A DNA stretch of 64,000 nt. Source: Clostridia bacterium (GTDB lineage: Bacteria > Bacillota > Peptococcia > Peptococcales > BICA1-8). Positions 1 through 64,000 of this stretch are shown here, piece by piece. Numbering within the stretch: the stretch's first letter is position 1; every line of letters starts with the position of its first letter. Position numbers and translations under genes: made by a program. The notes beneath the pieces were generated by a model. It was not told the DNA's origin. It did not search any database and saw nothing but the letters and a program-made list of their open reading frames with translations. The stretch spans positions 21 through 64,020 of the forward strand of contig JASKKI010000002.1 of NCBI GenBank assembly GCA_030154225.1, in the 5' to 3' direction.

Positions 1-690
1 AACAGAAATAGCTTTACCTTTAATGTTAAATAACTGGGAAATCCGTAATTCCGCATCTTTAATTGATAAGTTTCTAAAAAGGTATTTTAAAAAATACTCA
101 AAACCTATATACTTTAATAATTTTAACGGGCTTTTTCTTAATTGAACTAGTTCTTCAGCATAATAAGCACAAGGCTTAATAATCGAGGGTTTAATAAGAA
201 AAATATTCCCACCAGTGAAAACACCTTCTTTTAATCTAACATACGTTCTCTTTACTCCTGGAAATTTAGCCTGGTTTACTGACTTGGAAACTATGGGATA
301 AATTATATCCGCTTCTTCGTTAATACATTCTTCGATAAAGTTGTCGATTATTTGTCCTGTAATTAAAGGTATGTCCGAGGTAACCACTAGAACTCTTGAA
401 TTGAGATCATTTCCAATGAAATCCATAGCATTTAACAAGCTTTGAATAATTGTTTCTTCACTTTCTACAATCTTTAAGTCCTTTATCTTTTTCTGAAATA
501 TTCTTTCTAAACTTAGTTTTGGTCCTACCACAATTATTTTTTCTATTTTTTGCGAAACTAATAATGCTTCTACAACATACTCCACCATAAACTTATTTCC
601 AATTTTTATAAGTGCCTCATTAGGAGCAGAACTACAGTCTTTTAAACGGCCATTATTTGGGCTACCAGCTAATACTATTGCTCTAGTCAA
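1..690 (-). CDS. MobA-like (NTP_transf_3) nucleotidyltransferase family protein; C-terminus lies beyond the window start
   Basis: Hand translation of the minus strand: TTG at 690-688 follows AAAGGGG, and the frame stays open to nt 1 (230 codons, no stop). TRAIVLAGSPNNGRL..ALIKIGNKFMVEYVV..LVVTSDIPLITG resembles MobA-like nucleotidyltransferases. It is missing from the ORF track because it runs off the edge. Confidence 0.6.
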   Translation of the reverse strand, partial: MTRAIVLAGSPNNGRLKDCSSAPNEALIKIGNKFMVEYVVEALLVSQKIEKIIVVGPKLSLERIFQKKIKDLKIVESEETIIQSLLNAMDFIGNDLNSRVLVVTSDIPLITGQIIDNFIEECINEEADIIYPIVSKSVNQAKFPGVKRTYVRLKEGVFTGGNIFLIKPSIIKPCAYYAEELVQLRKSPLKLLKYIGFEYFLKYLFRNLSIKDAELRISQLFNIKGKAISV

Positions 691-711
691 AACAAGGACC
701 CCTTTCTACAA

Positions 712-1413
712 TTACTCTTCTTTATAGTATAACCCTTGTTTCTCTAAAGATAACATCATAGCATGTTCTGCGTTTTCAATATGTTCACGGGCCAACTGTT
801 CGGCAAGTTTTCCGTTTCTTTCAGCCAGAGCTTCAACAATTTTTTTATGTTCCTCTAAAGCCGTTTTACTTCTACCGGGGCGGGCCAATGAAGCTGAACG
901 AAAACGGTGCAACTGTTCCTGTAGATGATTTACAAAGTGTATTAACCGCTCATTACGAGCTGCCTTATATAAAAGATCATGAAAGCTTGTATCTATTTCT
1001 ACAATTGACCTTAGATTATTGGCTTCTGTTTCTTCAGCTTCTTTAACCAACTGTCTTTCCATTTCTTCCAATTCTTCCTCAGTTATTCGTTCCGCAGCCA
1101 GACTAGCCGCTAAAGCTTCCAAAGCTGCCCTGACCTCAAAAACTTCGTGAATATCTTTCATGGAAATACCTGCTACATATGCACCTCTCCTAGGGACCAT
1201 TACTACAAACCCTTCCAGCTCTAATTTTCTTATTGCTTCTCTGACCGGAGTTCTACTAACTCCCATTTCTTCTGCCAGTTGTATTTCCATTAATCTTTCA
1301 CCTGGTCGTAATACCTGATTAATAATAGCATCCCTTAAAGTTTCAAATACAATTTCTCGCAGTGGTTTATATCCATCTAGTTTCACCGGGATCAATCTTC
1401 TGCCTGTGCTCAT
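712..1413 (-). CDS. GntR-family transcriptional regulator (FadR/FCD subfamily)
   Basis: N-terminal winged helix (LRPGERLMEIQLAEEMGVSRTPVREAIRKLELEG) plus a helical FCD-like C-terminal domain. Overlaps the ispE stop by 4 nt. Confidence 0.85.
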   Translation of the reverse strand: MSTGRRLIPVKLDGYKPLREIVFETLRDAIINQVLRPGERLMEIQLAEEMGVSRTPVREAIRKLELEGFVVMVPRRGAYVAGISMKDIHEVFEVRAALEALAASLAAERITEEELEEMERQLVKEAEETEANNLRSIVEIDTSFHDLLYKAARNERLIHFVNHLQEQLHRFRSASLARPGRSKTALEEHKKIVEALAERNGKLAEQLAREHIENAEHAMMLSLEKQGLYYKEE

Positions 1414-2294
1414 AACAATTTCACCCTTTCATTTATTTCTTGTTTACTTAAAGTATGGGCAATATATACTTGATTATAGTACTTTTTTGCTTGCCGGGTA
1501 AAATTTAAAGCCTCTTCCCTGCTTTTAAATAAGGCAAAAACTGTTGGACCACTTCCCGACATCAAAACATGATTTGCTCCTAATAATTGTAAACTCTCCT
1601 TTAATTTCTTAACCTCTGGGTAGAGTTTAAAGGTACTTTGTTCCAGGATATTGTTTAGATTATTAATAACATAATTTACATCTTTGATATTCAAAGCTTT
1701 AATATATTCGGAAATATGGGGGTGTTTGACTATTTCTTTTAAATTAAGGTTTCTATAAACATCTGCTGTTTGCACCCCAAATTCCGGTTTAACCAACACT
1801 ACCCAAAGCAAAGGACATTCACTTATTTCTTTTATTAACTCACCACGCCCCCAGGCCAAAACGGTAGGCCCCGAAATACAAAAGGGTACATCAGATCCCA
1901 ATTGTCCTGAAATAGTAAGCATTTCTTCCATATCCATGTTCAAGGTAAAAAGTTCATTTAGCCCTAAAATTACCGCAGCTGCATTACTACTACCTCCGGC
2001 TAACCCGGCTGCAATAGGTATCTTTTTGTCAATATATATTTCCACACCCGGTATGACCGAATATTTATTAACTAATAACTGCGCAGCCTTATAAGCCAAG
2101 TTTTTTTCGCCATTAGGAACTAAAGGATGATTAGTAACAACCTTAATTCCCTTTCCCGGTTTAATAATAACTTCATCGTGTAAGCTAATGGCCTGCATTA
2201 TCATTTCTACTTCGTGATAACCATCTTCTCTTTTTTTTAATACATCTAAAACCAGATTTATCTTGGCAAAGGCTTTGACAAATATTTGTTGCAT
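1410..2294 (-). CDS. ispE: 4-diphosphocytidyl-2-C-methyl-D-erythritol kinase
   Basis: AKINLVLDV start motif and GHMP kinase loop PIAAGLAGGSSNAAAV. Start moved to ATG 2294 (AAGAGGA RBS) rather than the track start at 2342. Confidence 0.85.
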   Translation of the reverse strand: MQQIFVKAFAKINLVLDVLKKREDGYHEVEMIMQAISLHDEVIIKPGKGIKVVTNHPLVPNGEKNLAYKAAQLLVNKYSVIPGVEIYIDKKIPIAAGLAGGSSNAAAVILGLNELFTLNMDMEEMLTISGQLGSDVPFCISGPTVLAWGRGELIKEISECPLLWVVLVKPEFGVQTADVYRNLNLKEIVKHPHISEYIKALNIKDVNYVINNLNNILEQSTFKLYPEVKKLKESLQLLGANHVLMSGSGPTVFALFKSREEALNFTRQAKKYYNQVYIAHTLSKQEINERVKLL

Positions 2295-2436
2295 ATTAAG
2301 TCCTCTTTCAAATGTTATATAATAGAAATATTTACTTTTCATATATTATATTATAATTTTATAGATTATCACAAATTTTTTTGAGTAAATAATTAATAAG
2401 AACTATCCATAACCCATAACTTTCTACATAAATAAC

Positions 2437-2462
2437 AAACTCGGTGCTAAGACACCGAGTTT
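2437..2462. terminator. Hairpin terminator downstream of the uracil permease gene
   Basis: AAACTCGGTG-CTAAGA-CACCGAGTTT, a 10-bp stem 8 nt past the stop codon at 2470. Confidence 0.5.
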
Positions 2463-2469
2463 AAATAAC

Positions 2470-3777
2470 TTATTTAGATTTTTCCAGAGCTAACTTCATA
2501 CTAGTAGATTTTTTCTCCTTTTCGGCAGCTTCTTCACTTTCCATACCAATAAAACGAGGTACTATAATATTAATTACTGCATTTAGTGTCACGCCAACTA
2601 TAGCAGCTAAACTTAGCCCTGATAAGCTGGCATGTTTAGTTAGAGTAATAACTGCAGGGTTTGCGTCCCCTTTAATAGAAACTATACCAATTATTAAAAT
2701 TGAAAATACCACAATGCTATTGCGTAAATCTGATAAGTCAGGTTTATTTTCAACCAGAGTACGAACACCAATACTAGCAATCATACCAAACAAGACAAAG
2801 CTTACTCCACCCATAACTGCCACTGGAATAGTTTGTATTAAAGCCCCGAACTTACCAATAAAACTTAATAGAATTGCAATTACAGCTGCTCCTCGCAAAA
2901 TGGTCGGATTATAATTTTTAGTTACCGCCAATACTCCCGTATTCTCACCATAGGTTGTATTAGCAGGGGCTCCGATTAAACCTGCAAAAGCAGTAGCTAA
3001 TCCGTCACCCATAAGTGTACGGTGGAGGCCAGGTGATTTAAAAAAGTCCTTTCCAACAACCGCTCCATTTGTTGTAATATCTCCAATATGTTCAATCATT
3101 GTAACAAGGGCAATAGGTACAATCACTTTCATTGCATCCAGAGAAAATTTGGGAAGGATCATCATTTGGGTAAAATCTCTAAAACTATAAATTATTGGAG
3201 CCTTAACTACAGGAGTAAAATCAACAATTCCCATAATTATTGATGCGATATAGCCTATAGCAATTCCTATAATTATCGGAATCATACGTATAAAACCCTT
3301 AGCTAGTATGCCTGTTAAAGCTATAGCAATGATAGTAATAATAGCAATAGTCCAATTGGCAGATGCCATGTCAACTGCAACAGGGGCTAAAATAAGTCCA
3401 ATTACAATGATAATAGGTCCGGTAACAATTGATGGAAATATTTTTTTAACTATGTCTGCACCTATAAAATATACTATGACAGACATTAATAAGTAAACTG
3501 CTCCCACAGCGATGAAAGAACCGGTCGCATAAGAAAGTCCAAAATTTTCTTTAACCGCCAAGATTCCAGCAATAAAGGCAAAGGATGAACCTAAAAACAC
3601 AGGAACTTTACCACCGGTTATAAAGTGAAATAATAGTGTTCCTACCCCTGCCCCTAACAAAGCAATGGAAGGATTTAATCCGGTAATAAATGGTACTAAT
3701 ACTGTAGCGCCAAACATAGCTAAGACATGTTGGAAAGATAAAATACCTGCGGACAAAAAGTTTTGCTGCTTTTGCAT
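2470..3777 (-). CDS. pyrP: Uracil permease (NCS2 uracil/xanthine permease family)
   Basis: 435-aa polytopic membrane protein typical of NCS2 permeases. It sits behind a PyrR-type attenuator. Confidence 0.8.
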   Translation of the reverse strand: MQKQQNFLSAGILSFQHVLAMFGATVLVPFITGLNPSIALLGAGVGTLLFHFITGGKVPVFLGSSFAFIAGILAVKENFGLSYATGSFIAVGAVYLLMSVIVYFIGADIVKKIFPSIVTGPIIIVIGLILAPVAVDMASANWTIAIITIIAIALTGILAKGFIRMIPIIIGIAIGYIASIIMGIVDFTPVVKAPIIYSFRDFTQMMILPKFSLDAMKVIVPIALVTMIEHIGDITTNGAVVGKDFFKSPGLHRTLMGDGLATAFAGLIGAPANTTYGENTGVLAVTKNYNPTILRGAAVIAILLSFIGKFGALIQTIPVAVMGGVSFVLFGMIASIGVRTLVENKPDLSDLRNSIVVFSILIIGIVSIKGDANPAVITLTKHASLSGLSLAAIVGVTLNAVINIIVPRFIGMESEEAAEKEKKSTSMKLALEKSK

Positions 3778-3803
3778 TAAAATCTCCTCCTCTTTTTGAC
3801 CAC

Positions 3804-3925
3804 ATAAAAAACCTCCTTACCGTGAGTAATAGCACAATAAGGAGGTATTATTATTTTTTTAAATACCTACCCTCAGCGCCTTACTGGCCTCACGGGACCA
3901 ATTTAAAGGTAGAAGGCTTTTTATG
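3804..3925 (-). promoter_or_regulatory. PyrR-type transcription attenuator (binding loop, antiterminator, terminator)
   Basis: The minus-strand leader TTTAAATTGGTCCCGTGAGGCCAGTAAGG resembles the PyrR binding loop (..GUCCAGAGAGGCU..AAGG). It is followed by ACCTCCTTA-N18-TAAGGAGGT plus T6. The competing pairing GGTAGGTATT/AATACCTCC could act as an antiterminator. Confidence 0.55.
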
Positions 3926-3942
3926 TGTTTTTTATCATATGA

Positions 3943-3971
3943 ATTATAACTTCTAATTAACAAAAAGTCAA
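3943..3971 (-). promoter_or_regulatory. Sigma-A type promoter of the pyrP leader
   Basis: The minus strand reads TTGACT, 17 nt, TATAAT. Confidence 0.6.
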
Positions 3972-4218
3972 TATAAAACGGGCTATACGTTTCCGTCGAC
4001 ATTCAGGCCGTTTTCTTATGAGCCTTAGATATTTCTGATATAATATTTAAACAAACGAAATGACATACTTCTTGAATAAAGAATACATCTGTAACACAAC
4101 CTGAACTGGTATTTAAGTATGTGGAATGTTTATTTCTTACCCAATTGCCGATTTCTCTGGGGTTAATAACAGCATGGGGATATTCTAAGTGGCTACCTTA
4201 TGCTTTTTACTTAAAGTT

Positions 4219-5397
4219 TTACTGCAGTAAACTTTTAATTGATTGCACAAGTTTTAGACTGGCTGTGTTAATGTTTTCCAGAGTTTTAGTTATAGTATTC
4301 ATAGCTTCTTTCTCTTCTAAAGCAGATACAGCGATTTTATTAATACTTTCTCTATTTGCCAAAAGTTCATCGGTCAATACCTGTAAGGAAGGTCCGATAT
4401 TTCCTACAACATTATATATTTCTTCCATTAGTGTTCGAATCGTATCAACAGATTTTCGGCTTTCTTCTGCTAACTTTCGAACTTCTTGAGCAACTACCGC
4501 GAAACCCCGCCCCTGTTCTCCTGCCCGGGCAGCCTCTATAGCGGCATTTAAAGCTAATAAATTTGTTTGTCCGGAAATATGCTTGATAGTTTCAACAAAA
4601 GAATTAATCTTAGCAGTGGCTTCTCTAAGGGCATGGGAAGATGTTAAAATTTCATTAACCTTTTCCGCTTCAGCATCCATTTTAGTACTAATACTTATTA
4701 TAGTCCCGGAAGTAATTTCAATAGAAGCAGAAACTTGTTGGGTTATAGCTACAATACTACTTATTTCTTCATTTAAATTATTACATACATTAGAAACCTG
4801 ACGGGAAATTTTTCGATAATTATATAAAGTGATGTATTCCATTATTTCTTTTGTAGAATCAAAAGTAGGGACACGGTAGGCTGGAATTATTACAACATCC
4901 GCTCTTAAATAATTTTTATATTTACTTAGTTCCCCTTTATTACCGACGATAGTATTAGCTCCAGCTATATATTTAGCAGTCTTTAAAGCAGTAACAACTT
5001 CTTCCTTAGATATCTCCGCAAAAGGAATTATATTAAATTTTATATGGTCTATACCCTGCTCTAGGCAATATTCTTTAATCTTGTTACCTTGAGCAAAGTT
5101 ATTATTAAATATGATTACTTCTTCATGAGCAGGTATTCGAGCCATACGAACAAAAAACTTTGAATTTGGAACCAATTCCAGGCTTACTATTTTTTCCCGT
5201 GGAACTTTTTGTGCCGTTTGTTCTATTCTTGTAGGTAAGGCAATATATAAGTCCGCTTCTAATTGGGAAGAAAGTTTATCTATACTAATAGATTTCACAC
5301 TAATATTTTTAGCGAATACTTCATTTACTACTGTTAACAATTCGTCAGCTACCGTTTGACTGCTTCCCACCGTTATAGCTTTAATAACCTCCGACAT
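4219..5397 (-). CDS. Soluble methyl-accepting chemotaxis protein with an uncharacterised N-terminal domain
   Basis: C-terminal MA signalling domain ([37 protein letters not shown]). No hydrophobic segments. Start moved to ATG 5397 (AAGGAG 8 nt upstream). Confidence 0.8.
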
Positions 5398-5522
5398 TCC
5401 CGCCACTCCTTTTTATTTCTTGGTTTGTGAAATTTTTATCTTGATTTATATTTCGACTTTTTCTAAAAAATACCTGCAAAAATTAACAAAATTACTTGAT
5501 GGGCGGCTTGGGTTTAACATAT

Positions 5523-5546
5523 AAAAAAGGTACCCGAATGGTACCT
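5523..5546 (-). terminator. Rho-independent terminator of the amino-acid ABC operon
   Basis: Minus strand: AGGTACC-ATTCG-GGTACCT followed by T6. Confidence 0.7.
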
Positions 5547-5557
5547 ACTGGAATAAT

Positions 5558-6310
5558 TTATAATATCTTAGAGAGAAATTCTCTGGTTCGCGGGTGTTTT
5601 GGATTTGTGAAAATTTGAGAAGGAATCCCTTCTTCCATTATTTTACCCTCATCCATAAAAATAACCCTATCAGCCACTTCCTTAGCAAAACCCATCTCAT
5701 GGGTAACAACTACCATGGTCATACCTTCTTTGGCCAGATCTTTCATTACCGCCAGTACTTCACCAACTAACTCCGGATCTAAAGCAGAAGTAGGTTCATC
5801 AAAAAGCATAATTTTAGGTTCCATGGCTAGAGCTCTGGCAATAGCCACCCTCTGCTGCTGACCACCAGAGAGATGAGCCGGATAAGAGTTGGCTTTATCA
5901 GATAAACCTACCTTTTCTAATAATTTTAAAGCCCGTTCAGCAGCTTCTTGTTTGCTAATTTTCCTAACCAATACCGGAGCTTCGATAAGATTTTCTAAAA
6001 CAGTCATATGGGGAAAAAGGTTGAATCTCTGAAACACCATGCCAATATCGGCTCGCATTTTATATACTTCCCGGGCAGGAGCCTCAAGCAATCTACCATT
6101 GATTTCTCTTAGCCCTATAAGCTTGCCATCAATATAAATTCGGCCACAATTAATTTTTTCCAAATAATTCATACATCTTAATAAAGTACTTTTTCCAGAA
6201 CCACTAGGACCAATGACCACAACTACTTCACCCGGGGCAACTGTCAGATTTACACCTTTTAGTACTTCCAGAGTGCCAAAACTTTTATTGACATTTTCTA
6301 CTTTAATCAT
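5558..6310 (-). CDS. Polar amino-acid ABC transporter, ATP-binding protein
   Basis: Walker [10 protein letters not shown], signature [15 protein letters not shown], Walker [12 protein letters not shown]; GlnQ/HisP-like. Confidence 0.9.
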
Positions 6311-6325
6311 TTGCTACGCCCCTTA

Positions 6326-7003
6326 TTATTCAGATTGTGCCAGTTTATTTTCCAATTTTCCAAAGATTACGGTAAAAAAGGTGGTTAACATCAAGTAAAT
6401 TAATCCTGCTGTAATGAACATTTCGAATGGTTTAAAATGAGATGCGGCATATATTTGTGCCGTTCTCAAAAGCTCAACCATTGTAATAGTCGATACTAAA
6501 GCAGTATCCTTTAAAAGGGTAATAAACTCATTGCCCATAGGTGGAATTAAACGCCTATATGTCTGGGGGATAATAATCTTGCGCATTGCTTGGGAATAGC
6601 TCATTCCCAATGAAAGAGCCGCTTCCATTTGGCCTTTATCAACAGACTGAATACCGGCCCTGATGATTTCAGCAATATAAGCTCCACCACATAAACTAAT
6701 ACCTATTACGGCTGAAACAAAGGGCTCAAAATTAATTCCTGTAGCTACTGGTAGGGCATAATGAATAATAAATAATTGTACTAAAAGGGGTATACCCCGG
6801 AAAACCCATGTATAGAGTCCGCCGAGGTAGTTTAATACAGGATTTTTTATTATTTTTAAAAAGGCAATTATTAATCCTACGATAGTTCCGAATGTTATAG
6901 CAAAAGCTGTCAAGGTGACAGTCATGCCTGCACCTTTTATCAGTAGGGGTAGCATTTTGATGGTAAATGCCCAGTCCCAAACAATGCCAAAACTAGTTAT
7001 CAC
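6326..7003 (-). CDS. Polar amino-acid ABC transporter, permease
   Basis: HisM/GlnP-type permease with EAA-like loop (EAALSLGMSYSQAMRKIIIPQ). Confidence 0.85.
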   Translation of the reverse strand: MITSFGIVWDWAFTIKMLPLLIKGAGMTVTLTAFAITFGTIVGLIIAFLKIIKNPVLNYLGGLYTWVFRGIPLLVQLFIIHYALPVATGINFEPFVSAVIGISLCGGAYIAEIIRAGIQSVDKGQMEAALSLGMSYSQAMRKIIIPQTYRRLIPPMGNEFITLLKDTALVSTITMVELLRTAQIYAASHFKPFEMFITAGLIYLMLTTFFTVIFGKLENKLAQSE

Positions 7004-7035
7004 GTCTAATCTCCCCCTAAAAATTCTAGCAAATA

Positions 7036-7902
7036 TTATTTTCTAAGTCCTTCTGTAATATCATAACCTGTCCATTTTTTGGATATTTTTGTTAAAGTTC
7101 CATCTTCTAACATTGATTGAATAGCTTCATCTAATTTTGCTTTTAATTCCTTATCTTCCTTGCGAACAGCTATACCAATGGTAGCACCTTTATCTGCTCC
7201 AACATCTTTACCTACTTTTTTGTATTTACCGGTTTTAATCCATTCATTAGCCGTAAATCCATCAATAACAACTGCTTCTATTCGACCATTGTCCAAATCA
7301 ATAAAAGCCTGTGGAAACTTGTCATAAAGTTTCATATTTTTATCAGTAAACCCAGCTTCCCGGCATTCTTTTTCCCCGGTACTACCTAGTTGAGTACCAA
7401 TGACCTTATCTTTTAAATCTTCCAATGTTTCTATTTTATCATTATTTTCTGTTTTAACCAAGATCACTTGAGCTGCAATACCATAAGGTCCTGCAAAATT
7501 AACAACCTCTTGCCTTTCAGGCCACATATTCATTCCTGAAATAATTACATCAAATTTTTTAGATAACAATGAGGCCACTACAGTACTCCATTCTGTAGGC
7601 TGCCATACTATTTCCACACCAATACGTTTACTGATCTCTTTAGCCATATCAATATCAAAACCAACCAGTTCACCTTTATCATTTCTAAAGCCCATGGGTG
7701 GATAAGCATCATCTAAACCAGCTACTATTTTACCTGCCTTTTTAACTCTTTCCCAGGAGCCATCTCCTTCTTTCTTTTCTTCCTGTTTTGGTTCTTCTTT
7801 GGGCAGTTCTTTTTTTCCTTCTTCTTTTTTAGCACATCCGGTTATAACCAGTGCTAGTCCTAATAGTAACACTAAAATCCATAAAATACTTTTCTTTTTC
7901 AT
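7036..7902 (-). CDS. Amino-acid ABC transporter substrate-binding lipoprotein
   Basis: Signal peptide plus lipobox (LVITGC), a K/E-rich linker and an SBP_bac_3-like body. Start moved to ATG 7902. Confidence 0.8.
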   Translation of the reverse strand: MKKKSILWILVLLLGLALVITGCAKKEEGKKELPKEEPKQEEKKEGDGSWERVKKAGKIVAGLDDAYPPMGFRNDKGELVGFDIDMAKEISKRIGVEIVWQPTEWSTVVASLLSKKFDVIISGMNMWPERQEVVNFAGPYGIAAQVILVKTENNDKIETLEDLKDKVIGTQLGSTGEKECREAGFTDKNMKLYDKFPQAFIDLDNGRIEAVVIDGFTANEWIKTGKYKKVGKDVGADKGATIGIAVRKEDKELKAKLDEAIQSMLEDGTLTKISKKWTGYDITEGLRK

Positions 7903-8060
7903 CCTTTTTAACCCCCACATGTTATGTTTTTTATTATGTCATTATTTTAACTTGTTAAAGTATTATAGTCAATATTTTTTAAAAAGAAATAAATTATTTA
8001 CTTTTCTAACCAGAATAAAAATTCTTATTTCCAAACACACTAACTATAGGAGGTGCTTTT

Positions 8061-8225
8061 ATGGAAACCAATAAAAATTGGCGAAATAAAAGTAGTTTAA
8101 GGGAAAAATACGGGTTAATAAATTTACTGGGTAAAACTCCTTTGGAAGTTGCCGACCCTATTGCCTATAATCATTACTTTCCTAAAAATTCATCCTCCGA
8201 TAAAAGTCCCGAGCAAAAAGAATAG
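8061..8225 (+). CDS. Small hypothetical protein (54 aa)
   Basis: AGGAGG RBS 6 nt before ATG 8061. Sequence is METNKNWRNKSSLREKYGLINLLGKTPLEVADPIAYNHYFPKNSSSDKSPEQKE. The stop lies inside hairpin AGTCCCGAGC-N10-GCTCGGGACT. Below the size cut-off of the ORF track. Confidence 0.45.
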   Translation: METNKNWRNKSSLREKYGLINLLGKTPLEVADPIAYNHYFPKNSSSDKSPEQKE

Positions 8226-8271
8226 CTCGGGACTTTACATAATAACTAAAAATATGTTATATTTTAGTTGC

Positions 8272-8295
8272 ATATTTAGATGATTATCTAAATAT
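8272..8295. promoter_or_regulatory. Palindromic operator candidate overlapping the arsR/sdpR promoter
   Basis: ATATTTAGA-N6-TCTAAATAT inverted repeat about 20 nt upstream of the RBS of the ArsR-family gene. Confidence 0.4.
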
Positions 8296-8316
8296 CTAAA
8301 AAGGGGAGATGAACTT

Positions 8317-8604
8317 TTGCCACACCAAAATAATGTTTTTAAAGCTTTATCTGACGTAAATCGCAGGAAAATCTTACAGTTATTAAAAGAAAGAGACATG
8401 ACTGCTGGAGAAATTGCTGATTATTTTGACATATCAAAACCTAGTATCAGTCATCATCTCAATTTACTAAAACAAGCCCAGTTAGTTTTAGATGAAAGAC
8501 AAGGACAAAATATTTATTATTCATTGAATACTACTGTATTTCAGGAGTTATTAAGTTTTTTTTTAAACCTAATTGATAAAGAGGAGGCTAAATCTAATGA
8601 ATGA
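8317..8604 (+). CDS. ArsR-family transcriptional repressor (SdpR-like)
   Basis: HTH_20 motif (RRKILQLLKERDMTAGEIADYFDISKPSISHHLNLLKQA). TTG start after AAGGGGAG. Overlaps the downstream SdpI-like gene. Confidence 0.85.
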   Translation: MPHQNNVFKALSDVNRRKILQLLKERDMTAGEIADYFDISKPSISHHLNLLKQAQLVLDERQGQNIYYSLNTTVFQELLSFFLNLIDKEEAKSNE

Positions 8605-9247
8605 CTTTTTAAAAAGAGAATGGCCATTTTTAATATTTCTTGTCATTCCATTAATAATAGCCTTTTTAGTATATCCCTATATGCCTGAACAAGTTCCTAC
8701 CCATTGGAATACAAATGGTGAGATTGATAGATACAGCTCTAAAGAATTTGGCACTTTCTTTTTACCACTATTGAATATTGGTTTATACATATTATTTATC
8801 CTTTTACCCCAGTTAGATCCCAAACGGGCTAATTATCAAAAATTTGCTAGTTCATATATTTTTCTGCGATACACAATTCATATTTTTTTCATTTTATTAT
8901 TTGCCTTAATTATTTTAACTTCATTGGGCTATTCCATAGATATAGGATTATGGATTTCTTTAGGTGTTGCAATTTTATTTATCCTTTTAGGGAATATTAT
9001 GAGTAGAGTTCGGCATAACTACTTTGTGGGCTTTAAATTCCCATGGACGTTAGCTAACGAGGATGTTTGGCGAAAAACCCACATGCTAGGTTCTAAACTT
9101 ATGGTTGTTGGTGGAGTCTTTGCTTTAATAGGTATCTTTTTTACTGAAAATAACATGAGATTTATTATTTTAATGACCGGTATTTTTTTGCCAATGGTTG
9201 TTACGTTAATATACTCCTATTTAATTTTTAAAAAATTAAATAATTAA
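8597..9247 (+). CDS. SdpI/YhfL-family membrane protein (DUF1648 + SdpI immunity-like)
   Basis: Motifs PTHWNTNGEIDRY and FKFPWTLANEDVWRKTH, four to five TM segments. Start at ATG 8597 after AGGAGG. Confidence 0.75.
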   Translation: MNDFLKREWPFLIFLVIPLIIAFLVYPYMPEQVPTHWNTNGEIDRYSSKEFGTFFLPLLNIGLYILFILLPQLDPKRANYQKFASSYIFLRYTIHIFFILLFALIILTSLGYSIDIGLWISLGVAILFILLGNIMSRVRHNYFVGFKFPWTLANEDVWRKTHMLGSKLMVVGGVFALIGIFFTENNMRFIILMTGIFLPMVVTLIYSYLIFKKLNN

Positions 9248-9249
9248 AT

Positions 9250-10632
9250 CTACCCTATAATTATTCGCTCGTCGGGATATTTAATCTGCAATTTTTTATT
9301 TTTATTTTGTCCCAATGCAAATGCTAAAGTTAATGGTCCTACCCGACCGCTAAACATGGTTAAAATTATTGCAATTTTACCTATTAAAGATAATTGGCTG
9401 GTAATTCCCATAGAAAGTCCTACTGTACCAAAGGCCGATACTGCTTCAAAAAGTAAAGTCATAAAGTCAGCATTTTCACTAATTGTTAATATTGATGTAG
9501 TCAATAGTACTAGTAATAAAGCAAGAAACGAAATAGCAATAGCTTTTTGAATGACATCTTGAGGTAATGTACGTTCCCGTAATGTTATGTGCGCTTTACC
9601 CTTAAAAGTACTAATAACAGATAATACTATCGACAGAAAGGTAGTTGTTTTTATCCCTCCTCCGGTGGAACCTGGGGAAGCGCCTATAAACATAAGAATG
9701 ATTATAAATAATTGGGATGTAACCCTCATGTCGGAAATATTAATAGTATTAAACCCTGCAGTACGGGGAGTTACTGATTGAAAAAGTGCAGCTAAAAATT
9801 TTGATAAAGGGTCTAAATTTCCTAAAGTATTAACGTTACCCATTTCCAGTAAGAATATGCCAATTGTTCCTACAATAATTAATAGTGCAGAAACAACCAA
9901 TACTACTTTGGAATGAAAAGATAGTTTTCGACCACGGTTTACATATAAATCAGATAAAACAACAAAACCAATTCCGCCGGAAATAATCAAAAACATTACC
10001 GTAATATTGGTAATTATATCTCCTGTATAAGCTGTAAGACTGGAAAAATTACCAAACAAGTCAAATCCCGCATTATTAAATGCTGAAACGGCATGAAATA
10101 TTCCAAAATATATAGCTTTTTTCCACCCCAAATCAACTGACCAGTTTAGTGCAAGGATAAATGCACCTAAAGCTTCTATTGTAAAAGACAACTGGATAAT
10201 GTACTTAGTTAACCGGACAATGCCTTCAATAGAGACCTGATTAAGGGCTTCTTGTAATAATAGCCTCTCTTTTAAAGTAATCTTCCTTCCTAAAATGATC
10301 GCAAAAAGGGTGGCAAAGGTCATAAATCCTAACCCGCCAATTTGGATTAAAAGCATTATAACTATCTGACCAAAAACCGAAAATGTTGTACCTGTATCAA
10401 CAACTACCAAGCCTGTTACACAAACGGCTGACGTTGCTGTAAAAAGTGCATCCAGAAAAGATAATCCTTTTCCATCAATAGTTGCTTGAGGCAGAGTAAG
10501 AAGTATAGCCCCAATTAATATAATACCGGCAAATCCTAAAACTAAAACCCTAGCAGGAGTAAATGTATTAAATCTTTTATTTTTTGCAGATGAATTTTTT
10601 GATGATTTATCACTGATAATTAATGGCTTCAT
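9250..10632 (-). CDS. TrkH/KtrB-family potassium uptake membrane subunit
   Basis: Four pore-loop repeats (SAVCVTGLV, SAFNNAGFD, FQSVTPRTAGFNT, SAFGTVGLS). Start moved to the second ATG at 10632. Confidence 0.85.
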   Translation of the reverse strand: MKPLIISDKSSKNSSAKNKRFNTFTPARVLVLGFAGIILIGAILLTLPQATIDGKGLSFLDALFTATSAVCVTGLVVVDTGTTFSVFGQIVIMLLIQIGGLGFMTFATLFAIILGRKITLKERLLLQEALNQVSIEGIVRLTKYIIQLSFTIEALGAFILALNWSVDLGWKKAIYFGIFHAVSAFNNAGFDLFGNFSSLTAYTGDIITNITVMFLIISGGIGFVVLSDLYVNRGRKLSFHSKVVLVVSALLIIVGTIGIFLLEMGNVNTLGNLDPLSKFLAALFQSVTPRTAGFNTINISDMRVTSQLFIIILMFIGASPGSTGGGIKTTTFLSIVLSVISTFKGKAHITLRERTLPQDVIQKAIAISFLALLLVLLTTSILTISENADFMTLLFEAVSAFGTVGLSMGITSQLSLIGKIAIILTMFSGRVGPLTLAFALGQNKNKKLQIKYPDERIIIG

Positions 10633-10725
10633 AATATCTACCCTCATTTAAGCTAATTATAATTGCATTTAAATTAATGATATTAATAAATCAGATTTTA
10701 TCAAAACTTGAGGAAAAAATAAACA

Positions 10726-10817
10726 TAAGAAAAACCGACTTCGTCGGTCTTTGGAGAACCTATAGTAGCTACAGTGCTACCGTGCTACAGAAATAAAAGA
10801 TTAAGATTGAGGTTCGG
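10726..10817. repeat. Intergenic repeat, CTACAG family, copy 1 (with its leading hairpin)
   Basis: AAAAACCGAC-TTC-GTCGGTCTTT, then CCTATAGTAGCTACAGTGCTACCGTGCTACAGAAATAAAAGATTAAGATTGAGG. Near-identical to 21062-21137. Confidence 0.8.
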
Positions 10818-10844
10818 ACCAAAAGTTATACTTTGCTTTAAAGT

Positions 10845-10878
10845 AAAAAAAGTGTGACCTATCCATCACACTTTTTTT
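10845..10878 (-). terminator. Bidirectional-looking terminator after dsrM
   Basis: A6-AGTGTGA-N8-TCACACT-T7, 30 nt past the stop at 10909. Confidence 0.7.
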
Positions 10879-10908
10879 ACTAGCCACTAAACAAATATAA
10901 CCCGTTTT

Positions 10909-11940
10909 TTATTCTTTTGTCGTAGCTGCTTCTTTTTCACCTTCGGTACCGTCTTTTTCCAGCGGTAAACCAACAGCCCGCATTTTATCTCTAAATTCAT
11001 CTTCGTATTCTTCATAGGTGTGAACTTTTACCGGATAATTCCAAGGATTAATATGCCTTACTGCACGGTTATTATTAGCCATATTTCTAGTAGGACTCAA
11101 GAAAATTCCTCCCATGTGCATTAGCTTACTAAATGGGAAATAGGAAATAAGCACACAAACCAGGAACAAATGGATATAAAAGAGTATACTAATTCCTTCG
11201 GGAACAGTGGGATTAAAAGTGAATAATCCCAAAGCCAGTTCCTTAACAGCAACAACATCAACCCTTGTAAAATATCTCATCAATATACCGGTAAGAGCTA
11301 TACCCATAATCACAAATAAGGGGAAATAATCAGCAGCTAAGGATACGTAACGAACTTGGGGAATAAACACCCTTCTTATAAATAGATAAGTTATAGCCAC
11401 TAAAAGCAATACACCGGTTAGGTAGACATTCTGTAAATCAACTAAGAAAAAACCATCCAGTTTTTCGATTAACCGTACAAAAGCAGGTACCGGCTCTAGA
11501 AAAAATCTAAAGTGTCTGATTACTACAATCAAAAAGGACCAGTGAAAAATTAAACCTCCTAACCACAGCCATTTTTCCCATTGATAAACCAGTCTCTGTC
11601 CATCTACTAACTGAGCTTTTGTGTTTTTAAATAATGACCTGAAAAACAATACTTCCAAAGCCATTCTTGCTACTACACCGGAAGTGGTAGACGGATTTTC
11701 TATTTTGTTTTGCTTAATCCAGGATAAAGATTTTTGCTGTCCACAGGTAGTAGGTATCCGGAAAGGAACCGGAGCCTTCCCCCATTTGACTACCCGGTAA
11801 ACAAAACCGATTATAAAGGTGGCCAAGGCTATATAGGGTATGATTACACCAAAGAGGTAACTTAATCCTAAAGCCTCTACTCCCAGGAAAACACCCAAAA
11901 TGAGCGCCGTAACCATGAGCAAAGAAAATTTGAGACCCAT
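10909..11940 (-). CDS. dsrM: DsrM-type membrane di-heme cytochrome b (NarI-like)
   Basis: NarI-like TM pattern. Motif VPFRIPTTCGQQKSL is as remembered from DsrM/HmeC proteins. Last gene of the cluster. Confidence 0.7.
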   Translation of the reverse strand: MGLKFSLLMVTALILGVFLGVEALGLSYLFGVIIPYIALATFIIGFVYRVVKWGKAPVPFRIPTTCGQQKSLSWIKQNKIENPSTTSGVVARMALEVLFFRSLFKNTKAQLVDGQRLVYQWEKWLWLGGLIFHWSFLIVVIRHFRFFLEPVPAFVRLIEKLDGFFLVDLQNVYLTGVLLLVAITYLFIRRVFIPQVRYVSLAADYFPLFVIMGIALTGILMRYFTRVDVVAVKELALGLFTFNPTVPEGISILFYIHLFLVCVLISYFPFSKLMHMGGIFLSPTRNMANNNRAVRHINPWNYPVKVHTYEEYEDEFRDKMRAVGLPLEKDGTEGEKEAATTKE

Positions 11941-11965
11941 TAACTATCCCTCATTTCGTGTTATT

Positions 11966-13171
11966 TTAAGAGTGTTCTAAAGTTTCTTGAGATTTAAAGT
12001 TTTTGCTAGTAACATCAGTTTCCCTTTTTACAGAAACGACAACCTTATAGAATAAACTAGCAATTAAAGTTCCAATTGCCCAGATACCGATAATAATCAA
12101 TATTTCCGGTAAACGAGGAGTATATTCTGTTATTCTACCAAATGGGGTAACAGCTAATCCCCCAATAACAAAGCTCAATCCTTTTTCAATCATCATGGAA
12201 AAAAACACCGCTGCACAAGCAATAATTAATGTTTTGTCATTTTCTCTAGTTTTCCGAGGTATTAATAATACTAGGGCCAGCACTGAAAGTATTACAAAAA
12301 CCCACATAAACGGAACAAAACCATTATGCCCGTGTACTCCCGCAAAAAGATACTGGAGAGCATGCATATGAGCAGGCACCTGACTAAAAAATGCTGTAAA
12401 AAATTCAACTACCACCATAAAAATAGTAATAGACATGGAATAGGTAACAATTAACGCTAACTTTTGAATTGCTTTTTTGCCGGCATCGAAATTAGCAAAT
12501 TTTTTCAGTATAAAACAAATTAATATCAATAGGGCCGGACCGGTGGCAAAAGCCGAAGCTAAAAACTTGGGAGCAATTAAAGCTGTTAACCAGTAATGCC
12601 TGCCAGGAAGCCCTGCATATAAGAAGGCGGTGACAGTATGAATACTAACAGCCCAGGGAATAGATATATATATTAACACTTTTACCCATTTGGGCGGATG
12701 AACCCCTTTACTTTCAGCTTCTAAAACATTCCAGCCAATAAAGATATTTAGAAGAAGATAACCCGTTAAAACCATCGCATCCCAGAACATAGGCGAATTA
12801 GGTGTGGGATAAAGAAACATATTCACAACACGCATAGGCATACCCATATCGACAATGATAAACATCATACACATCAGTACAGAAGCAACAGCTAAGAATT
12901 CACCAATGACAGTAATCCGACCAAATTCCTTTACATTATGCAGGTAGTATGGTAAGACCAGCATTACAGCCGATGCAGCTACCCCAACAAAAAATGTAAA
13001 TTGACCTATATATAAACCCCAGGATACATCCCTGCTCATTCCTGTAACAGTTAATCCTTGATTAAGCTGCCAGAGATAGGAGCCAAAACCTACTGCCGAT
13101 AGGACTAACAGGAATAAAATCCAGTTCCAAAATTTTTTGTTATTCTCTTTAATTAAAGCCTTTTCCAGCAT
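11966..13171 (-). CDS. dsrP: DsrP-type NrfD/PsrC-family integral membrane quinone-interacting subunit
   Basis: 401 aa, about 10 TM segments, NrfD-like, adjacent to the DsrO-like FeS protein. Confidence 0.7.
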   Translation of the reverse strand: MLEKALIKENNKKFWNWILFLLVLSAVGFGSYLWQLNQGLTVTGMSRDVSWGLYIGQFTFFVGVAASAVMLVLPYYLHNVKEFGRITVIGEFLAVASVLMCMMFIIVDMGMPMRVVNMFLYPTPNSPMFWDAMVLTGYLLLNIFIGWNVLEAESKGVHPPKWVKVLIYISIPWAVSIHTVTAFLYAGLPGRHYWLTALIAPKFLASAFATGPALLILICFILKKFANFDAGKKAIQKLALIVTYSMSITIFMVVVEFFTAFFSQVPAHMHALQYLFAGVHGHNGFVPFMWVFVILSVLALVLLIPRKTRENDKTLIIACAAVFFSMMIEKGLSFVIGGLAVTPFGRITEYTPRLPEILIIIGIWAIGTLIASLFYKVVVSVKRETDVTSKNFKSQETLEHS

Positions 13172-13188
13172 AGTCTTCTCCCCCTCCT

Positions 13189-13956
13189 TTAAACTATATA
13201 AAATACTTTAGGTTTTGTACCAAAACTGTAACTCCGTTGAATAGTGTATTGAGAATCAAGGATCTTTCTTACTTCAGAGTTAGGATCATCTAAATCTCCA
13301 AAGACCAATCCACCGTTTTTGCTGGCTTCCACACAGGCAGGAAGTAAACCTTCAGCCAGTCTTTCCGAACAAAAATTACACTTTTCAACAACACCTTTGG
13401 TTCTGGTAGGATATTTAGGATTTATCTCTTTAAGATAGGGACGGGGATCTTTAAAATTAAAGCTTCGCGCACCATAGGGACAGGCTGCCATACAGTAACG
13501 ACATCCAATACACCGGTGAAAATCCATCATAACAATACCATCATTACTTTTAAAAGTAGCTTTAGTTGGACAAACCCTCACACAGGCCGGGTTTTCACAG
13601 TGATTACATAATGCTAAAAAGTTTTTATGCCGTATTTTACCGGTCAGATGTCCATGTTCAATATCATGAAATAAACTTTCAAAAGAATCAGTCCAAATCC
13701 ATTTGACCTCTTCTTTTTTATTACCAATATCAGGTACATTGTGTGTTTTATGACAGGCACTAATACACTCATCCAGTTCACTTTCCAGCTTATTCATGTC
13801 CACTACCATTGCCCAATTTTTTGCTTTCAAAGCTTTAGGATTTGGAGCATATTTTACCTTTTTGTTACTTGCCAGCGCATTACCTAAAGGAAGTAAACCT
13901 AATCCTAAAGTAAAAACTCCACTAACCTTCAAAAACTTTCTTCTATTAATATCCAT
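13189..13956 (-). CDS. dsrO: DsrO-type Tat-exported 4Fe-4S ferredoxin-like subunit
   Basis: Twin-arginine signal (MDINRRKFLKVSG..ALA) and several CxxCxxCxxxCP clusters. Confidence 0.7.
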   Translation of the reverse strand: MDINRRKFLKVSGVFTLGLGLLPLGNALASNKKVKYAPNPKALKAKNWAMVVDMNKLESELDECISACHKTHNVPDIGNKKEEVKWIWTDSFESLFHDIEHGHLTGKIRHKNFLALCNHCENPACVRVCPTKATFKSNDGIVMMDFHRCIGCRYCMAACPYGARSFNFKDPRPYLKEINPKYPTRTKGVVEKCNFCSERLAEGLLPACVEASKNGGLVFGDLDDPNSEVRKILDSQYTIQRSYSFGTKPKVFYIV

Positions 13957-14360
13957 TACTTAACCTCCTCTGGCCCAACATGACAACTCCAACAGTTGGG
14001 TTCTACCTGAGCATAGGTATGACAAGCATCACAAAATTCTTCCTTATTAGAGTGACAATCCAAGCAGGTATTTTCTAGACTCATTTCATACTCTTTCCCG
14101 TCTTTTTCCGATACATAAATTCTATTTCCATCACGAACCACAGATACTTTCCATTCACTTAGTAATTTCATGTGGTTGCTTCTCATAAAATCAGTATCTT
14201 CGATACATTCTTTAGCTTCTAATTCATTAATTTTAGGAGTATCAAGACTTAACTTTGGTGCATCATTTTTTTTACCAATTCCAAATACGAAAGGTAAAGT
14301 AAAGATGCCGATGAAAATAACGAGACCTATGATTATATTTCGGGAATTATACATCCTCAT
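13956..14360 (-). CDS. dsrJ: DsrJ-type membrane-anchored triheme cytochrome c
   Basis: N-terminal signal anchor and three CxxCH motifs (CLDCH, CDACH, CWSCH). Conserved ECIE..FMRSNHMKLL region resembles DsrJ. Confidence 0.75.
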   Translation of the reverse strand: MRMYNSRNIIIGLVIFIGIFTLPFVFGIGKKNDAPKLSLDTPKINELEAKECIEDTDFMRSNHMKLLSEWKVSVVRDGNRIYVSEKDGKEYEMSLENTCLDCHSNKEEFCDACHTYAQVEPNCWSCHVGPEEVK

Positions 14361-15960
14361 CTTCCTCCGTTCTTATGGGTTCAAAGCGTAAGTTTTCTTC
14401 CCTTTTCTTTTCCCCTTTCATAACTAGTGCATTACCCACTAACTCATGAACACCACAAACATCAACATTAGGTACCCAGTAGTGCATAAGGGGTGGTAAA
14501 ACTGCCCTATCTATAGCACAAATACAGGAAAGCATATTTACACCATGTTTTTCATGGACATATCTCACTGCATTTGCCCTAGGGAAACCCCCGCGCATGC
14601 GCATTTCCATATTTTCATCAGCACCAAGTCCTGCACCACCACCACAACAGAAAGTTTTTTCTCTGATTGTTTCTTCCGGCATCTCATAAAAATTGTTACA
14701 AACCTTTTGCAGGATATATCTTGGTTCTTCCAGTAACCCCATAGCCCTTGATGGGTTACAGGAATCATGGAAAGTAACTTTATAATTATCATTACGACTG
14801 GGGTCAAGTTTTATTTTATCATTTTTAATTAAATCCGCTGTAAATTCAGTAATATGAATCATCTTGGTAGATTTAGCATGGTCAAATCTTGTACCAGTAA
14901 TAGGGGAAACTGGTACTTCCAAAAAGTCAGCAGGGCCATTCATAGTATCCATGTACTGGTTAATAACTCTCCACATGTGACCACATTCTCCACCAAGTAT
15001 CCATTTAACCCCTAACCTTTTGGCTTCAGCATACATTTTGGCATTGAGCCTTTTCATCATTTCATGGGACGTGAATAATCCGAAGTTTCCACCCTCACTG
15101 GCGTAAGTACTTAATGTATAATCCAGGCCGATCTCATGTAATAGCATTAATTGTCCCATTAAGCTAAAAGTACCTGGGTTAGCAAACACGTCTCCAGACG
15201 GAGGAATATATAATACTTCTGCGCCTTTCCGGTTAAACGAAAGTTCAATTTGTACACCTGTAATATCGGCTATGTCATCGGTCAGCATTTCAAAAGAATC
15301 TACCAGCCCGTGGGGTTGAATTCCTAGGTGATTTCCCTTCATATAACAATTAGCAACAGGTGTAACTATCCAGTCAATATTTAAACCTACCAGATTTAAA
15401 AGCTCCCTGGCAATCATAGTTATTTCTGCAGTGTCAATTCCGTAAGGACAGAATACTGAACAACGGCGACATTCAGTACATTGAAAGAAATAATAAAACC
15501 ATTCTTTCAGTACATCTACGGTTAAATCCCGTGCACCGGCAATTTTGCCAAAAATCTTACCGGCAGTAGTAAAATCCTTTCTGTAAACCGATCTTAATAG
15601 TTCCGCCCGTAATACAGGCATATTTTTGGGGTCACCCGAACCTAAAAAGAAATGACATTTGTCAGCACAAGCACCACATCTAACACAAGTATCCATAAAA
15701 AGCTGCAGGGAACGGAATTTACCCAATCTTTCCCTTAATCCTTCCAGAATAATTTCTTTCCAATTTTCCGGTAATTTCCAATCTTCATCTTCCGGTGACC
15801 ACTGTCTAGGATTTGGCAAACCAACTGTCTGCAAACTTTCAGGTTTTCCAGGATAAAGCCAGGTTCCCGGCCTAAAGTCAACAGGCGTTTCGGTCCACCC
15901 TGTTTTAGGTGGCCTAAAATCAATATTTAATAGTTGGTCTGGTTTAGGTAGCTTCGCCAT
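14347..15960 (-). CDS. dsrK: DsrK-type (HdrD-like) cytoplasmic FeS / CCG-domain subunit
   Basis: CVRCGACADKC and CTECRRCSVFCPYG clusters plus C-terminal cysteine-rich CCG-like motifs (FCCGGGAG, SCICAI). Confidence 0.7.
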   Translation of the reverse strand: MAKLPKPDQLLNIDFRPPKTGWTETPVDFRPGTWLYPGKPESLQTVGLPNPRQWSPEDEDWKLPENWKEIILEGLRERLGKFRSLQLFMDTCVRCGACADKCHFFLGSGDPKNMPVLRAELLRSVYRKDFTTAGKIFGKIAGARDLTVDVLKEWFYYFFQCTECRRCSVFCPYGIDTAEITMIARELLNLVGLNIDWIVTPVANCYMKGNHLGIQPHGLVDSFEMLTDDIADITGVQIELSFNRKGAEVLYIPPSGDVFANPGTFSLMGQLMLLHEIGLDYTLSTYASEGGNFGLFTSHEMMKRLNAKMYAEAKRLGVKWILGGECGHMWRVINQYMDTMNGPADFLEVPVSPITGTRFDHAKSTKMIHITEFTADLIKNDKIKLDPSRNDNYKVTFHDSCNPSRAMGLLEEPRYILQKVCNNFYEMPEETIREKTFCCGGGAGLGADENMEMRMRGGFPRANAVRYVHEKHGVNMLSCICAIDRAVLPPLMHYWVPNVDVCGVHELVGNALVMKGEKKREENLRFEPIRTEEDEDV

Positions 15961-16028
15961 TTAAACACCCCTCAATCTAAAAAAATAAAAGTAAAATTAT
16001 AGCATGTGTTACAGTGTGTAATGAGCTA

Positions 16029-16538
16029 CTACTTATTTACACGCTCGAGCAGTTCACACTTTGTTTTAATTTCATGGATCCTCAGTTTATAGATGGTTTC
16101 CCGGCAATCTATATAAATACTAAAAGCTAGAAGTGCTAAATCATCAATTCTATTTTCCAATTGTAACAATTCCATAAATGGTATTTTATCATTTTTAAAG
16201 TCTTTTATTAAACTTTCTCTAACCACTTTCTTTAATGAAAAAATAAAAGAAATGGCTTGCGAGGGTGAGAGATTTTGAACGGCTTTAATCCGTAAAATCT
16301 TATCCAGAGCTTGGTATAACCTATCATTATCCATGTCCTCGATAAGTTCTCCATAGATAGTCTCTAACCCCTGGTAATAATTACTGCCTACAGGGTTTGA
16401 AAACTGGTTTTTTTGATTTTGTAAATGACGTCTCGCTTCTTTAGGGTAAACTTCCAGTAAAAGATGGAACCAGCTGGTTAAAATTGAACTCTTCTTTTGT
16501 ATCAAATATTCTTTAAGGTTGAAAATATTGTGCTCCAT
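16029..16538 (-). CDS. RsbRD_N-like domain protein (function unknown)
   Basis: Helical 169-aa protein with a FSNPVG motif recalled from the RsbRD N-terminal domain family. Start moved to ATG 16538 (GGGGGTGA RBS). Confidence 0.45.
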   Translation of the reverse strand: MEHNIFNLKEYLIQKKSSILTSWFHLLLEVYPKEARRHLQNQKNQFSNPVGSNYYQGLETIYGELIEDMDNDRLYQALDKILRIKAVQNLSPSQAISFIFSLKKVVRESLIKDFKNDKIPFMELLQLENRIDDLALLAFSIYIDCRETIYKLRIHEIKTKCELLERVNK

Positions 16539-16612
16539 CCTTGTTTCACCCCCTCTCAATATCCCGATTTATTATCATTTCTTATAGTTAACACTCCCGG
16601 TAAAGGGGTATT

Positions 16613-17434
16613 TTATGCATAACTATGAATACCAGGAAGAAGATAACTTACTCCTAAGAAAGTAAAAATTACCGCTAGAAAACCTACTATAGAAAGCAGG
16701 GCAGCTTTTTTCCCTTTCCAGCCTCGCAAGCGGACGTGTAAATATGCTGAATAAATGAACCAGGTAATAAGTGCCCACGTTTCTTTAGGGTCCCAGCTCC
16801 AATAACGCCCCCAGGAATATTCAGCCCATACTGCCCCAGTCACAAGCATTATTGTTAAGGCAGGCATTCCAATAAAAATAACTTTATAAGAAAGGTCATC
16901 CATTTTTTCCAGGGTAGGAAATACCTCTATAAATTTATTTTCAGGTTTATGCTCCTGCAACCAGTCTTTTATTAAATACATGATGGATAAAGCAAATGAC
17001 ATGGCAAATGCCCCATAGGAAATTACAGCAGTCAAAACATGGACGATTAACCATTTACTTCTTAGGGCAGGCATAGCCGGTCTTATGGAAACATCCAGAT
17101 TTACTAAAAATAACAATAATAAGATAACAATGGGCAATACAAATAATGCTGAAGATGATAACTCATATTTAGATTCAACTAACAGAAAAATCAAGATAAT
17201 TGCCCACACAAAGAACAAACCAAATTCAAATAAGTTTCTTAAAGGTAACCCACCTATAAGTAAACCCCTGATCACAAGCAAAATGGTATTTAAAATAAAA
17301 GCCGAAATAATTAAAAATCTTGCATGGATCTTTAATGTGCCTTTGGTATAAGTAAAATTAATAAAATACACAACAAAAGCCAGTATATAAAACAGTAAAG
17401 TAATAAACAAAAGAGGTGTTTGAAAATTTTCCAT
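16613..17434 (-). CDS. ccsA: Cytochrome c biogenesis protein CcsA/ResC (system II heme handling)
   Basis: WWD-type motif WGRYWSWDPKETWALITW, 8 TM segments. Confidence 0.85.
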   Translation of the reverse strand: MENFQTPLLFITLLFYILAFVVYFINFTYTKGTLKIHARFLIISAFILNTILLVIRGLLIGGLPLRNLFEFGLFFVWAIILIFLLVESKYELSSSALFVLPIVILLLLFLVNLDVSIRPAMPALRSKWLIVHVLTAVISYGAFAMSFALSIMYLIKDWLQEHKPENKFIEVFPTLEKMDDLSYKVIFIGMPALTIMLVTGAVWAEYSWGRYWSWDPKETWALITWFIYSAYLHVRLRGWKGKKAALLSIVGFLAVIFTFLGVSYLLPGIHSYA

Positions 17435-18574
17435 TTATTCCACCTCCAGTTTTTTGGTTATATCTTCAATAATTCCATCTTTAACAGCTTTGTTTTTACA
17501 ACTAACTGTAAAGTAAAATTTATTTTCGACATCATTAAAAGAAATTAAAACTTCCTTATATCTACCCGTCCAAAAAAACATAGAAGCCATACTCATTAAT
17601 AAGAAACCAGACATGACTATTTTAGTACCCGGGTCTTTTTTCACTCCTAAAACGGTAAAGGGATGGATATCTAGGTATTGCAAGTAAGTATCACTGGAAA
17701 AGGCTATTTTATCTCCTTTTTTTAAGATCTGGGTTTTAACCACATCGTGTCCTCTAAAAAATCTAACCAGTGCTCCTGCCCTAGTATAACTAATATTAAA
17801 AAATTGATCTTCTAGTTTAAATATTTTACCATCAGGTACCCGGTATATTCCCTCTTGTTCTCCGGCAATTTCTACTAAATGATTGTAACCATAAGATTTT
17901 TGGTAAAATACCACACCTTTATACTTAAAAGGATTATTAACCCGGGTTGTCCCGGTCCTTGCTTTATTTCCATTTACATACAAGTTAAAATCAGTGACCC
18001 AGTTCTCGATAGCTCCTTGGGTATCGTAAAGTGTTTGAAAATCATTAACTTCAATTACCATATTTGAAGCAACATTAGGGGGAACATCAGCTCGTTCACC
18101 AACAAAAACTTTTACTTTACCTTCCGAACTAAAGGAACTAATAAATCCCCCCAAAAGTACAATAATTAAGGCCAGATGGAGTAGGTGGGGTGCAACTAAA
18201 TTTAGAAAGCCTTTTTGAGCCAGTATATTTAACTGGCCATTACTAGATCTTTCTTTGATCTTGTATCTTTTAGTTTTAAAATAATGAAGCAAAGACTTTT
18301 TATAGTGGGATAAATTATCGATATTTTCTATAATTCTTACTGAAGAACTTTCTTTACTTAAACCACCAGGTTCTTTTCTAATTTTTGTAAATAAACTCGG
18401 CAGGCTTCTTAGGGTACAAACAAATAAATTCATGCAAAAAAGTAATAATAAGAGTCTGAACCAAAAAGAACCAAAAACATTTAGAGCAGGATATAAAGTA
18501 GCAAATATGGATGCCAAAACCAAAGTGGTAATTAAAATAACTGCTAGTTTAATAGAAGATAAAAAGTTTAGCAT
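17435..18574 (-). CDS. resB: Cytochrome c biogenesis protein ResB/Ccs1
   Basis: N-terminal TM pair, a large extracytoplasmic domain and a C-terminal TM. Abuts ccsA. Confidence 0.75.
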   Translation of the reverse strand: MLNFLSSIKLAVILITTLVLASIFATLYPALNVFGSFWFRLLLLLFCMNLFVCTLRSLPSLFTKIRKEPGGLSKESSSVRIIENIDNLSHYKKSLLHYFKTKRYKIKERSSNGQLNILAQKGFLNLVAPHLLHLALIIVLLGGFISSFSSEGKVKVFVGERADVPPNVASNMVIEVNDFQTLYDTQGAIENWVTDFNLYVNGNKARTGTTRVNNPFKYKGVVFYQKSYGYNHLVEIAGEQEGIYRVPDGKIFKLEDQFFNISYTRAGALVRFFRGHDVVKTQILKKGDKIAFSSDTYLQYLDIHPFTVLGVKKDPGTKIVMSGFLLMSMASMFFWTGRYKEVLISFNDVENKFYFTVSCKNKAVKDGIIEDITKKLEVE

Positions 18575-18884
18575 TTATATTAATCCTTTCATATTTGTAC
18601 AATTTATCACATTTGGAAGTAAGTTTTGCTAATAAAAACTGATTCAACATTAGAATATTAGATTTACCCACAAAAAACTCCTGCATTTAAGTTATTATTA
18701 TTTTTAATTGCAATTATAAGCTAAAATATGTGAAAACTATTTTTAGCACTTTTTTTGATATTCTTAGTATGTCAATAACTTCCAAAAATAATAAGCTATA
18801 CGCTAAGAAATAGAGTATTTTTAATCAGCGAAAAAATTTTTAGTGGCTAGTGGAAAATTAGTATTTGCTGTGAAGAGCCCCATT

Positions 18885-19289
18885 TTAAAAGTGGCCTTTT
18901 TTCAGCTTAGTCTCCATAACCTTCTCCTCCAGAAGATTATCAATAAGCTCTTCTACTGAACCGAAATTTTTTTCCAGCACTTCTAACTGTTTTACACTAA
19001 TTTGCTTTCTAATGGAAGATAAGGCTTTATTTTTAATTAATTCTGCTTCTTCATCGGAAAGCTTACCATCGGGTTTGCTCCGTTTTAAATCATCTACTAA
19101 AGTTTGCGATAATGCACTTACTGTTGCTAAAATAATTTTTTCTAAATTTGCTAACGCTGTTTTTACAATTGTATTATTAGTATGACTTAAGACAAACCGG
19201 CCAATGGCAATAAGGACATAGGCTGCCAGGGTACTTAATACAGGTAGTAAAGTTAATGTTAAATCAACCATAAAACTTTCCCAATTCAT
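18885..19289 (-). CDS. Phage-type holin-like protein (LL-H-like: one N-terminal TM plus coiled C-terminus)
   Basis: 134 aa, with TM LTLTLLPVLSTLAAYVLIAIG. Sits directly downstream of an amidase_2 gene. Confidence 0.45.
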   Translation of the reverse strand: MNWESFMVDLTLTLLPVLSTLAAYVLIAIGRFVLSHTNNTIVKTALANLEKIILATVSALSQTLVDDLKRSKPDGKLSDEEAELIKNKALSSIRKQISVKQLEVLEKNFGSVEELIDNLLEEKVMETKLKKGHF

Positions 19290-19293
19290 ATTT

Positions 19294-20001
19294 TCACACT
19301 CCTGATAAAATATTTTTAATTTTATTAATAAGAGAAATATAATGATCCCGTTCTTGTTTTATTAGCTCCAAAGTGTCATCCCTTTCCAGGTAAACCCGGT
19401 TATTTTGGCCATCCCAGGTTACCTGATAACCCAATGTTTCTCCCAAGGGCCTGATTGGTACATAAGTTACTCCATCCTTTAAAAAGGCAGAAATATTCAA
19501 CTTATTACCATTAATAAAAACTTCAATTTCATTATTAGTTATATATTCCCTTAAAACATCCATATCCAGTGCAGGGCAAACAGTAGATCCGGAACTTAAT
19601 TCATTATGTCCTTTTATGATATCTGCATTTAAATTTAACCTGGTTAATAGGTTTTGACAAAGCTCTTTTAAGGCTTCCTTTTGGGGTATTTTTAAATTAC
19701 CATTGGTAAAATCCCCTACTAAACAGATACCAATTGATTGTGAATTATACCCTCTAACATGGTTGCTAACAGTGGTTAACTCATTGGTCCATTGGATGAT
19801 TCCGTTTTCTAAAATAACATAATGATACCCTATCCCAGGCCAATCCCTATTATTGACATGATAACGGGCAAAACTAAAGGCATCTCCTGCACTTGTTGCC
19901 GAGTGATGAATAACTAAATATTTAATTGCCTCCAAGGGCCTTTTACTGTATTGTTTAGAAGGATGCTTAGCTAATTGGTTACGTACATCCAGAATTTGCA
20001 T
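19294..20001 (-). CDS. N-acetylmuramoyl-L-alanine amidase (Amidase_2/PGRP) with a copper-amine-oxidase-N-like C-terminal domain
   Basis: Motifs LVIHHSAT, GYHYVI and KGHNEL..CPA; C-terminal motif GVTYVPIRPLGETLGYQVTWD. Confidence 0.8.
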   Translation of the reverse strand: MQILDVRNQLAKHPSKQYSKRPLEAIKYLVIHHSATSAGDAFSFARYHVNNRDWPGIGYHYVILENGIIQWTNELTTVSNHVRGYNSQSIGICLVGDFTNGNLKIPQKEALKELCQNLLTRLNLNADIIKGHNELSSGSTVCPALDMDVLREYITNNEIEVFINGNKLNISAFLKDGVTYVPIRPLGETLGYQVTWDGQNNRVYLERDDTLELIKQERDHYISLINKIKNILSGV

Positions 20002-20056
20002 AACATCACCTCACTATATATTCTATTTATTATATTTACAATTGAGATTAAATGTG

Positions 20057-20080
20057 AAAAACCACCCTCCCTGGGTGGTT
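20057..20080 (-). terminator. Terminator after the 4Fe-4S membrane protein gene
   Basis: Minus strand: AACCACCC-AGGGA-GGGTGGTT followed by a T run. Confidence 0.65.
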
Positions 20081-20100
20081 AAAAGAAGAAAATTTATATG

Positions 20101-20766
20101 TTAGTTTGCTAACCTTTCTTTTAATTTACCATTGGCCAATTCTTCAGACAAGATATTTTTAGGACAATTACTTATACATTCCCCACATCTAATGCATCTA
20201 GGATCAGTAACCCGTCCCTCTATGTTAAATCTAGCTGTATTCAACTGCATAGGGCATGATCTACTACACAAACCACAACTAACACATCCTTGGTCAAAAA
20301 TAATACCTCCTTCGGTAGTACTTAACGATGTTGCCAGAGTACCCATAGGGCAAAAGGCTACACACCATGTTCGCGGGCGCCAGAAAATTCCTACTATGGT
20401 AGCAATAATAGTTGTCATAAACACCATTGAGGCAATTACTAATCCAATTTTATTCCAATTTCCCCAGGCATTTATCACTTGAAACACAAAAAAACTCATA
20501 AGTAAACCAAATATGGTCCAGCGAAATGCGGTATTTAGCAGCAATGGGGGAATATCCTTATTTCTACTAAATTTTATTACCAGCTTATCTAAAAAGCTTC
20601 CTCTAGGGCAAAAGCTTCCACACCATTTTCTACCCGCGAAAGGAGCTATAAAAATAGGAGCAAACATGCAAATTAAAGCCAGGTAACCTAATTTGTTAAC
20701 AAATATTAAACTCATAAACATATAGGTTAAAAGAACGATCCAAAGATAATTTTTTAATTTATTCAT
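20101..20766 (-). CDS. Membrane-bound 4Fe-4S binding protein (NapH/YccM-like)
   Basis: Four TM segments with CxxC pairs (CGSFCP, CVAFCP) and a C-terminal 2x[4Fe-4S] ferredoxin motif (CVSCGLCSRSCP, CIRCGECISNCP). Confidence 0.7.
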   Translation of the reverse strand: MNKLKNYLWIVLLTYMFMSLIFVNKLGYLALICMFAPIFIAPFAGRKWCGSFCPRGSFLDKLVIKFSRNKDIPPLLLNTAFRWTIFGLLMSFFVFQVINAWGNWNKIGLVIASMVFMTTIIATIVGIFWRPRTWCVAFCPMGTLATSLSTTEGGIIFDQGCVSCGLCSRSCPMQLNTARFNIEGRVTDPRCIRCGECISNCPKNILSEELANGKLKERLAN

Positions 20767-20801
20767 GTCAAACCCTCCTAAAATGTAAATTAATATTTCG
20801 T

Positions 20802-20820
20802 TATACCCCCTCCCGGTATA
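20802..20820. promoter_or_regulatory. CsoR/RcnR-type operator candidate
   Basis: TATACC-CCCTCCC-GGTATA: an AT-rich inverted repeat flanking a C tract, about 35 nt upstream of the start at 20766. Confidence 0.4.
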
Positions 20821-20896
20821 TTATACTAAAAGATATTTCATATGTAAAGTAATGCTTTACGAATTATTTTTTTCCTAATACAAACAATAGTATAAG

Positions 20897-20970
20897 AAAA
20901 ACTGGCTACGCCTGTTTTTAGGTTTCGCATCGCTAGGTTAAGGTTTCACTTTACTTCGTTCCGTTAGGTC
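20897..20970. repeat. Intergenic repeat, CGCTAGGTTAAG family, copy 1 (with AAAAACTGGC-type hairpin)
   Basis: AAAAACTGGCTACGCCTGTTTTT, then AGGTTTCGCATCGCTAGGTTAAGGTTTCAC. Similar to 22733-22806. Confidence 0.7.
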
Positions 20971-20979
20971 AAAGTACTG

Positions 20980-21039
20980 CCCGGAACTTAATAAAGAAGA
21001 AATCTATACCCAAAATAAATTAAGTGCCGGGTCATCTGT
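20980..21039. repeat. Stem-loop module carrying the TATACCCAAAATAAATTAAGTGCCGGGTCATCTGT repeat
   Basis: CCCGGAACTTAAT (20980-20992) pairs with ATTAAGTGCCGGG (21019-21031). The right half recurs at 44838-44875. Confidence 0.65.
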
Positions 21040-21061
21040 GTTTATGTGGCTTAATTTTTAA

Positions 21062-21137
21062 GAAAAACCGACTTCGTTGGTCTTTCAGAACCTACAGTAG
21101 CTACAGTGCAACCGTGCTACAGGAAATAAAAGATTAT
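21062..21137. repeat. Intergenic repeat, CTACAG family, copy 2
   Basis: AAAAACCGACTTCGTTGGTCTTT, then CCTACAGTAGCTACAGTGCAACCGTGCTACAGGAAATAAAAGATTA. Confidence 0.8.
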
Positions 21138-21169
21138 AGCTACTATCAACTAATTACTGGAGGGGTTTT

Positions 21170-21328
21170 ATGACAACATATAATTTTACTCCACCACTTT
21201 GTTTGAGTTGTGGAGTATCATTAGAGCATAAAGTGGAAGTTGATGGGGAAAGTGGTCTTATCTATGAAGTAGATTATTGCCCAAATTGTGAAGAGATTTA
21301 TAAAAAAACGGGCTGCACCCGTTTTTAG
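21170..21328 (+). CDS. Small zinc-ribbon protein (52 aa)
   Basis: GGAGGGG RBS. Sequence MTTYNFTPPLCLSCGVSLEHKVEVDGESGLIYEVDYCPNCEEIYKKTGCTRF has CxxC..CxxC. The last codons and the stop lie inside hairpin AAACGGGCTGCACCCGTTTTT. Confidence 0.5.
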   Translation: MTTYNFTPPLCLSCGVSLEHKVEVDGESGLIYEVDYCPNCEEIYKKTGCTRF

Positions 21329-21354
21329 TGGCTCGTGACTTGGACTAATTATAA

Positions 21355-21390
21355 AGAAAAAAGTTCCCACCTAAAAGGTGCAGAACTTTT
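21355..21390 (-). terminator. Terminator downstream of the sigma factor gene
   Basis: Minus strand: AAAAGTTCTGCACC-TTTT-AGGTGGGAACTTTT followed by a T run. Confidence 0.55.
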
Positions 21391-21459
21391 AACTCTGAAT
21401 AATATTGGGGTTATGCCTGATTATTTTAGTATTATTTCCGTTTTTTCTTTTATTTAAAC

Positions 21460-22194
21460 CTATCCTGATAAATATTTTTTTAGTTCACCTAAGGCCATCC
21501 TCTCTAATCTGGAAACTTGCATCTGGGAAACACCTAAAATTTGTGCTACTTTACTTTGAGTAAGATCCTCATAAAAGCGCAAATAAATGACTTTACGCTT
21601 TATTTCCTCTAGTCTACCTAAAGCATTAGCTACATCCTGTTTGGACTCTATTGATTGCAAATTTATATCTTCCTTGCCCATAAAATGAATAAGTTCCGTT
21701 TTATTATCTTCCTTTTCCAATTGTTCTGAAAGGGAAGTTGCCCTTGCTGCTCTTTTAGCTTCTAAAACCTTCTCTACTACTTCTTCTTCCAAACCTAAAG
21801 TTGAAGCAATTTCTTTTACACCTGGTGCTTCCCCCGTTTTTTGATATAGCTCACTTTCCGTTTTAGTAATATTGGTGCTTAATTCTCTATATTTTCTAGG
21901 AATACTCACCCTCCAAGTGTTATCACGATAATAATTTAGTATTTTACCAGTAACAGTTTTATAGGCAAAGGTTTTAAAGCGAATTTCTTTATCAGGGTCA
22001 AATCTCTCTAGAGCTCCTACCACAGCAATACGGGCGACCTGTAATAAATCTTCCTTTTCCCAGGGTAAATAGCATTGAGTTTGACACCAGTATTTAATGT
22101 GAGGTTCCATCAAGTTTAGGATTTCATTCAAGATATCTTCCGATTTATTCTTTTTATATTCAACTACTAAATCTTCTATGTCAACGCGTTTCAT
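21460..22194 (-). CDS. Group 3 sigma-70 family factor (SigB/SigF-like)
   Basis: Region 2 (FKTFAYKTVTGKILNYYRDN) and region 4 HTH (LTQSKVAQILGVSQMQVSRLERMAL). Start moved to ATG 22194 (AAGGAAGG RBS). Confidence 0.8.
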   Translation of the reverse strand: MKRVDIEDLVVEYKKNKSEDILNEILNLMEPHIKYWCQTQCYLPWEKEDLLQVARIAVVGALERFDPDKEIRFKTFAYKTVTGKILNYYRDNTWRVSIPRKYRELSTNITKTESELYQKTGEAPGVKEIASTLGLEEEVVEKVLEAKRAARATSLSEQLEKEDNKTELIHFMGKEDINLQSIESKQDVANALGRLEEIKRKVIYLRFYEDLTQSKVAQILGVSQMQVSRLERMALGELKKYLSG

Positions 22195-22262
22195 GTATAT
22201 TCCTTCCTTTAATTTTTTAGGTTTTTGGATAATTTCTATATCAAAACAACAAATTCCTTCCT

Positions 22263-22655
22263 TCACCACTTTTTCAAACAATAGACTTCATTTCCTTGGT
22301 CATTAAACCAAACTTTATCTAATACACTAAACATTAGGAATAAACCTTTGCCTTTTTCATCCAAAATATTCTCTACATTAAAACGTCCTGCTTGACTATA
22401 ATCAAAACCTGGGCCATTGTCCTTTATTTTTATTTGGATCTTATCACTAGTAATCCACCATTGAATCTCAACCAACGGCTTTTTTAATCCCTTGGAACCA
22501 TGAATAAATGCGTTATTTACTGCCTCCGTAATAGCAAGCTGAATGTCAAAAAATGTTTCCTGGGGAACATTATAAGATTGTAGTTCACTACGAAGTGTTT
22601 TAATAACATTTTCAATTTGTAATAAGTCAGTAAGCTTCAAAATAGTATTCATCAT
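22263..22655 (-). CDS. Anti-sigma factor serine kinase (RsbW/SpoIIAB-like HATPase)
   Basis: 130 aa with motifs EAVNNAFIHG and DNGPGFD..GKGLFLM; immediately upstream of the sigma gene. Confidence 0.75.
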   Translation of the reverse strand: MMNTILKLTDLLQIENVIKTLRSELQSYNVPQETFFDIQLAITEAVNNAFIHGSKGLKKPLVEIQWWITSDKIQIKIKDNGPGFDYSQAGRFNVENILDEKGKGLFLMFSVLDKVWFNDQGNEVYCLKKW

Positions 22656-22732
22656 TAGGGTTTCCTCCGACTTTATCGTTAAAGCTTCTTAATAAGTAAT
22701 TACCTGATAATAAACTATTATAAACAAATTCA

Positions 22733-22831
22733 AAAAAACTGAGCTGTGCCCAGTTTTTTAGGTTACACTTCGCTAGGTTAAGAGCAAATTTCACAATTTA
22801 CGTTATCTAAACCTCAACCTTAACCTCAAAC
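22733..22831. repeat. Intergenic repeat, CGCTAGGTTAAG family, copy 2, plus a CCTCAACCTTAACCTCAAAC tail
   Basis: AAAAAAACTGAGCTGTGCCCAGTTTTTT hairpin (also the likely cbiX terminator), then AGGTTACACTTCGCTAGGTTAAGAGCAAATTTCAC. The tail is the reverse complement of the GATTAAGGTTGAGG motif found in CTACAG copies. Confidence 0.65.
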
Positions 22832-22842
22832 TAAATTAAATA

Positions 22843-23217
22843 TTACATCAATTCCTCCGCTTCTTTAATTCTGTCTTCAGCGATTTCTACAATACGATAA
22901 TCAGGTCCTAAATGTTTGGCAAAAACAAATTTAACATCAGGATAAGTGGTTTTCAGTCTTAATAGCTTTCCGGGAATGTCCCGGTGCATATGATTACCAA
23001 CTGTTAAAAACATGGGCATAATTATTACTTTATGCACATTTTCCTCCAATAAACTTTCTATGGCCTCAACCAGTGAAGGGTTACCAAACTCCAAAAAAGC
23101 TACTTGATATTTTCCCTGGGGATTTTTTGCTTGTAATTTTCTGGTGATTTCTCTTATCTCATCATTAGCATCTTCTCTCCGACTACCATGACCTAAGATA
23201 ATAATACCTTCTTTCAT
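22843..23217 (-). CDS. cbiX: Sirohydrochlorin cobaltochelatase, short form
   Basis: 124 aa; ILGHGSRREDAN and MPMFLTVGNHMHRDIP are typical of CbiX(S). Confidence 0.75.
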   Translation of the reverse strand: MKEGIIILGHGSRREDANDEIREITRKLQAKNPQGKYQVAFLEFGNPSLVEAIESLLEENVHKVIIMPMFLTVGNHMHRDIPGKLLRLKTTYPDVKFVFAKHLGPDYRIVEIAEDRIKEAEELM

Positions 23218-23984
23218 TATTCCAGAACCTCCTGGGCTTTACTATAATTTTTCTTTTGGTGATATCCTCTGGGAGTGATCAGCATATCATTTTCAATTTT
23301 AGTCTCGGAATTTCCAATTACAACTGTTGTCAACATATCTATTTCATGGTTTAACATATCTTTTAAAGTCGTTATGACAACTTCTTCATTACCTCTTTTG
23401 GCATTTTTAACTAGCCCTACCGGGGTCTCCGGGGCTCTGTGCCATAGAATTATTTCCCTCGCAGCCTCTATATTTTTGGGTCGCCCCTTGCTTTTTGGAT
23501 TATACAAAACTATAACCATATCTCCTAAAGCAGCAGCCTCTAAACGGGTCATTATTTTAATCCAGGGGGTAAGTAAATCACTGAGACTGATAACTGCAAA
23601 GTCATGCATTAAAGGAGCCCCTAAAGTAGCAGCTGCGGCAGTGGCAGCTGTTACTCCCGGAATAATTTCGACAGGTACCATATCTCTGGCCATTTCTAAT
23701 ACTATGCCAGCCATTCCGTAAACTCCGGGATCACCACTGGAAATAACGGCCACTTTCTTGCCCTCTTGTGCCAATTCCACTGCTTGTTTGGCCCGTTCAA
23801 TTTCCTTGGTCATTCCTGATTTAATAATTTTTTTATCTTTAATAATATCCTCAATCAATTGGATGTATGTACCATAACCTATAATAATATCCATTTTATT
23901 TAATATCTGGTAAGCTTTAAAAGTCATATGTTCTTTGTCACCAGGCCCAATACCAACAACATAAATAATTCCGTCCACATCCAT
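23217..23984 (-). CDS. cbiH: Precorrin-3B / cobalt-factor III C17-methyltransferase
   Basis: Tetrapyrrole methylase fold (VVGIGPGDKEHMT, SSGDPGVYGMAG). Confidence 0.75.
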   Translation of the reverse strand: MDVDGIIYVVGIGPGDKEHMTFKAYQILNKMDIIIGYGTYIQLIEDIIKDKKIIKSGMTKEIERAKQAVELAQEGKKVAVISSGDPGVYGMAGIVLEMARDMVPVEIIPGVTAATAAAATLGAPLMHDFAVISLSDLLTPWIKIMTRLEAAALGDMVIVLYNPKSKGRPKNIEAAREIILWHRAPETPVGLVKNAKRGNEEVVITTLKDMLNHEIDMLTTVVIGNSETKIENDMLITPRGYHQKKNYSKAQEVLE

Positions 23985-23991
23985 CCCCTCC

Positions 23992-24705
23992 TTACTTTAA
24001 GCCACCTTTTTTGACCAGTACTGCGGAAAGATAATCTCTCGATTTCTCTTTTATCTCATCCAAATCATAAGAGATATATCCATCTACAAAGCCACATCGG
24101 CTACCAAAAACTGCGTTTTCATCAAGTCCCTTTTCTTTTAACAGCTCCAATACTTCAGGAAATGTTCTACCCACTTTAAGAAACATGATATTTTCAAACT
24201 TATCCAAAGCCTCACTTAATTCTCCCAAATTATTGATAGCAGGTATCACAACTAATCTTTCATCACTTTCCGCCAATGGTACTTGAGCCAGAGCAGCCAA
24301 AATATTTGGAGCACTTATACCGGGAATTATTTCAATTTTTAAATCTGTCAACATGGTTTTCAGTTTGCGAACTAAATATATAAAAGTACTATAAAAAGAC
24401 GGATCTCCTAATGTTATAAAAGCACAGTCTTGACCAGATTTAAGAACCTCGCTAACCTGTTCAGCCGCCTCCTGCCAATGTTTTTCAAGCTTTTCATTAT
24501 CCCGGGTCATGGGTAAATAGAGCTGCAGTATCTGCCAATCCCGTCGTACAGCTCGGGAGGCAATTTCCAAAGCAATACTAGGTTTGTCCGGTTGTGATAC
24601 CGGAAAACAAACCACGTCAATGTTTTTTAATATTCTTACTCCTTTTAGTGTTAAGAGTTCTGGATCACCTGGTCCTACCCCTACTCCATACAGTTTACCC
24701 AGCAT
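23992..24705 (-). CDS. cbiL: Precorrin-2 / cobalt-factor II C20-methyltransferase
   Basis: LYGVGVGPGDPELLTLKG and LGDPSFYSTF. Start moved to ATG 24705 (GGAGGT RBS). Confidence 0.75.
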   Translation of the reverse strand: MLGKLYGVGVGPGDPELLTLKGVRILKNIDVVCFPVSQPDKPSIALEIASRAVRRDWQILQLYLPMTRDNEKLEKHWQEAAEQVSEVLKSGQDCAFITLGDPSFYSTFIYLVRKLKTMLTDLKIEIIPGISAPNILAALAQVPLAESDERLVVIPAINNLGELSEALDKFENIMFLKVGRTFPEVLELLKEKGLDENAVFGSRCGFVDGYISYDLDEIKEKSRDYLSAVLVKKGGLK

Positions 24706-24806
24706 TTTCCAAACCTCCATATCCAAGAACATTTTTACCTTTAGTCATTTAAATTAAACTTATTCAATTTACCAGCCACTAGCCATAACGAACAAAGTTC
24801 GTTTTT

Positions 24807-25046
24807 TTATTCATCTTCATCTTTAATTTCTGTTACATCAATATAGTCAGGTTCAATGGGGATCACTATCCCACTGATTATATATGTTAAAACTCCTAAA
24901 AACAAGCCAACCATTGGAATTAATGACACTATTACCCAGGCCAATCTAACTATAGTGGGATCTACCCCAAAATATTTAGCAAGCCCACCACACACTCCCA
25001 GGAGTTTTTTATTACTGGTAGAACGATAAAGTTTTTTCATTTTCAT
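24807..25046 (-). CDS. PspC-domain membrane protein
   Basis: KLYRSTSNKKLLGVCGGLAKYFGVDPTIVRLAWV is a canonical PspC domain, followed by one TM. Confidence 0.8.
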   Translation of the reverse strand: MKMKKLYRSTSNKKLLGVCGGLAKYFGVDPTIVRLAWVIVSLIPMVGLFLGVLTYIISGIVIPIEPDYIDVTEIKDEDE

Positions 25047-25216
25047 TCTCTCCTTTAAATCTTAGAATTCCCACAGACTATTACTAATTCTAGCCTGCCA
25101 CCTTATTTCCTGCAAAAATACTTTTTAAAAAAGTACCTATTGTTAATACGAGTAAATTTTTTAATTTGTTTCAGAATTTAAAGGAAATTATTACTGTAAT
25201 ATTTTTAAAAAAAAAT

Positions 25217-25339
25217 AGGCTGTTCAAAAGCGCGTATAACAAGGCGCTGAGAGGGAGCAAAACCGGAAGCGTACATATAGTACGTTGAGAATTTTGCCCC
25301 CTCTCAGGAACGAAGTTATACGATGCTTTTCAACAGCCT
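25217..25339 (-). repeat. 123-nt extended imperfect hairpin abutting the CAP-domain gene stop codon; doubles as its terminator
   Basis: AGGCTGTTCAAAAGCGCGTATAAC pairs with GTTATACGATGCTTTTCAACAGCCT. The inner pair is CTGAGAGGGAGCAAAA with TTTTGCCCCCTCTCAG. On the minus strand it is followed by T9. Confidence 0.6.
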
Positions 25340-26251
25340 TTAATGTAATTTGATTTCGACTTTATTGAAACTAGGATCCCACACAACCTCATACCCCATA
25401 AGTTCCGATATTAATCTTAAGGGAACCATTGTCCGTCCATTATGTAATTCCGGATAAGTATCACTTAGAAAAATTTGATTATTTTTAAGTAAAATATTTT
25501 TACCTACCCATAGATTCATTATGTTTTCATGATTTTTAATAATAATCTTTTGATCTAGCTTTTCCCAGTCAACTTTATAACCCATATTTTGCGAGATAAA
25601 TCTAATAGGTACCATTACTCTTTTTTGCTTATTAATATATGGTTTGATATCGGGAAAACTTACTTCCTTGTTTTTTAAAACAATTTTTAAATCTTTATTA
25701 CCCGTATTTTGATTATGTGAAGGAACCACTGGTTGAATTAGATTTAAATCACCTGTATCAGGAGTAGATACTTCATTGCGTGATTTAATAAACATTTGTG
25801 TTATCATCATTCCATAAGGTCCACCTTTAACTACCCCAATACCAATATGGGTAAATTCCGGTTTTAAAATATTGGCTTTATGACCGGGAGAATTCATTAG
25901 TGCTTTATGAGCACCTGTTAAACTTGAGTTGCCTGCTAAATTCTCTCCCGCCATCCAGTATTCTACACCAAAATTTTTCATCATGGTAAAAGGATCTCCA
26001 TAGGTTGGCGAGGTATGGGAAAAATAATTTTTGTCAATCATGTCCTGGGATTTAAGCCTAGCCAATTCTAGCAACTTGTTGTCCATTTCCAGAGGCTTAA
26101 GTCCTGCTTTAACTCTCTCATTATTTACAAGTTCCAACATTTGTTGTTCCAACTCTGGCTCACCCGAAACTGCGGCCCCAACATTACCCGTTAAAGCAAA
26201 TAAGACGATGAGCATGGTCATCAAAATTAGTGCTAATTTTTTCATCTCCAT
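25340..26251 (-). CDS. Secreted CAP/SCP-domain protein with two copper-amine-oxidase-N-like repeats
   Basis: Signal peptide, CAP motifs (YFSHTSPTYG, GENLA, HKALMNSPGHKANIL), and C-terminal motifs VMVPIRFISQNMGY and TMVPLRLISELMGY. Confidence 0.75.
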   Translation of the reverse strand: MEMKKLALILMTMLIVLFALTGNVGAAVSGEPELEQQMLELVNNERVKAGLKPLEMDNKLLELARLKSQDMIDKNYFSHTSPTYGDPFTMMKNFGVEYWMAGENLAGNSSLTGAHKALMNSPGHKANILKPEFTHIGIGVVKGGPYGMMITQMFIKSRNEVSTPDTGDLNLIQPVVPSHNQNTGNKDLKIVLKNKEVSFPDIKPYINKQKRVMVPIRFISQNMGYKVDWEKLDQKIIIKNHENIMNLWVGKNILLKNNQIFLSDTYPELHNGRTMVPLRLISELMGYEVVWDPSFNKVEIKLH

Positions 26252-26340
26252 TTCTACCTCCTCAAGTAATTTTTACTGTCAATATAATTATTCGTCATGC
26301 TCCAACTTTTCTTTGGGTATTTGTTGTTGCCAAATTAATG

Positions 26341-26372
26341 AAAATTATGGGTTCTTAAAAACCCATAATTTT
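26341..26372 (-). terminator. Hairpin terminator after thiY
   Basis: AAAATTATGGGTT-N6-AACCCATAATTTT, a 13-bp stem. Confidence 0.5.
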
Positions 26373-26413
26373 CGTGCTATAGTTCTACAGAAATCTTATA
26401 TTATAAGTCATTT

Positions 26414-34932: not shown

Positions 34933-35751
34933 CTATAACTTATTATACCCCAATGCTTGAGATATTTTGGCTACGGTTTTTAATAAAGCCGGCTTTAATT
35001 TAGTTTCTAAAGCTTCATCGGTAATACGCTGTACCGGCCCGGAAATACTAACAGCAGCAATTACTCTACCTTTATGATCCTTGAGAGGTGCCGCTATACA
35101 GCGGACACCTTCCTCATTTTCAACATTATCAAGGGCAAAACCCTTTTCTCTTACTAATTCAATCTGATGCAAAAGAACTTCTTTATCTGTTATAGTATTA
35201 TCTGTTAAAGCAGGCATCCCCTGTTCATCCATTATTTTCAGGATAGCTTCATTTGACAAGCCACTCATCAGACTTTTTCCCAAGGAAGTACTATGAAGAT
35301 AATTTCTTGAACCTATACTGGAAACCAGCCTTACAGAATGAGTACTATCCAACTTATCAATGTAAAGTCCCCGTCCTTTATCCAAAACTCCGAGAAAAAT
35401 TGTCTCATTAGTTTCGTTATTTAATTCTTTTAGATATGGCCGGGCAATTTGTTTAATTTCTATACTTTCTTGCACTTTTGTCCCCAGGAGAAGAAACTTA
35501 GTTCCTAATTTATAACAACCATTTTGATTATCCTGCTCTACATAACCCCATGCTTCTAAGCTAGATAATATTCTATATACCGTAGGCTTAGGCAAATCAG
35601 ATAATTCTGTTATGGTTTTTAAACTTAATGGTTCATTTGCTTTGGCTATTATCTCGATTAAGGTAAAGGCTCTATCAAGGGATTGTATTTGTCCTTGAGG
35701 GTTTTCCAATTGCCACACCCCCTTATTTCTAATAATGGAATAATGTTTCAT
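34933..35751 (-). CDS. IclR-family transcriptional regulator (KdgR-like)
   Basis: HTH_IclR (SLDRAFTLIEIIA..LSLKTITELSDLPKPTVYRILSSL) plus an IclR effector domain, in a KDG gene context. Confidence 0.8.
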   Translation of the reverse strand: MKHYSIIRNKGVWQLENPQGQIQSLDRAFTLIEIIAKANEPLSLKTITELSDLPKPTVYRILSSLEAWGYVEQDNQNGCYKLGTKFLLLGTKVQESIEIKQIARPYLKELNNETNETIFLGVLDKGRGLYIDKLDSTHSVRLVSSIGSRNYLHSTSLGKSLMSGLSNEAILKIMDEQGMPALTDNTITDKEVLLHQIELVREKGFALDNVENEEGVRCIAAPLKDHKGRVIAAVSISGPVQRITDEALETKLKPALLKTVAKISQALGYNKL

Positions 35752-35840
35752 TTTATATAAATTCTTTATTTTTTTAATTTTCCTACAAATAAATTAATAC
35801 TATCTTAAACATTAAAGTAAGCCTTGTCAATAAATGAATC

Positions 35841-36602
35841 CTATCTCGCCAACCAACCGCCATCAACGGCTAAAATATGTCCATGCATATACTCTCCTGC
35901 ATCAGAAGCCAAAAAAACAGCTGCCCCTTGCATATCGGCGGGAGTACCCCAACGCCCTGCCGGTATTCTTTCCAGTATAGCCTTATTTCTAACCTCATCG
36001 GCTTTTAATGGAGCCGTATTATCAGTAGCTATATAGCCCGGTGCAATAGCATTAACATTTATTTTGTATTGAGCCCATTCGTTACACATGATTTTAGTAA
36101 TCCCGGCTAGAGCGCTTTTACTGGCTGTGTAAGATGAAACAAGTATTCCTCCCTGAAATGACAACATGGAAGCTATATTAATAATTTTTCCTCCGGTACC
36201 TTGTTTAATGAACTGTTTTGCCGCTGCCTGGGCCAAGAAAAAAGCACTGCGCAAGTTTACATTCATTACATCATCCCAGTTTTCAACACTGAATTCCAAG
36301 GTAGGTTGTCTTCTGATAATACCGGCATTATTAACAAGAATATCTATTTTACCAAATTCATCTAAAGCTTTTCCGATTATCTCCCCTATTGGTTCCAGAG
36401 AACTTAAATCAGCCTTAATCTCTAAAAATTTCACCCCACATTTCTCAACTTGGTTTTTTGTTTCAACCATATCCCGGGTGGCTACCCCTACAATATCTGC
36501 TCCCGCTTCTGCTAAACCGATAGCTATTCCCTGGCCAATGCCGCGACTGGCTCCTGTGACAATGGCCACTTTACCTTTTAAGGAAAATTTATTTAGAATC
36601 AT
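35841..36602 (-). CDS. kduD: 2-dehydro-3-deoxy-D-gluconate 5-dehydrogenase (SDR)
   Basis: TGASRGIGQGIA, catalytic YTASKSA, C-terminal GHILAVDGGWLAR; KduD-like in a KDG context. Confidence 0.75.
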   Translation of the reverse strand: MILNKFSLKGKVAIVTGASRGIGQGIAIGLAEAGADIVGVATRDMVETKNQVEKCGVKFLEIKADLSSLEPIGEIIGKALDEFGKIDILVNNAGIIRRQPTLEFSVENWDDVMNVNLRSAFFLAQAAAKQFIKQGTGGKIINIASMLSFQGGILVSSYTASKSALAGITKIMCNEWAQYKINVNAIAPGYIATDNTAPLKADEVRNKAILERIPAGRWGTPADMQGAAVFLASDAGEYMHGHILAVDGGWLAR

Positions 36603-36715
36603 TTTACCTCCCTCTATAATCTTTAATTTTCTTCGTTTTTCTCGCTTATTCTTAGAATTTTATTAATTTAAAAGTAAGCACCCGCCATGTAGCAGCCCAT
36701 TGAATAACAATTGTG

Positions 36716-36970
36716 TTAATATATGGAACTAGAGGTGGACTCGGCCATGCTCCTTTCAAATGTGAACCAGTAATGCCCTATTGGCTCCATATTCTTGCCT
36801 TCGTCCCTAGCATTCTTCTCTGCTCATTCTCTAAACTTCCTAGAGCCTCTTTTCGGTTCGAGAACTAATTACTTTACTAAGCTCTATCCCTCTTCAATCA
36901 AAAGCTCTAGCATAATGATTCTTTTTGCAATATCCACTCCAAAAACTAAATTTTTTTCTGTTACTTGCAT
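36716..36970 (-). mobile_element. Decayed 5' fragment of an IS110-family transposase gene
   Basis: Hand translation of the minus strand gives MQVTEKNLVFGVDIAKRII.. (DEDD N-terminal motif VGIDxxK), then, after stops and frame changes, KNMEPIGHYWFTFE (the MEATGxYW motif). The remaining roughly 300 codons are absent. Confidence 0.6.
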
Positions 36971-37120
36971 TATTTTAAAATTCTGTGTGTACTTAATGTC
37001 AGAAACCTCCTGTAGAATTTGATTTGTGGTTGTATGGGTTGCAACCCACATTTCAAATTTTACTATGAGGTTTTTCTGTTTTCAAATCTAATTTTAATTC
37101 ATTACAGGAATGACTCCTCT

Positions 37121-38140
37121 CTAAAACTCCAAGATTACTTTACAAACTTCATCAGGTTTATCATTAATTATTGCAAATCCTATTGCCGCATCTTCAAAAC
37201 TATACTTATGGGTAATTAACTTATCGGCCTTAACTTTTTGGTCCTTGAACCATTCCAAAACATCTTTAAACTTATTTCTATTCATCCTTGAGCCTATAAT
37301 TTCTAGTTCCCTTTTAGTAATTTCAACTGGTGAAATGTTTATAGGCTCATTCATAAACCCAATTACTCCAATCCTACATCCAGGGGGGGCATCTTTAATT
37401 AGGTTATTTAATAGCCCGCTATTTCCAACGGCTTCTATTATCACTGTCGGCCCTGTATTTTTCCAAATTTGACCAGATTTGTGAACTGGATCAATTTCTG
37501 TTGAATTTATAACATGTACTGCACCCATTTCTTTTGCTAAATTCAGCTTATTATTGGAGATATCGGCAATAATCGCCTCTGCCCGATAGACACCCTGTAC
37601 TACTTGTAGTACTGCCAACCCTATAGTACCTCCTCCTACTATTAAAACTTTGTCTTGACGATTTATTCTAAGCCTTTCTGCTATTTGAGCTGCAATACTA
37701 AAGGGTTCTACTAACGCCGCAATATCCCATGGAACGTCAGGGCTAAAAGGATATACTTTATCCCCTTTAATGTTTATAAGTTCTGTAAATCCGCCTTCTG
37801 TTTGAACCCCTAGACATTTAACTTCATGACATATATTATGTCTTCCTGACTGACACATAGGACATTTCCCACAGCTAACAACAGGGTCAATGGCAACATG
37901 GTCACCACACTTTACATGAGTAATATTTTCACCCACTGCTGTAACTTCTCCAACCAATTCATGACCGGGTATTCTAGGGTAGGTAACTGCACCATGTTTA
38001 CCATGTAGGATATGGATATCTGTACCACAGATCCCGGCGGCCTTAATCTTTATCTGTACTTCATCCTGTCTAGGACTTATTGGTTCACAAATCTCTGCCC
38101 ATTCTATTGTATGGGGTCCTTTTATAACTAGGCTTCTCAT
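37121..38140 (-). CDS. Zinc-dependent medium-chain dehydrogenase/reductase (sugar/polyol dehydrogenase-like)
   Basis: GICGTDIH, GHELVGEV, structural zinc site CGKCPMCQSGRHNIC, and GGGTIGL. Confidence 0.8.
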   Translation of the reverse strand: MRSLVIKGPHTIEWAEICEPISPRQDEVQIKIKAAGICGTDIHILHGKHGAVTYPRIPGHELVGEVTAVGENITHVKCGDHVAIDPVVSCGKCPMCQSGRHNICHEVKCLGVQTEGGFTELINIKGDKVYPFSPDVPWDIAALVEPFSIAAQIAERLRINRQDKVLIVGGGTIGLAVLQVVQGVYRAEAIIADISNNKLNLAKEMGAVHVINSTEIDPVHKSGQIWKNTGPTVIIEAVGNSGLLNNLIKDAPPGCRIGVIGFMNEPINISPVEITKRELEIIGSRMNRNKFKDVLEWFKDQKVKADKLITHKYSFEDAAIGFAIINDKPDEVCKVILEF

Positions 38141-38170
38141 AATTAATCACCTCTAAAAAAAATATATACA

Positions 38171-39196
38171 CTATCTCTGCACCCTGCCGGAGCCATCACC
38201 GTACATCAAATTTTCTACTTCTGCAATACTTACTAGGTTAAAATCACCTGGAATAGTATGTTTAAGACAGGATGCTGCAACTGCAAATTCTAAAGCTCTC
38301 TGGTTATCCATTCCGCTTAGTATTCCATATAGAAGCCCTCCGCAGAAAGAATCTCCACCTCCTACCCGGTCTACAATGTGAATATCATACTTCCGGGATT
38401 TATAAAATTCTTTACCATCATAAAGTAGGGCCGACCAGCCATTATCTGAGGCAGAGTAACTTTCTCTTAAGGTGATAGCAACTTTTTGGAAACCAAATCT
38501 TTCGACAAGTTTTTGAGCAACTTGCCGGTATCCTGTATCATCCAGCTCTCCGGAAGTGATATCTGTATTATCAGCTTTAATACCAAATACCTTCTCAGCA
38601 TCTTCTTCATTACCTATAGCGATATCAACATATTCCATTAAGCCACTCATGACTTTGTTTGCTTTCTCAGAAGACCATAACTTTTTCCGGTAGTTTAAAT
38701 CACAGCTTACTAATACCCCTGTTTTTTTAGCTACCCGCAATGCTTCTAATGTTACTTCGGCTGCACTATCACTTATTGCAGGTGTTATTCCTGTAAAATG
38801 GAACAATTCCACACCTTCAAAAATATTTTCCCAATCCATCTCGCCTGGTTTAATCTGAGCAATAGCAGAATTAGCTCGATCATAGATTACCTTTGATGCC
38901 CTTTGGGAAGCTCCCGTTTCCAAATAATATACTCCTAAGCGATCTCCATCCATTTTGATGTAATCAGTCTTTACTCCATGCTTACGCAAGTAACTTCGAC
39001 AAGCCTGACCCACTTCATGGTTCGGAAGCTTAGTTACAAAATAGGCATCTAAGCCATAATTAGCCAACGAAACTGCTACATTAGCTTCTCCTCCCGCATA
39101 AGTTGCTTCAAAGCTGGTGGCCTGAACAATTCGCTGATATCCAGGAGCAGCCAATCGAAGCATTATCTCACCAAAAGTTACAACCTTTTTTCCCAT
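38171..39196 (-). CDS. kdgK: 2-dehydro-3-deoxygluconokinase (PfkB family)
   Basis: VVTFGEIMLRL and DRVGGGDSFCGG. Start moved to ATG 39196 (GGGAGGA RBS). Confidence 0.8.
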   Translation of the reverse strand: MGKKVVTFGEIMLRLAAPGYQRIVQATSFEATYAGGEANVAVSLANYGLDAYFVTKLPNHEVGQACRSYLRKHGVKTDYIKMDGDRLGVYYLETGASQRASKVIYDRANSAIAQIKPGEMDWENIFEGVELFHFTGITPAISDSAAEVTLEALRVAKKTGVLVSCDLNYRKKLWSSEKANKVMSGLMEYVDIAIGNEEDAEKVFGIKADNTDITSGELDDTGYRQVAQKLVERFGFQKVAITLRESYSASDNGWSALLYDGKEFYKSRKYDIHIVDRVGGGDSFCGGLLYGILSGMDNQRALEFAVAASCLKHTIPGDFNLVSIAEVENLMYGDGSGRVQR

Positions 39197-39215
39197 AAAA
39201 AATCCTCCCATAAAA

Positions 39216-39863
39216 TTATTTATTTTCTCTAGCTAATTTAATTTTCTCCACAAACTGCCGGGCAGTTTGGGTAACTAAATCATAATCCCCTGTTTTAGCT
39301 CCTTTAGTTAAAGAACCACCAACACCTACTGCTACAGCTCCTGCTTTGATCCATTCTTGAACATTTTCCAAAGATACTCCTCCAGTTGGCATTAATGCTG
39401 CTTGTGGTAAGGGTGCCTTAATAGCTTTTATAAATTTAGGACCTAATACTTCTCCTGGAAATACCTTAATAATATCAGCACCCAGCTCCATAGCTGCCAC
39501 TACTTCAGTTACAGTCATAGCTCCAGGCATGCAAGAAATCTGGTATCTATTACAAAGCTTTATAACTTCGGGGTTTAAATGTGGACTTACCACATATTCC
39601 GCACCTGCCAGAATTGCTGCTCTTGCTGTTTCGGCATCAAGTACAGATCCTACTCCCAATACAACGTCTGAATCTTTGTAATACCTTGCTACTTCTTTGA
39701 TTACATCTAAAGCATCAGGTACAGTCATTGTTACCTCAATTGTTGAAATACCTCCAGCTTTTACCGCTTCAACAATCTTTTTGGCCTTTTCCGGTGTTTC
39801 TGTTCTCACAACAGCTACAATACCACTGTCAATAACTTTTTGTAATATCTGTAATTTATGCAC
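39216..39863 (-). CDS. eda: KDPG / 4-hydroxy-2-oxoglutarate aldolase
   Basis: GISTIEVTM and KVFPG..PTGGV are typical of Eda/KdgA. Confidence 0.85.
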   Translation of the reverse strand: MHKLQILQKVIDSGIVAVVRTETPEKAKKIVEAVKAGGISTIEVTMTVPDALDVIKEVARYYKDSDVVLGVGSVLDAETARAAILAGAEYVVSPHLNPEVIKLCNRYQISCMPGAMTVTEVVAAMELGADIIKVFPGEVLGPKFIKAIKAPLPQAALMPTGGVSLENVQEWIKAGAVAVGVGGSLTKGAKTGDYDLVTQTARQFVEKIKLARENK

Positions 39864-39987
39864 AGCTAAATACCTCCCTTTCTATTCACCACTTGCCATT
39901 TTTATGTCATTAACAAATAGCTATAACAATATTTATATAAATAAAGGTCATGTAATAAAAAATAGACACTATATTCATTTTGTATTG

Positions 39988-40002
39988 TGGAATACCATTC
40001 CA
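39988..40002. promoter_or_regulatory. Palindrome upstream of eda (operator candidate)
   Basis: TGGAAT-ACC-ATTCCA about 125 nt upstream of the eda start. No second copy seen. Confidence 0.25.
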
Positions 40003-40145
40003 TAATACTTAATTTTCTATATTACTTTAGAAATTCCTGCAAAAATTTTTAGATTTTTTTATTTTTTCAAAATAAAAAACCGACCTTTTTTGAGCCGGTT
40101 TTCGCTAATTAAAACATATTCAAATTGTGTTTAATTTAATAAAAA

Positions 40146-40614
40146 TTAACCATCTTGGAATTGGGTATTAATAACTATCACCTTTTCACTGCCCACTTTA
40201 ATACCTATGATGAAAGGCTCTAAGGCCACTATTTCCTTCTTGGATAAACCCTTAGTGTCTAATACCACTGTTCCTTCTATTTCTAGGCTGGCTTTGGCAG
40301 TGATTGGTTTTTCAACAGCAACCTGTAGCTGTTCTGTTACTACCTTATCCGTAATGCCTTTACCAAAGATAGGTTCAATCCATTGAATATAGGCTTCATT
40401 ATCGTCTTCGTTAGTCAAATTGATCGAATATGTCAGACGATGCTGATCCGTATTATCATTACTTATAGCCCCTAACCCGGTTGGCATACTATATATTTGC
40501 AGCCCTCTTTTATCACCAGCTTCTTTTTGTTCTCGGTCCGTTCTAGAACAACCATTAGTAGCAAGCTAACTAGTAGAAATATTAATAAAATTATGCTTAT
40601 TTTTGTTTCAACAT
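40146..40614 (-). pseudogene. Lipoprotein gene with a disrupted signal-peptide region (two apparent frameshifts)
   Basis: GGGAGGG-N6-ATG gives MLKQK then a stop. The hydrophobic core ISIILLIFLLVSLL is in a second frame. The lipobox LATNGCS and the 113-aa track ORF are in a third frame. ATG 40487 has no RBS. Confidence 0.5.
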
Positions 40615-40819
40615 CACATTCCCTCCCATGACAATATAATTTTATTTTCCATAGTTTTTATTAGGTGATTCTTTATTTTTGCCTTTCCTAATTTTTAAGC
40701 GCTATTAATTGGTTTCTTGTTAAGGTTATATATTATTATTAAAGCAATAATAATGAAAAACCAGTATTTAATTTTCGCTACCCCTTCCTCCATGACTGGA
40801 CCTTGGTTTTACTAAATTT

Positions 40820-42247
40820 TTATTCATTCCTAATTGCACTAATTGGGCTTAGACGGACTGCTCGGTTAGCAGGGTAAAGTCCGGCTATTACTCCGATCAA
40901 AATTGAAAAACCTAAAGCAAATAAGGCTAACCAAGGTGGAATTACCGAAAGGGAATTGGCTGCCTCTCCGGGAGGCATGCCACGGTTAATAAAGTCTGAA
41001 CCAAAATGGTTAATAACTTTAGATGCTCCATAACTTAAACCTAACCCAAAAAAACCCCCCAGTAAACCAATGAGTCCTGCTTCTGTCAAGAACAGCATGC
41101 GAACATCAAAAAAGGAAGCACCGATAACTTTCATGATGCCGATTTCCCTGGTTCGCTCATAAATAGACATAATCATGGTATTAATAATACCCAGGGCAGC
41201 TACTAATAGGGTAATACTTCCGATCCCCCCCAGTATGGCTTGGATGGTTTTAGATGTTTTCTCAATACCTTCTAAATTATCGGCCAGGGAATGGGCCCGG
41301 TAGCCTTTATCCCGTAGCGCTTTAGAAATTTTTTTGGTAGCATCCACATTCTCTGTTCTGACCCAGATGAATTCGTAGTCATTAGGGGACGGTCCATTAA
41401 CTTGTCTTCCGGAACTAACCCGGGTAGCACGTCCTCCTTCTTTAACAGCCATTTCCCTAGCCATTCTGGGATCATTATTATTTCTTCCCCCCATGACATA
41501 TTCCCTAATCCTTTTAATTTCATCAATAGGGGCATAGGCTTGCCATGATTTATCTCTATTTTCCTGACTCAAAACACCGACAACAGTAAAGTTGTAAATT
41601 TTCTTTTGACCATTACGATTATGTACTTCCATAGTAACTCGCTGGTTTAACATTTCCAAAGTTTCCGGTTCCTGCTCCCGCATCTGTTGTCTCATCATAA
41701 TCCGGGACTGGCGGGACATATTCCTCATCATCTCCAGTTGACGACGATCGCGGAAGTTTCTACCCACTTCCCAACCTAGAACAATATTAAAACGGTCACC
41801 ATCTTCCAAAAAACGTCCTTTGGCCAGCTCAAATTCAAATTGGGGCATCTGGGCCGGTTCTATTCCCACCAGTTGGAGATGTCCTTCTTTTCTCCCCCAT
41901 AAAGCCCTCCCTCCCATGTTAAAACCAGGAGAAACGGCGACCACACCGGGCATAGCTTTTATTTCTTTGACTGCTTCATCATTTAATGGATTGGCCTGGC
42001 CGATGGGATTTCCTTTATCATCAAAATTTACACCGGAATAAATTTCAATCTGGTTTAGGCTTCCCCAGCGCTCCATATTACGCCTCTGGGCTTCATTAAG
42101 TCCAATGCCTAAAGAAAGCATAACCACTATGGAAGTTGTACCGATAAGTACTCCCAAAACTGTTAAAAAAGTCCTTACTTTACGCCGCCATAAATTTTTA
42201 TAGGCCATTTTCAAAATATCCATCTTATACATCGAAGAATTCCCCAT
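40820..42247 (-). CDS. MacB/FtsX-type ABC transporter permease with a large extracytoplasmic domain
   Basis: N-terminal TM, MacB_PCD-like domain and C-terminal FtsX 3-TM module. Contains an unusual R/Q/M-rich insert (RRQLEMMRNMSRQSRIMMRQQMREQ). Confidence 0.8.
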   Translation of the reverse strand: MGNSSMYKMDILKMAYKNLWRRKVRTFLTVLGVLIGTTSIVVMLSLGIGLNEAQRRNMERWGSLNQIEIYSGVNFDDKGNPIGQANPLNDEAVKEIKAMPGVVAVSPGFNMGGRALWGRKEGHLQLVGIEPAQMPQFEFELAKGRFLEDGDRFNIVLGWEVGRNFRDRRQLEMMRNMSRQSRIMMRQQMREQEPETLEMLNQRVTMEVHNRNGQKKIYNFTVVGVLSQENRDKSWQAYAPIDEIKRIREYVMGGRNNNDPRMAREMAVKEGGRATRVSSGRQVNGPSPNDYEFIWVRTENVDATKKISKALRDKGYRAHSLADNLEGIEKTSKTIQAILGGIGSITLLVAALGIINTMIMSIYERTREIGIMKVIGASFFDVRMLFLTEAGLIGLLGGFFGLGLSYGASKVINHFGSDFINRGMPPGEAANSLSVIPPWLALFALGFSILIGVIAGLYPANRAVRLSPISAIRNE

Positions 42248-43973
42248 TTTCTTTGACCTTACGTCTCAAACGCCAGATAAAGATACCTTGAATAATAACT
42301 ATGATTAATAATATCAGCGACTTCCAGTTGTTTTTAAGTCTTACTAACAGACTCGTTTTAGGTCCATCAGGACCCATTGGAGGGATGGGCATTCCCGGTT
42401 TCCCTTCAATTACGCCAGGCTTACCACCTGGTCCCATTTCGCCTCCCGGGGGTGGTTCAGGTCTACCTTCTACCTTCAAGGTAAAGGGTTTTTCTACCCG
42501 AACTTCTTTATTGTTATTATCTATATAAGTAAAGACAATTTTACCTTCCAGGTTCCCCTCTTTTTGTGGTATAACCATGGCTTGATAAAAATCGCTCATG
42601 CCTGTTTCCAGGTTACCAATGTAATAAACGGCATTCTCCTTTTGGAAATCACCTTCCATATTAACCATGAAGTTGGTTAAGGCTACTTTACCAATGTTAA
42701 CAAATTCTGCAGCTACGGGAGTCGGTTGACCTATCACAGCCATTGGTGGAACTTCCACCGATAATACCTCAAATTTACATTCCTGGGTAACGGGAATATT
42801 TACCCGCTCATTTACTGTATTTTGCTGTCCATTATCATATTCATACTTTATTTCTATAGGCACATTATAGGTTTTAGCCTGGGCATTGGGATCAACGTAA
42901 AGAGCAATCTCTTTAGCTACAGTAGTTTTCCCCGGAATTTTTTCAATATAAAAGGTATTACTGCTGTCTACAGGAGAAAATACAGTATCACCCTTCTTAT
43001 TATCCTCTAATTGGATATCAACAATTGATACTTTAGCATTATAAACATCTTTGTTATTGGTATTTTCTACAAATAATTTCAGAACAACGGTATTACCAGC
43101 TAGGACCTGCTCATCAGATAAAGTGTATTTTTTGATAATTACCCAGGGGATCTTGCCGCTGGCACCCAGGTCTTCTTTGGGTAAAGGCAAATTTAATATC
43201 TCTTCCTGGGTAGTTTGTGTACCCTGGTAGTCATACTTAAATGTAACTTTAATTTCATTACCGGTACGGGGTTCTTCTGCTTCCAGTTTAAAAGAAACCA
43301 TCCGGGTTTGTTTACCCTTAATATCAAAGAGATGCTTGGTATTTGATAAATCTAATACACTGAAATTCTTTGTGTCATCTACTTTACCATCTAAAGCCAC
43401 ACTGACATTGCCGGCATCAGATTCGCTAATATTTTCGAAAAAGATGGTTGCTGTAAAAGGTTTGGTGAGATCAGGTTCTTTAGGTTCAAACTGTACAGCT
43501 TTCACTACAAATTGAGGTTTGGTTATCCCATAGGTTACAGGGATAGTTACTTTAGAATAGATGGTTGAGCTTTCCTGTAAGGCATTTTTATAATCCACAT
43601 TAACTTTTAGTTTGTAATTTCTATTAGCTGCTTCTTCACCAACATGCATTTTAATAGCTACACTTTGTACTGCTTTACTTTCAACCTGTTTAATTTCCGG
43701 GGCTTCTACAACAGAAAAAGGAGCCAGGTTGTTTTTATCATCTTCCAGTTCAAAATTGAAATTAAGGTTAAAAGCCGGGCCGGTTCCAATATTTCTTACA
43801 ACAAAAGATATGTAAAAATCCGTTCCGGCCACTACTTTTTCTATCTCAACATTTTCTATTATTAATAGAGGATTTAAACCTGTATCAACCGTTTCCATTT
43901 CTTCTGCCCAAGCTAAAGGACTTAAGCTTAGCAAAAAAACCATTACCATAAGTAAACTAATTAACTTTTTCAT
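42225..43973 (-). CDS. Secreted multi-domain (CARDB/COG1361-like Ig-fold repeats) protein with a P/G-rich linker and C-terminal TM anchor
   Basis: Signal peptide MKKLISLLMVMVFLLSLSPLAWA, repeated beta-rich modules, the linker PEPPPGGEMGPGGKPG..PPMGPDGP, then TM LILLIIVIIQGIFIW. Confidence 0.6.
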   Translation of the reverse strand: MKKLISLLMVMVFLLSLSPLAWAEEMETVDTGLNPLLIIENVEIEKVVAGTDFYISFVVRNIGTGPAFNLNFNFELEDDKNNLAPFSVVEAPEIKQVESKAVQSVAIKMHVGEEAANRNYKLKVNVDYKNALQESSTIYSKVTIPVTYGITKPQFVVKAVQFEPKEPDLTKPFTATIFFENISESDAGNVSVALDGKVDDTKNFSVLDLSNTKHLFDIKGKQTRMVSFKLEAEEPRTGNEIKVTFKYDYQGTQTTQEEILNLPLPKEDLGASGKIPWVIIKKYTLSDEQVLAGNTVVLKLFVENTNNKDVYNAKVSIVDIQLEDNKKGDTVFSPVDSSNTFYIEKIPGKTTVAKEIALYVDPNAQAKTYNVPIEIKYEYDNGQQNTVNERVNIPVTQECKFEVLSVEVPPMAVIGQPTPVAAEFVNIGKVALTNFMVNMEGDFQKENAVYYIGNLETGMSDFYQAMVIPQKEGNLEGKIVFTYIDNNNKEVRVEKPFTLKVEGRPEPPPGGEMGPGGKPGVIEGKPGMPIPPMGPDGPKTSLLVRLKNNWKSLILLIIVIIQGIFIWRLRRKVKENGEFFDV

Positions 43974-44673
43974 TTACAACTGCTCCCCCTTTTTCCTCTT
44001 CATTAATAATCATCCCATCAACCATATGGATAATACGGTCGGCATATCGGGCAACATCACGGTCATGGGTTACCATAACCAGGGTTTGCCCTTTTTCTTT
44101 AGTGGTAGTTGTCAGTAAATCCATTATTTCTTTAGTAGTTTTGGTATCCAGGTTTCCTGTGGGTTCATCGGCGAAAATAATTTTAGGATTATTGATTAAA
44201 GCCCGGGCAATACTAACCCGTTGCTGCTGACCACCGCTCATCTGTGTTGGTTTATTTAAAATACGTTTTTCTAAACCCAACATTTTTAATATTTCTCTAC
44301 CCCGTTTACTACGTTCCTTTTTACCTGTTCCCTGTAAAATTAAGGGTAAGACTGCATTTTCTAAAGCTGTTAATGAGGGCAAGAGATTGAAAGACTGGAA
44401 AACAAAACCCATATAATTACGGCGGAAGGTAGCCATGTCTTTCTCTTTGACTTTATTTAATAAAGTATTATTTATCCAGATTTCACCTTTGGTAGGTCTT
44501 TCTAATCCGGACATCATATTTAGTAATGTGGATTTGCCACTACCGGAAGTACCGACAATAGCAATAAATTCTCCTTTTGCAATTTGCAGGTTAACTCCAT
44601 TTAAAGCAGTTATAATTTCCGTACCAACCCGGTATTTTTTAATTAAATTTTTTACTTCAATTATTGGTGTCAT
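43957..44673 (-). CDS. MacB/LolD-type ABC transporter ATP-binding protein
   Basis: Walker A GTSGSGKST, signature [15 protein letters not shown], Walker B IFADEPTGNLD. Confidence 0.9.
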   Translation of the reverse strand: MTPIIEVKNLIKKYRVGTEIITALNGVNLQIAKGEFIAIVGTSGSGKSTLLNMMSGLERPTKGEIWINNTLLNKVKEKDMATFRRNYMGFVFQSFNLLPSLTALENAVLPLILQGTGKKERSKRGREILKMLGLEKRILNKPTQMSGGQQQRVSIARALINNPKIIFADEPTGNLDTKTTKEIMDLLTTTTKEKGQTLVMVTHDRDVARYADRIIHMVDGMIINEEEKGGAVVNEKVN

Positions 44674-44814
44674 AGTTCCCCCCCATTTATAAAACTCATC
44701 ATTAAACAGACGTACCTATCTAAAAAAAAGTTTCAATTAATTTTAACATACATAATTTTAAACAAAATTAAAAATCCTTAACGCACATCTTTAACCTTAA
44801 AGGAGTTTTTTAAG

Positions 44815-44875
44815 AAAAACTGGCTAAGTCAGTTTTTATCTATACCCAAAATAAATTAAGTGCCGGGTCATCTGT
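44815..44875. repeat. AAAAACTGGC-type hairpin plus a TATACCCAAAATAAATTAAGTGCCGGGTCATCTGT module (second copy)
   Basis: AAAAACTGGCTAAGTCAGTTTTT, then ATCTATACCCAAAATAAATTAAGTGCCGGGTCATCTGT, matching 21002-21039. It sits in a divergent promoter region, so it does not terminate any called gene. Confidence 0.7.
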
Positions 44876-44922
44876 ATTATACTTGTACAGTATTTGCAAA
44901 ATATTTTCACAATAATTAGTTA

Positions 44923-44952
44923 TTGACACTTATTCTTAATTCATGCTATATT
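44923..44952 (+). promoter_or_regulatory. Candidate sigma-A promoter of the S-box leader
   Basis: TTGACA, 18 nt, TATATT. Confidence 0.4.
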
Positions 44953-45006
44953 TTTATTCAGTAATAGTTAGTGTTTTTTAAATTTCTTATAAAATAAAAT
45001 ATTTTA

Positions 45007-45172
45007 CTCTTATCCAGAGAGGTGGAGGGACTGGCCCTGTGAAACCCGGCAACTGGCCTAGTTATTAGGTGCTGTGCCAATTCCTGCAGGCTTAATTAGT
45101 CTGACAGATAAGAGTGGTCGTACCATGGTTAGTATGCCCTCTTTTATTCTGTTGGATAAAAGAGGGTTTTTT
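45007..45172 (+). promoter_or_regulatory. SAM-I (S-box) riboswitch with terminator
   Basis: CTCTTATCCAGAGAGGTGGAGGGACTGGCCCTGTGAAACCCGGCAAC..GGTGCTGTGCCAATTCCTGCAGG..GACAGATAAGAG (45007-45114), then CCCTCTTTTA-N10-TAAAAGAGGG plus T6 (45137-45172). Confidence 0.9.
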
Positions 45173-45247
45173 AATGGATATAAGACTCAAGGGCCCTGAG
45201 TATTTATCTATTTAAGATACTTAAATAAAATTCAAGGAGGAAATAAC

Positions 45248-46060
45248 ATGAAAAAAATTATTATAACTTGCTCCCTTATCCTTATATTAGCTTTAATTGC
45301 AAGTGGCTGTGGAACTAAAAACACTGAGCAAAAAGATGAACAAAAAGTATTAAAAGTAGGGGTTACTGCTGGCCCTCATGAAGCTATCGTAGAAAAAGTT
45401 AAAGAACTTGCTGCCAAAGAAGGTCTAACAATTGAAGTTGTACCATTTAATGACTATATCCAACCCAATATTCAATTGGCTGATGGGAATATTGATTTAA
45501 ATAGTTTCCAGCATGAACCATACCTGGATAAATTTAAGGCTGACCGCAATCTTAAAATTGTAAAAATCGCCAATACAGTAAACTTCCCCATGGGTATCTA
45601 TTCTAAAAAAATAAAGAATGTCAATGAATTAAAAAATGGTGATAAGGTAGGACTGCCCAATGACCCAACAAATGAAGCAAGGGCATTACAGCTTTTCGAA
45701 CTGGCAGGATTAATAAAACTTAAAGAGAAAGCTGGGGTTAAGGCTACACTATCTGACATTGTTGAAAACCCCAAAAACTTGGAATTTATTGAACTGGAAG
45801 CCCCTATCATTTTACGTACCTTACCGGATTTAGCTGCTGCAGCTATTAATACTAACTTTATTGTGCAAGCAGGCATGTTACCAGCCAGGGACTCCATTTT
45901 TATCGAACCTAAAGATTCTCCATGGGTTAATATCATTGCCAGCCGGGAAGGGGAAGAAAATAACCCTTTATTTAAAAAATTTGTAGAGATCTATCGTTCC
46001 CAGGAAGTCAAAGATTTTATAAATGAAAAGTATAAAGACTCTGTCATTCCCAGCTGGTAA
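45248..46060 (+). CDS. metQ: Methionine ABC transporter substrate-binding lipoprotein
   Basis: Lipobox LIASGC, NlpA/MetQ family body, behind the S-box. Confidence 0.85.
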   Translation: MKKIIITCSLILILALIASGCGTKNTEQKDEQKVLKVGVTAGPHEAIVEKVKELAAKEGLTIEVVPFNDYIQPNIQLADGNIDLNSFQHEPYLDKFKADRNLKIVKIANTVNFPMGIYSKKIKNVNELKNGDKVGLPNDPTNEARALQLFELAGLIKLKEKAGVKATLSDIVENPKNLEFIELEAPIILRTLPDLAAAAINTNFIVQAGMLPARDSIFIEPKDSPWVNIIASREGEENNPLFKKFVEIYRSQEVKDFINEKYKDSVIPSW

Positions 46061-46089
46061 AAAACTTCTTATGCGCAATGATATTTGGT

Positions 46090-46170
46090 CAGTGTAAAAG
46101 TGTAAGAGTGAAAGAGTGGAACAGTTTTTCCCAATATTCTCTTTCACTTTTACTGTTTCACTGTTCCACT
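46090..46170. repeat. Inverted pair of tandem 8-nt arrays (AGTGNAAN x4 on each arm) between metQ and metN
   Basis: Left arm AGTGTAAA AGTGTAAG AGTGAAAG AGTGGAAC. The right arm is the reverse complement of AGTGGAAC AGTGAAAC AGTAAA AGTGAAAG. The arms are separated by TTTTTCCCAATATT. Confidence 0.7.
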
Positions 46171-46193
46171 ATTAACAAGTGAGGTCACAGAAT

Positions 46194-47219
46194 ATGATTG
46201 AAATTACTAATCTCTATAAAACCTATCATAGTACAGAAGGTAATGTAGAAGCCTTAAAAGGCATTAACCTAAAGGTAGAAAAAGGAGAAATTTTTGGAGT
46301 TATCGGCTTTAGCGGAGCAGGTAAAAGCTCCTTGATACGCTGTGTAAATATGTTGGAAAAACCAACTTCCGGAAGTGTAGTTGTCAATGGCTTGGAAATG
46401 ACCCAATTAACAGGACAGAATTTAAGAAATGCCCGGAAAAAAATAGGTATGATTTTTCAGCACTTTAACCTGCTGGAATCCTGTACAGTATTTGAAAATG
46501 TTGCCGTAGCTCTGGAACTATCCAATACTCCCAAACAGGTTATTACCGAAAAAGTTAATAACCTGCTCAGTATAGTCGGCCTGGCAGATAAAAAAAATAA
46601 CTATCCCAGCCAGTTATCAGGGGGCCAAAAGCAACGGGTTGCTATTGCCAGGGCATTAGCCAATGATATTGAAGTTTTACTTTGTGATGAAGCAACCTCG
46701 GCCCTGGATCCCCAGACCACAAATGCAATCTTGGATTTATTACTGGATATTAATAAAAAATTCCAGATAACAATTCTTTTGATAACCCATGAGATGCATG
46801 TAATCAAAAAAATATGTGATAAAGTTGCTGTCATAGAAAATGGTCAAATTATCGAAGAAGACACAGTATTAAATGTTTTTACCAATCCTAAAAATCAAAC
46901 AACTAAAAACTTCATTAAAAGCATTATGGAAGAAGATTTACCGGAAAGTGTTCTAAAAAAATTGCAAAAGGAAGATAGGAATAGCAATATCCTGAAGCTG
47001 ACTTTTGTAGGCTGTAATGCTGCTCAACCGGTTTTAGCCAGAATTGCTAAAGAACTACCTGTCTGGCCCAATATCTTAAGTGGAAATATCATTCAAATCA
47101 AAGACCAAACCCTGGGCCGTTTAATAATTGAGTTAGCCGGAGACAGCAACTCTATCGAAGCAGGAATTCAGATACTCAAAGAACAAAACGTTCTTACGGA
47201 GGTGTTAAATTATGATTGA
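46194..47219 (+). CDS. metN: Methionine ABC transporter ATP-binding protein with a NIL domain
   Basis: Walker A GFSGAGKSS, signature [16 protein letters not shown]-terminal NIL-like domain. Start moved to ATG 46194. Confidence 0.85.
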   Translation: MIEITNLYKTYHSTEGNVEALKGINLKVEKGEIFGVIGFSGAGKSSLIRCVNMLEKPTSGSVVVNGLEMTQLTGQNLRNARKKIGMIFQHFNLLESCTVFENVAVALELSNTPKQVITEKVNNLLSIVGLADKKNNYPSQLSGGQKQRVAIARALANDIEVLLCDEATSALDPQTTNAILDLLLDINKKFQITILLITHEMHVIKKICDKVAVIENGQIIEEDTVLNVFTNPKNQTTKNFIKSIMEEDLPESVLKKLQKEDRNSNILKLTFVGCNAAQPVLARIAKELPVWPNILSGNIIQIKDQTLGRLIIELAGDSNSIEAGIQILKEQNVLTEVLNYD

Positions 47220-47898
47220 AGCTAGCTTATGGCAACGTATCTGGTTAAGAGTCTTAGAAATAACACCTCAATTAAGTAAAGCTACTTATGAGACTATTTT
47301 AATGGTTATAATTGCCCTTTCCATTGCCGCTGTAATCGGAATACCTTTAGGAGTTCTTCTGGTAATAACACGGCCAGGTCATATTTTGGAAAAAAAGTGG
47401 TTTTATAAAATAGCAAATATGCTCATTAATATGATTCGGGCCATTCCCTTTATCATTTTATTATTTGCAATCATGCCCTTTACCCGGATGATTGTAGGAA
47501 CTACTATTCAGCTTAAAGGAGCTATTGTCCCCCTGGTAGTATTTACAGCACCCTTTATAGCCAGGGTCACGGAATCAGCCCTCCTGGAAGTTAATAAGGG
47601 AATAATTGAAGCTTTTCTGGCAATGGGAGCCAGTCCCTGGCAAATAATAACCAAAGTATTATTAAAAGAAACCAGACCAACAATGATTCTGGGTATGACC
47701 ATCTCCGCCATCAGCTTAATAGGTGCTTCAGCTATGGCTGGAGTTGTCGGTGGTGGTGGTTTAGGTGATCTAGCTATACGTTATGGTTATCAAAGATATG
47801 AAGGAGATGTAATGCTATTAACCTTGATTGTTCTCATCATAATGGTTCAGGGTATCCAAACCGTAGGTAATTCTATTGCCAAAAGGTTAAAGAAATAA
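47212..47898 (+). CDS. metI: Methionine ABC transporter permease
   Basis: MetI-type BPD_transp_1 permease; overlaps the metN stop. Confidence 0.85.
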   Translation: MIEASLWQRIWLRVLEITPQLSKATYETILMVIIALSIAAVIGIPLGVLLVITRPGHILEKKWFYKIANMLINMIRAIPFIILLFAIMPFTRMIVGTTIQLKGAIVPLVVFTAPFIARVTESALLEVNKGIIEAFLAMGASPWQIITKVLLKETRPTMILGMTISAISLIGASAMAGVVGGGGLGDLAIRYGYQRYEGDVMLLTLIVLIIMVQGIQTVGNSIAKRLKK

Positions 47899-47899
47899 G

Positions 47900-47950
47900 A
47901 AAACCTGTAAAACAGGTTTTTCTGTACCTACAGTAGCTCAGTGCTACAAA
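47900..47950 (+). terminator. Terminator AAACCTGT-AAA-ACAGGTTTTT followed by CTACAG-family copy 6
   Basis: Hairpin directly after the metI stop, then CTGTACCTACAGTAGCTCAGTGCTACAAAAAAAAG. Confidence 0.7.
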
Positions 47951-48046
47951 AAAAAGTTGCTAATATCTAGTAACTAGTAATTAAAAATTAACATTTTCTT
48001 CTCACCTCACATATAATATTGCAGCATTATTTCAGGAGGTGAGAGT

Positions 48047-48640
48047 ATGTTTAGGTTACTGAGAAGTAATCATATTGAAATCGATTTAATACGCCGTCAA
48101 TTGTTTTTTTATCAAGGTAACAATCCGGCCCGTAGTTATCCAATAGCTATCGGTAAACCTGCTACGCCAAGTCCTGTAGGGGAGTGGACAATAATAAATA
48201 AAAAAATTCTAAATTATGATAGTGTTTTTGGTAGCCGCTGGATGGGTTTAAGTAATCCCGGTTACGGTATTCACGGAACAAATAACCCTGGTTCAATAGG
48301 TAAGGCGGTTTCCAAGGGATGTATTCGTATGTATAATCACGATGTGGAAGAATTGTTCAATAAAGTCAGTATAGGAACTCCCGTCCTGATTTATAATGAT
48401 GGTCGTCCCAATAAAAGTTACAATTATCAAAATGTAAACATGCCACCAGATAATCCCCCTGCCGATAACCAATACCACCATTCCAATAATAATTCAGGGA
48501 AAACTTATCAAATAAAATCCGGTGATACTTTATGGGCCATCTCCCAAAAATTTAACATACCGTTAGATGAATTAATTAAGGCTAATCCTGGTGTTGATCC
48601 CAATAATTTATTTGTGGGGCAAATTATCTATCTACCATAG
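48047..48640 (+). CDS. L,D-transpeptidase (YkuD) with a C-terminal LysM domain
   Basis: Catalytic GIHGTN..SKGCIRM; LysM YQIKSGDTLWAISQKFNIPLDELIKANP. Confidence 0.85.
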   Translation: MFRLLRSNHIEIDLIRRQLFFYQGNNPARSYPIAIGKPATPSPVGEWTIINKKILNYDSVFGSRWMGLSNPGYGIHGTNNPGSIGKAVSKGCIRMYNHDVEELFNKVSIGTPVLIYNDGRPNKSYNYQNVNMPPDNPPADNQYHHSNNNSGKTYQIKSGDTLWAISQKFNIPLDELIKANPGVDPNNLFVGQIIYLP

Positions 48641-48764
48641 TAGTTCGGGTTTTCCCGGACTTTTCTTTTGATAAAAATCTTTTATTAATAATTTCGTTAA
48701 TAAGTAAAATTAAATGTTAAAATAGATATAATGTTGTTAATCACTTAGAACCGAGGTGCTTTAG

Positions 48765-49970
48765 ATGTTAGTAATTGGCTTAATAATTTCATTTGCCTTA
48801 ATATTATTTCTAGTTAAAAAGAAAGTCCCCATAGGTATTTCCGTTATAAGTGGCGGTATACTTCTGGCCTTAACAGCAGGGTTAAACCCTATAAAAATTT
48901 TAAGAATTATTATTTTTACCTTCACGGAAAAAAACACTCTGGAACTAATAGCCACTGTAATTATGATCAGTGTTTTAAGTAATGTTATGAAAGAATATGG
49001 TGTTATGGAGATGATGGTAACATATTTGGAAAAGATGTTTAAAAGCACGAAAGCTCTACTTTTTATTATCCCTTCTCTACTATCCACATTTACCATGACA
49101 GGAAGTGCCATTGTAGCGGCACCTATCGTGGATAGTTTAGGAGATAAAATTGGCCTGGTAAATCCAAAAAAAGCAGCTATCAATCTCTATGTTCGGCATG
49201 CCTGGTACTTTGTTTTACCCATATCTGTACCGTTAATTAATGCTTCTTATCTCAGTAACATTCCTATCAGAGAGCTTATGAAGGCACAATTACCAGTGGC
49301 TATAGCCTGTCTTATTGCTGCTTATCTAGTATACATAAAACCTTTAAATAATTCCGATGTTTCCGGGGATAACGAAAGCCGGGGAAGTATCATTTACAAT
49401 ACTATTCTCTTTACTTCACCACTTCTTGTATGTGTATTTCTTGTTTTCTGGATTCCCTTTTATATAGCCCTGGTATTAGGATGTATCCTCGCCTATTTAA
49501 TTAGGAAACGAGAAAATAGATTATCCCAGGTTTTATTGAAAAGTAAGAATATACCTTTAATATTAGCAGCTGCAGGTATTATGATCTTTAAAAACATAAT
49601 AGGTAATATCCCCCAATTAAAATCATTAATCCTGGAAGTAACCAGCCTGGGTATTCCTCTGGAGCTGTTAACAATAATAATAACTATATTTATTTCTTAT
49701 GCTGTTGCCAATCCGACACTACTAGTAGGTATGATGTATCCTTTAATTCTGCCCTTAGTTCCTGCTGAACAACAATTAGCAATGGCAGTACTTATCTTTA
49801 CTGTAGGATTTTCTGCCTATTTTATTTCTCCTGTTCACCTTTGCCAGGCATTAACTAATGAATATTTCTGTGTTTCTACAGGAGACCTTTATAAAGAATA
49901 TAAAATCACCGTACCGGTGATGTTTATTTCCGGTATTCTGACCTATTTACTATTAAGATATTTTATATAG
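48765..49970 (+). CDS. Polytopic membrane protein (DUF401-like putative transporter)
   Basis: 401 aa, about 10-12 TM segments; pattern remembered as DUF401. GAGGTG RBS. Confidence 0.55.
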   Translation: MLVIGLIISFALILFLVKKKVPIGISVISGGILLALTAGLNPIKILRIIIFTFTEKNTLELIATVIMISVLSNVMKEYGVMEMMVTYLEKMFKSTKALLFIIPSLLSTFTMTGSAIVAAPIVDSLGDKIGLVNPKKAAINLYVRHAWYFVLPISVPLINASYLSNIPIRELMKAQLPVAIACLIAAYLVYIKPLNNSDVSGDNESRGSIIYNTILFTSPLLVCVFLVFWIPFYIALVLGCILAYLIRKRENRLSQVLLKSKNIPLILAAAGIMIFKNIIGNIPQLKSLILEVTSLGIPLELLTIIITIFISYAVANPTLLVGMMYPLILPLVPAEQQLAMAVLIFTVGFSAYFISPVHLCQALTNEYFCVSTGDLYKEYKITVPVMFISGILTYLLLRYFI

Positions 49971-49975
49971 GAAAA

Positions 49976-50005
49976 TAACTGAGGCTCAGCATCAGTTACT
50001 TTTTT
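49976..50005. terminator. Bidirectional terminator between convergent genes
   Basis: TAACTGA-N9-TCAGTTA followed by CT6; an A-rich run sits on the other side. Confidence 0.6.
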
Positions 50006-50006
50006 A

Positions 50007-50435
50007 CTATTGGGCAGCGTTCTGGGCCATTTTCTTCAATAATTCTATTATTAGTTCTTTTTCCTCTGGATTAAAATTATTTGTCAAAATATCAGTCCAC
50101 TTTTCTCCCACTATAATTAAAGCCGGTTTTATAGCTAATGCCTTTTCCGTAACATAGATTATTTTTGCCCTTCTATCCCTGGGGCTAGGTTTTCTAACAA
50201 CATAACCTTCTTGTTCTAATTTTTTTATGGCTCTGGCTGTAGTTGCTTTATCAATTTGCAATAGACTCGACAGGCTTTCCTGGCTCATTCCGTCCTTTTC
50301 CAGTAAAATTGCCAGAAAAATAGCCTGTCCGCTCCTTAGATTATACTGGTTTAATTCTTTATCTAAATAGCAATGGCCGTACCGGTACAGGATAGAAAGC
50401 CAGCGACCAAGAGATCTATCTTTATTTTCTCCCAT
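50007..50435 (-). CDS. MarR-family transcriptional regulator
   Basis: Winged HTH (SQESLSSLLQIDKATTARAIKKLEQEGYVVRKPSPRDRR). Confidence 0.85.
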   Translation of the reverse strand: MGENKDRSLGRWLSILYRYGHCYLDKELNQYNLRSGQAIFLAILLEKDGMSQESLSSLLQIDKATTARAIKKLEQEGYVVRKPSPRDRRAKIIYVTEKALAIKPALIIVGEKWTDILTNNFNPEEKELIIELLKKMAQNAAQ

Positions 50436-50448
50436 TACTGTCCCTCCA

Positions 50449-51825
50449 TTATTTCAACTGGGGTTCAGGTATAAATCTTTCTTGGTGTTTTTCATTTAAA
50501 TTTCTTACTTCCGTTAATAACCAGATGCCTGTTAATAAAGCTGACCCTAAATCGGCAATAGGTGCAGCATATAAAATACCATTGAAACCATAAAATCTAG
50601 GAAGAATTAGTAATAGAGGAATCAAAAGTAAAACCTGTCTGGATAAAGTTAAAAACATAGATTGTTTAGGTTTTCCTACTGCCTGGAAATAGCTGGCTCC
50701 TACGACCTGAAAACCGATTATAGGTAAAAATAGCAAGAAAATAGTAATTGCCTGTGCTCCCAGTTCAATAAGCTTTTTATCTTCCCGATTAAAGAAGGCT
50801 ATAAGTTGTTCAGGGAATAACCTGGTAATTATAAACCCTATAGTTACTATTACTGTTGCCGCTAAAATTGCCAGTTTTAAAGCTTCTTTGACCCGGTCAA
50901 ATTTTTGGGCTCCATAATTAAAGCCAATAATGGGCTGGGCTCCCTGATTAATACCAAATACAGGCATTAAGATCAATGTTAGTATACTATTAATAATACC
51001 CATCCCGGCTATAGCCGTATCACCACCATAATAATTTAAAGTATTATTTAAAATTATATTTAAAAGACTGGCAGCAAGTTGCATGGCAAAAGGGGCGGAA
51101 CCGATTGCAAAAATTTTCCCTACCATTACCGGCTGTAATTTAAAATTACTGAAACGAAGTTTCAAGGTACTTTTACCCCTTAAAAAATAAGATAATACCC
51201 ATATAGCAGAAACCATCTGGGCTAAAACGGTGGCAAAAGCAGCTCCCTGTATACCCCACTTAAAGATAAAGATGAATAACCAATCCAGAATGATATTTGT
51301 AATAGCACCAATGAGCATGGTGAACATGGCAATTTTAGGATTTCCTTCGGCACGAATAAAATTATTCATCCCAAAACCAAGGGTCATAAAGACAGTACCC
51401 CATAAAATGATCTGCATATAATCCCTGGCATAAGGTAAAACTGTTGCACTAGCTCCAAACAGCTGTAAAAGGGCATTTAGAAAAATCAAGCCTATCCCTG
51501 ATATAATAGCTGAAACAGTAATTAAAAGAATCATGCCATTGCCTAAAATTAATTCTGCTTCCTCAATTTTCCGCTCTCCTAATTTAATAGAAAGTAGTGA
51601 TGTAGCACCAAACCCCACCAGCATGGCAAAGGCAAAAACAACTAGCATAATGGGAAAGCCGATGGTGATTCCGGCAATACCTAAAGAGCCAACACCATTA
51701 CCAATAAATATTCTATCTACAACATTGTATAAAGCATTTACCAACATCCCTACAATGGCCGGAACAGAAAATTTTAATAATAATTTCGATATTTTTTCTT
51801 CTCCCAATTGCTTTGTACGATCCAT
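50449..51825 (-). CDS. MATE-family multidrug/toxin efflux transporter
   Basis: 458 aa, 12 TM, N-terminal LLKFSVPAIVGMLVNALYNVVDRIFIG typical of MATE. Confidence 0.85.
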   Translation of the reverse strand: MDRTKQLGEEKISKLLLKFSVPAIVGMLVNALYNVVDRIFIGNGVGSLGIAGITIGFPIMLVVFAFAMLVGFGATSLLSIKLGERKIEEAELILGNGMILLITVSAIISGIGLIFLNALLQLFGASATVLPYARDYMQIILWGTVFMTLGFGMNNFIRAEGNPKIAMFTMLIGAITNIILDWLFIFIFKWGIQGAAFATVLAQMVSAIWVLSYFLRGKSTLKLRFSNFKLQPVMVGKIFAIGSAPFAMQLAASLLNIILNNTLNYYGGDTAIAGMGIINSILTLILMPVFGINQGAQPIIGFNYGAQKFDRVKEALKLAILAATVIVTIGFIITRLFPEQLIAFFNREDKKLIELGAQAITIFLLFLPIIGFQVVGASYFQAVGKPKQSMFLTLSRQVLLLIPLLLILPRFYGFNGILYAAPIADLGSALLTGIWLLTEVRNLNEKHQERFIPEPQLK

Positions 51826-51862
51826 ATCTTTTGCCTCCTCAATTATAGCCTTTCAAAATTTT

Positions 51863-51909
51863 AGTTGCACATGCAACTATTATATGTATTTTTAGTTGCT
51901 ATTGCAACT
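51863..51909. promoter_or_regulatory. Two palindromic operator candidates upstream of the MATE-marR operon
   Basis: AGTTGCA-CA-TGCAACT (51863-51878) and AGTTGC-TATT-GCAACT (51894-51909), 38-85 nt upstream of the start. Confidence 0.5.
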
Positions 51910-51982
51910 TTTATTTCTAAAAAGGTTGTTATATGAAATTGGAATTTGGCTTTTTAAAAGTGATGCATAGTAAGGAATATTT

Positions 51983-52029
51983 AAAACCCGAGGTTGCAGG
52001 TTTATACATAATACGCCTGTAACCTCGGG
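51983..52029 (-). terminator. Long-stem terminator after the metH-metF operon
   Basis: CCCGAGGTTGCAGG-N14-CCTGTAACCTCGGG with a T run on the minus strand. Confidence 0.6.
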
Positions 52030-52076
52030 CTTAAAATTAACACAGCTAGGCGCCACTTTTCAAAAGCCCTTTATTT

Positions 52077-52772
52077 TTAGTTTTTGCGACAGGCCCAGGT
52101 CGTACAGTGCACACAACTCCCACTCCCCTGGCAAAAACCTTTTCTTTTTTCACCTTGCGGATAATTATTAGCTTGAGGAAAATTAGACCAGCCGATTAAA
52201 GCTGTAATAGATTTTACCGGTTCTAATAAGTAATTTTCATTAACTTTAATTACATCTCCTGTTTCCAAATAAGAAATTATTTCCTTTTGCTGGCTCAATT
52301 CCCAATCCCCATATCCGGGGCTAAATCTTAAAGTAGAAAATAATCCTTTAGGCAAGTTCATGCCTACCAGATAATTATGAAATTTTTCCGCCATCATCTC
52401 AATAGCATTAGAACCTAAAATATCGGCAATTGTACTCTCCCATAAACGTCCTTCTTCCAGGCAGAACTGGGAGTATTGGGGTAAATCTTTATCCAGAGTA
52501 ATGGCAAATAAAGTTGCTTTTTGGCAATTTCTTAAACCGATGGCTACATAAGCACTGTCTATAAGAAACCTCCCCTGATCCAATGACAACTCCCTTTTAT
52601 TTATATAGTCTACCGTCATCTCCCTCCAGAATATTTGAGGCTTAATATAGGCCTCAAGTTCTGCCAATTTTTTCTCCGTACCTGTCTGCTCAGGTATTAA
52701 AGCAGCTAAACTAGTCAGGTCAAGACTTGGGCTAAAGTTCTTTAACACTTGAACTTCACCCACTAAAATCAT
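52077..52772 (-). CDS. Stand-alone methionine synthase activation-domain-like protein (Met_synt_B12) with a Cys-rich tail
   Basis: RFSPGYGDW and IGWSNF motifs recalled from the MetH reactivation domain. Tail is CQGSGSCVHCTTWAC. Confidence 0.55.
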   Translation of the reverse strand: MILVGEVQVLKNFSPSLDLTSLAALIPEQTGTEKKLAELEAYIKPQIFWREMTVDYINKRELSLDQGRFLIDSAYVAIGLRNCQKATLFAITLDKDLPQYSQFCLEEGRLWESTIADILGSNAIEMMAEKFHNYLVGMNLPKGLFSTLRFSPGYGDWELSQQKEIISYLETGDVIKVNENYLLEPVKSITALIGWSNFPQANNYPQGEKRKGFCQGSGSCVHCTTWACRKN

Positions 52773-53631
52773 CCTCCTTTAATAAGGCCTCAACTAGGGC
52801 TATATCACCCATAGGAAAAACATGCACACCGGGAACAATATTTCTCATTTCCTTTAATAGCTCTTTAGCTATCTCCAGCCCTCCCTGCCTACCTTTTAGC
52901 CGAAGCCGATCAATAAGCTTAGCCGGCACATGAATTCCGGGAACATTGGCATTTAAATAGTTAGCCAGCTTAACACTCTTTAAAGGCATTATACCATAAA
53001 TAAAGGGTACCGGAGGATTAGGAAATTTACTCAAAAATCTTTCTAATTGCTTAATATCAAATATGGGTTGGGTTTGAAAAAACCCTACTCCTGCTTCTAT
53101 TTTTGCCTGAATCTTTTCCAACTCTTTGTCTAAATCATCGGCTGTAGGATTTGCTACGGCACCGATAAAGAAATCCGTTATATCATCAAGCTTATTGCCC
53201 ATGAAATCCTGTCCTCTATTTAATATACCGGATAGTCTGGCCAGACCGATGGAATCCACATCAAAAACACCGGTAGCTTGGGGATGGTCACCCCGGGTAG
53301 GTTTATCTCCTGTTAAGGTTAGAATATTTTTCACCCCTAAAGCATAGGCACCTAATAATTCCGATTGTAATCCTAAGATATTCCTATCACGGCAAGTCAG
53401 GTGAAAAATAGTCTCCAAACCCAGTTCATTTTGAACAAGGTAGGCCAAAGCTATAGGGCTCATGCGCATTTTTGCCATGGGACTATCGGCAATATTTACT
53501 GCATCTACCAGGTTAGCCAATGGCCGGATTTTCTCATATACTCCCCAGGGGTTAGCTCCTTTAGGGGGATCTATCTCTACAGTTACCACAAACTGCCTGT
53601 TTTTAAGTTTTTCCCTTAATCTAATAATCAT
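52756..53631 (-). CDS. metF: 5,10-methylenetetrahydrofolate reductase
   Basis: VTVEIDPPKG..FHLTCRDRN..LTGDKP are typical MTHFR motifs. Confidence 0.85.
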   Translation of the reverse strand: MIIRLREKLKNRQFVVTVEIDPPKGANPWGVYEKIRPLANLVDAVNIADSPMAKMRMSPIALAYLVQNELGLETIFHLTCRDRNILGLQSELLGAYALGVKNILTLTGDKPTRGDHPQATGVFDVDSIGLARLSGILNRGQDFMGNKLDDITDFFIGAVANPTADDLDKELEKIQAKIEAGVGFFQTQPIFDIKQLERFLSKFPNPPVPFIYGIMPLKSVKLANYLNANVPGIHVPAKLIDRLRLKGRQGGLEIAKELLKEMRNIVPGVHVFPMGDIALVEALLKEDDFSG

Positions 53632-53632
53632 C

Positions 53633-56017
53633 TTAGTTCCTCCTTAATACTTCTACCAATTTCACAGCACTTACCGCATCTTTTCCATAACCGTCCGCTC
53701 CTGCTTCCAAGGCAAAATCACTGGTAACAACTGCTCCACCCACTATTATTTTTACATCGGGCAAATGGCTTCGCACATAATTAATAATTGCAGGTATTTC
53801 CTGCATGGTTGTAGTCATTAAGGCACTGAGAGCCAGTACTTGGGCTTTTTCTTTTTTCAGTGCAGTTAAAAAATCTTCCGCAGGTACATTTTTACCTAGA
53901 TCAACTACCTTATAGCCATGATTTTTAAGCATTACTGCTACCATATTTTTACCTATGTCGTGCACATCACCTTTCACAGTACCAATGACAACAGTATCTT
54001 TGCTAACTTTCTCGCTGCCTTCCATTCTTTTTTCCAGTATTGCAAAGGCTTTTTGGGCTGTTTCGGCACTAAGCATCAGTTGGGGTAAATAATATTCTCC
54101 TTTTTCGAATTTTTCCCCAACAACATTTAGACCAGGTATTAAACCTTCATTAATAATTTGCAAAGACTTTAATCCTTCAGCAAGTAAAGTTTCAATTACT
54201 TTAACAATATCCCGGGAACCTTTAATAACCATTTGTTTTACCAGTTCTAGAGAAGGTTTTTCATCTTTAATACTTATGTGAACTTTTTCCACTTCCTGGC
54301 TGTTAAATTGTAAATAGTTAGCCGCCCTTTCGTCCCTTCCCGCTAATAAAGAGGCGCTTTGCCAGGTAGCAAGCATATTTTCATCTAAAGGATTGATAAT
54401 AGCCAAATCCAATCCACTGGCAATGGCCATGGCCAGGAAGGCGGCATTAAGCTTACCCCTATTCGGTAAACCATGGGAGACATTGCTTACACCCAAGATG
54501 GTATTAACCCCCAGACCTTCCTTTACCAGTCTGATGGCCTTTAAAGTCTCACTAGGGGCCAGATCATCTGTACCAACGGTCATAACCAGGCAGTCAACAT
54601 AAATATCCTTTTTAGGTATACCAAATTCACTACATTTTTTTATTATCTTTTCAGCAATTAAATACCGCTCTTCCCCTTTTTTAGGAATGCCCTTTTCATC
54701 TAAAGTTAAGGCGATTACTCCAGCGCCATAACGTTTAATTAAAGGCAGTATAGCATTCAAACTGGCCTTTTCACCATTTACCGAATTTACCAAAGCTTTA
54801 CCGTGATAAGTTTTTAGGGCTTTCTCAATTACCTCAGGGTTAGTGGAGTCGACAACTAAAGGAGTTAGTATATTTTGCTGTAATAAGTTGATAATTTTTT
54901 TCATTGCCATTTTTTCATCGAGACCATGGGTACCCACATTGATATCTAATAAATGGGCACCGGCATCGGCCTGGACCTCTGCTTCAGCCTGCACCAGACC
55001 ATAATCTTCCTGTCTTAAAGCTTCGGCCAGTTTTTTGCGGGCCGTCGGGTTGATCCTTTCTCCAATAATTTTTGGTAAAAGATTTGGTCCTATCCTTACC
55101 ACCTTTTCTCTACTGGCTAGAGCACTACCCTTTTCAGTTTCCCGTGCATCGGGTTCAAACCCTCTTAATCTTTCCTTTAACACCCGGGTATGTTGGGGGG
55201 TACTACCACAGCAAGAACCAAATAAGTTAATCCCTAAATGGAAATATGGTTCCATGACTTTCGTAAATTCACCAGCCCCTAAGGGGTAATAAACTTGGCC
55301 ATCTTTAAATTGGGGCAATCCAGCATTGGGCTGTACTAAAATCGGTAGTTTAGTATTTCTCGCTAATTCTTTGATAACAGGCAATAATTCTTCAGGCCCA
55401 CCCGAGCAATTAGCTCCTACACCAGCAGCCCCTAAGCTTTCTAAAACAATAGCGGCACTTTGAGGGCTAACCCCGGTGAGAGTCCGCCCACCACTAAAGG
55501 TAAGACAGGCGATAACCGGGAGAGAGCAGACATCCCGGGCAGCTAAAAGTGCGGCCCTAATTTCTCCTAAATCACTGAATGTTTCCAAAAGAATTAAATC
55601 TGGGTCTGCGGCTGCTAAAGCTCCTATTTGCTCTTTATATACTTCATAGATATCATCAAAAGATATCCTTCCCATTGGTTCTACAAATTGGCCTGTTGGC
55701 CCTACCGAGGCGGCAACCAGGCAGTGGCAATCTTTGGTAAGGGTTTTGGCAATTTCTACTGCCTTTTGGTTAATTTCAACAACTTTATCCTTTAAACCAT
55801 ATTCGGCCAATTTAATAGCATTAGCTCCAAAAGTATTGGTGGTAATTACATCGGCACCGGCTTCGAGATAAGCCAAATGAACTTCTGCCACTTTCACCGC
55901 TTCTTCTATATTCATTAATTCAGGACAGGCACCTGGCTTCAATCCCTTTTCTTGAAGGAGGGTACCCATTGCACCATCAAATACTAGTACTTTTTCTAAA
56001 ACATTTTTCTGGACCAC
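53633..56017 (-). CDS. metH: Cobalamin-dependent methionine synthase core (Hcy, pterin, B12 domains; no activation domain)
   Basis: FDGAMGT, GSCCGSTP, pterin-binding region and B12 motif GDVHDIGKN. Likely start is GTG 56017 (GGGAG 8 nt upstream); the track start is 56026. Confidence 0.85.
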   Translation of the reverse strand: MVQKNVLEKVLVFDGAMGTLLQEKGLKPGACPELMNIEEAVKVAEVHLAYLEAGADVITTNTFGANAIKLAEYGLKDKVVEINQKAVEIAKTLTKDCHCLVAASVGPTGQFVEPMGRISFDDIYEVYKEQIGALAAADPDLILLETFSDLGEIRAALLAARDVCSLPVIACLTFSGGRTLTGVSPQSAAIVLESLGAAGVGANCSGGPEELLPVIKELARNTKLPILVQPNAGLPQFKDGQVYYPLGAGEFTKVMEPYFHLGINLFGSCCGSTPQHTRVLKERLRGFEPDARETEKGSALASREKVVRIGPNLLPKIIGERINPTARKKLAEALRQEDYGLVQAEAEVQADAGAHLLDINVGTHGLDEKMAMKKIINLLQQNILTPLVVDSTNPEVIEKALKTYHGKALVNSVNGEKASLNAILPLIKRYGAGVIALTLDEKGIPKKGEERYLIAEKIIKKCSEFGIPKKDIYVDCLVMTVGTDDLAPSETLKAIRLVKEGLGVNTILGVSNVSHGLPNRGKLNAAFLAMAIASGLDLAIINPLDENMLATWQSASLLAGRDERAANYLQFNSQEVEKVHISIKDEKPSLELVKQMVIKGSRDIVKVIETLLAEGLKSLQIINEGLIPGLNVVGEKFEKGEYYLPQLMLSAETAQKAFAILEKRMEGSEKVSKDTVVIGTVKGDVHDIGKNMVAVMLKNHGYKVVDLGKNVPAEDFLTALKKEKAQVLALSALMTTTMQEIPAIINYVRSHLPDVKIIVGGAVVTSDFALEAGADGYGKDAVSAVKLVEVLRRN

Positions 56018-56106
56018 TGTTCTCACTCCCTGCTAGGTGTTGTATAGCAATATAGCTTATTATATTTTATAATATCACAGTATTAAAGCCTATGGTATAA
56101 AAGTTT

Positions 56107-56134
56107 AAAAAAAAAGCAAGACCATAGGTCTTGC
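56107..56134 (-). terminator. Terminator after the glutamate synthase operon
   Basis: Minus strand: GCAAGACC-TAT-GGTCTTGC followed by T9. Confidence 0.75.
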
Positions 56135-56155
56135 CTTAGGATAGGGGGTTATCCC

Positions 56156-56902
56156 TTAATACTTGGCATATAAATTTCCATAGGGCCTGGTATTGTAAGG
56201 GATTAATTTAACAAAAGGTTTTTGCATTATTTCCTGGTAATCTATATTAAAAAATTCAGCATAATTTTTTACATACTTGCTTATAATAATTAAATCCTCT
56301 TCTTCTACAGGTACTACCTTAACCTCTTTACCTAATTGGTACTCTTCTACTTCTCCCCTTAAATAGATAACTCCACCATGCATTCCTGTACCGCAAAAAT
56401 CACCCACTATTTTTTCACCAGGTGGGAGATCCAAGCCCAGGACAATTTGAATTCCACCAGCCATGTATTCGGCAAAAAAGTCCCCTGCTCTACCTCCGAC
56501 AACTATCACGGGATTCTTGTCTTTATATCCCTTCATATGGATACCTACCCGGTAACCAACATTACCTTTAACATAAATTTCTCCACCCCGCATAGCATAT
56601 CCCAGGGTATCCCCGGCATTTCCGTGGATGATAATAATTCCATCATTCATGGTATTACCTATGGCATCCTGAGCATTACCGTTAATGATAAGTTTTAAGC
56701 CATCCATATAGGCAGCCATATCATTGCCAGGAGTACCATTAATAACCAGTGTTTGTGAACCGGAAATGCCATCCCCTATATAGCGCTGGCCATTAACATT
56801 ATCCAGAACAAGTTCATTGACACCTGTTCTTAATACTTCCCTGATTCGCTCGTTCAAGTCTTTATAATAAATTCCTTTAGCATCAATAACTACTGACATC
56901 AA
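56156..56902 (-). CDS. Glutamate synthase GXGXG-domain subunit (GltB C-terminal domain homologue)
   Basis: Repeated G-rich beta-helix motifs (INGTPGND, IHGNAGDTLGYAMRGGEIYVKGNVGYR). Confidence 0.8.
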   Translation of the reverse strand: MMSVVIDAKGIYYKDLNERIREVLRTGVNELVLDNVNGQRYIGDGISGSQTLVINGTPGNDMAAYMDGLKLIINGNAQDAIGNTMNDGIIIIHGNAGDTLGYAMRGGEIYVKGNVGYRVGIHMKGYKDKNPVIVVGGRAGDFFAEYMAGGIQIVLGLDLPPGEKIVGDFCGTGMHGGVIYLRGEVEEYQLGKEVKVVPVEEEDLIIISKYVKNYAEFFNIDYQEIMQKPFVKLIPYNTRPYGNLYAKY

Positions 56903-58173
56903 GCTATTCCTCCCCTCAACAACCTACTTTTTCTTAGCTCCTGGGGAAGGTCGATATAACCAAACCCATCTTTTAGAAGTACTTCTTTAAAATCTGCTAC
57001 ATTTATTTTATCTTTTATTAAACTGGTAACTATACCTGCTCTATCAACTTTATTTAAATAAATATATCCTACTACGACATTATCTTTCAAAATTATTTTC
57101 TTATAATAACCCTGTTCGGGAACGGATTTGACCAGGACCTCGTAATTTTCATCTTCAGACTTAATAATTCCTGCTGTAATCATTGGTAAGCCAAAAAAAC
57201 CAATGGAGTTCATAGCAAAACCGCCATTAAAAATACTGATCTTGCCTGCCATGTTTAGACCAGCAGTTTCACCCTGGTTGTAAGCATTAGGTAAAATAGG
57301 TAATACCCTTTGCTGGGCATAAACAATGTCATAGCCCTCGGTCACGTCTCCCGCAGCATACACATCATCTATACTGGTCTGGCAGTAATCATTAATGACA
57401 ATTCCTCTACTTACGGCAATTTGAGAATCCTTAACTATTTCAGTATTAGGTCTAACCCCTACTGCTACTACTACTATATCTGCTGCATAAGACTTGCCAT
57501 TTTTAAGGCTAACACCTTCTACTTTTTCTGAACCGGTAATAGCTTCTACTGAAGTGTTTAGTTCAAATTTAATACCCTGTTTTTCCAAGTGAGCCTGCAC
57601 AATACCTGCTGCATCTTCATCTAGTATGGCCGGCAAAACCCTGTTGGCTAATTCTACTACTGTTACATCTACTCCCAGGTTTGTTAAACCCTCAGCCGCT
57701 TTCAAACCAATTAAACCTGCCCCAATTATAACAGCTTTGTTTCCGACCATAACTACTTCTTTAATTGCTTTGATATCATCCATTTTAATAAATGTAAACA
57801 CATTATTTTTATCTAAACCAGCCATAGGCGGAATAAAGGGTACACTTCCCGTAGCAATTAATAATTTATCATATGGTACCTTTTCATCATTTTCTAAAAC
57901 AACCTCTTTATTACCCGTATCAACAGCTACTACCTTTGTACCCAGCATGGTAGTAACCTTATTTTTCTCATAAAAATCATGTTTCCGGTAGAGCATTTTA
58001 TCTTCTGCTACTTTACCCGCTAAATAATAGGATATCAAGGGGCGGGAATAAGTATGATAAGGCTCATCGGAAATAAGAACAATAGGGTTTGTTTTGTCAA
58101 CCTGACGAATACCTTCTACAGCACCTATTGCTGCTGCAGAATTGCCAATAATAACATAATTCATCTTTCCCAC
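56899..58173 (-). CDS. FAD/NAD(P)-dependent pyridine nucleotide-disulfide oxidoreductase (electron-input subunit)
   Basis: VIIGNSAAAIGA and VIIGAGLIGLKAAE Rossmann motifs, and AAGDV. Confidence 0.75.
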   Translation of the reverse strand: MGKMNYVIIGNSAAAIGAVEGIRQVDKTNPIVLISDEPYHTYSRPLISYYLAGKVAEDKMLYRKHDFYEKNKVTTMLGTKVVAVDTGNKEVVLENDEKVPYDKLLIATGSVPFIPPMAGLDKNNVFTFIKMDDIKAIKEVVMVGNKAVIIGAGLIGLKAAEGLTNLGVDVTVVELANRVLPAILDEDAAGIVQAHLEKQGIKFELNTSVEAITGSEKVEGVSLKNGKSYAADIVVVAVGVRPNTEIVKDSQIAVSRGIVINDYCQTSIDDVYAAGDVTEGYDIVYAQQRVLPILPNAYNQGETAGLNMAGKISIFNGGFAMNSIGFFGLPMITAGIIKSEDENYEVLVKSVPEQGYYKKIILKDNVVVGYIYLNKVDRAGIVTSLIKDKINVADFKEVLLKDGFGYIDLPQELRKSRLLRGGIA

Positions 58174-58176
58174 CTC

Positions 58177-58647
58177 CTATTTTCCTTTGGCTAAATAAAA
58201 GGGCTCTTCTCCGTATTCTAAAGCCCTGTTAGGACAATGTTCCACACAAGCCGGTACCTTACCGTTTTCACTGCATAAATCACATTTAGAAGCAACTTTA
58301 TGACCCCGTTCATCCCGCTGGATAGCTCCATAAGGACAAACCAGAATACAAGTCCAACAGCCTACACATCTATCTTCTTCATTGGTTACTATCCCTGTTT
58401 CCGGATCCTTTTGCATAGCTCCTACAATACAGGCTTTGGTACAAGGAGCATCATCACAGTGCCGGCACTGCAGGGCAAAAGAAACGGGTTTATTTTCCTC
58501 CACCAAAATACGACTTACCGGAGGATTAGTATCCTTTTTAAAAGTTTTGATCAGATCATTTTTATATTTAGAATGGGCTGCTATGCAATGGATTTCACAT
58601 AACTTGCAGCCAACACAGTATTCTTCCCGAGCATAAACACGTTTCAC
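58177..58647 (-). CDS. 4Fe-4S dicluster ferredoxin-domain protein
   Basis: Several CxxCxxCxxxC(P) motifs (CVGCKLCEIHC, CVGCWTCILVCP). Confidence 0.8.
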   Translation of the reverse strand: MKRVYAREEYCVGCKLCEIHCIAAHSKYKNDLIKTFKKDTNPPVSRILVEENKPVSFALQCRHCDDAPCTKACIVGAMQKDPETGIVTNEEDRCVGCWTCILVCPYGAIQRDERGHKVASKCDLCSENGKVPACVEHCPNRALEYGEEPFYLAKGK

Positions 58648-58658
58648 TTGTTTCCCTC

Positions 58659-60161
58659 CTATTCTCCTGCGGCTTTTATACCCAGAATATTTAACTCACG
58701 GTCTGTTAAACCAATACCTCTTAACATGAGACGATTGCCCCGCAGGGATTCTAAAGCATTAATACCCATGCCGCCAAGTAATTCCTCAATTTCATGGGCC
58801 CATGCTTTTAAGAGGTTAGCTGCCCGTTCAGCGCCAATTTCCGGATTAAGCCGCTTGTATAGTTGAGGGTCCTGAGTGGCAATACCCCAATTGCATTTGC
58901 CTGTGTAACATTTTTGACATAAATGACAACCCAGAGCAATTAATGCCCCTGTTCCTATATAGACAGCATCTGCTCCCAGAGCAATGGCTTTCACAATATC
59001 GGTACTATTTCTGATAGAGCCACCGATAACCAGGGATGCTTTGTTTCTGATTCCTTCTTCCCGTAGACGTGTATCAACAGCAGCCAAAGCAAATTCAATG
59101 GGTATTCCCACACTGTCCCTGGTTCTTAAAGGAGCGGCACCGGTTCCGCCCCGATAACCGTCAATAACTACTACGTCAGCACCAGCCCGAACTATACCGG
59201 AGGCAATGGCTGCCACATTATGAACAGCAGCAATTTTTACAAAAACAGGTTTTTGATATTCTGTAGCCTCTTTTAAGGAATAAATAAGCTGGCGTAAATC
59301 CTCTATTGAATAAATGTCATGGTGAGGTGCCGGTGATAAGGCATCTGTACCTAGTGGAATCATCCTGGTTTTTGAAACTTCCTCACCAACTTTTTCACCA
59401 GGTAAATGACCACCGATACCTGGCTTGGCACCCTGACCTATTTTGATTTCAATTGCAGCCCCTGCCTTCAGGTAATCTGGATTAATACCAAAACGGCCGG
59501 AGGCTACCTGAACAATAGTATGGTCACCATACTGTACCAGGTCCCTATGCAAACCACCTTCTCCAGTATTCCAGTATGTTCCAACCTGCTGGGCAGCAGC
59601 CGCCAGGGATTTATGAGCATTAAGGCTAATTGAGCCAAAGGACATAGCGGAAAACATAATGGGTACATCTAATTCCAGCTGTGGTGGGATATCTTCTAAA
59701 AGCTTCCCATTTTTTATTTTTAAGAAGTCAGGTTTTCTACCTAAATAAGTTTTCAACTCCATAGGCTCCCGTAAAGGGTCAATAGAAGGGTTGGTAACCT
59801 GACTGGCATTTAACAACATGTGATCCCAGTAAATAGGATAAGGCCTATCATTACCCATCCCGGTAAGTAAAACCCCTCCGGTTTCCGCTTGCAAATATAT
59901 GGCCCTAATGGTTTCCGGTGTCCAGTTGGCGTTATATCTAAATTCTAATGGAAACCTTCTAACAGATAGTGCCCTAGTCGGGCACATTACAACACAACGG
60001 TGACAGTTAACACAATTGGCATCTTCTGAATAAACTTTTTGTTCTTCTTCATCCCATTTATGGGCTTCATTGGCACATTGGCGCACACAAACCTGACAAT
60101 CAATACATCTATCTTTATCTCTTTCAATAATAAAAGCTGGTGTCATGTAATTTAAGCTCAT
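58659..60161 (-). CDS. Glutamate synthase FMN-binding domain subunit with an N-terminal 2x[4Fe-4S] module
   Basis: CIDCQVCVRQC and CVNCHRCVVMCP, then GltB domain-2 motifs (QGAKPGIGGHLPG, IDGYRGGTGAAP). Confidence 0.85.
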   Translation of the reverse strand: MSLNYMTPAFIIERDKDRCIDCQVCVRQCANEAHKWDEEEQKVYSEDANCVNCHRCVVMCPTRALSVRRFPLEFRYNANWTPETIRAIYLQAETGGVLLTGMGNDRPYPIYWDHMLLNASQVTNPSIDPLREPMELKTYLGRKPDFLKIKNGKLLEDIPPQLELDVPIMFSAMSFGSISLNAHKSLAAAAQQVGTYWNTGEGGLHRDLVQYGDHTIVQVASGRFGINPDYLKAGAAIEIKIGQGAKPGIGGHLPGEKVGEEVSKTRMIPLGTDALSPAPHHDIYSIEDLRQLIYSLKEATEYQKPVFVKIAAVHNVAAIASGIVRAGADVVVIDGYRGGTGAAPLRTRDSVGIPIEFALAAVDTRLREEGIRNKASLVIGGSIRNSTDIVKAIALGADAVYIGTGALIALGCHLCQKCYTGKCNWGIATQDPQLYKRLNPEIGAERAANLLKAWAHEIEELLGGMGINALESLRGNRLMLRGIGLTDRELNILGIKAAGE

Positions 60162-60177
60162 ATGTCAACATCCCTTT

Positions 60178-61323
60178 CTATAGTGCAACAGAATGACGTA
60201 CAACTTCTTCCTCTTGTGTTTCATCAAAACAATAAAGACTTTCTTTACCATCCAGGAGGCCGATAACCGGTTCTCCACCGCGAGGAGCCCATGTTTTATC
60301 AGGGTTTTTGCATATTTCTAAAATGGCCGATTCTTCACTGGCAATGTAGAGATTGTCGCCTTTTTCCGCCGCTACTAAAGAACGTAATTTTAAACGATCA
60401 TTTAAGGCCATAAAGCCATTAGTACTTCCTAGAATAATAGAGAAAGGCCCGTTAATTAACAAGCTGCTGAATACAGCCCGTAAGGATTTCATAAGTTTTT
60501 GTTGTTCCGGGTTCATTCGGGAAATTTTCGACCAGAAAGGAGCAGCAACTATATTGATGGCACTGTCTAAAGGCAATCCGAATTTTCTTAATAATAAGTC
60601 AAAAATATAGGTAATAGCTTCTGTATCGGTTTGCAAAGTACATTTATAACCATACATCTCTAAATAACGTCTATTGGCATCATAGGAGGAAATTTCTCCA
60701 TTATGAACTATAGTCCAATCAAGTAAACTAAAGGGATGGGCTCCGCCCCACCAACCCGGTGTATTGGTTGGAAAACGCCCGTGGGCAGTCCAAATATATC
60801 CTTTATATTCATCCAAACGGTAGAAATCACCAATATCCTCTGGATAACCTACACCTTTAAAAGTTCCCATGTTTTTACCACTGGAAAATACGTAAGCCCC
60901 CTCTAATTCACTGTTAATTTTCATTACAAAATTTACAACATACTCGGCCTCTGTTTCATTGGCCTGTATTTGGTTAGCTTTGGGTTTAGCAAAATAACGC
61001 CAGATAAGTGGTGCTTTCCCGATAGAGCTAACATCCCTGGTGGGAATGGGCTCTGCTAGTTCAATATTGAAAAGCTTATTTAAAACAAATTCCGTTTCCT
61101 GTTTTACTTTTTTATTTTCATAGAATAAGTGAAAAGCATAGTGGTTCTTAAATTCAGGATATATTCCGTAAGCGGCAAAACCTCCGCCTAATCCATTGGA
61201 TCGATCATGCATTACAGCTATAGACTTGATAATATCCCGGCCGGAAAAAACCTCACCCTTTTTATTCATAATCCCACTAATGGCACATCCTGCCGGAATT
61301 CTAACTTGACCTTCTTTTAACAT
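60178..61323 (-). CDS. Glutamate synthase class-II glutamine amidotransferase subunit
   Basis: N-terminal nucleophile context PAGCAISGIM; HGRFPTNTPG and IVHNGEISS are typical of GATase_2. Confidence 0.8.
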   Translation of the reverse strand: MLKEGQVRIPAGCAISGIMNKKGEVFSGRDIIKSIAVMHDRSNGLGGGFAAYGIYPEFKNHYAFHLFYENKKVKQETEFVLNKLFNIELAEPIPTRDVSSIGKAPLIWRYFAKPKANQIQANETEAEYVVNFVMKINSELEGAYVFSSGKNMGTFKGVGYPEDIGDFYRLDEYKGYIWTAHGRFPTNTPGWWGGAHPFSLLDWTIVHNGEISSYDANRRYLEMYGYKCTLQTDTEAITYIFDLLLRKFGLPLDSAINIVAAPFWSKISRMNPEQQKLMKSLRAVFSSLLINGPFSIILGSTNGFMALNDRLKLRSLVAAEKGDNLYIASEESAILEICKNPDKTWAPRGGEPVIGLLDGKESLYCFDETQEEEVVRHSVAL

Positions 61324-61555
61324 ATTTATAACCCCCTTTGGTTTTTTACTTATCCCCCATTGGAATTTATCTGTTTTATAACAGCATTTATTAAATGGTC
61401 ATTGTATTATATCATTATAAACAAAACAATTTCTTTTACAATAGATTTTTAACAGAAATAATGTATACACAACAAATATATTGTATACAGTGTTATATAA
61501 TACTTTAAGCTTAAATTATCTGTATTAATTTTAAATTTCGAAAATTTTACACATT

Positions 61556-61783
61556 AAAAATCCGCCTTTGGGCGGATCAGACTGTTGACAAAATATTAAT
61601 ACAAAAACAAACCCTTATGATATATGAAAAACAAAACATTGGCGAGTTAAAATAAATGAAAGCAGATGCTCTAAGATTTGAATTAGGCGAGTTTTGATAA
61701 TTCCTTGGAGCTTTGAGTTCATTCAAAAAATTTGTCTGAGCCTGTGTAGTTTTGATAAATATATGGGGTTTGCCTACAAATGG
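61556..61783. repeat. Structured intergenic element, CAGAC family, copy 1 (terminator hairpin plus about 205-nt body)
   Basis: AAAAATCCGCC-TTTG-GGCGGAT, then CAGACTGTTGACAAAATATT..CAAACCCTTAT....GCTCTAAG..CTTGGAGC....GGGGTTTG. See the findings. Confidence 0.8.
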
Positions 61784-61802
61784 AATCCGCCACTAGGGCG
61801 GA

Positions 61803-62375
61803 TTATTTGTTCCTTGCTTTCCATTTGGGAACAATAGGCAAATCTTCATATTCCTCTTTAAGTATGGCCAAAATCCACAAGTCTATATATTTACCTTCAA
61901 TAAATGAATGCTTTCTTAAACGTCCTTCTGCTTTAAATCCAAAATTAAGTGCAGAGTTTAGACCCAATTCATTATTATCATGTACTTTTAAATAACATTT
62001 TTCAAACCCCAGTTGATAAAAAACAATATCTAGTAGAACTATCATCATATCTATACCATAACCTGCTAAACGTCTATCTTTTTCACCTATTCCCAATACA
62101 ATTTCCGCATTACCATTTTGCCTGTTTATATTCCTAATACTGGCTACCCCAATGGGTAACTCATCCTGTTTTCTGAGTACAATAAAGTTTACTTTGGTAG
62201 CTTTGGGATCATCCAATGTACTTTCCTCACGGATTTCTTGTAATATACTATCTAAGGAAATACTGGAATAGGCATCATACAATTGCCTAAACTCCTTATC
62301 CATATACCACTTTTGTAAAATTGGTGCATCCTTTTCCTGAGGCTGGCGCATAGTAATTTTGCGGCCCTTCCACAT
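61803..62375 (-). CDS. GNAT-family N-acetyltransferase (RimJ/RimL-like)
   Basis: Acetyltransf_3-like (RRLAGYGIDMMIVLLDIVF..LGFEKCYLKV). AGGTGAGGTG RBS. Confidence 0.8.
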   Translation of the reverse strand: MWKGRKITMRQPQEKDAPILQKWYMDKEFRQLYDAYSSISLDSILQEIREESTLDDPKATKVNFIVLRKQDELPIGVASIRNINRQNGNAEIVLGIGEKDRRLAGYGIDMMIVLLDIVFYQLGFEKCYLKVHDNNELGLNSALNFGFKAEGRLRKHSFIEGKYIDLWILAILKEEYEDLPIVPKWKARNK

Positions 62376-62489
62376 TTGTTTTCACCTCACCTTATTAGTG
62401 ACTAGTTTTTTATTAATTAGATTTGTATAATATTTTTCCCCGCTATTAATTAAATTCCTTCTTTCATTATTATTATTTTACCCATATTT

Positions 62490-62700
62490 AAAAAATCGAC
62501 TAAGTCGATTTTCAGACTATTGACAAAATATTGATACAAAAACAAACCCTTATTATTTATCAAAAACGAAACATCGACGTGTTAAAATAATTGAACGCAG
62601 AGGCTCTAAGATTAGAATTAGGAGAGTTTTGATAATTCCTTAGAGCCTTGAGTTCATTCAAATAATTTGTCTGAGCGTGTTTAGTTTTGATAAATATACA
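62490..62700. repeat. Structured intergenic element, CAGAC family, copy 2
   Basis: AAAAAATCGAC-TAA-GTCGATTTT, then CAGACTATTGACAAAATATT.. Collinear with copy 1 throughout. Confidence 0.8.
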
Positions 62701-62731
62701 TCGAAGTTATCTTTCTTCCAGGTTGATGTTG

Positions 62732-63100
62732 TTATTGGGGGAGACAAATATTTTGACCTGCTTTTAGATTATTTGGATTAATTCCGGGATTAGCTTTAAG
62801 AATTTTAGCTACAGTTAGGTTTGTCTCTTTGGCAATTTTATAAATTGTATCCCCAGGAGCGATCTCCCAATAAACACCACCTGGACATTTAGGAAGCTTT
62901 TTTAAATTGGATAAATTTTTCCCACCTTCAGGAATACAAATTTTATCACCTATTTTTAATTTTTCCGGACTAACATGGGGATTGGCATTAATAAGTTCCT
63001 TAAGGGAAACATTGGTTGCTTTAGCAATTTTATAAAGGGTATCTCCTCTAGCTATTTCCCAGTATACTCCGCTGGGGCAAGGCGGCAATTGTCGTTTCAC
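62732..63100 (-). CDS. Tandem LysM-domain protein
   Basis: Two copies of CP.GVYWEIA.GDT.YKIAK.TN...K.L..ANP. GTG start after AAGGAGAG. Confidence 0.8.
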   Translation of the reverse strand: MKRQLPPCPSGVYWEIARGDTLYKIAKATNVSLKELINANPHVSPEKLKIGDKICIPEGGKNLSNLKKLPKCPGGVYWEIAPGDTIYKIAKETNLTVAKILKANPGINPNNLKAGQNICLPQ

Positions 63101-63235
63101 GAAACAACTCTCCTTTAATTATATTTACTATAAATACCTTATGTTTATTAAGAAAAGAATGTGCCAATTTTAGGCTATTTACTAGTTCTAAGATAACTAT
63201 TACTGAGTGCCCCTTATGAAGTATCTGTAAAGGGT

Positions 63236-63410
63236 AAAAAACCGAGCAATGCTCGGTTTTCAGACTTTTGGCAAAGTATTAAGACAAAAAAACCCCTTAT
63301 TATTTATTAAAAACTACACATTAGATTCCTTGGAGCCTTGAGTTAATTCAGAAAATTTGTCTGAGCCTGTGTAGTTTTAATAAATATATATATGGGGTTT
63401 TCTACAAAAT
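63236..63410. repeat. Structured intergenic element, CAGAC family, copy 3 (internal deletion of about 65 nt)
   Basis: AAAAAACCGAGC-AAT-GCTCGGTTTT, then CAGACTTTTGGCAAAGTATT.. It lacks the left half of the inner stem, but its outer stem is nearly perfect. Confidence 0.8.
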
Positions 63411-63436
63411 GTATAGTCTATAGACTATTAGCTTTT

Positions 63437-64000
63437 TTAAAATCTTGTTAAATATTGATCCAGCTCCCATTGGTGTACCTTGCTGCGGTATTGATCCCAT
63501 TCCCATGTTTTAGCATCAATATATCTATTATAAACATGTTCACCTAAGGCCTTTCTGATTACTTCATCTTTTTTAAGCTCCGCAATAGCGGTAATCAGGT
63601 TATGGGGTAAACCTTCTATCCCCCTGGCCTCTCTTTCCTCTTCAGTCATTTCATAAATATTAGCATTAGTTGGTGCAGGTGGTTTAATTTTTTGTTCAAT
63701 TCCATTGAGACCAGCTTGTAAAACAACAGCCAGGGCAAAATAAGGGTTACAGGAAGGATCAGGGTTACGCAATTCAATTCGGGTAGAAGGACCTCTTTTG
63801 GCAGGAACCCTAATTAAAGGACTTCTATTTCTAGTTGACCAGGCAATATAAACGGGTGCCTCAAATCCGGGAACCAACCGTTTATACGAGTTTACAGTAG
63901 GATTGGTGATAGCAGTAATGGCTTTGATATGTTTCATAACCCCACCCATAAAATAATAAGCAATTTCCGATAGTTGTTCTTCACCATTAGGATCATAAAA
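63437..64000 (-). CDS. glnA: Glutamine synthetase type I, C-terminal part (N-terminus beyond the window end)
   Basis: The frame is open from nt 64000: FYDPNGEEQLSEIAYYFMGGVMKH..NPTVNSYKRLVPGFEAPVYIAWSTRNRSPLIRVP is canonical GlnA. The track lists only the part from the first Met. Confidence 0.9.
   Translation of the reverse strand, partial: FYDPNGEEQLSEIAYYFMGGVMKHIKAITAITNPTVNSYKRLVPGFEAPVYIAWSTRNRSPLIRVPAKRGPSTRIELRNPDPSCNPYFALAVVLQAGLNGIEQKIKPPAPTNANIYEMTEEEREARGIEGLPHNLITAIAELKKDEVIRKALGEHVYNRYIDAKTWEWDQYRSKVHQWELDQYLTRF

What the first reader, a model, noticed from the sequence alone, without database searches (positions are those of the whole stretch)
10909..18574. Complete dsrMKJOP-type complex in the order K-J-O-P-M, coupled to resB-ccsA and an RsbRD_N-like gene, in a low-GC Firmicute-like context
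The co-directional run is resB, ccsA, a 169-aa RsbRD_N-like protein, then five complex subunits:
- an HdrD-like FeS/CCG protein (DsrK-like)
- a membrane-anchored triheme cytochrome c (DsrJ-like; CLDCH, CDACH, CWSCH)
- a Tat-signal FeS protein (DsrO-like)
- an NrfD-like protein (DsrP-like)
- a NarI-like cytochrome b (DsrM-like; PTTCGQQKSL)

The canonical order is M-K-J-O-P. As far as I recall from comparative analyses of sulfate reducers (Pereira et al. 2011), Gram-positive sulfate/sulfite reducers usually keep only dsrMK and lack the extracytoplasmic JOP module.

Here the full set sits next to the system II machinery needed to mature DsrJ. No dsrAB, dsrC or aprAB lies within the window. The electron acceptor served by this module, and the role of the RsbRD_N-like protein wedged between the maturation and structural genes, are both open.
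Basis: partly seen in the sequence, partly recalled or inferred. Interest (0 to 1): 0.55.

Follow-up and report, generated by a model that had tools for sequence, protein, structure and literature searches.

The report
Permuted dsrT-dsrKJOPM operon with cytochrome maturation genes
This is a genuine, complete DsrMKJOP sulfite-respiration membrane complex with its usual partner gene dsrT and its own cytochrome c maturation genes, in an uncultured spore-forming Clostridia bacterium. The gene order, the partner gene and the maturation-gene linkage are shared with many related Bacillota, so it is an ordinary member of a known system.

Summary
Eight co-directional minus-strand genes fill 10909-18574: resB, ccsA, a 169-aa RsbRD_N protein, then dsrK, dsrJ, dsrO, dsrP and dsrM. 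All five complex subunits pass NCBIfam equivalog cut-offs for DsrK/J/O/P/M, and the Hmc, Tmc, Qrc, Ttr and Nrf models fall far below theirs. Haem, Fe-S, CCG, Tat and transmembrane features are all present.

The "RsbRD_N-like" gene is dsrT, the described companion that precedes dsrMKJOP in reductive dsr organisms. It is not an insertion.

The K-J-O-P-M order is not peculiar to this window:
- 20 of 80 species-level genomes carrying close DsrK homologues show it outright, and two truncated contigs are consistent with it.
- All of them are Bacillota, including Moorella/Neomoorella, Peptococcus simiae and gut Peptococcaceae.
- 12 of them (13 counting a contig cut inside ccsA) also have resB-ccsA directly upstream.

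No dsrAB, dsrC or dsrD lies in the window or within about 10 kb beyond either end, so I could not verify the acceptor pathway in this genome. Cultured Peptococcus relatives reduce sulfite and taurine to H2S.

The most likely function is menaquinol:DsrC-trisulfide oxidoreductase, with ResB/CcsA maturing DsrJ. I rate it a new member of a known kind, of low interest. The permuted order and the ccs linkage appear undiscussed in the literature I could search.

The parts
17435..18574 (-). resB (Ccs1/CcsB-type system II cytochrome c biogenesis protein), 379 aa
   Evidence: Pfam PF05140 ResB scores 125.7 bits against a cut-off of 24.6, covering profile positions 52-274 of 486. A hydropathy scan gives 4 hydrophobic segments. 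Homologues lie directly upstream of ccsA-dsrT in 12 related Bacillota loci.
16613..17434 (-). ccsA/resC (haem-handling WWD protein of system II; NCBIfam calls it CcsB), 273 aa
   Evidence: TIGR03144 scores 254.4 bits against a cut-off of 187.6. PF01578 gives 1.4e-51. The WWD motif WGRYWSWD starts at residue 208 and there are 7 hydrophobic segments. The start codon directly abuts the resB stop.
16029..16538 (-). dsrT, 169 aa: a soluble, stand-alone RsbRD_N (non-haem globin-like) domain followed by a 48-residue C-terminal helix
   Evidence: PF14361 scores 58.7 bits against a cut-off of 24.3. Homologues (31-55% identity) lie immediately upstream of the dsr complex genes in most of 80 loci. The AF2 model has pLDDT 91.7 and is all-helical. 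Foldseek top hits are globins, pXO1-118/pXO2-61 and the stressosome RsbR N-domain 3zta, all weak (E 0.09-0.3, TM 0.44-0.51). The family has no conserved His or Cys. The literature identifies this gene as dsrT (PMC6018805, PMC8477390).
14347..15960 (-). dsrK, 537 aa: cytoplasmic HdrD-like Fe-S/CCG catalytic subunit
   Evidence: NF045796 DsrK scores 746 bits against a cut-off of 400, whereas TmcB scores 159 vs 735 and HmcF 135 vs 750. The two CX2CX2CX3C motifs (C92-C102, C161-C171) and CCG-domain cysteines C401, C438-C439 and C481 are 100% conserved in 81 sequences. No transmembrane segment. A sibling MAG protein in the same 90% cluster is named DsrK by NCBI.
13956..14360 (-). dsrJ, 132-134 aa: membrane-anchored trihaem cytochrome c
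   Evidence: NF038038 scores 174 bits against a cut-off of 100. The three CXXCH motifs, Cys52, His63 and Met59/Met64 are at least 97% conserved across 81 sequences. One N-terminal hydrophobic anchor spans residues 9-27. It is the only multi-CXXCH ORF in the 64 kb.
13189..13956 (-). dsrO, 255 aa: Tat-exported Fe-S subunit
   Evidence: NF045797 scores 323 bits against a cut-off of 200, whereas QrcC scores 133 vs 400, TtrB 148 vs 416 and HmcB 89 vs 420. The N-terminus MDINRRKFLK carries a twin-arginine motif. The cluster cysteines are 100% conserved.
11966..13171 (-). dsrP, 401 aa: NrfD-family integral membrane subunit
   Evidence: NF045798 scores 446 bits against a cut-off of 350, whereas QrcD scores 57 vs 570 and TtrC 34 vs 314. 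PF03916 NrfD matches. Ten hydrophobic segments.
10909..11940 (-). dsrM, 343 aa: NarI-like dihaem cytochrome b, placed last instead of first
   Evidence: NF038037 scores 565 bits against a cut-off of 300, whereas narI scores 34, TmcC 24, QmoC 24 and HmcE 18. His133, His143, His257 and His275 are 100% conserved in 73 sequences.
10842..10881 (-). Intrinsic-terminator-like hairpin 28 nt after the dsrM stop (A-tract, perfect stem, T-tract); the likely end of the operon
   Evidence: RNA fold gives -21.2 kcal/mol with z = -7.6 against 200 shuffles. The sequence was read. A second hairpin at 10752-10730 was found by the consensus scan.

Best explanation
The region is one operon of an uncultured, spore-forming, low-GC Clostridia bacterium. 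Its nearest relatives are labelled Peptococcales/Bacillota. The operon encodes (i) ResB and CcsA, the system II cytochrome c synthase; (ii) DsrT, the conserved non-haem globin-like accessory protein of reductive dsr systems; and (iii) a complete DsrMKJOP complex written in the Bacillota-typical order K-J-O-P-M.

Inferred mechanism, by equivalence with the characterised Archaeoglobus, Desulfovibrio and Allochromatium complexes:
- Menaquinol is oxidised at the dihaem cytochrome b DsrM.
- Electrons pass to the Fe-S clusters and the non-cubane CCG cluster of cytoplasmic DsrK.
- DsrK reduces the DsrC-trisulfide made by DsrAB from sulfite, releasing sulfide and regenerating DsrC.
- DsrJ (anchored trihaem cytochrome c), DsrO (Tat-exported Fe-S protein) and DsrP (NrfD-type) form the second, outward-facing quinone-interacting module. 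Its role is still unresolved for the whole family.
- ResB/CcsA export haem and attach it to the three CXXCH sites of DsrJ on the outer face of the membrane. Placing them in the same operon gives a bacterium that may have few other c-type cytochromes a self-contained cassette.
- DsrT probably acts as a sensor or regulator, or as an assembly partner, of the complex.

What is shown: gene identities, motifs, operon layout, and conservation of the layout in relatives. What is inferred: the enzymatic activity, the substrate (sulfite, possibly derived from organosulfonates, via DsrAB/DsrC encoded elsewhere), that the Ccs genes are dedicated to DsrJ, and the role of DsrT.
For: - All five subunits exceed the NCBIfam equivalog cut-offs, and rival complex models score far below theirs.
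- Cofactor-binding residues are conserved with 72-80 homologues.
- Topology features match the family: a Tat signal on DsrO, one anchor helix on DsrJ, 10 transmembrane segments in DsrP, and no transmembrane segment in DsrK or DsrT.
- The layout is tight and operon-like, with a strong terminator hairpin after dsrM.
- DsrJ is the only CXXCH-rich ORF in the window.
- The same resB-ccsA-dsrT-K-J-O-P-M layout occurs in 12-13 related loci, and T-K-J-O-P-M in 20 Bacillota species genomes (22 counting two truncated contigs). These include Peptococcus simiae and Moorella/Neomoorella, where dsrABD lies 5 kb away.
- A concatenated DsrK+O+P+M neighbour-joining tree places the window with two MAGs (100/100 bootstraps) and then with gut Peptococcaceae including P. 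simiae (100/100). This fits vertical inheritance within the lineage.
- The GC and GC3 of the genes match the rest of the window.
- Biochemistry of the family: menadiol:DsrC-trisulfide oxidoreductase (PMC10861901).
- P. niger carries dsrB, and both P. niger and P. simiae make H2S from sulfite or taurine (PMC12772247).
- DsrT identity and co-distribution with DsrABCD-DsrMKJOP are documented (PMC6018805, PMC8477390, PMC10504309).
Against: - No dsrAB, dsrC or dsrD lies in the window or within about 10 kb beyond either end. I could not establish their presence elsewhere in this genome (searches failed to find them).
- No resA or ccdA thiol-reduction gene is adjacent to resB.
- Whether the organism makes menaquinone, and whether it has other c-type cytochromes, is unknown.
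- The order T-K-J-O-P-M breaks the T-M adjacency (and occasional T-M fusion) seen elsewhere, so any model needing co-translation of DsrT with DsrM does not apply here.
Confidence: 0.85

Rival explanations
1. The complex works without DsrAB/DsrC. On this view the organism lacks dissimilatory sulfite reductase and uses DsrKJOPM, through the His/Cys-type haem of DsrJ or through DsrK, on another sulfur compound (thiosulfate, polysulfide, or another protein persulfide/trisulfide), or as a general quinol:thiol oxidoreductase.
For: No dsrAB, dsrC or dsrD lies within about 84 kb around the operon. None lies within +/-10 kb of the operon in any Peptococcales-type locus either. The function of the DsrJOP module is still called an enigma (PMC10861901).
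Against: The subunits score as equivalogs of DsrMKJOP and retain every catalytic residue. DsrT and DsrMKJOP are reported to be co-distributed with DsrABCD (PMC10504309). In many known sulfate reducers dsrAB is also unlinked from dsrMKJOP (the interrupted operons noted in PMC6018805). Peptococcus, which has the same operon layout (L020), has dsrB and reduces sulfite (PMC12772247). Thiosulfate and sulfite were not substrates of the purified complex (PMC10861901).
Confidence: 0.08
2. The cluster is a recently acquired or decaying horizontally transferred cassette that is not used by this host.
For: DsrK is 73-79% identical to proteins of Thermodesulfobacteriota such as Desulfacinum and Syntrophobacteraceae. 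dsr genes are known to move between Bacillota and that phylum. Three unrelated genes separate the operon from the sigma/anti-sigma pair that abuts it in gut relatives.
Against: All eight ORFs are intact, with conserved cofactor ligands. GC (0.32-0.40) and GC3 (0.25-0.34) match the host window. The operon and its upstream neighbours are syntenic with relatives at 92% and about 80% DsrK identity, and the concatenated tree follows the Peptococcales grouping with 100/100 support. Identical proteins recur in contigs from many samples.
Confidence: 0.04
3. The subunits belong to a different membrane redox complex family (Hmc, Tmc, Qrc, Ttr/Psr or Nrf) that only resembles Dsr.
For: The domain architectures (HdrD-like, NrfCD-like, NarI-like) are shared among these complexes.
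Against: NCBIfam scores for those families are 3- to 30-fold below their cut-offs, while the Dsr models are passed with margins of 27-88% above cut-off. The nearest 80 genomic homologues are all dsrT/dsrMKJOP clusters, several next to dsrABD and dsrC.
Confidence: 0.01

Closest known systems
DsrMKJOP complex of Archaeoglobus fulgidus, Desulfovibrio and Allochromatium vinosum (menaquinol:DsrC-trisulfide oxidoreductase; PMC10861901)
   Same: All five subunits are present at equivalog level. The cofactor motifs match: a dihaem b with four His ligands, two [4Fe-4S] clusters plus CCG, trihaem c with a conserved Cys, a Tat-exported Fe-S protein, and a 10-TM NrfD protein.
   Different: The gene order is K-J-O-P-M rather than M-K-J-O-P. 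The host is a monoderm spore-former, so DsrJ and DsrO face the cell wall side rather than a periplasm. System II maturation genes sit in the same operon. dsrAB and dsrC are not nearby.
dsrABD ... dsrT-dsrKJOPM locus of Moorella/Neomoorella (L008-L010, L013; DsrMKJOP and DsrT noted for M. thermoacetica in PMC10504309)
   Same: Both have the T-K-J-O-P-M order. DsrK is 78-79% identical. ccsA/resB lie next to the operon. The host is a Bacillota.
   Different: In Moorella ccsA/resB are divergently transcribed, and dsrA, dsrB, dsrD, a TPR protein and a DVU0298-family protein lie within 5 kb. In the window resB-ccsA are co-directional and no dsrAB is near.
resB-ccsA-dsrT-dsrKJOPM loci of Peptococcus simiae and uncultured gut Peptococcaceae (L007, L011-L020, L025-L027)
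   Same: The eight-gene layout and orientation are identical. They form the sister clade in the concatenated tree (100/100). Some also share the upstream trio of CbiX, an RsbW-like kinase and a sigma factor.
   Different: Identity is 75-81% for DsrK but only 31-36% for ResB. The window has three extra genes between the sigma gene and resB. The habitats differ, with environmental metagenomes here against animal gut there.
DsrT (dsrT) of sulfate/sulfite reducers and Chlorobi (PMC6018805)
   Same: It is a single RsbRD_N domain with similar length and a position at the head of the complex genes. The same structural neighbour (pXO1-118) comes up that the original authors obtained by threading.
   Different: Here it precedes dsrK rather than dsrM, so the T-M adjacency or fusion described for other lineages is absent.
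Dedicated system II cytochrome c synthase genes placed beside their substrate cytochrome, such as nrfI in the nrfHAIJ operon of Wolinella (from my own knowledge, not checked here)
   Same: Ccs genes are co-located with the one cytochrome c they are expected to mature.
   Different: Here ResB and CcsA are separate proteins, not a CcsBA fusion. The DsrJ haem sites are ordinary CXXCH motifs, so no special substrate specificity is implied.

Membership tests
DsrMKJOP complex | Five subunits, each matching the family-specific (equivalog) model above its curated cut-off | tested here: met
   DsrK 746 vs 400, DsrJ 174 vs 100, DsrO 323 vs 200, DsrP 446 vs 350, DsrM 565 vs 300.
DsrMKJOP complex | DsrK has two CX2CX2CX3C [4Fe-4S] motifs plus the CCG-domain cysteines for the non-cubane catalytic cluster, and is a cytoplasmic protein | tested here: met
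   C92/95/98/102, C161/164/167/171, C401, C438-C439 (CCG) and C481 are 100% conserved across 81 sequences. No transmembrane segment.
DsrMKJOP complex | DsrJ is a membrane-anchored trihaem cytochrome c with a conserved extra Cys (the proposed His/Cys haem ligand) | tested here: met
   Three CXXCH motifs, plus Cys52 (99%), His63 (100%) and Met59/Met64 (at least 97%). One N-terminal anchor helix.
DsrMKJOP complex | DsrO is a Tat-exported Fe-S protein and DsrP is an NrfD-type protein with about 10 TM helices | tested here: met
   RRKFLK motif at residues 5-10, cluster cysteines invariant, and 10 hydrophobic segments in DsrP.
DsrMKJOP complex | DsrM is a NarI-like dihaem cytochrome b with four His ligands | tested here: met
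   His133, His143, His257 and His275 are invariant in 73 sequences. PF02665 matches.
DsrMKJOP complex | Canonical gene order dsrT-M-K-J-O-P (typical of the family, not defining) | tested here: not met
   The order here is T-K-J-O-P-M. The same permutation is seen in 20 Bacillota species genomes, and two truncated contigs are consistent with it.
DsrMKJOP complex | Co-occurrence in the genome with dsrAB and dsrC | not testable with these tools
   They are absent from the window and from about 10 kb beyond each end.
DsrMKJOP complex | Menaquinol:DsrC-trisulfide oxidoreductase activity | not testable with these tools
   This is a biochemical property, known for the A. fulgidus complex (PMC10861901).
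DsrT | Stand-alone RsbRD_N domain protein encoded directly upstream of the dsr membrane-complex genes | tested here: met
   PF14361 scores 58.7 vs 24.3. The gene ends 68 nt upstream of dsrK. Homologues occupy the equivalent position in most of 80 loci. The definition is in PMC6018805.
DsrT | Globin-like (pXO1-118 / RsbR N-domain) fold without a haem ligand | tested here: inconclusive
   The model is confident (pLDDT 91.7). The best PDB matches are globins, pXO1-118, pXO2-61 and 3zta, but only at E 0.09-0.3 and TM 0.44-0.51. There is no conserved His or Cys.
System II cytochrome c biogenesis (ResB/Ccs1 + ResC/CcsA) | CcsA-type protein with a WWD motif, and a ResB-type partner | tested here: met
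   TIGR03144 scores 254 vs 187.6 and the WGRYWSWD motif is present. PF05140 scores 125.7 vs 24.6, though only profile positions 52-274 of 486 are covered.
System II cytochrome c biogenesis (ResB/Ccs1 + ResC/CcsA) | Associated thiol-reduction components (ResA/CcdA) | not tested
   None is adjacent to resB. The upstream neighbours are a 134-aa protein without domains, an Amidase_2 protein and a NapH-like protein. I did not search the whole window specifically.
Hmc / Tmc / Qrc / Ttr / Nrf complexes | Subunits reaching the family-specific model cut-offs | tested here: not met
   TmcB 159 vs 735, HmcF 135 vs 750, QrcC 133 vs 400, QrcD 57 vs 570, HmcB 89 vs 420, TtrB 148 vs 416, TtrC 34 vs 314, TmcC 24 vs 240, HmcE 18 vs 275, NrfH 17 vs 134.

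The most novel reading that the evidence does not exclude
In the Peptococcales lineage the dsr membrane module may be part of a larger conserved cassette: CbiX-type chelatase, RsbW-like anti-sigma kinase, SigB/F/G-family sigma factor, resB, ccsA, dsrT, dsrKJOPM. On this reading DsrT, a stand-alone copy of the sensor domain of the stressosome protein RsbR, signals to this partner-switching sigma pair to switch on sulfite respiration. That would give the first concrete mechanism for DsrT, whose function is unknown in all dsr organisms. A weaker version is that K-J-O-P-M plus an in-operon Ccs system is the hallmark of an undescribed Bacillota-type DsrMKJOP cassette.
Probability: 0.1. Interest if true: 0.55.

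Novelty: new member of a known kind. Interest (0 to 1): 0.22.

Why it matters
The finding adds one more uncultured, spore-forming Clostridia lineage to the list of Bacillota that carry the full DsrMKJOP complex rather than DsrMK alone.

Taken together with the related loci, it shows three things about Bacillota that have the full complex:
- They usually write it as T-K-J-O-P-M.
- In the Peptococcales they carry the system II cytochrome c synthase in the same operon.
- They keep it unlinked from dsrAB.

That is useful for annotation pipelines that look for the M-K-J-O-P order or for T-M adjacency. It also bears on how monoderm bacteria mature and place DsrJ and DsrO. It does not change the understanding of dissimilatory sulfite reduction.

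Tried and rejected
1. Locating dsrAB/dsrC of the source organism.
- tblastn with Moorella DsrA, DsrB and DsrD, plus a DsrC C-terminus regex, found nothing in the window.
- Extending past both window ends via exact-protein look-ups showed only housekeeping and sporulation genes. Two look-ups found no record.
- A DsrA homologue search returned 7742 hits. The top 120 were all 77-90% identical to the Moorella query, which left no way to tell the source organism's copy apart.
- Amino-acid composition did not discriminate low-GC candidates.
- The two candidates with a matching source profile, P0131 and P0077, come from different samples than the window's contigs. P0077's contig also carries LolA and LptF/G genes, so it is Gram-negative.

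2. PDB sequence searches for DsrK, DsrT and DsrJ found no solved homologue.

3. Consensus promoter scans were at background level (34 found against 31 expected), so I claim no promoter.

4. Monophyly of all K..M-order loci had 0/100 bootstrap support, because two M-K-order Bacillota loci (L018, L048) nest among them. I therefore make no claim of a single rearrangement event.

5. Pereira et al. 2011 could not be retrieved. The statement about Gram-positives rests on PMC10861901 instead.

Full report
**What is there.** Between 10909 and 18574 the minus strand carries eight tightly packed genes: resB, ccsA, a 169-aa RsbRD_N-domain gene, and five genes for an HdrD-like Fe-S/CCG protein, a small trihaem cytochrome c, a Tat-signal Fe-S protein, an NrfD-type membrane protein and a NarI-type cytochrome b. 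Spacings are 0, 74, 68, -14, -1, 17 and 25 nt. A strong hairpin flanked by A- and T-tracts (-21.2 kcal/mol, z = -7.6) lies 28 nt after the last stop codon. A 310-nt non-coding stretch precedes resB.

**Identity of the complex.** Each of the five proteins passes the NCBIfam equivalog model for the corresponding DsrMKJOP subunit: K 746 vs 400, J 174 vs 100, O 323 vs 200, P 446 vs 350, M 565 vs 300. The models for TmcB, HmcF, QrcC, QrcD, HmcB, HmcE, TmcC, QmoC, TtrB, TtrC and NrfH score three- to thirty-fold below their cut-offs.

I aligned each subunit with homologues from 72-80 other genomes. The results:
- DsrK keeps both CX2CX2CX3C motifs and the CCG-domain cysteines.
- DsrJ keeps its three CXXCH motifs plus Cys52, His63 and Met59/Met64.
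- DsrM keeps four invariant histidines.
- DsrO keeps its cluster cysteines.

Hydropathy and motif scans give one anchor helix in DsrJ, an RRKFLK Tat motif in DsrO, ten segments in DsrP, and none in DsrK. CcsA passes TIGR03144 (254 vs 187.6) and has the WGRYWSWD motif. ResB matches PF05140. DsrJ is the only ORF in the 64 kb with more than one CXXCH.

**The RsbRD_N-like gene is dsrT.** Anantharaman et al. [quoted passage not shown] They report that it 'always precedes' dsrMKJOP, is sometimes fused to dsrM, and was modelled on pXO1-118. DiSCo (PMC8477390) and Neukirchen et al. (PMC10504309) treat it as a standard reductive-type dsr gene co-distributed with DsrABCD-DsrMKJOP.

In my synteny survey a homologue (31-55% identity) sits directly before the complex genes in nearly all loci. 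The exception is a Syntrophaceae/Smithella group, where a DsrK-like paralogue lies there instead. An AlphaFold model built on 37 homologues is confident (pLDDT 91.7). It is all-helical and ends in a 48-residue helix. Foldseek against the PDB returns globins, pXO1-118, pXO2-61 and the stressosome RsbR N-domain entry 3zta, but only weakly (E 0.09-0.3, TM 0.44-0.51). The family has no conserved His or Cys, which fits a non-haem globin-like sensor domain. Its role is an open question for the whole field. It is not something 'wedged in' at this locus.

**How unusual is the arrangement?** A scan of one genome per GTDB species with DsrK returned more than 600 matches, of which the best 80 were kept. 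Mapping the eight window proteins onto those loci gives the following picture:
- T-M-K-J-O-P occurs in all Thermodesulfobacteriota, Nitrospirota, Acidobacteriota and similar loci, and in three Bacillota (L018, L048, L084).
- T-K-J-O-P-M occurs in 20 loci, and two truncated contigs are consistent with it. All are Bacillota: the window's closest relatives L005 and L006 (DsrK 92% and 91%), gut Peptococcaceae MAGs, Peptococcus simiae (L020), Moorella/Neomoorella (L008-L010, L013, L029), and L031 and L036.
- resB-ccsA lies co-directionally just upstream of dsrT in 12 of these (13 counting L035, a contig cut inside ccsA).
- In three Moorellaceae loci (L009, L010, L029) ccsA, with resB in L009 and L010, is divergent; in L009 and L010 dsrA, dsrB and dsrD lie about 5 kb upstream.

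A neighbour-joining tree of concatenated DsrK+O+P+M (1490 columns, 100 bootstraps) groups the window with L005 and L006 (100), then with the gut Peptococcaceae and P. simiae (100), then with L036 (98). All K..M loci together are not monophyletic (0/100), because L018 and L048 nest near Moorella. The layout is therefore a lineage trait of Bacillota that possess the full complex. It is not a peculiarity of this window.

In the searchable literature I found no mention of the permuted order or of a dsr-ccs linkage. The presence of DsrMKJOP and DsrT in Moorella is reported (PMC10504309). The current statement is that DsrJOP is absent from 'many', not all, Bacillota (PMC10861901). NCBI's pipeline already names a protein in the same 90% cluster 'DsrMKJOP subunit DsrK'.

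**Host and neighbourhood.** The identical proteins occur in GenBank MAGs labelled 'Clostridia bacterium' and in JGI and Logan contigs from several samples. GC is 0.31-0.43, and the operon's GC and GC3 match the surroundings.

Downstream lie trkH, an ArsR-type regulator gene, an amino-acid ABC transporter, ispE, purR, spoVG, glmU, prs, pth and mfd. Upstream lie a small domain-less membrane protein, an Amidase_2 protein, a NapH-like Fer4_5 membrane protein, a SigB/F/G-family sigma factor with an RsbW-like kinase, and cbiX, cbiH and cbiL. Further on are KDG-pathway, methionine-transport, metH/metF and split glutamate synthase genes. Beyond the window end lie glnA, spoIIR, sipL and yabG.

None of dsrA, dsrB, dsrC or dsrD occurs in this roughly 84-kb span. 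None occurs within +/-10 kb of the operon in any Peptococcales-type locus either.

**Function.** By family equivalence, the complex is a menaquinol:DsrC-trisulfide oxidoreductase. Electrons flow from quinol through the DsrM haems b to the DsrK non-cubane cluster and onto the DsrC-trisulfide, releasing sulfide (PMC10861901). The DsrJOP half is thought to add a second quinone-interacting, outward-facing module of unresolved role. ResB/CcsA would attach haem to DsrJ outside the membrane.

The upstream electron-accepting chemistry (DsrAB plus DsrC acting on sulfite) must be encoded elsewhere, and I could not verify that for this genome. Cultured members of the sister clade support it indirectly. 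P. niger dsrB is used as a reference sequence, and both P. niger and P. simiae produce H2S from sulfite or taurine (PMC12772247). P. simiae has the same eight-gene operon (L020).

**Side observation.** In seven gut Peptococcaceae loci, a small CbiX, the RsbW-like kinase and the sigma factor directly abut resB. The window and L005 keep the same trio, but one to three extra genes are inserted before resB. DsrT is a copy of the sensor domain of a protein in the SigB partner-switching pathway, so a regulatory link is conceivable. But no STAS-domain gene is adjacent, P. simiae lacks the pair, and DsrT is conserved in many lineages without it. I therefore rate this as a low-probability lead.

**Verdict.** The supposed oddities are explained by known biology (dsrT) or are shared with many relatives (order, ccs linkage, full JOP set). 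This is a new member of a known kind, carrying a modest and apparently undiscussed comparative-genomic pattern. Interest 0.22.

Noticed in passing
window 21460-23217 (-); L011, L012, L014-L017, L019, L005: A small CbiX chelatase, an RsbW-like anti-sigma kinase and a SigB/F/G-family sigma factor form a trio. The kinase and sigma factor score below the SigB, SigF and RsbW cut-offs, and no STAS gene is adjacent. In seven gut Peptococcaceae loci the trio sits directly upstream of resB-ccsA-dsrT-dsrKJOPM. In the window, three genes separate it from resB. It is absent in Peptococcus simiae. A regulatory or cofactor link to the dsr operon is possible.
   Followed up: partly
window 15996-16004 (-), in the 68-nt dsrT-dsrK spacer: An extended -10-like element, TGCTATAAT, lies between dsrT and dsrK. 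It could be an internal promoter that lets dsrKJOPM be expressed separately from resB-ccsA-dsrT. This is a consensus match only.
   Followed up: no
window 20101-20766 (-): A NapH/MauN-family Fer4_5 membrane ferredoxin-like protein (221 aa) lies between the sigma gene and the dsr operon. No homologue was found in any related locus, including L005.
   Followed up: partly
L041, L049, L051, L054, L067, L081 (Syntrophaceae/Smithella-type loci): These loci have no dsrT homologue upstream of dsrM. A DsrK-like paralogue (27-31% identity) occupies that position instead, and dsrC is nearby in L041, L049, L051, L054, L067 and L081.
   Followed up: no
L008 (Moorella naiadis) 1398-4242 and 15591-18474: One 21-kb stretch holds two dsrAB copies: a divergent copy (27% identity to the other) with dsrC just upstream, and the reductive-type dsrABD downstream of dsrT-KJOPM. 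This matches the two-copy situation reported for M. thermoacetica.
   Followed up: no
window 45007-45114 (+) and 29088-29204 (-): A SAM riboswitch lies ahead of metQ-metN-metI, and a TPP riboswitch ahead of an NMT1/ABC transporter operon. Both are above Rfam gathering scores.
   Followed up: no
window 56156-61323 (-): A five-gene split glutamate-synthase-like cluster: GATase_2, a Glu_synthase/Fer4 protein, a polyferredoxin, a Pyr_redox_2 flavoprotein and a GXGXG protein. metH, metF and, beyond the window end, glnA with an ANTAR regulator lie next to it.
   Followed up: no
window 10730-10752 and 10842-10881 (-): Two hairpins lie in the 261-nt dsrM-trkH spacer. The first is a perfect A-tract/stem/T-tract structure that could terminate transcription in both directions.
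   Followed up: partly

Follow-up and report, generated by a model that had tools for sequence, protein, structure and literature searches.

In a 64,000-nt window of contig JASKKI010000002.1 from a Clostridia bacterium, an uncultured Firmicute (assembly GCA_030154225.1), glnA, a LysM gene, a GNAT gene and the GATase/gltS genes follow one another on the minus strand, and an ANTAR response-regulator gene was found upstream of glnA; Pfam assignments agree with the gene identities and strand given in a preliminary description made from the letters alone. That description placed homologous elements in the three gaps between these genes, and blastn, nhmmer and alignment all confirm them, with copies 1, 2 and 3 at positions 61578-61783, 62513-62700 and 63261-63411 (nhmmer E values from 1e-74 to 7e-42), all in the same orientation and in consecutive gaps within 1.9 kb. 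Copies 1 and 2 are 90% identical over 187 nt (blastn, E 2e-69), and copies 1 and 3 share two matching blocks (E 6e-25 and 2e-12); overall the copies diverge by 10-18% and carry differing indels. The motif CAGACTNTTGRCAAA occurs three times without mismatch, against 0.9 expected.

The element is 150-206 nt long, A+T-rich and non-coding, with no ORF of ≥20 aa common to all copies; a protein database search with its longest spurious ORF gave neither a match nor candidates for further copies. Copy 1 (minus strand, 206 nt) is the most complete, and reads on that strand as a head beginning with CCATTTGTAGGCAAACCCC, a long imperfect hairpin, and a 32-nt tail ending in TTTTGTCAACAGTCTG. Copy 2 (minus strand) has its outer 5′ arm, the head, missing or replaced, and copy 3 (minus strand) has an internal deletion that takes in one half of the inner stem, as first described, although it removes 57 nt and not about 65 nt. 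A fourth copy was not found at E ≤10 by nhmmer in the window, nor in the approximately 18 kb of flanking sequence that we gained through exact-protein look-ups (about 9 kb on each side, for about 82 kb read in total).

The proposal that the body folds into nested imperfect stems holds up well, and the body forms a long imperfect hairpin, whose z-scores against shuffles lie between -4.2 and -5.8 whichever strand is folded; 92.5% of the scored cells are paired, compared with 37-50% when the partners are slid, and 13 cells (7.5%) are unpaired. In copies 1 and 2 the plus strand gives the better fold (-44 vs -31 and -41 kcal/mol), but the minus strand does so in copy 3, and no strand is consistently better across the copies. 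The inverted repeat that is robust has a sub-terminal, asymmetric position, and the partner of the head arm stops 32 nt short of the tail end; at the extreme termini, local alignments of the head with the reverse-complemented tail give p values of 0.06-0.17 against shuffles. The further claim, that differences between copies tend to preserve pairing, survives only in part. Both sides have changed in 2 of 35 pairs, but 225 of 500 shuffles reach the same, and the example cited from copy 1, TGCTCTAAG/CTTGGAGCT, is wrong, with a T-T mismatch at its end and a T-G wobble within. The RNAalifold covariation term is +1.48, which is a penalty. In a test on five sequences, and hence of low power, covariation of the element is not above controls.

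On the minus strand, each of the three copies has a tail of approximately 32 nt whose end coincides exactly with the foot of an intrinsic terminator; read on the plus strand, each copy begins 0-4 nt past a hairpin and its T-run. The adjoining hairpins have energies of -12.6, -9.1 and -14.4 kcal/mol, and their stems are unrelated while the body beside them is conserved. For copy 1, the tail lies directly against the 5′ foot of the GNAT terminator (61556..61577, minus strand; stem ATCCGCC/GGCGGAT, then a T-run), which aligns with the single terminator of two relatives, L006 and L007. That of copy 2 abuts the LysM terminator (62490..62512, minus strand; AAAATCGAC-TTA-GTCGATTTT), which is orthologous to AAAACCTG-CTTAGT-CAGGTTTT in L006 and L007, with the loop and 3′ flank conserved, and that of copy 3 abuts a terminator downstream of both glnA and the copy itself (63236..63260, minus strand; AAAACCGAGC-ATT-GCTCGGTTTT, with a T-run). 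Judged by these alignments, at least two of the three hairpins are the host genes' own terminators. The A-run, hairpin and T-run described ahead of each copy on the plus strand, with unrelated stems, are present, but they are not part of the repeat as was supposed. Promoter-like sites lie downstream of the terminators, and for gltS these take the form of a conserved operator/promoter block.

The other ends of copies 1 and 3 also adjoin palindromes. A second copy of the GNAT hairpin (61784..61804, minus strand; AATCCGCC-CTAGT-GGCGGATT) overlaps the GNAT stop codon and abuts the head of copy 1, such that 61556-61577 and 61784-61804 amount to a duplication of the whole target hairpin of about 20 bp around this copy. 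At copy 3, a perfect 16-nt AT-rich palindrome, ATAGTCTATAGACTAT (63413..63428), separates the head from the glnA stop codon; it is weak (-5 kcal/mol), occupies the place of the relatives' glnA terminator, and holds AGTCT/AGACT, as at the element end. We considered hairpin duplication as a general rule and rejected it: it fits copy 1 and is vaguely possible for copy 2, where the similarity is degenerate, but it fails at copy 3, which is flanked by two unrelated hairpins. No known transposition chemistry accounts for the abutment of all three copies to a terminator foot together with the whole-hairpin duplication at copy 1.

Four relatives, with GATase proteins 90, 88, 85 and 84% identical, keep the glnA-LysM-GNAT-GATase order, and all of them lack the element. 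Neither nhmmer nor an exact-motif search found similarity to it in 80 related loci, it is absent downstream of glnA in L005, L007 and L009, and in the relatives' gaps no Smith-Waterman score reaches the shuffle maximum, while any that exceed the 95th percentile of shuffles do so only marginally. In gaps B and C, L006 and L007 each have a single terminator that aligns with the downstream terminator of the window, and we therefore read these as empty sites, in which the element corresponds to extra sequence immediately 5′ of the terminator. The same gaps in relatives hold other repeats, which we examined as possible homologues and rejected for want of convincing similarity when scored against shuffles. 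Other small repeat families in the genome studied here also adjoin terminator-like hairpins and, with the unrelated repeats in the relatives, they suggest that repeat turnover in these 3′ regions is common in the clade.

Comparison of two strains of the same species shows that SNPs and deletions gather faster in the element than in its surroundings, and that the copies are decaying. Copy 1 differs by five SNPs, about 10 times the background density (~0.23%; binomial P 1.4e-4), and there is a 2-nt indel in the loop of the terminator adjoining it; copy 2 has a 48-nt deletion in the second strain, where copy 3 has a 9-nt deletion at the head, two SNPs and one indel. The strain SNPs break base pairs of the element hairpin. 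More than 20 independent k=31 assemblies stop exactly 30 nt into the copy 2 core, on both sides, and copy 2 has no k-mers of ≥21 in common with the rest of the window; together these suggest that at least one near-identical copy lies elsewhere.

A clear Rfam match would weaken the idea of a new RNA, and none was seen: no family reaches its gathering threshold, and nothing relevant appears at E ≤10, where the best matches are far below their thresholds and driven by the terminators. Plasmids and phages gave no blastn match to the element, and the approximately 82 kb of window and flanks contain no autonomous insertion sequence with matching ends. An exact-pattern scan of a genome collection, in which the best GATase is 90% identical, returned no matches, and the three in a metagenome collection are all chance matches in coding sequence; such scans need exact matches of 19-21 nt and the species is outside the genome collection, so they are a weak test of absence elsewhere. 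A resemblance of the copy 2 tail to an IHF site (TATCAATATTTTG) was rejected, as it is not common to copies 1 and 3, and IHF is not known from the Firmicutes.

Taken together, we think it probable that the element is a lineage-specific, non-coding, palindromic, MITE-like intergenic repeat that entered after the species split, is tolerated in 3′ UTRs, and is now decaying. Its absence from the closest relatives and its decay between strains give it the look of ordinary small mobile or selfish DNA, and not that of a nitrogen-regulatory RNA. We propose that the repeat, which is probably non-autonomous, invaded the glnA-LysM-GNAT-gltS locus after the split from the nearest sequenced relatives, and that each copy would have landed between a stop codon and an existing terminator, with its tail meeting the terminator stem exactly at its 5′ foot. 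Insertion at this position spares coding sequences, terminators and downstream promoters, and would be tolerated for that reason. As the preliminary description anticipated, the coding strand has a stop codon before each body and a terminator after it, and each body is thus expected to belong to a 3′ UTR; the copies would be co-transcribed as the distal part of the three 3′ UTRs, and the RNA could fold into the long hairpin. Any effects on expression, through stability of the mRNA 3′ end, RNase III cleavage or termination efficiency, would then be by-products, with no conserved function in nitrogen regulation. Both the mobility of the element and its lack of function are presumptive. The options originally offered were structured 3′ UTRs or 3′-derived sRNAs, multicopy sRNAs of an independent kind, and a MITE-like repeat; it is the last that gains from relatives without the element, its place upstream of terminators that were already there, the lack of an Rfam family, the lack of covariation above controls and the decay. 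The clustering sits less easily with a MITE-like repeat, as three random insertions among about 70 gaps would cluster in this way with a chance of only ~0.1%.

Known repeats offer many parallels. Many bacterial MITE-like repeats are found at gene 3′ ends, are co-transcribed and can cluster (PMC3184786, PMC10969869), and pneumococcal repeats are often bunched at one locus (PMC10969869). The element resembles bacterial MITE-like repeats such as Correia/CREE, ERIC, RUP, bcr1 and Chunjie in its non-coding nature with a size in the 100-235 bp range, its long hairpin, its location in intergenic DNA at gene 3′ ends, its internal deletions that vary from copy to copy, and its occurrence in one genome but not in related ones (PMC3184786, PMC10969869). 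As for a MITE, it is small (<500 bp) and non-coding, and has filled and empty sites, but it differs in that the three junctions have no common short target-site duplication. Further differences from MITE-like repeats are that the inverted repeat is offset by the 32-nt tail, that there are three copies (plus at least one more, if the assembly breaks are read correctly), and that it has no sequence similarity to any of the sequences compared. Like SPRITE, it is a repeat associated with terminator-type hairpins, but in SPRITE the terminator-like hairpin is inside the repeat, whereas here the stems are unrelated and at least two of the hairpins are terminators of the host. REP/BIME elements are likewise extragenic 3′ UTR palindromes able to influence mRNA stability (PMC3184786), although they are 20-40 nt, G+C-rich and present in hundreds of copies, in contrast to an A+T-rich element of 150-206 nt with three copies in the window.

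A different view is that the element has been exapted as a 3′ UTR module or 3′-derived sRNA, such that the glnA, LysM and GNAT mRNAs have a common structured 3′ end that would make them more stable or would yield, on processing, small RNAs with a part in nitrogen control. Co-transcription is almost certain, given that on the coding strand each copy comes after a stop codon and before a terminator; the fold is stable, and the order of hairpin, unpaired tail and terminator is like that of sRNA 3′ modules. Moreover, a single nitrogen-assimilation locus, with an ANTAR regulator gene beside it, holds every copy observed, and two base pairs have changed on both sides. There is also a precedent in GlnZ, an sRNA from the enterobacterial glnA 3′ UTR, which is likewise structured and comes from the stretch that separates the glnA stop codon from its terminator. 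Unlike GlnZ-type RNAs, however, the element shows no conservation across orthologous glnA 3′ UTRs, stands behind two further, unrelated genes as well, and is decaying between strains. The orthologous 3′ UTRs of four close relatives do without it, stem halves are deleted in copies 2 and 3 with deletions that vary between strains, SNP density in copy 1 is at least that of neutral intergenic DNA with strain SNPs that break pairs, neither strand is preferred, and no outlier emerged when both strands were matched, in a crude RNA-RNA duplex scan, with the 5′ regions of 52 genes, those of glnA and the ANTAR gene among them. We regard such a module as unlikely, and conserved regulation of nitrogen assimilation by the element is not supported.

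Alternatively, a single insertion could have given rise to the copies in both adjacent gaps, if terminator hairpins prompted template switching or gene conversion. Local recombination of this type would account for the duplicated hairpin as well as for the clustering: the three copies are confined to 1.9 kb of consecutive gaps, the remaining ~80 kb has none, copy 1 has the same hairpin on both sides, and there is one orientation throughout. Against it, the breaks in the assemblies imply that a further copy lies beyond this locus, the hairpins on the two sides of copy 3 are unrelated, and the 10-18% divergence and different indels point to old, independent events; we consider it improbable. We hold in similarly low regard, as a speculation on how a mobile repeat might move, that machinery reading terminator hairpins as structures mobilizes the element, inserts it at the stem foot and sometimes duplicates the whole hairpin, although this would explain the abutment at three of three feet and the other repeat families beside terminator-like hairpins. 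Class C (IIC) group II introns insert directly beside intrinsic-terminator hairpins; the element shares this placement, but it is only about 200 nt long and has no reverse transcriptase, intron RNA domains or Rfam intron match.

More generally, a repeated structured sequence in a striking locus need not mean regulation, and it is by setting the locus beside that of close relatives and of a second strain that a recent, decaying insertion is revealed. If the specificity for terminator feet and the duplication of whole hairpins prove general in the genome, they would point to a structure-directed insertion mechanism. Were that true, three nitrogen-assimilation transcripts would have gained a common structured 3′ end usable by selection and, if the phenomenon is general, it would be a natural case of several mRNAs gaining the same 3′ UTR module.

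We give little credence to a role of the element in cis, as a regulatory leader or a conditional terminator ahead of LysM, GNAT and the gltS operon, in which the body would respond to a signal or bind a protein such as the neighboring ANTAR antiterminator, and would set how far transcription reads through the adjoining terminator. A terminator and then a gene do directly follow each body, and the ANTAR gene is upstream of glnA. An ANTAR-controlled leader, as Ramesh et al. reportedly described in 2012, consists of two small hairpins, the second of which overlaps the 5′ arm of the terminator. We saw no such paired hairpins, and no dual hexaloop arrangement, by inspection, and no Rfam riboswitch or leader matches. 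With three unrelated terminator stems beside a conserved body, the body cannot pair with each terminator arm to form an antiterminator. Promoter-like sites are downstream of the terminators, and relatives keep the terminators without the element; this reading is largely refuted.

A clostridial glnA antisense RNA is a precedent for reading the copies as plus-strand antisense RNA genes that start past a bidirectional hairpin and act against the 3′ ends of GNAT, LysM and glnA, but we regard this as very improbable since, although copies 1 and 2 fold better on the plus strand and TTGACA is at the left end, there is no acceptable -10 element 16-18 nt from it, a promoter scan reports none, copy 3 has TTGGCA and folds better on the minus strand, and the element is, as above, absent from relatives and decaying. 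The conserved TTGACA was accordingly rejected as a promoter, for lack of a -10 element. As a separate observation, the exact-pattern scan of a viral collection returned two chance matches, one of which is a genuine-looking TTGACA-17-TATAAT promoter with 24-28 nt in common with the left end of the element.

The window holds three copies of a ~200-nt palindromic repeat (the element), one in each of three consecutive intergenic gaps and all on the minus strand: copy 1 at 61578-61783, copy 2 at 62513-62700, and copy 3 at 63261-63411. Every gene in 58-64 kb of the window also lies on this strand, and Pfam content agrees with the gene labels of the preliminary description: glnA (stop codon 63437-63439; Gln-synt_N/C), a 122-aa protein with two LysM domains (63100-62732), a 190-aa GNAT acetyltransferase (62375-61803), and an operon starting with a GATase_2 protein (61323-60178) and continuing with Glu_synthase, ferredoxin-type, Pyr_redox_2, and GXGXG proteins. 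Copies 1 and 2 are 90% identical over 187 nt (blastn, E 2e-69), and the alignment of copy 3 to the repeat is split in two blocks; an HMM from the three copies, searched against the 64-kb window at thresholds up to E ≤ 10, found no others. Both searches agree with the earlier claim of three homologous repeats, one per gap, and motif CAGACTNTTGRCAAA has three mismatch-free occurrences in the window and no more. The internal loss proposed for copy 3 is real, although it spans 57 nt rather than ~65, and at one end of copy 2 the outermost 15-20 nt are missing.

On the minus strand, a complete copy comprises, from 5′ to 3′, a head starting CCATTTGTAGGCAAACCCC, a long imperfect hairpin, and a tail. 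The outer hairpin arms pair, for example, CAAACCC with GGGTTTG and TATTTATCAAAAC with GTTTTTGATAAATA, the inner stem is GGCTCTAAG/CTTAGAGCC, and the ~32-nt tail (GTTTTTGTATTAATATTTTGTCAACAGTCTG) is largely unpaired. In all three copies the tail runs right up to an intrinsic terminator stem, with 0 nt separating the two; these terminators (-12.6, -9.1, and -14.4 kcal/mol) are each followed by a T-run. Folding of the body into a long imperfect hairpin, as first described, holds up well, with stability far above that of shuffled sequences on both strands (z -4.2 to -5.8). With flanks removed, copies 1 and 2 fold better on the plus strand and copy 3 on the minus; because both strands are stable with no uniform preference, this stability reflects a DNA palindrome and is not the signature of one transcribed strand.

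The closest genomes compared are four uncultured Peptococcaceae/Bacillota MAGs, with GATase identities to the window of 90% (L005), 88% (L009), 85% (L006), and 84% (L007). The glnA-LysM-GNAT-GATase order is kept in L005, L009, and L007; L006 has LysM-GNAT-GATase, because its contig begins within the glnA-LysM gap. No match to the element was found in any of 80 related loci (nhmmer, E ≤ 1), its exact end motif is missing from the relatives, and Smith-Waterman scores of the copies against the relatives' gaps are within or marginally above the shuffles' 95th percentile and below the shuffle maxima. Between LysM and GNAT, L006 and L007 have one terminator, AAAACCTG-CTTAGT-CAGGTTTT, then TTAAATGGG; the window has AAAATCGA-CTTAGT-CGATTTT, then TTAAATATGGG, with ~190 additional nt directly 5′ of the terminator. 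Between GNAT and the GATase-first glutamate synthase (gltS) operon, L006 and L007 have one terminator (ACCGCC...GGCGGT) directly after the GNAT stop codon, then TTTTTTTGTGCA; it aligns with the downstream hairpin in the window (ATCCGCC...GGCGGAT, then TTTTTAATGTGTA), the element being additional 5′ sequence, and all compared relatives share a conserved gltS promoter region farther downstream. Since single terminators align across the insertion points, we infer that the element inserted into pre-existing 3′ regions, and the divergent hairpins once assigned to the element belong, in at least two of the gaps, to the host genes as their terminators. On either side of copy 1 stands one and the same hairpin (ATCCGCC/GGCGGAT, with differing loops) where the relatives have a single one (ACCGCC/GGCGGT), indicating that the whole ~20-bp hairpin was duplicated with the insertion; copy 3, unlike copy 1, is flanked by two unrelated hairpins. 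A perfect 16-nt palindrome, ATAGTCTATAGACTAT (63413-63428), lies between the stop codon of glnA and copy 3. Its halves (AATAGTCT/AGACTAT) are similar to the element's outer end (CAATAGTCTG in copy 2), and it may be a coincidence or a trace left by an earlier element end.

With moderate confidence, we take the element to be a palindromic repeat that is lineage-specific and MITE-like. Three consecutive terminators would each have gained a copy at their 5′ foot, and the glnA, LysM, and GNAT transcripts would carry these copies in their 3′ UTRs, with the copies now decaying and any effect on the mRNA 3′ end incidental; insertions would be tolerated because stop codons, terminators, and downstream promoters remain intact. 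Many bacterial MITE-like repeats lie at gene 3′ ends, where they are co-transcribed and sometimes alter mRNA stability; their copies differ by internal deletions, and pneumococcal repeats form clusters (PMC3184786; PMC10969869). The element would be a new family within this known kind of small intergenic repeat, and its terminator-foot placement and the hairpin duplication are the main points of note.

The window's species occurs in >20 Logan SRA assemblies, three JGI metagenomes, and NCBI MAG GCA_030446105.1; over 11,413 comparable bases, the MAG's contig JASUSL010000001.1 and the window disagree at one. A second strain (L002, L004, L098, L099, and L107) differs at ~0.23% of positions outside the elements. 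Its copy 1 has 5 SNPs in 206 nt (binomial P 1.4e-4), with a 2-nt insertion in the loop of the adjoining terminator, copy 2 has a 48-nt deletion, and copy 3 has lost 9 nt and carries 2 SNPs and one indel. Several changes disrupt predicted pairs (e.g. TGTGTAG to TGTTTAG, with the partner CTACACA unchanged), and the copies show signs of relaxed constraint. Among five distinct sequences, 92.5% of cells are paired, only 2 of 35 pairs have both sides changed (matched by 225 of 500 shuffles), and RNAalifold gives a covariation term of +1.48, which is a penalty. The suggestion that differences between copies preserve pairing therefore keeps two genuine double changes, C-G/T-A in ATCAAAA/TTTTGAT and C-G/A-T in CTACACA/TGTGTAG, but does not exceed shuffled expectation; one example offered as compensatory is a T-T mismatch plus a T-G wobble in copy 1. 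Quasipalindrome template switching can yield such double changes without selection. The preliminary description was largely correct in its observations, and its regulatory interpretation is unsupported: an exapted role as a 3′ UTR module or sRNA has no backing from conservation, covariation, or target complementarity, and we consider it unlikely.

That all three copies occupy adjacent gaps while the other ~80 kb, including ~9 kb on either side of the window, has none would be ~0.1% likely under random placement among ~70 gaps. This clustering suggests local hopping, recombinational copying, or selection; purely local copying by recombination, a variant of the MITE-like explanation, is improbable. 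No short target duplication was found at the copies, nor do the element's extreme termini form a significant inverted repeat. Given these absences, the clustering, the 0-nt abutment, and the hairpin duplication, we file the element as MITE-like in behaviour and not as a proven MITE.

Logan contigs (k=31) stop at two fixed points in copy 2, 62630 from the LysM side and 62563 from the GNAT side, each 30 nt into the copy 2 core (62534-62659), in independent assemblies from >20 sequencing runs (ends of L001-L004 and L098-L107). Copy 2 has no k-mer of ≥21 in common with any other part of the window. In the second strain the break point is shifted by 4 nt, as expected if a contig enters k-1 = 30 nt of a shared segment starting at the deletion junction. 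The simplest reading is that at least one further copy, identical to copy 2 over those ~126 nt, exists elsewhere in the genome or community. No other copy was found in public collections, by scans needing exact 19-21-nt matches or high identity and with a genome collection without this species. A viral contig (IMGVR_UViG_3300042731_001526; L109:837-864) has 24-28 nt (GTCAGACTATTGACAAAATATTAA) in common with the left end of copy 2; in the viral contig these nucleotides make up a classical TTGACA-17-TATAAT promoter, with no similarity further out, and the likeness is probably chance.

A role as leader or antiterminator, whether or not under the neighbouring ANTAR regulator, is highly improbable: the terminator arms of the three copies are unrelated, the relatives' terminators are element-free, and promoter-like sites and the conserved gltS promoter block sit downstream of the terminators. 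RNA genes on the plus strand, where there is no promoter, are the least credible option. The ANTAR gene itself (188 aa, Response_reg + ANTAR) lies directly upstream of glnA, and its end is a break point of many Logan contigs. Between it and glnA is a 198-nt leader (gene and leader together at L098:7574-8337, ~1.3-2.1 kb past the window's right end) with a promoter-like TTGAAG...TATAAT, a U8 run, and alternative pairings AUGAGCGC/GCGCUCAU/UGAGUG, which, judged by sequence, looks like an antitermination-controlled leader. Just upstream of the TTGTAA-16-TATAAT promoter of the gltS operon are two TGTATACA palindromes, 20 bp apart (61462-61489, minus strand), with nearly invariant counterparts in all four relatives (L005, L006, L007, and L009); these are probably an operator for a nitrogen regulator.

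Other small repeat families in the window also adjoin terminator-like hairpins (10722-10798, 21002-21130, 44807-44878, and 47914-47957); they include AGAACCTAYAGTAGCTACAGTGC...GTGCTACAG as well as ATCTATACCCAAAATAAATTAAGTGCCGGGTCATCTGT, a 41-nt unit present at two sites with 98% identity. A 185-kb JGI contig of the species ends near 48,019, close to one such site. In the relatives, the same three gaps hold unrelated repeats (L005:4100-4780 and 5669-5691; L007:916-1212 and 4407-4506; L006:100-260): GGCTAATGGTCGATGG... inverted repeats and GTGTTTATCCGTG in L005, TTGTCAGACGCAA units and the tandem heptamers (CTGGACC)n and (CCACTAG)n in L006 and L007, and, shortly before the start codon of GNAT, ACTAGTCAC repeats. 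The LysM/GNAT gap of L005 has a different inverted-repeat element, also between the LysM stop codon and the terminator. Small-repeat turnover in the 3′ regions of these genes is thus common in the clade. Elsewhere in the window, full-length Rfam matches mark a SAM (S-box) riboswitch at 45007-45114 (plus strand, 95 bits) and a TPP riboswitch at 29088-29204 (minus strand, 78 bits).
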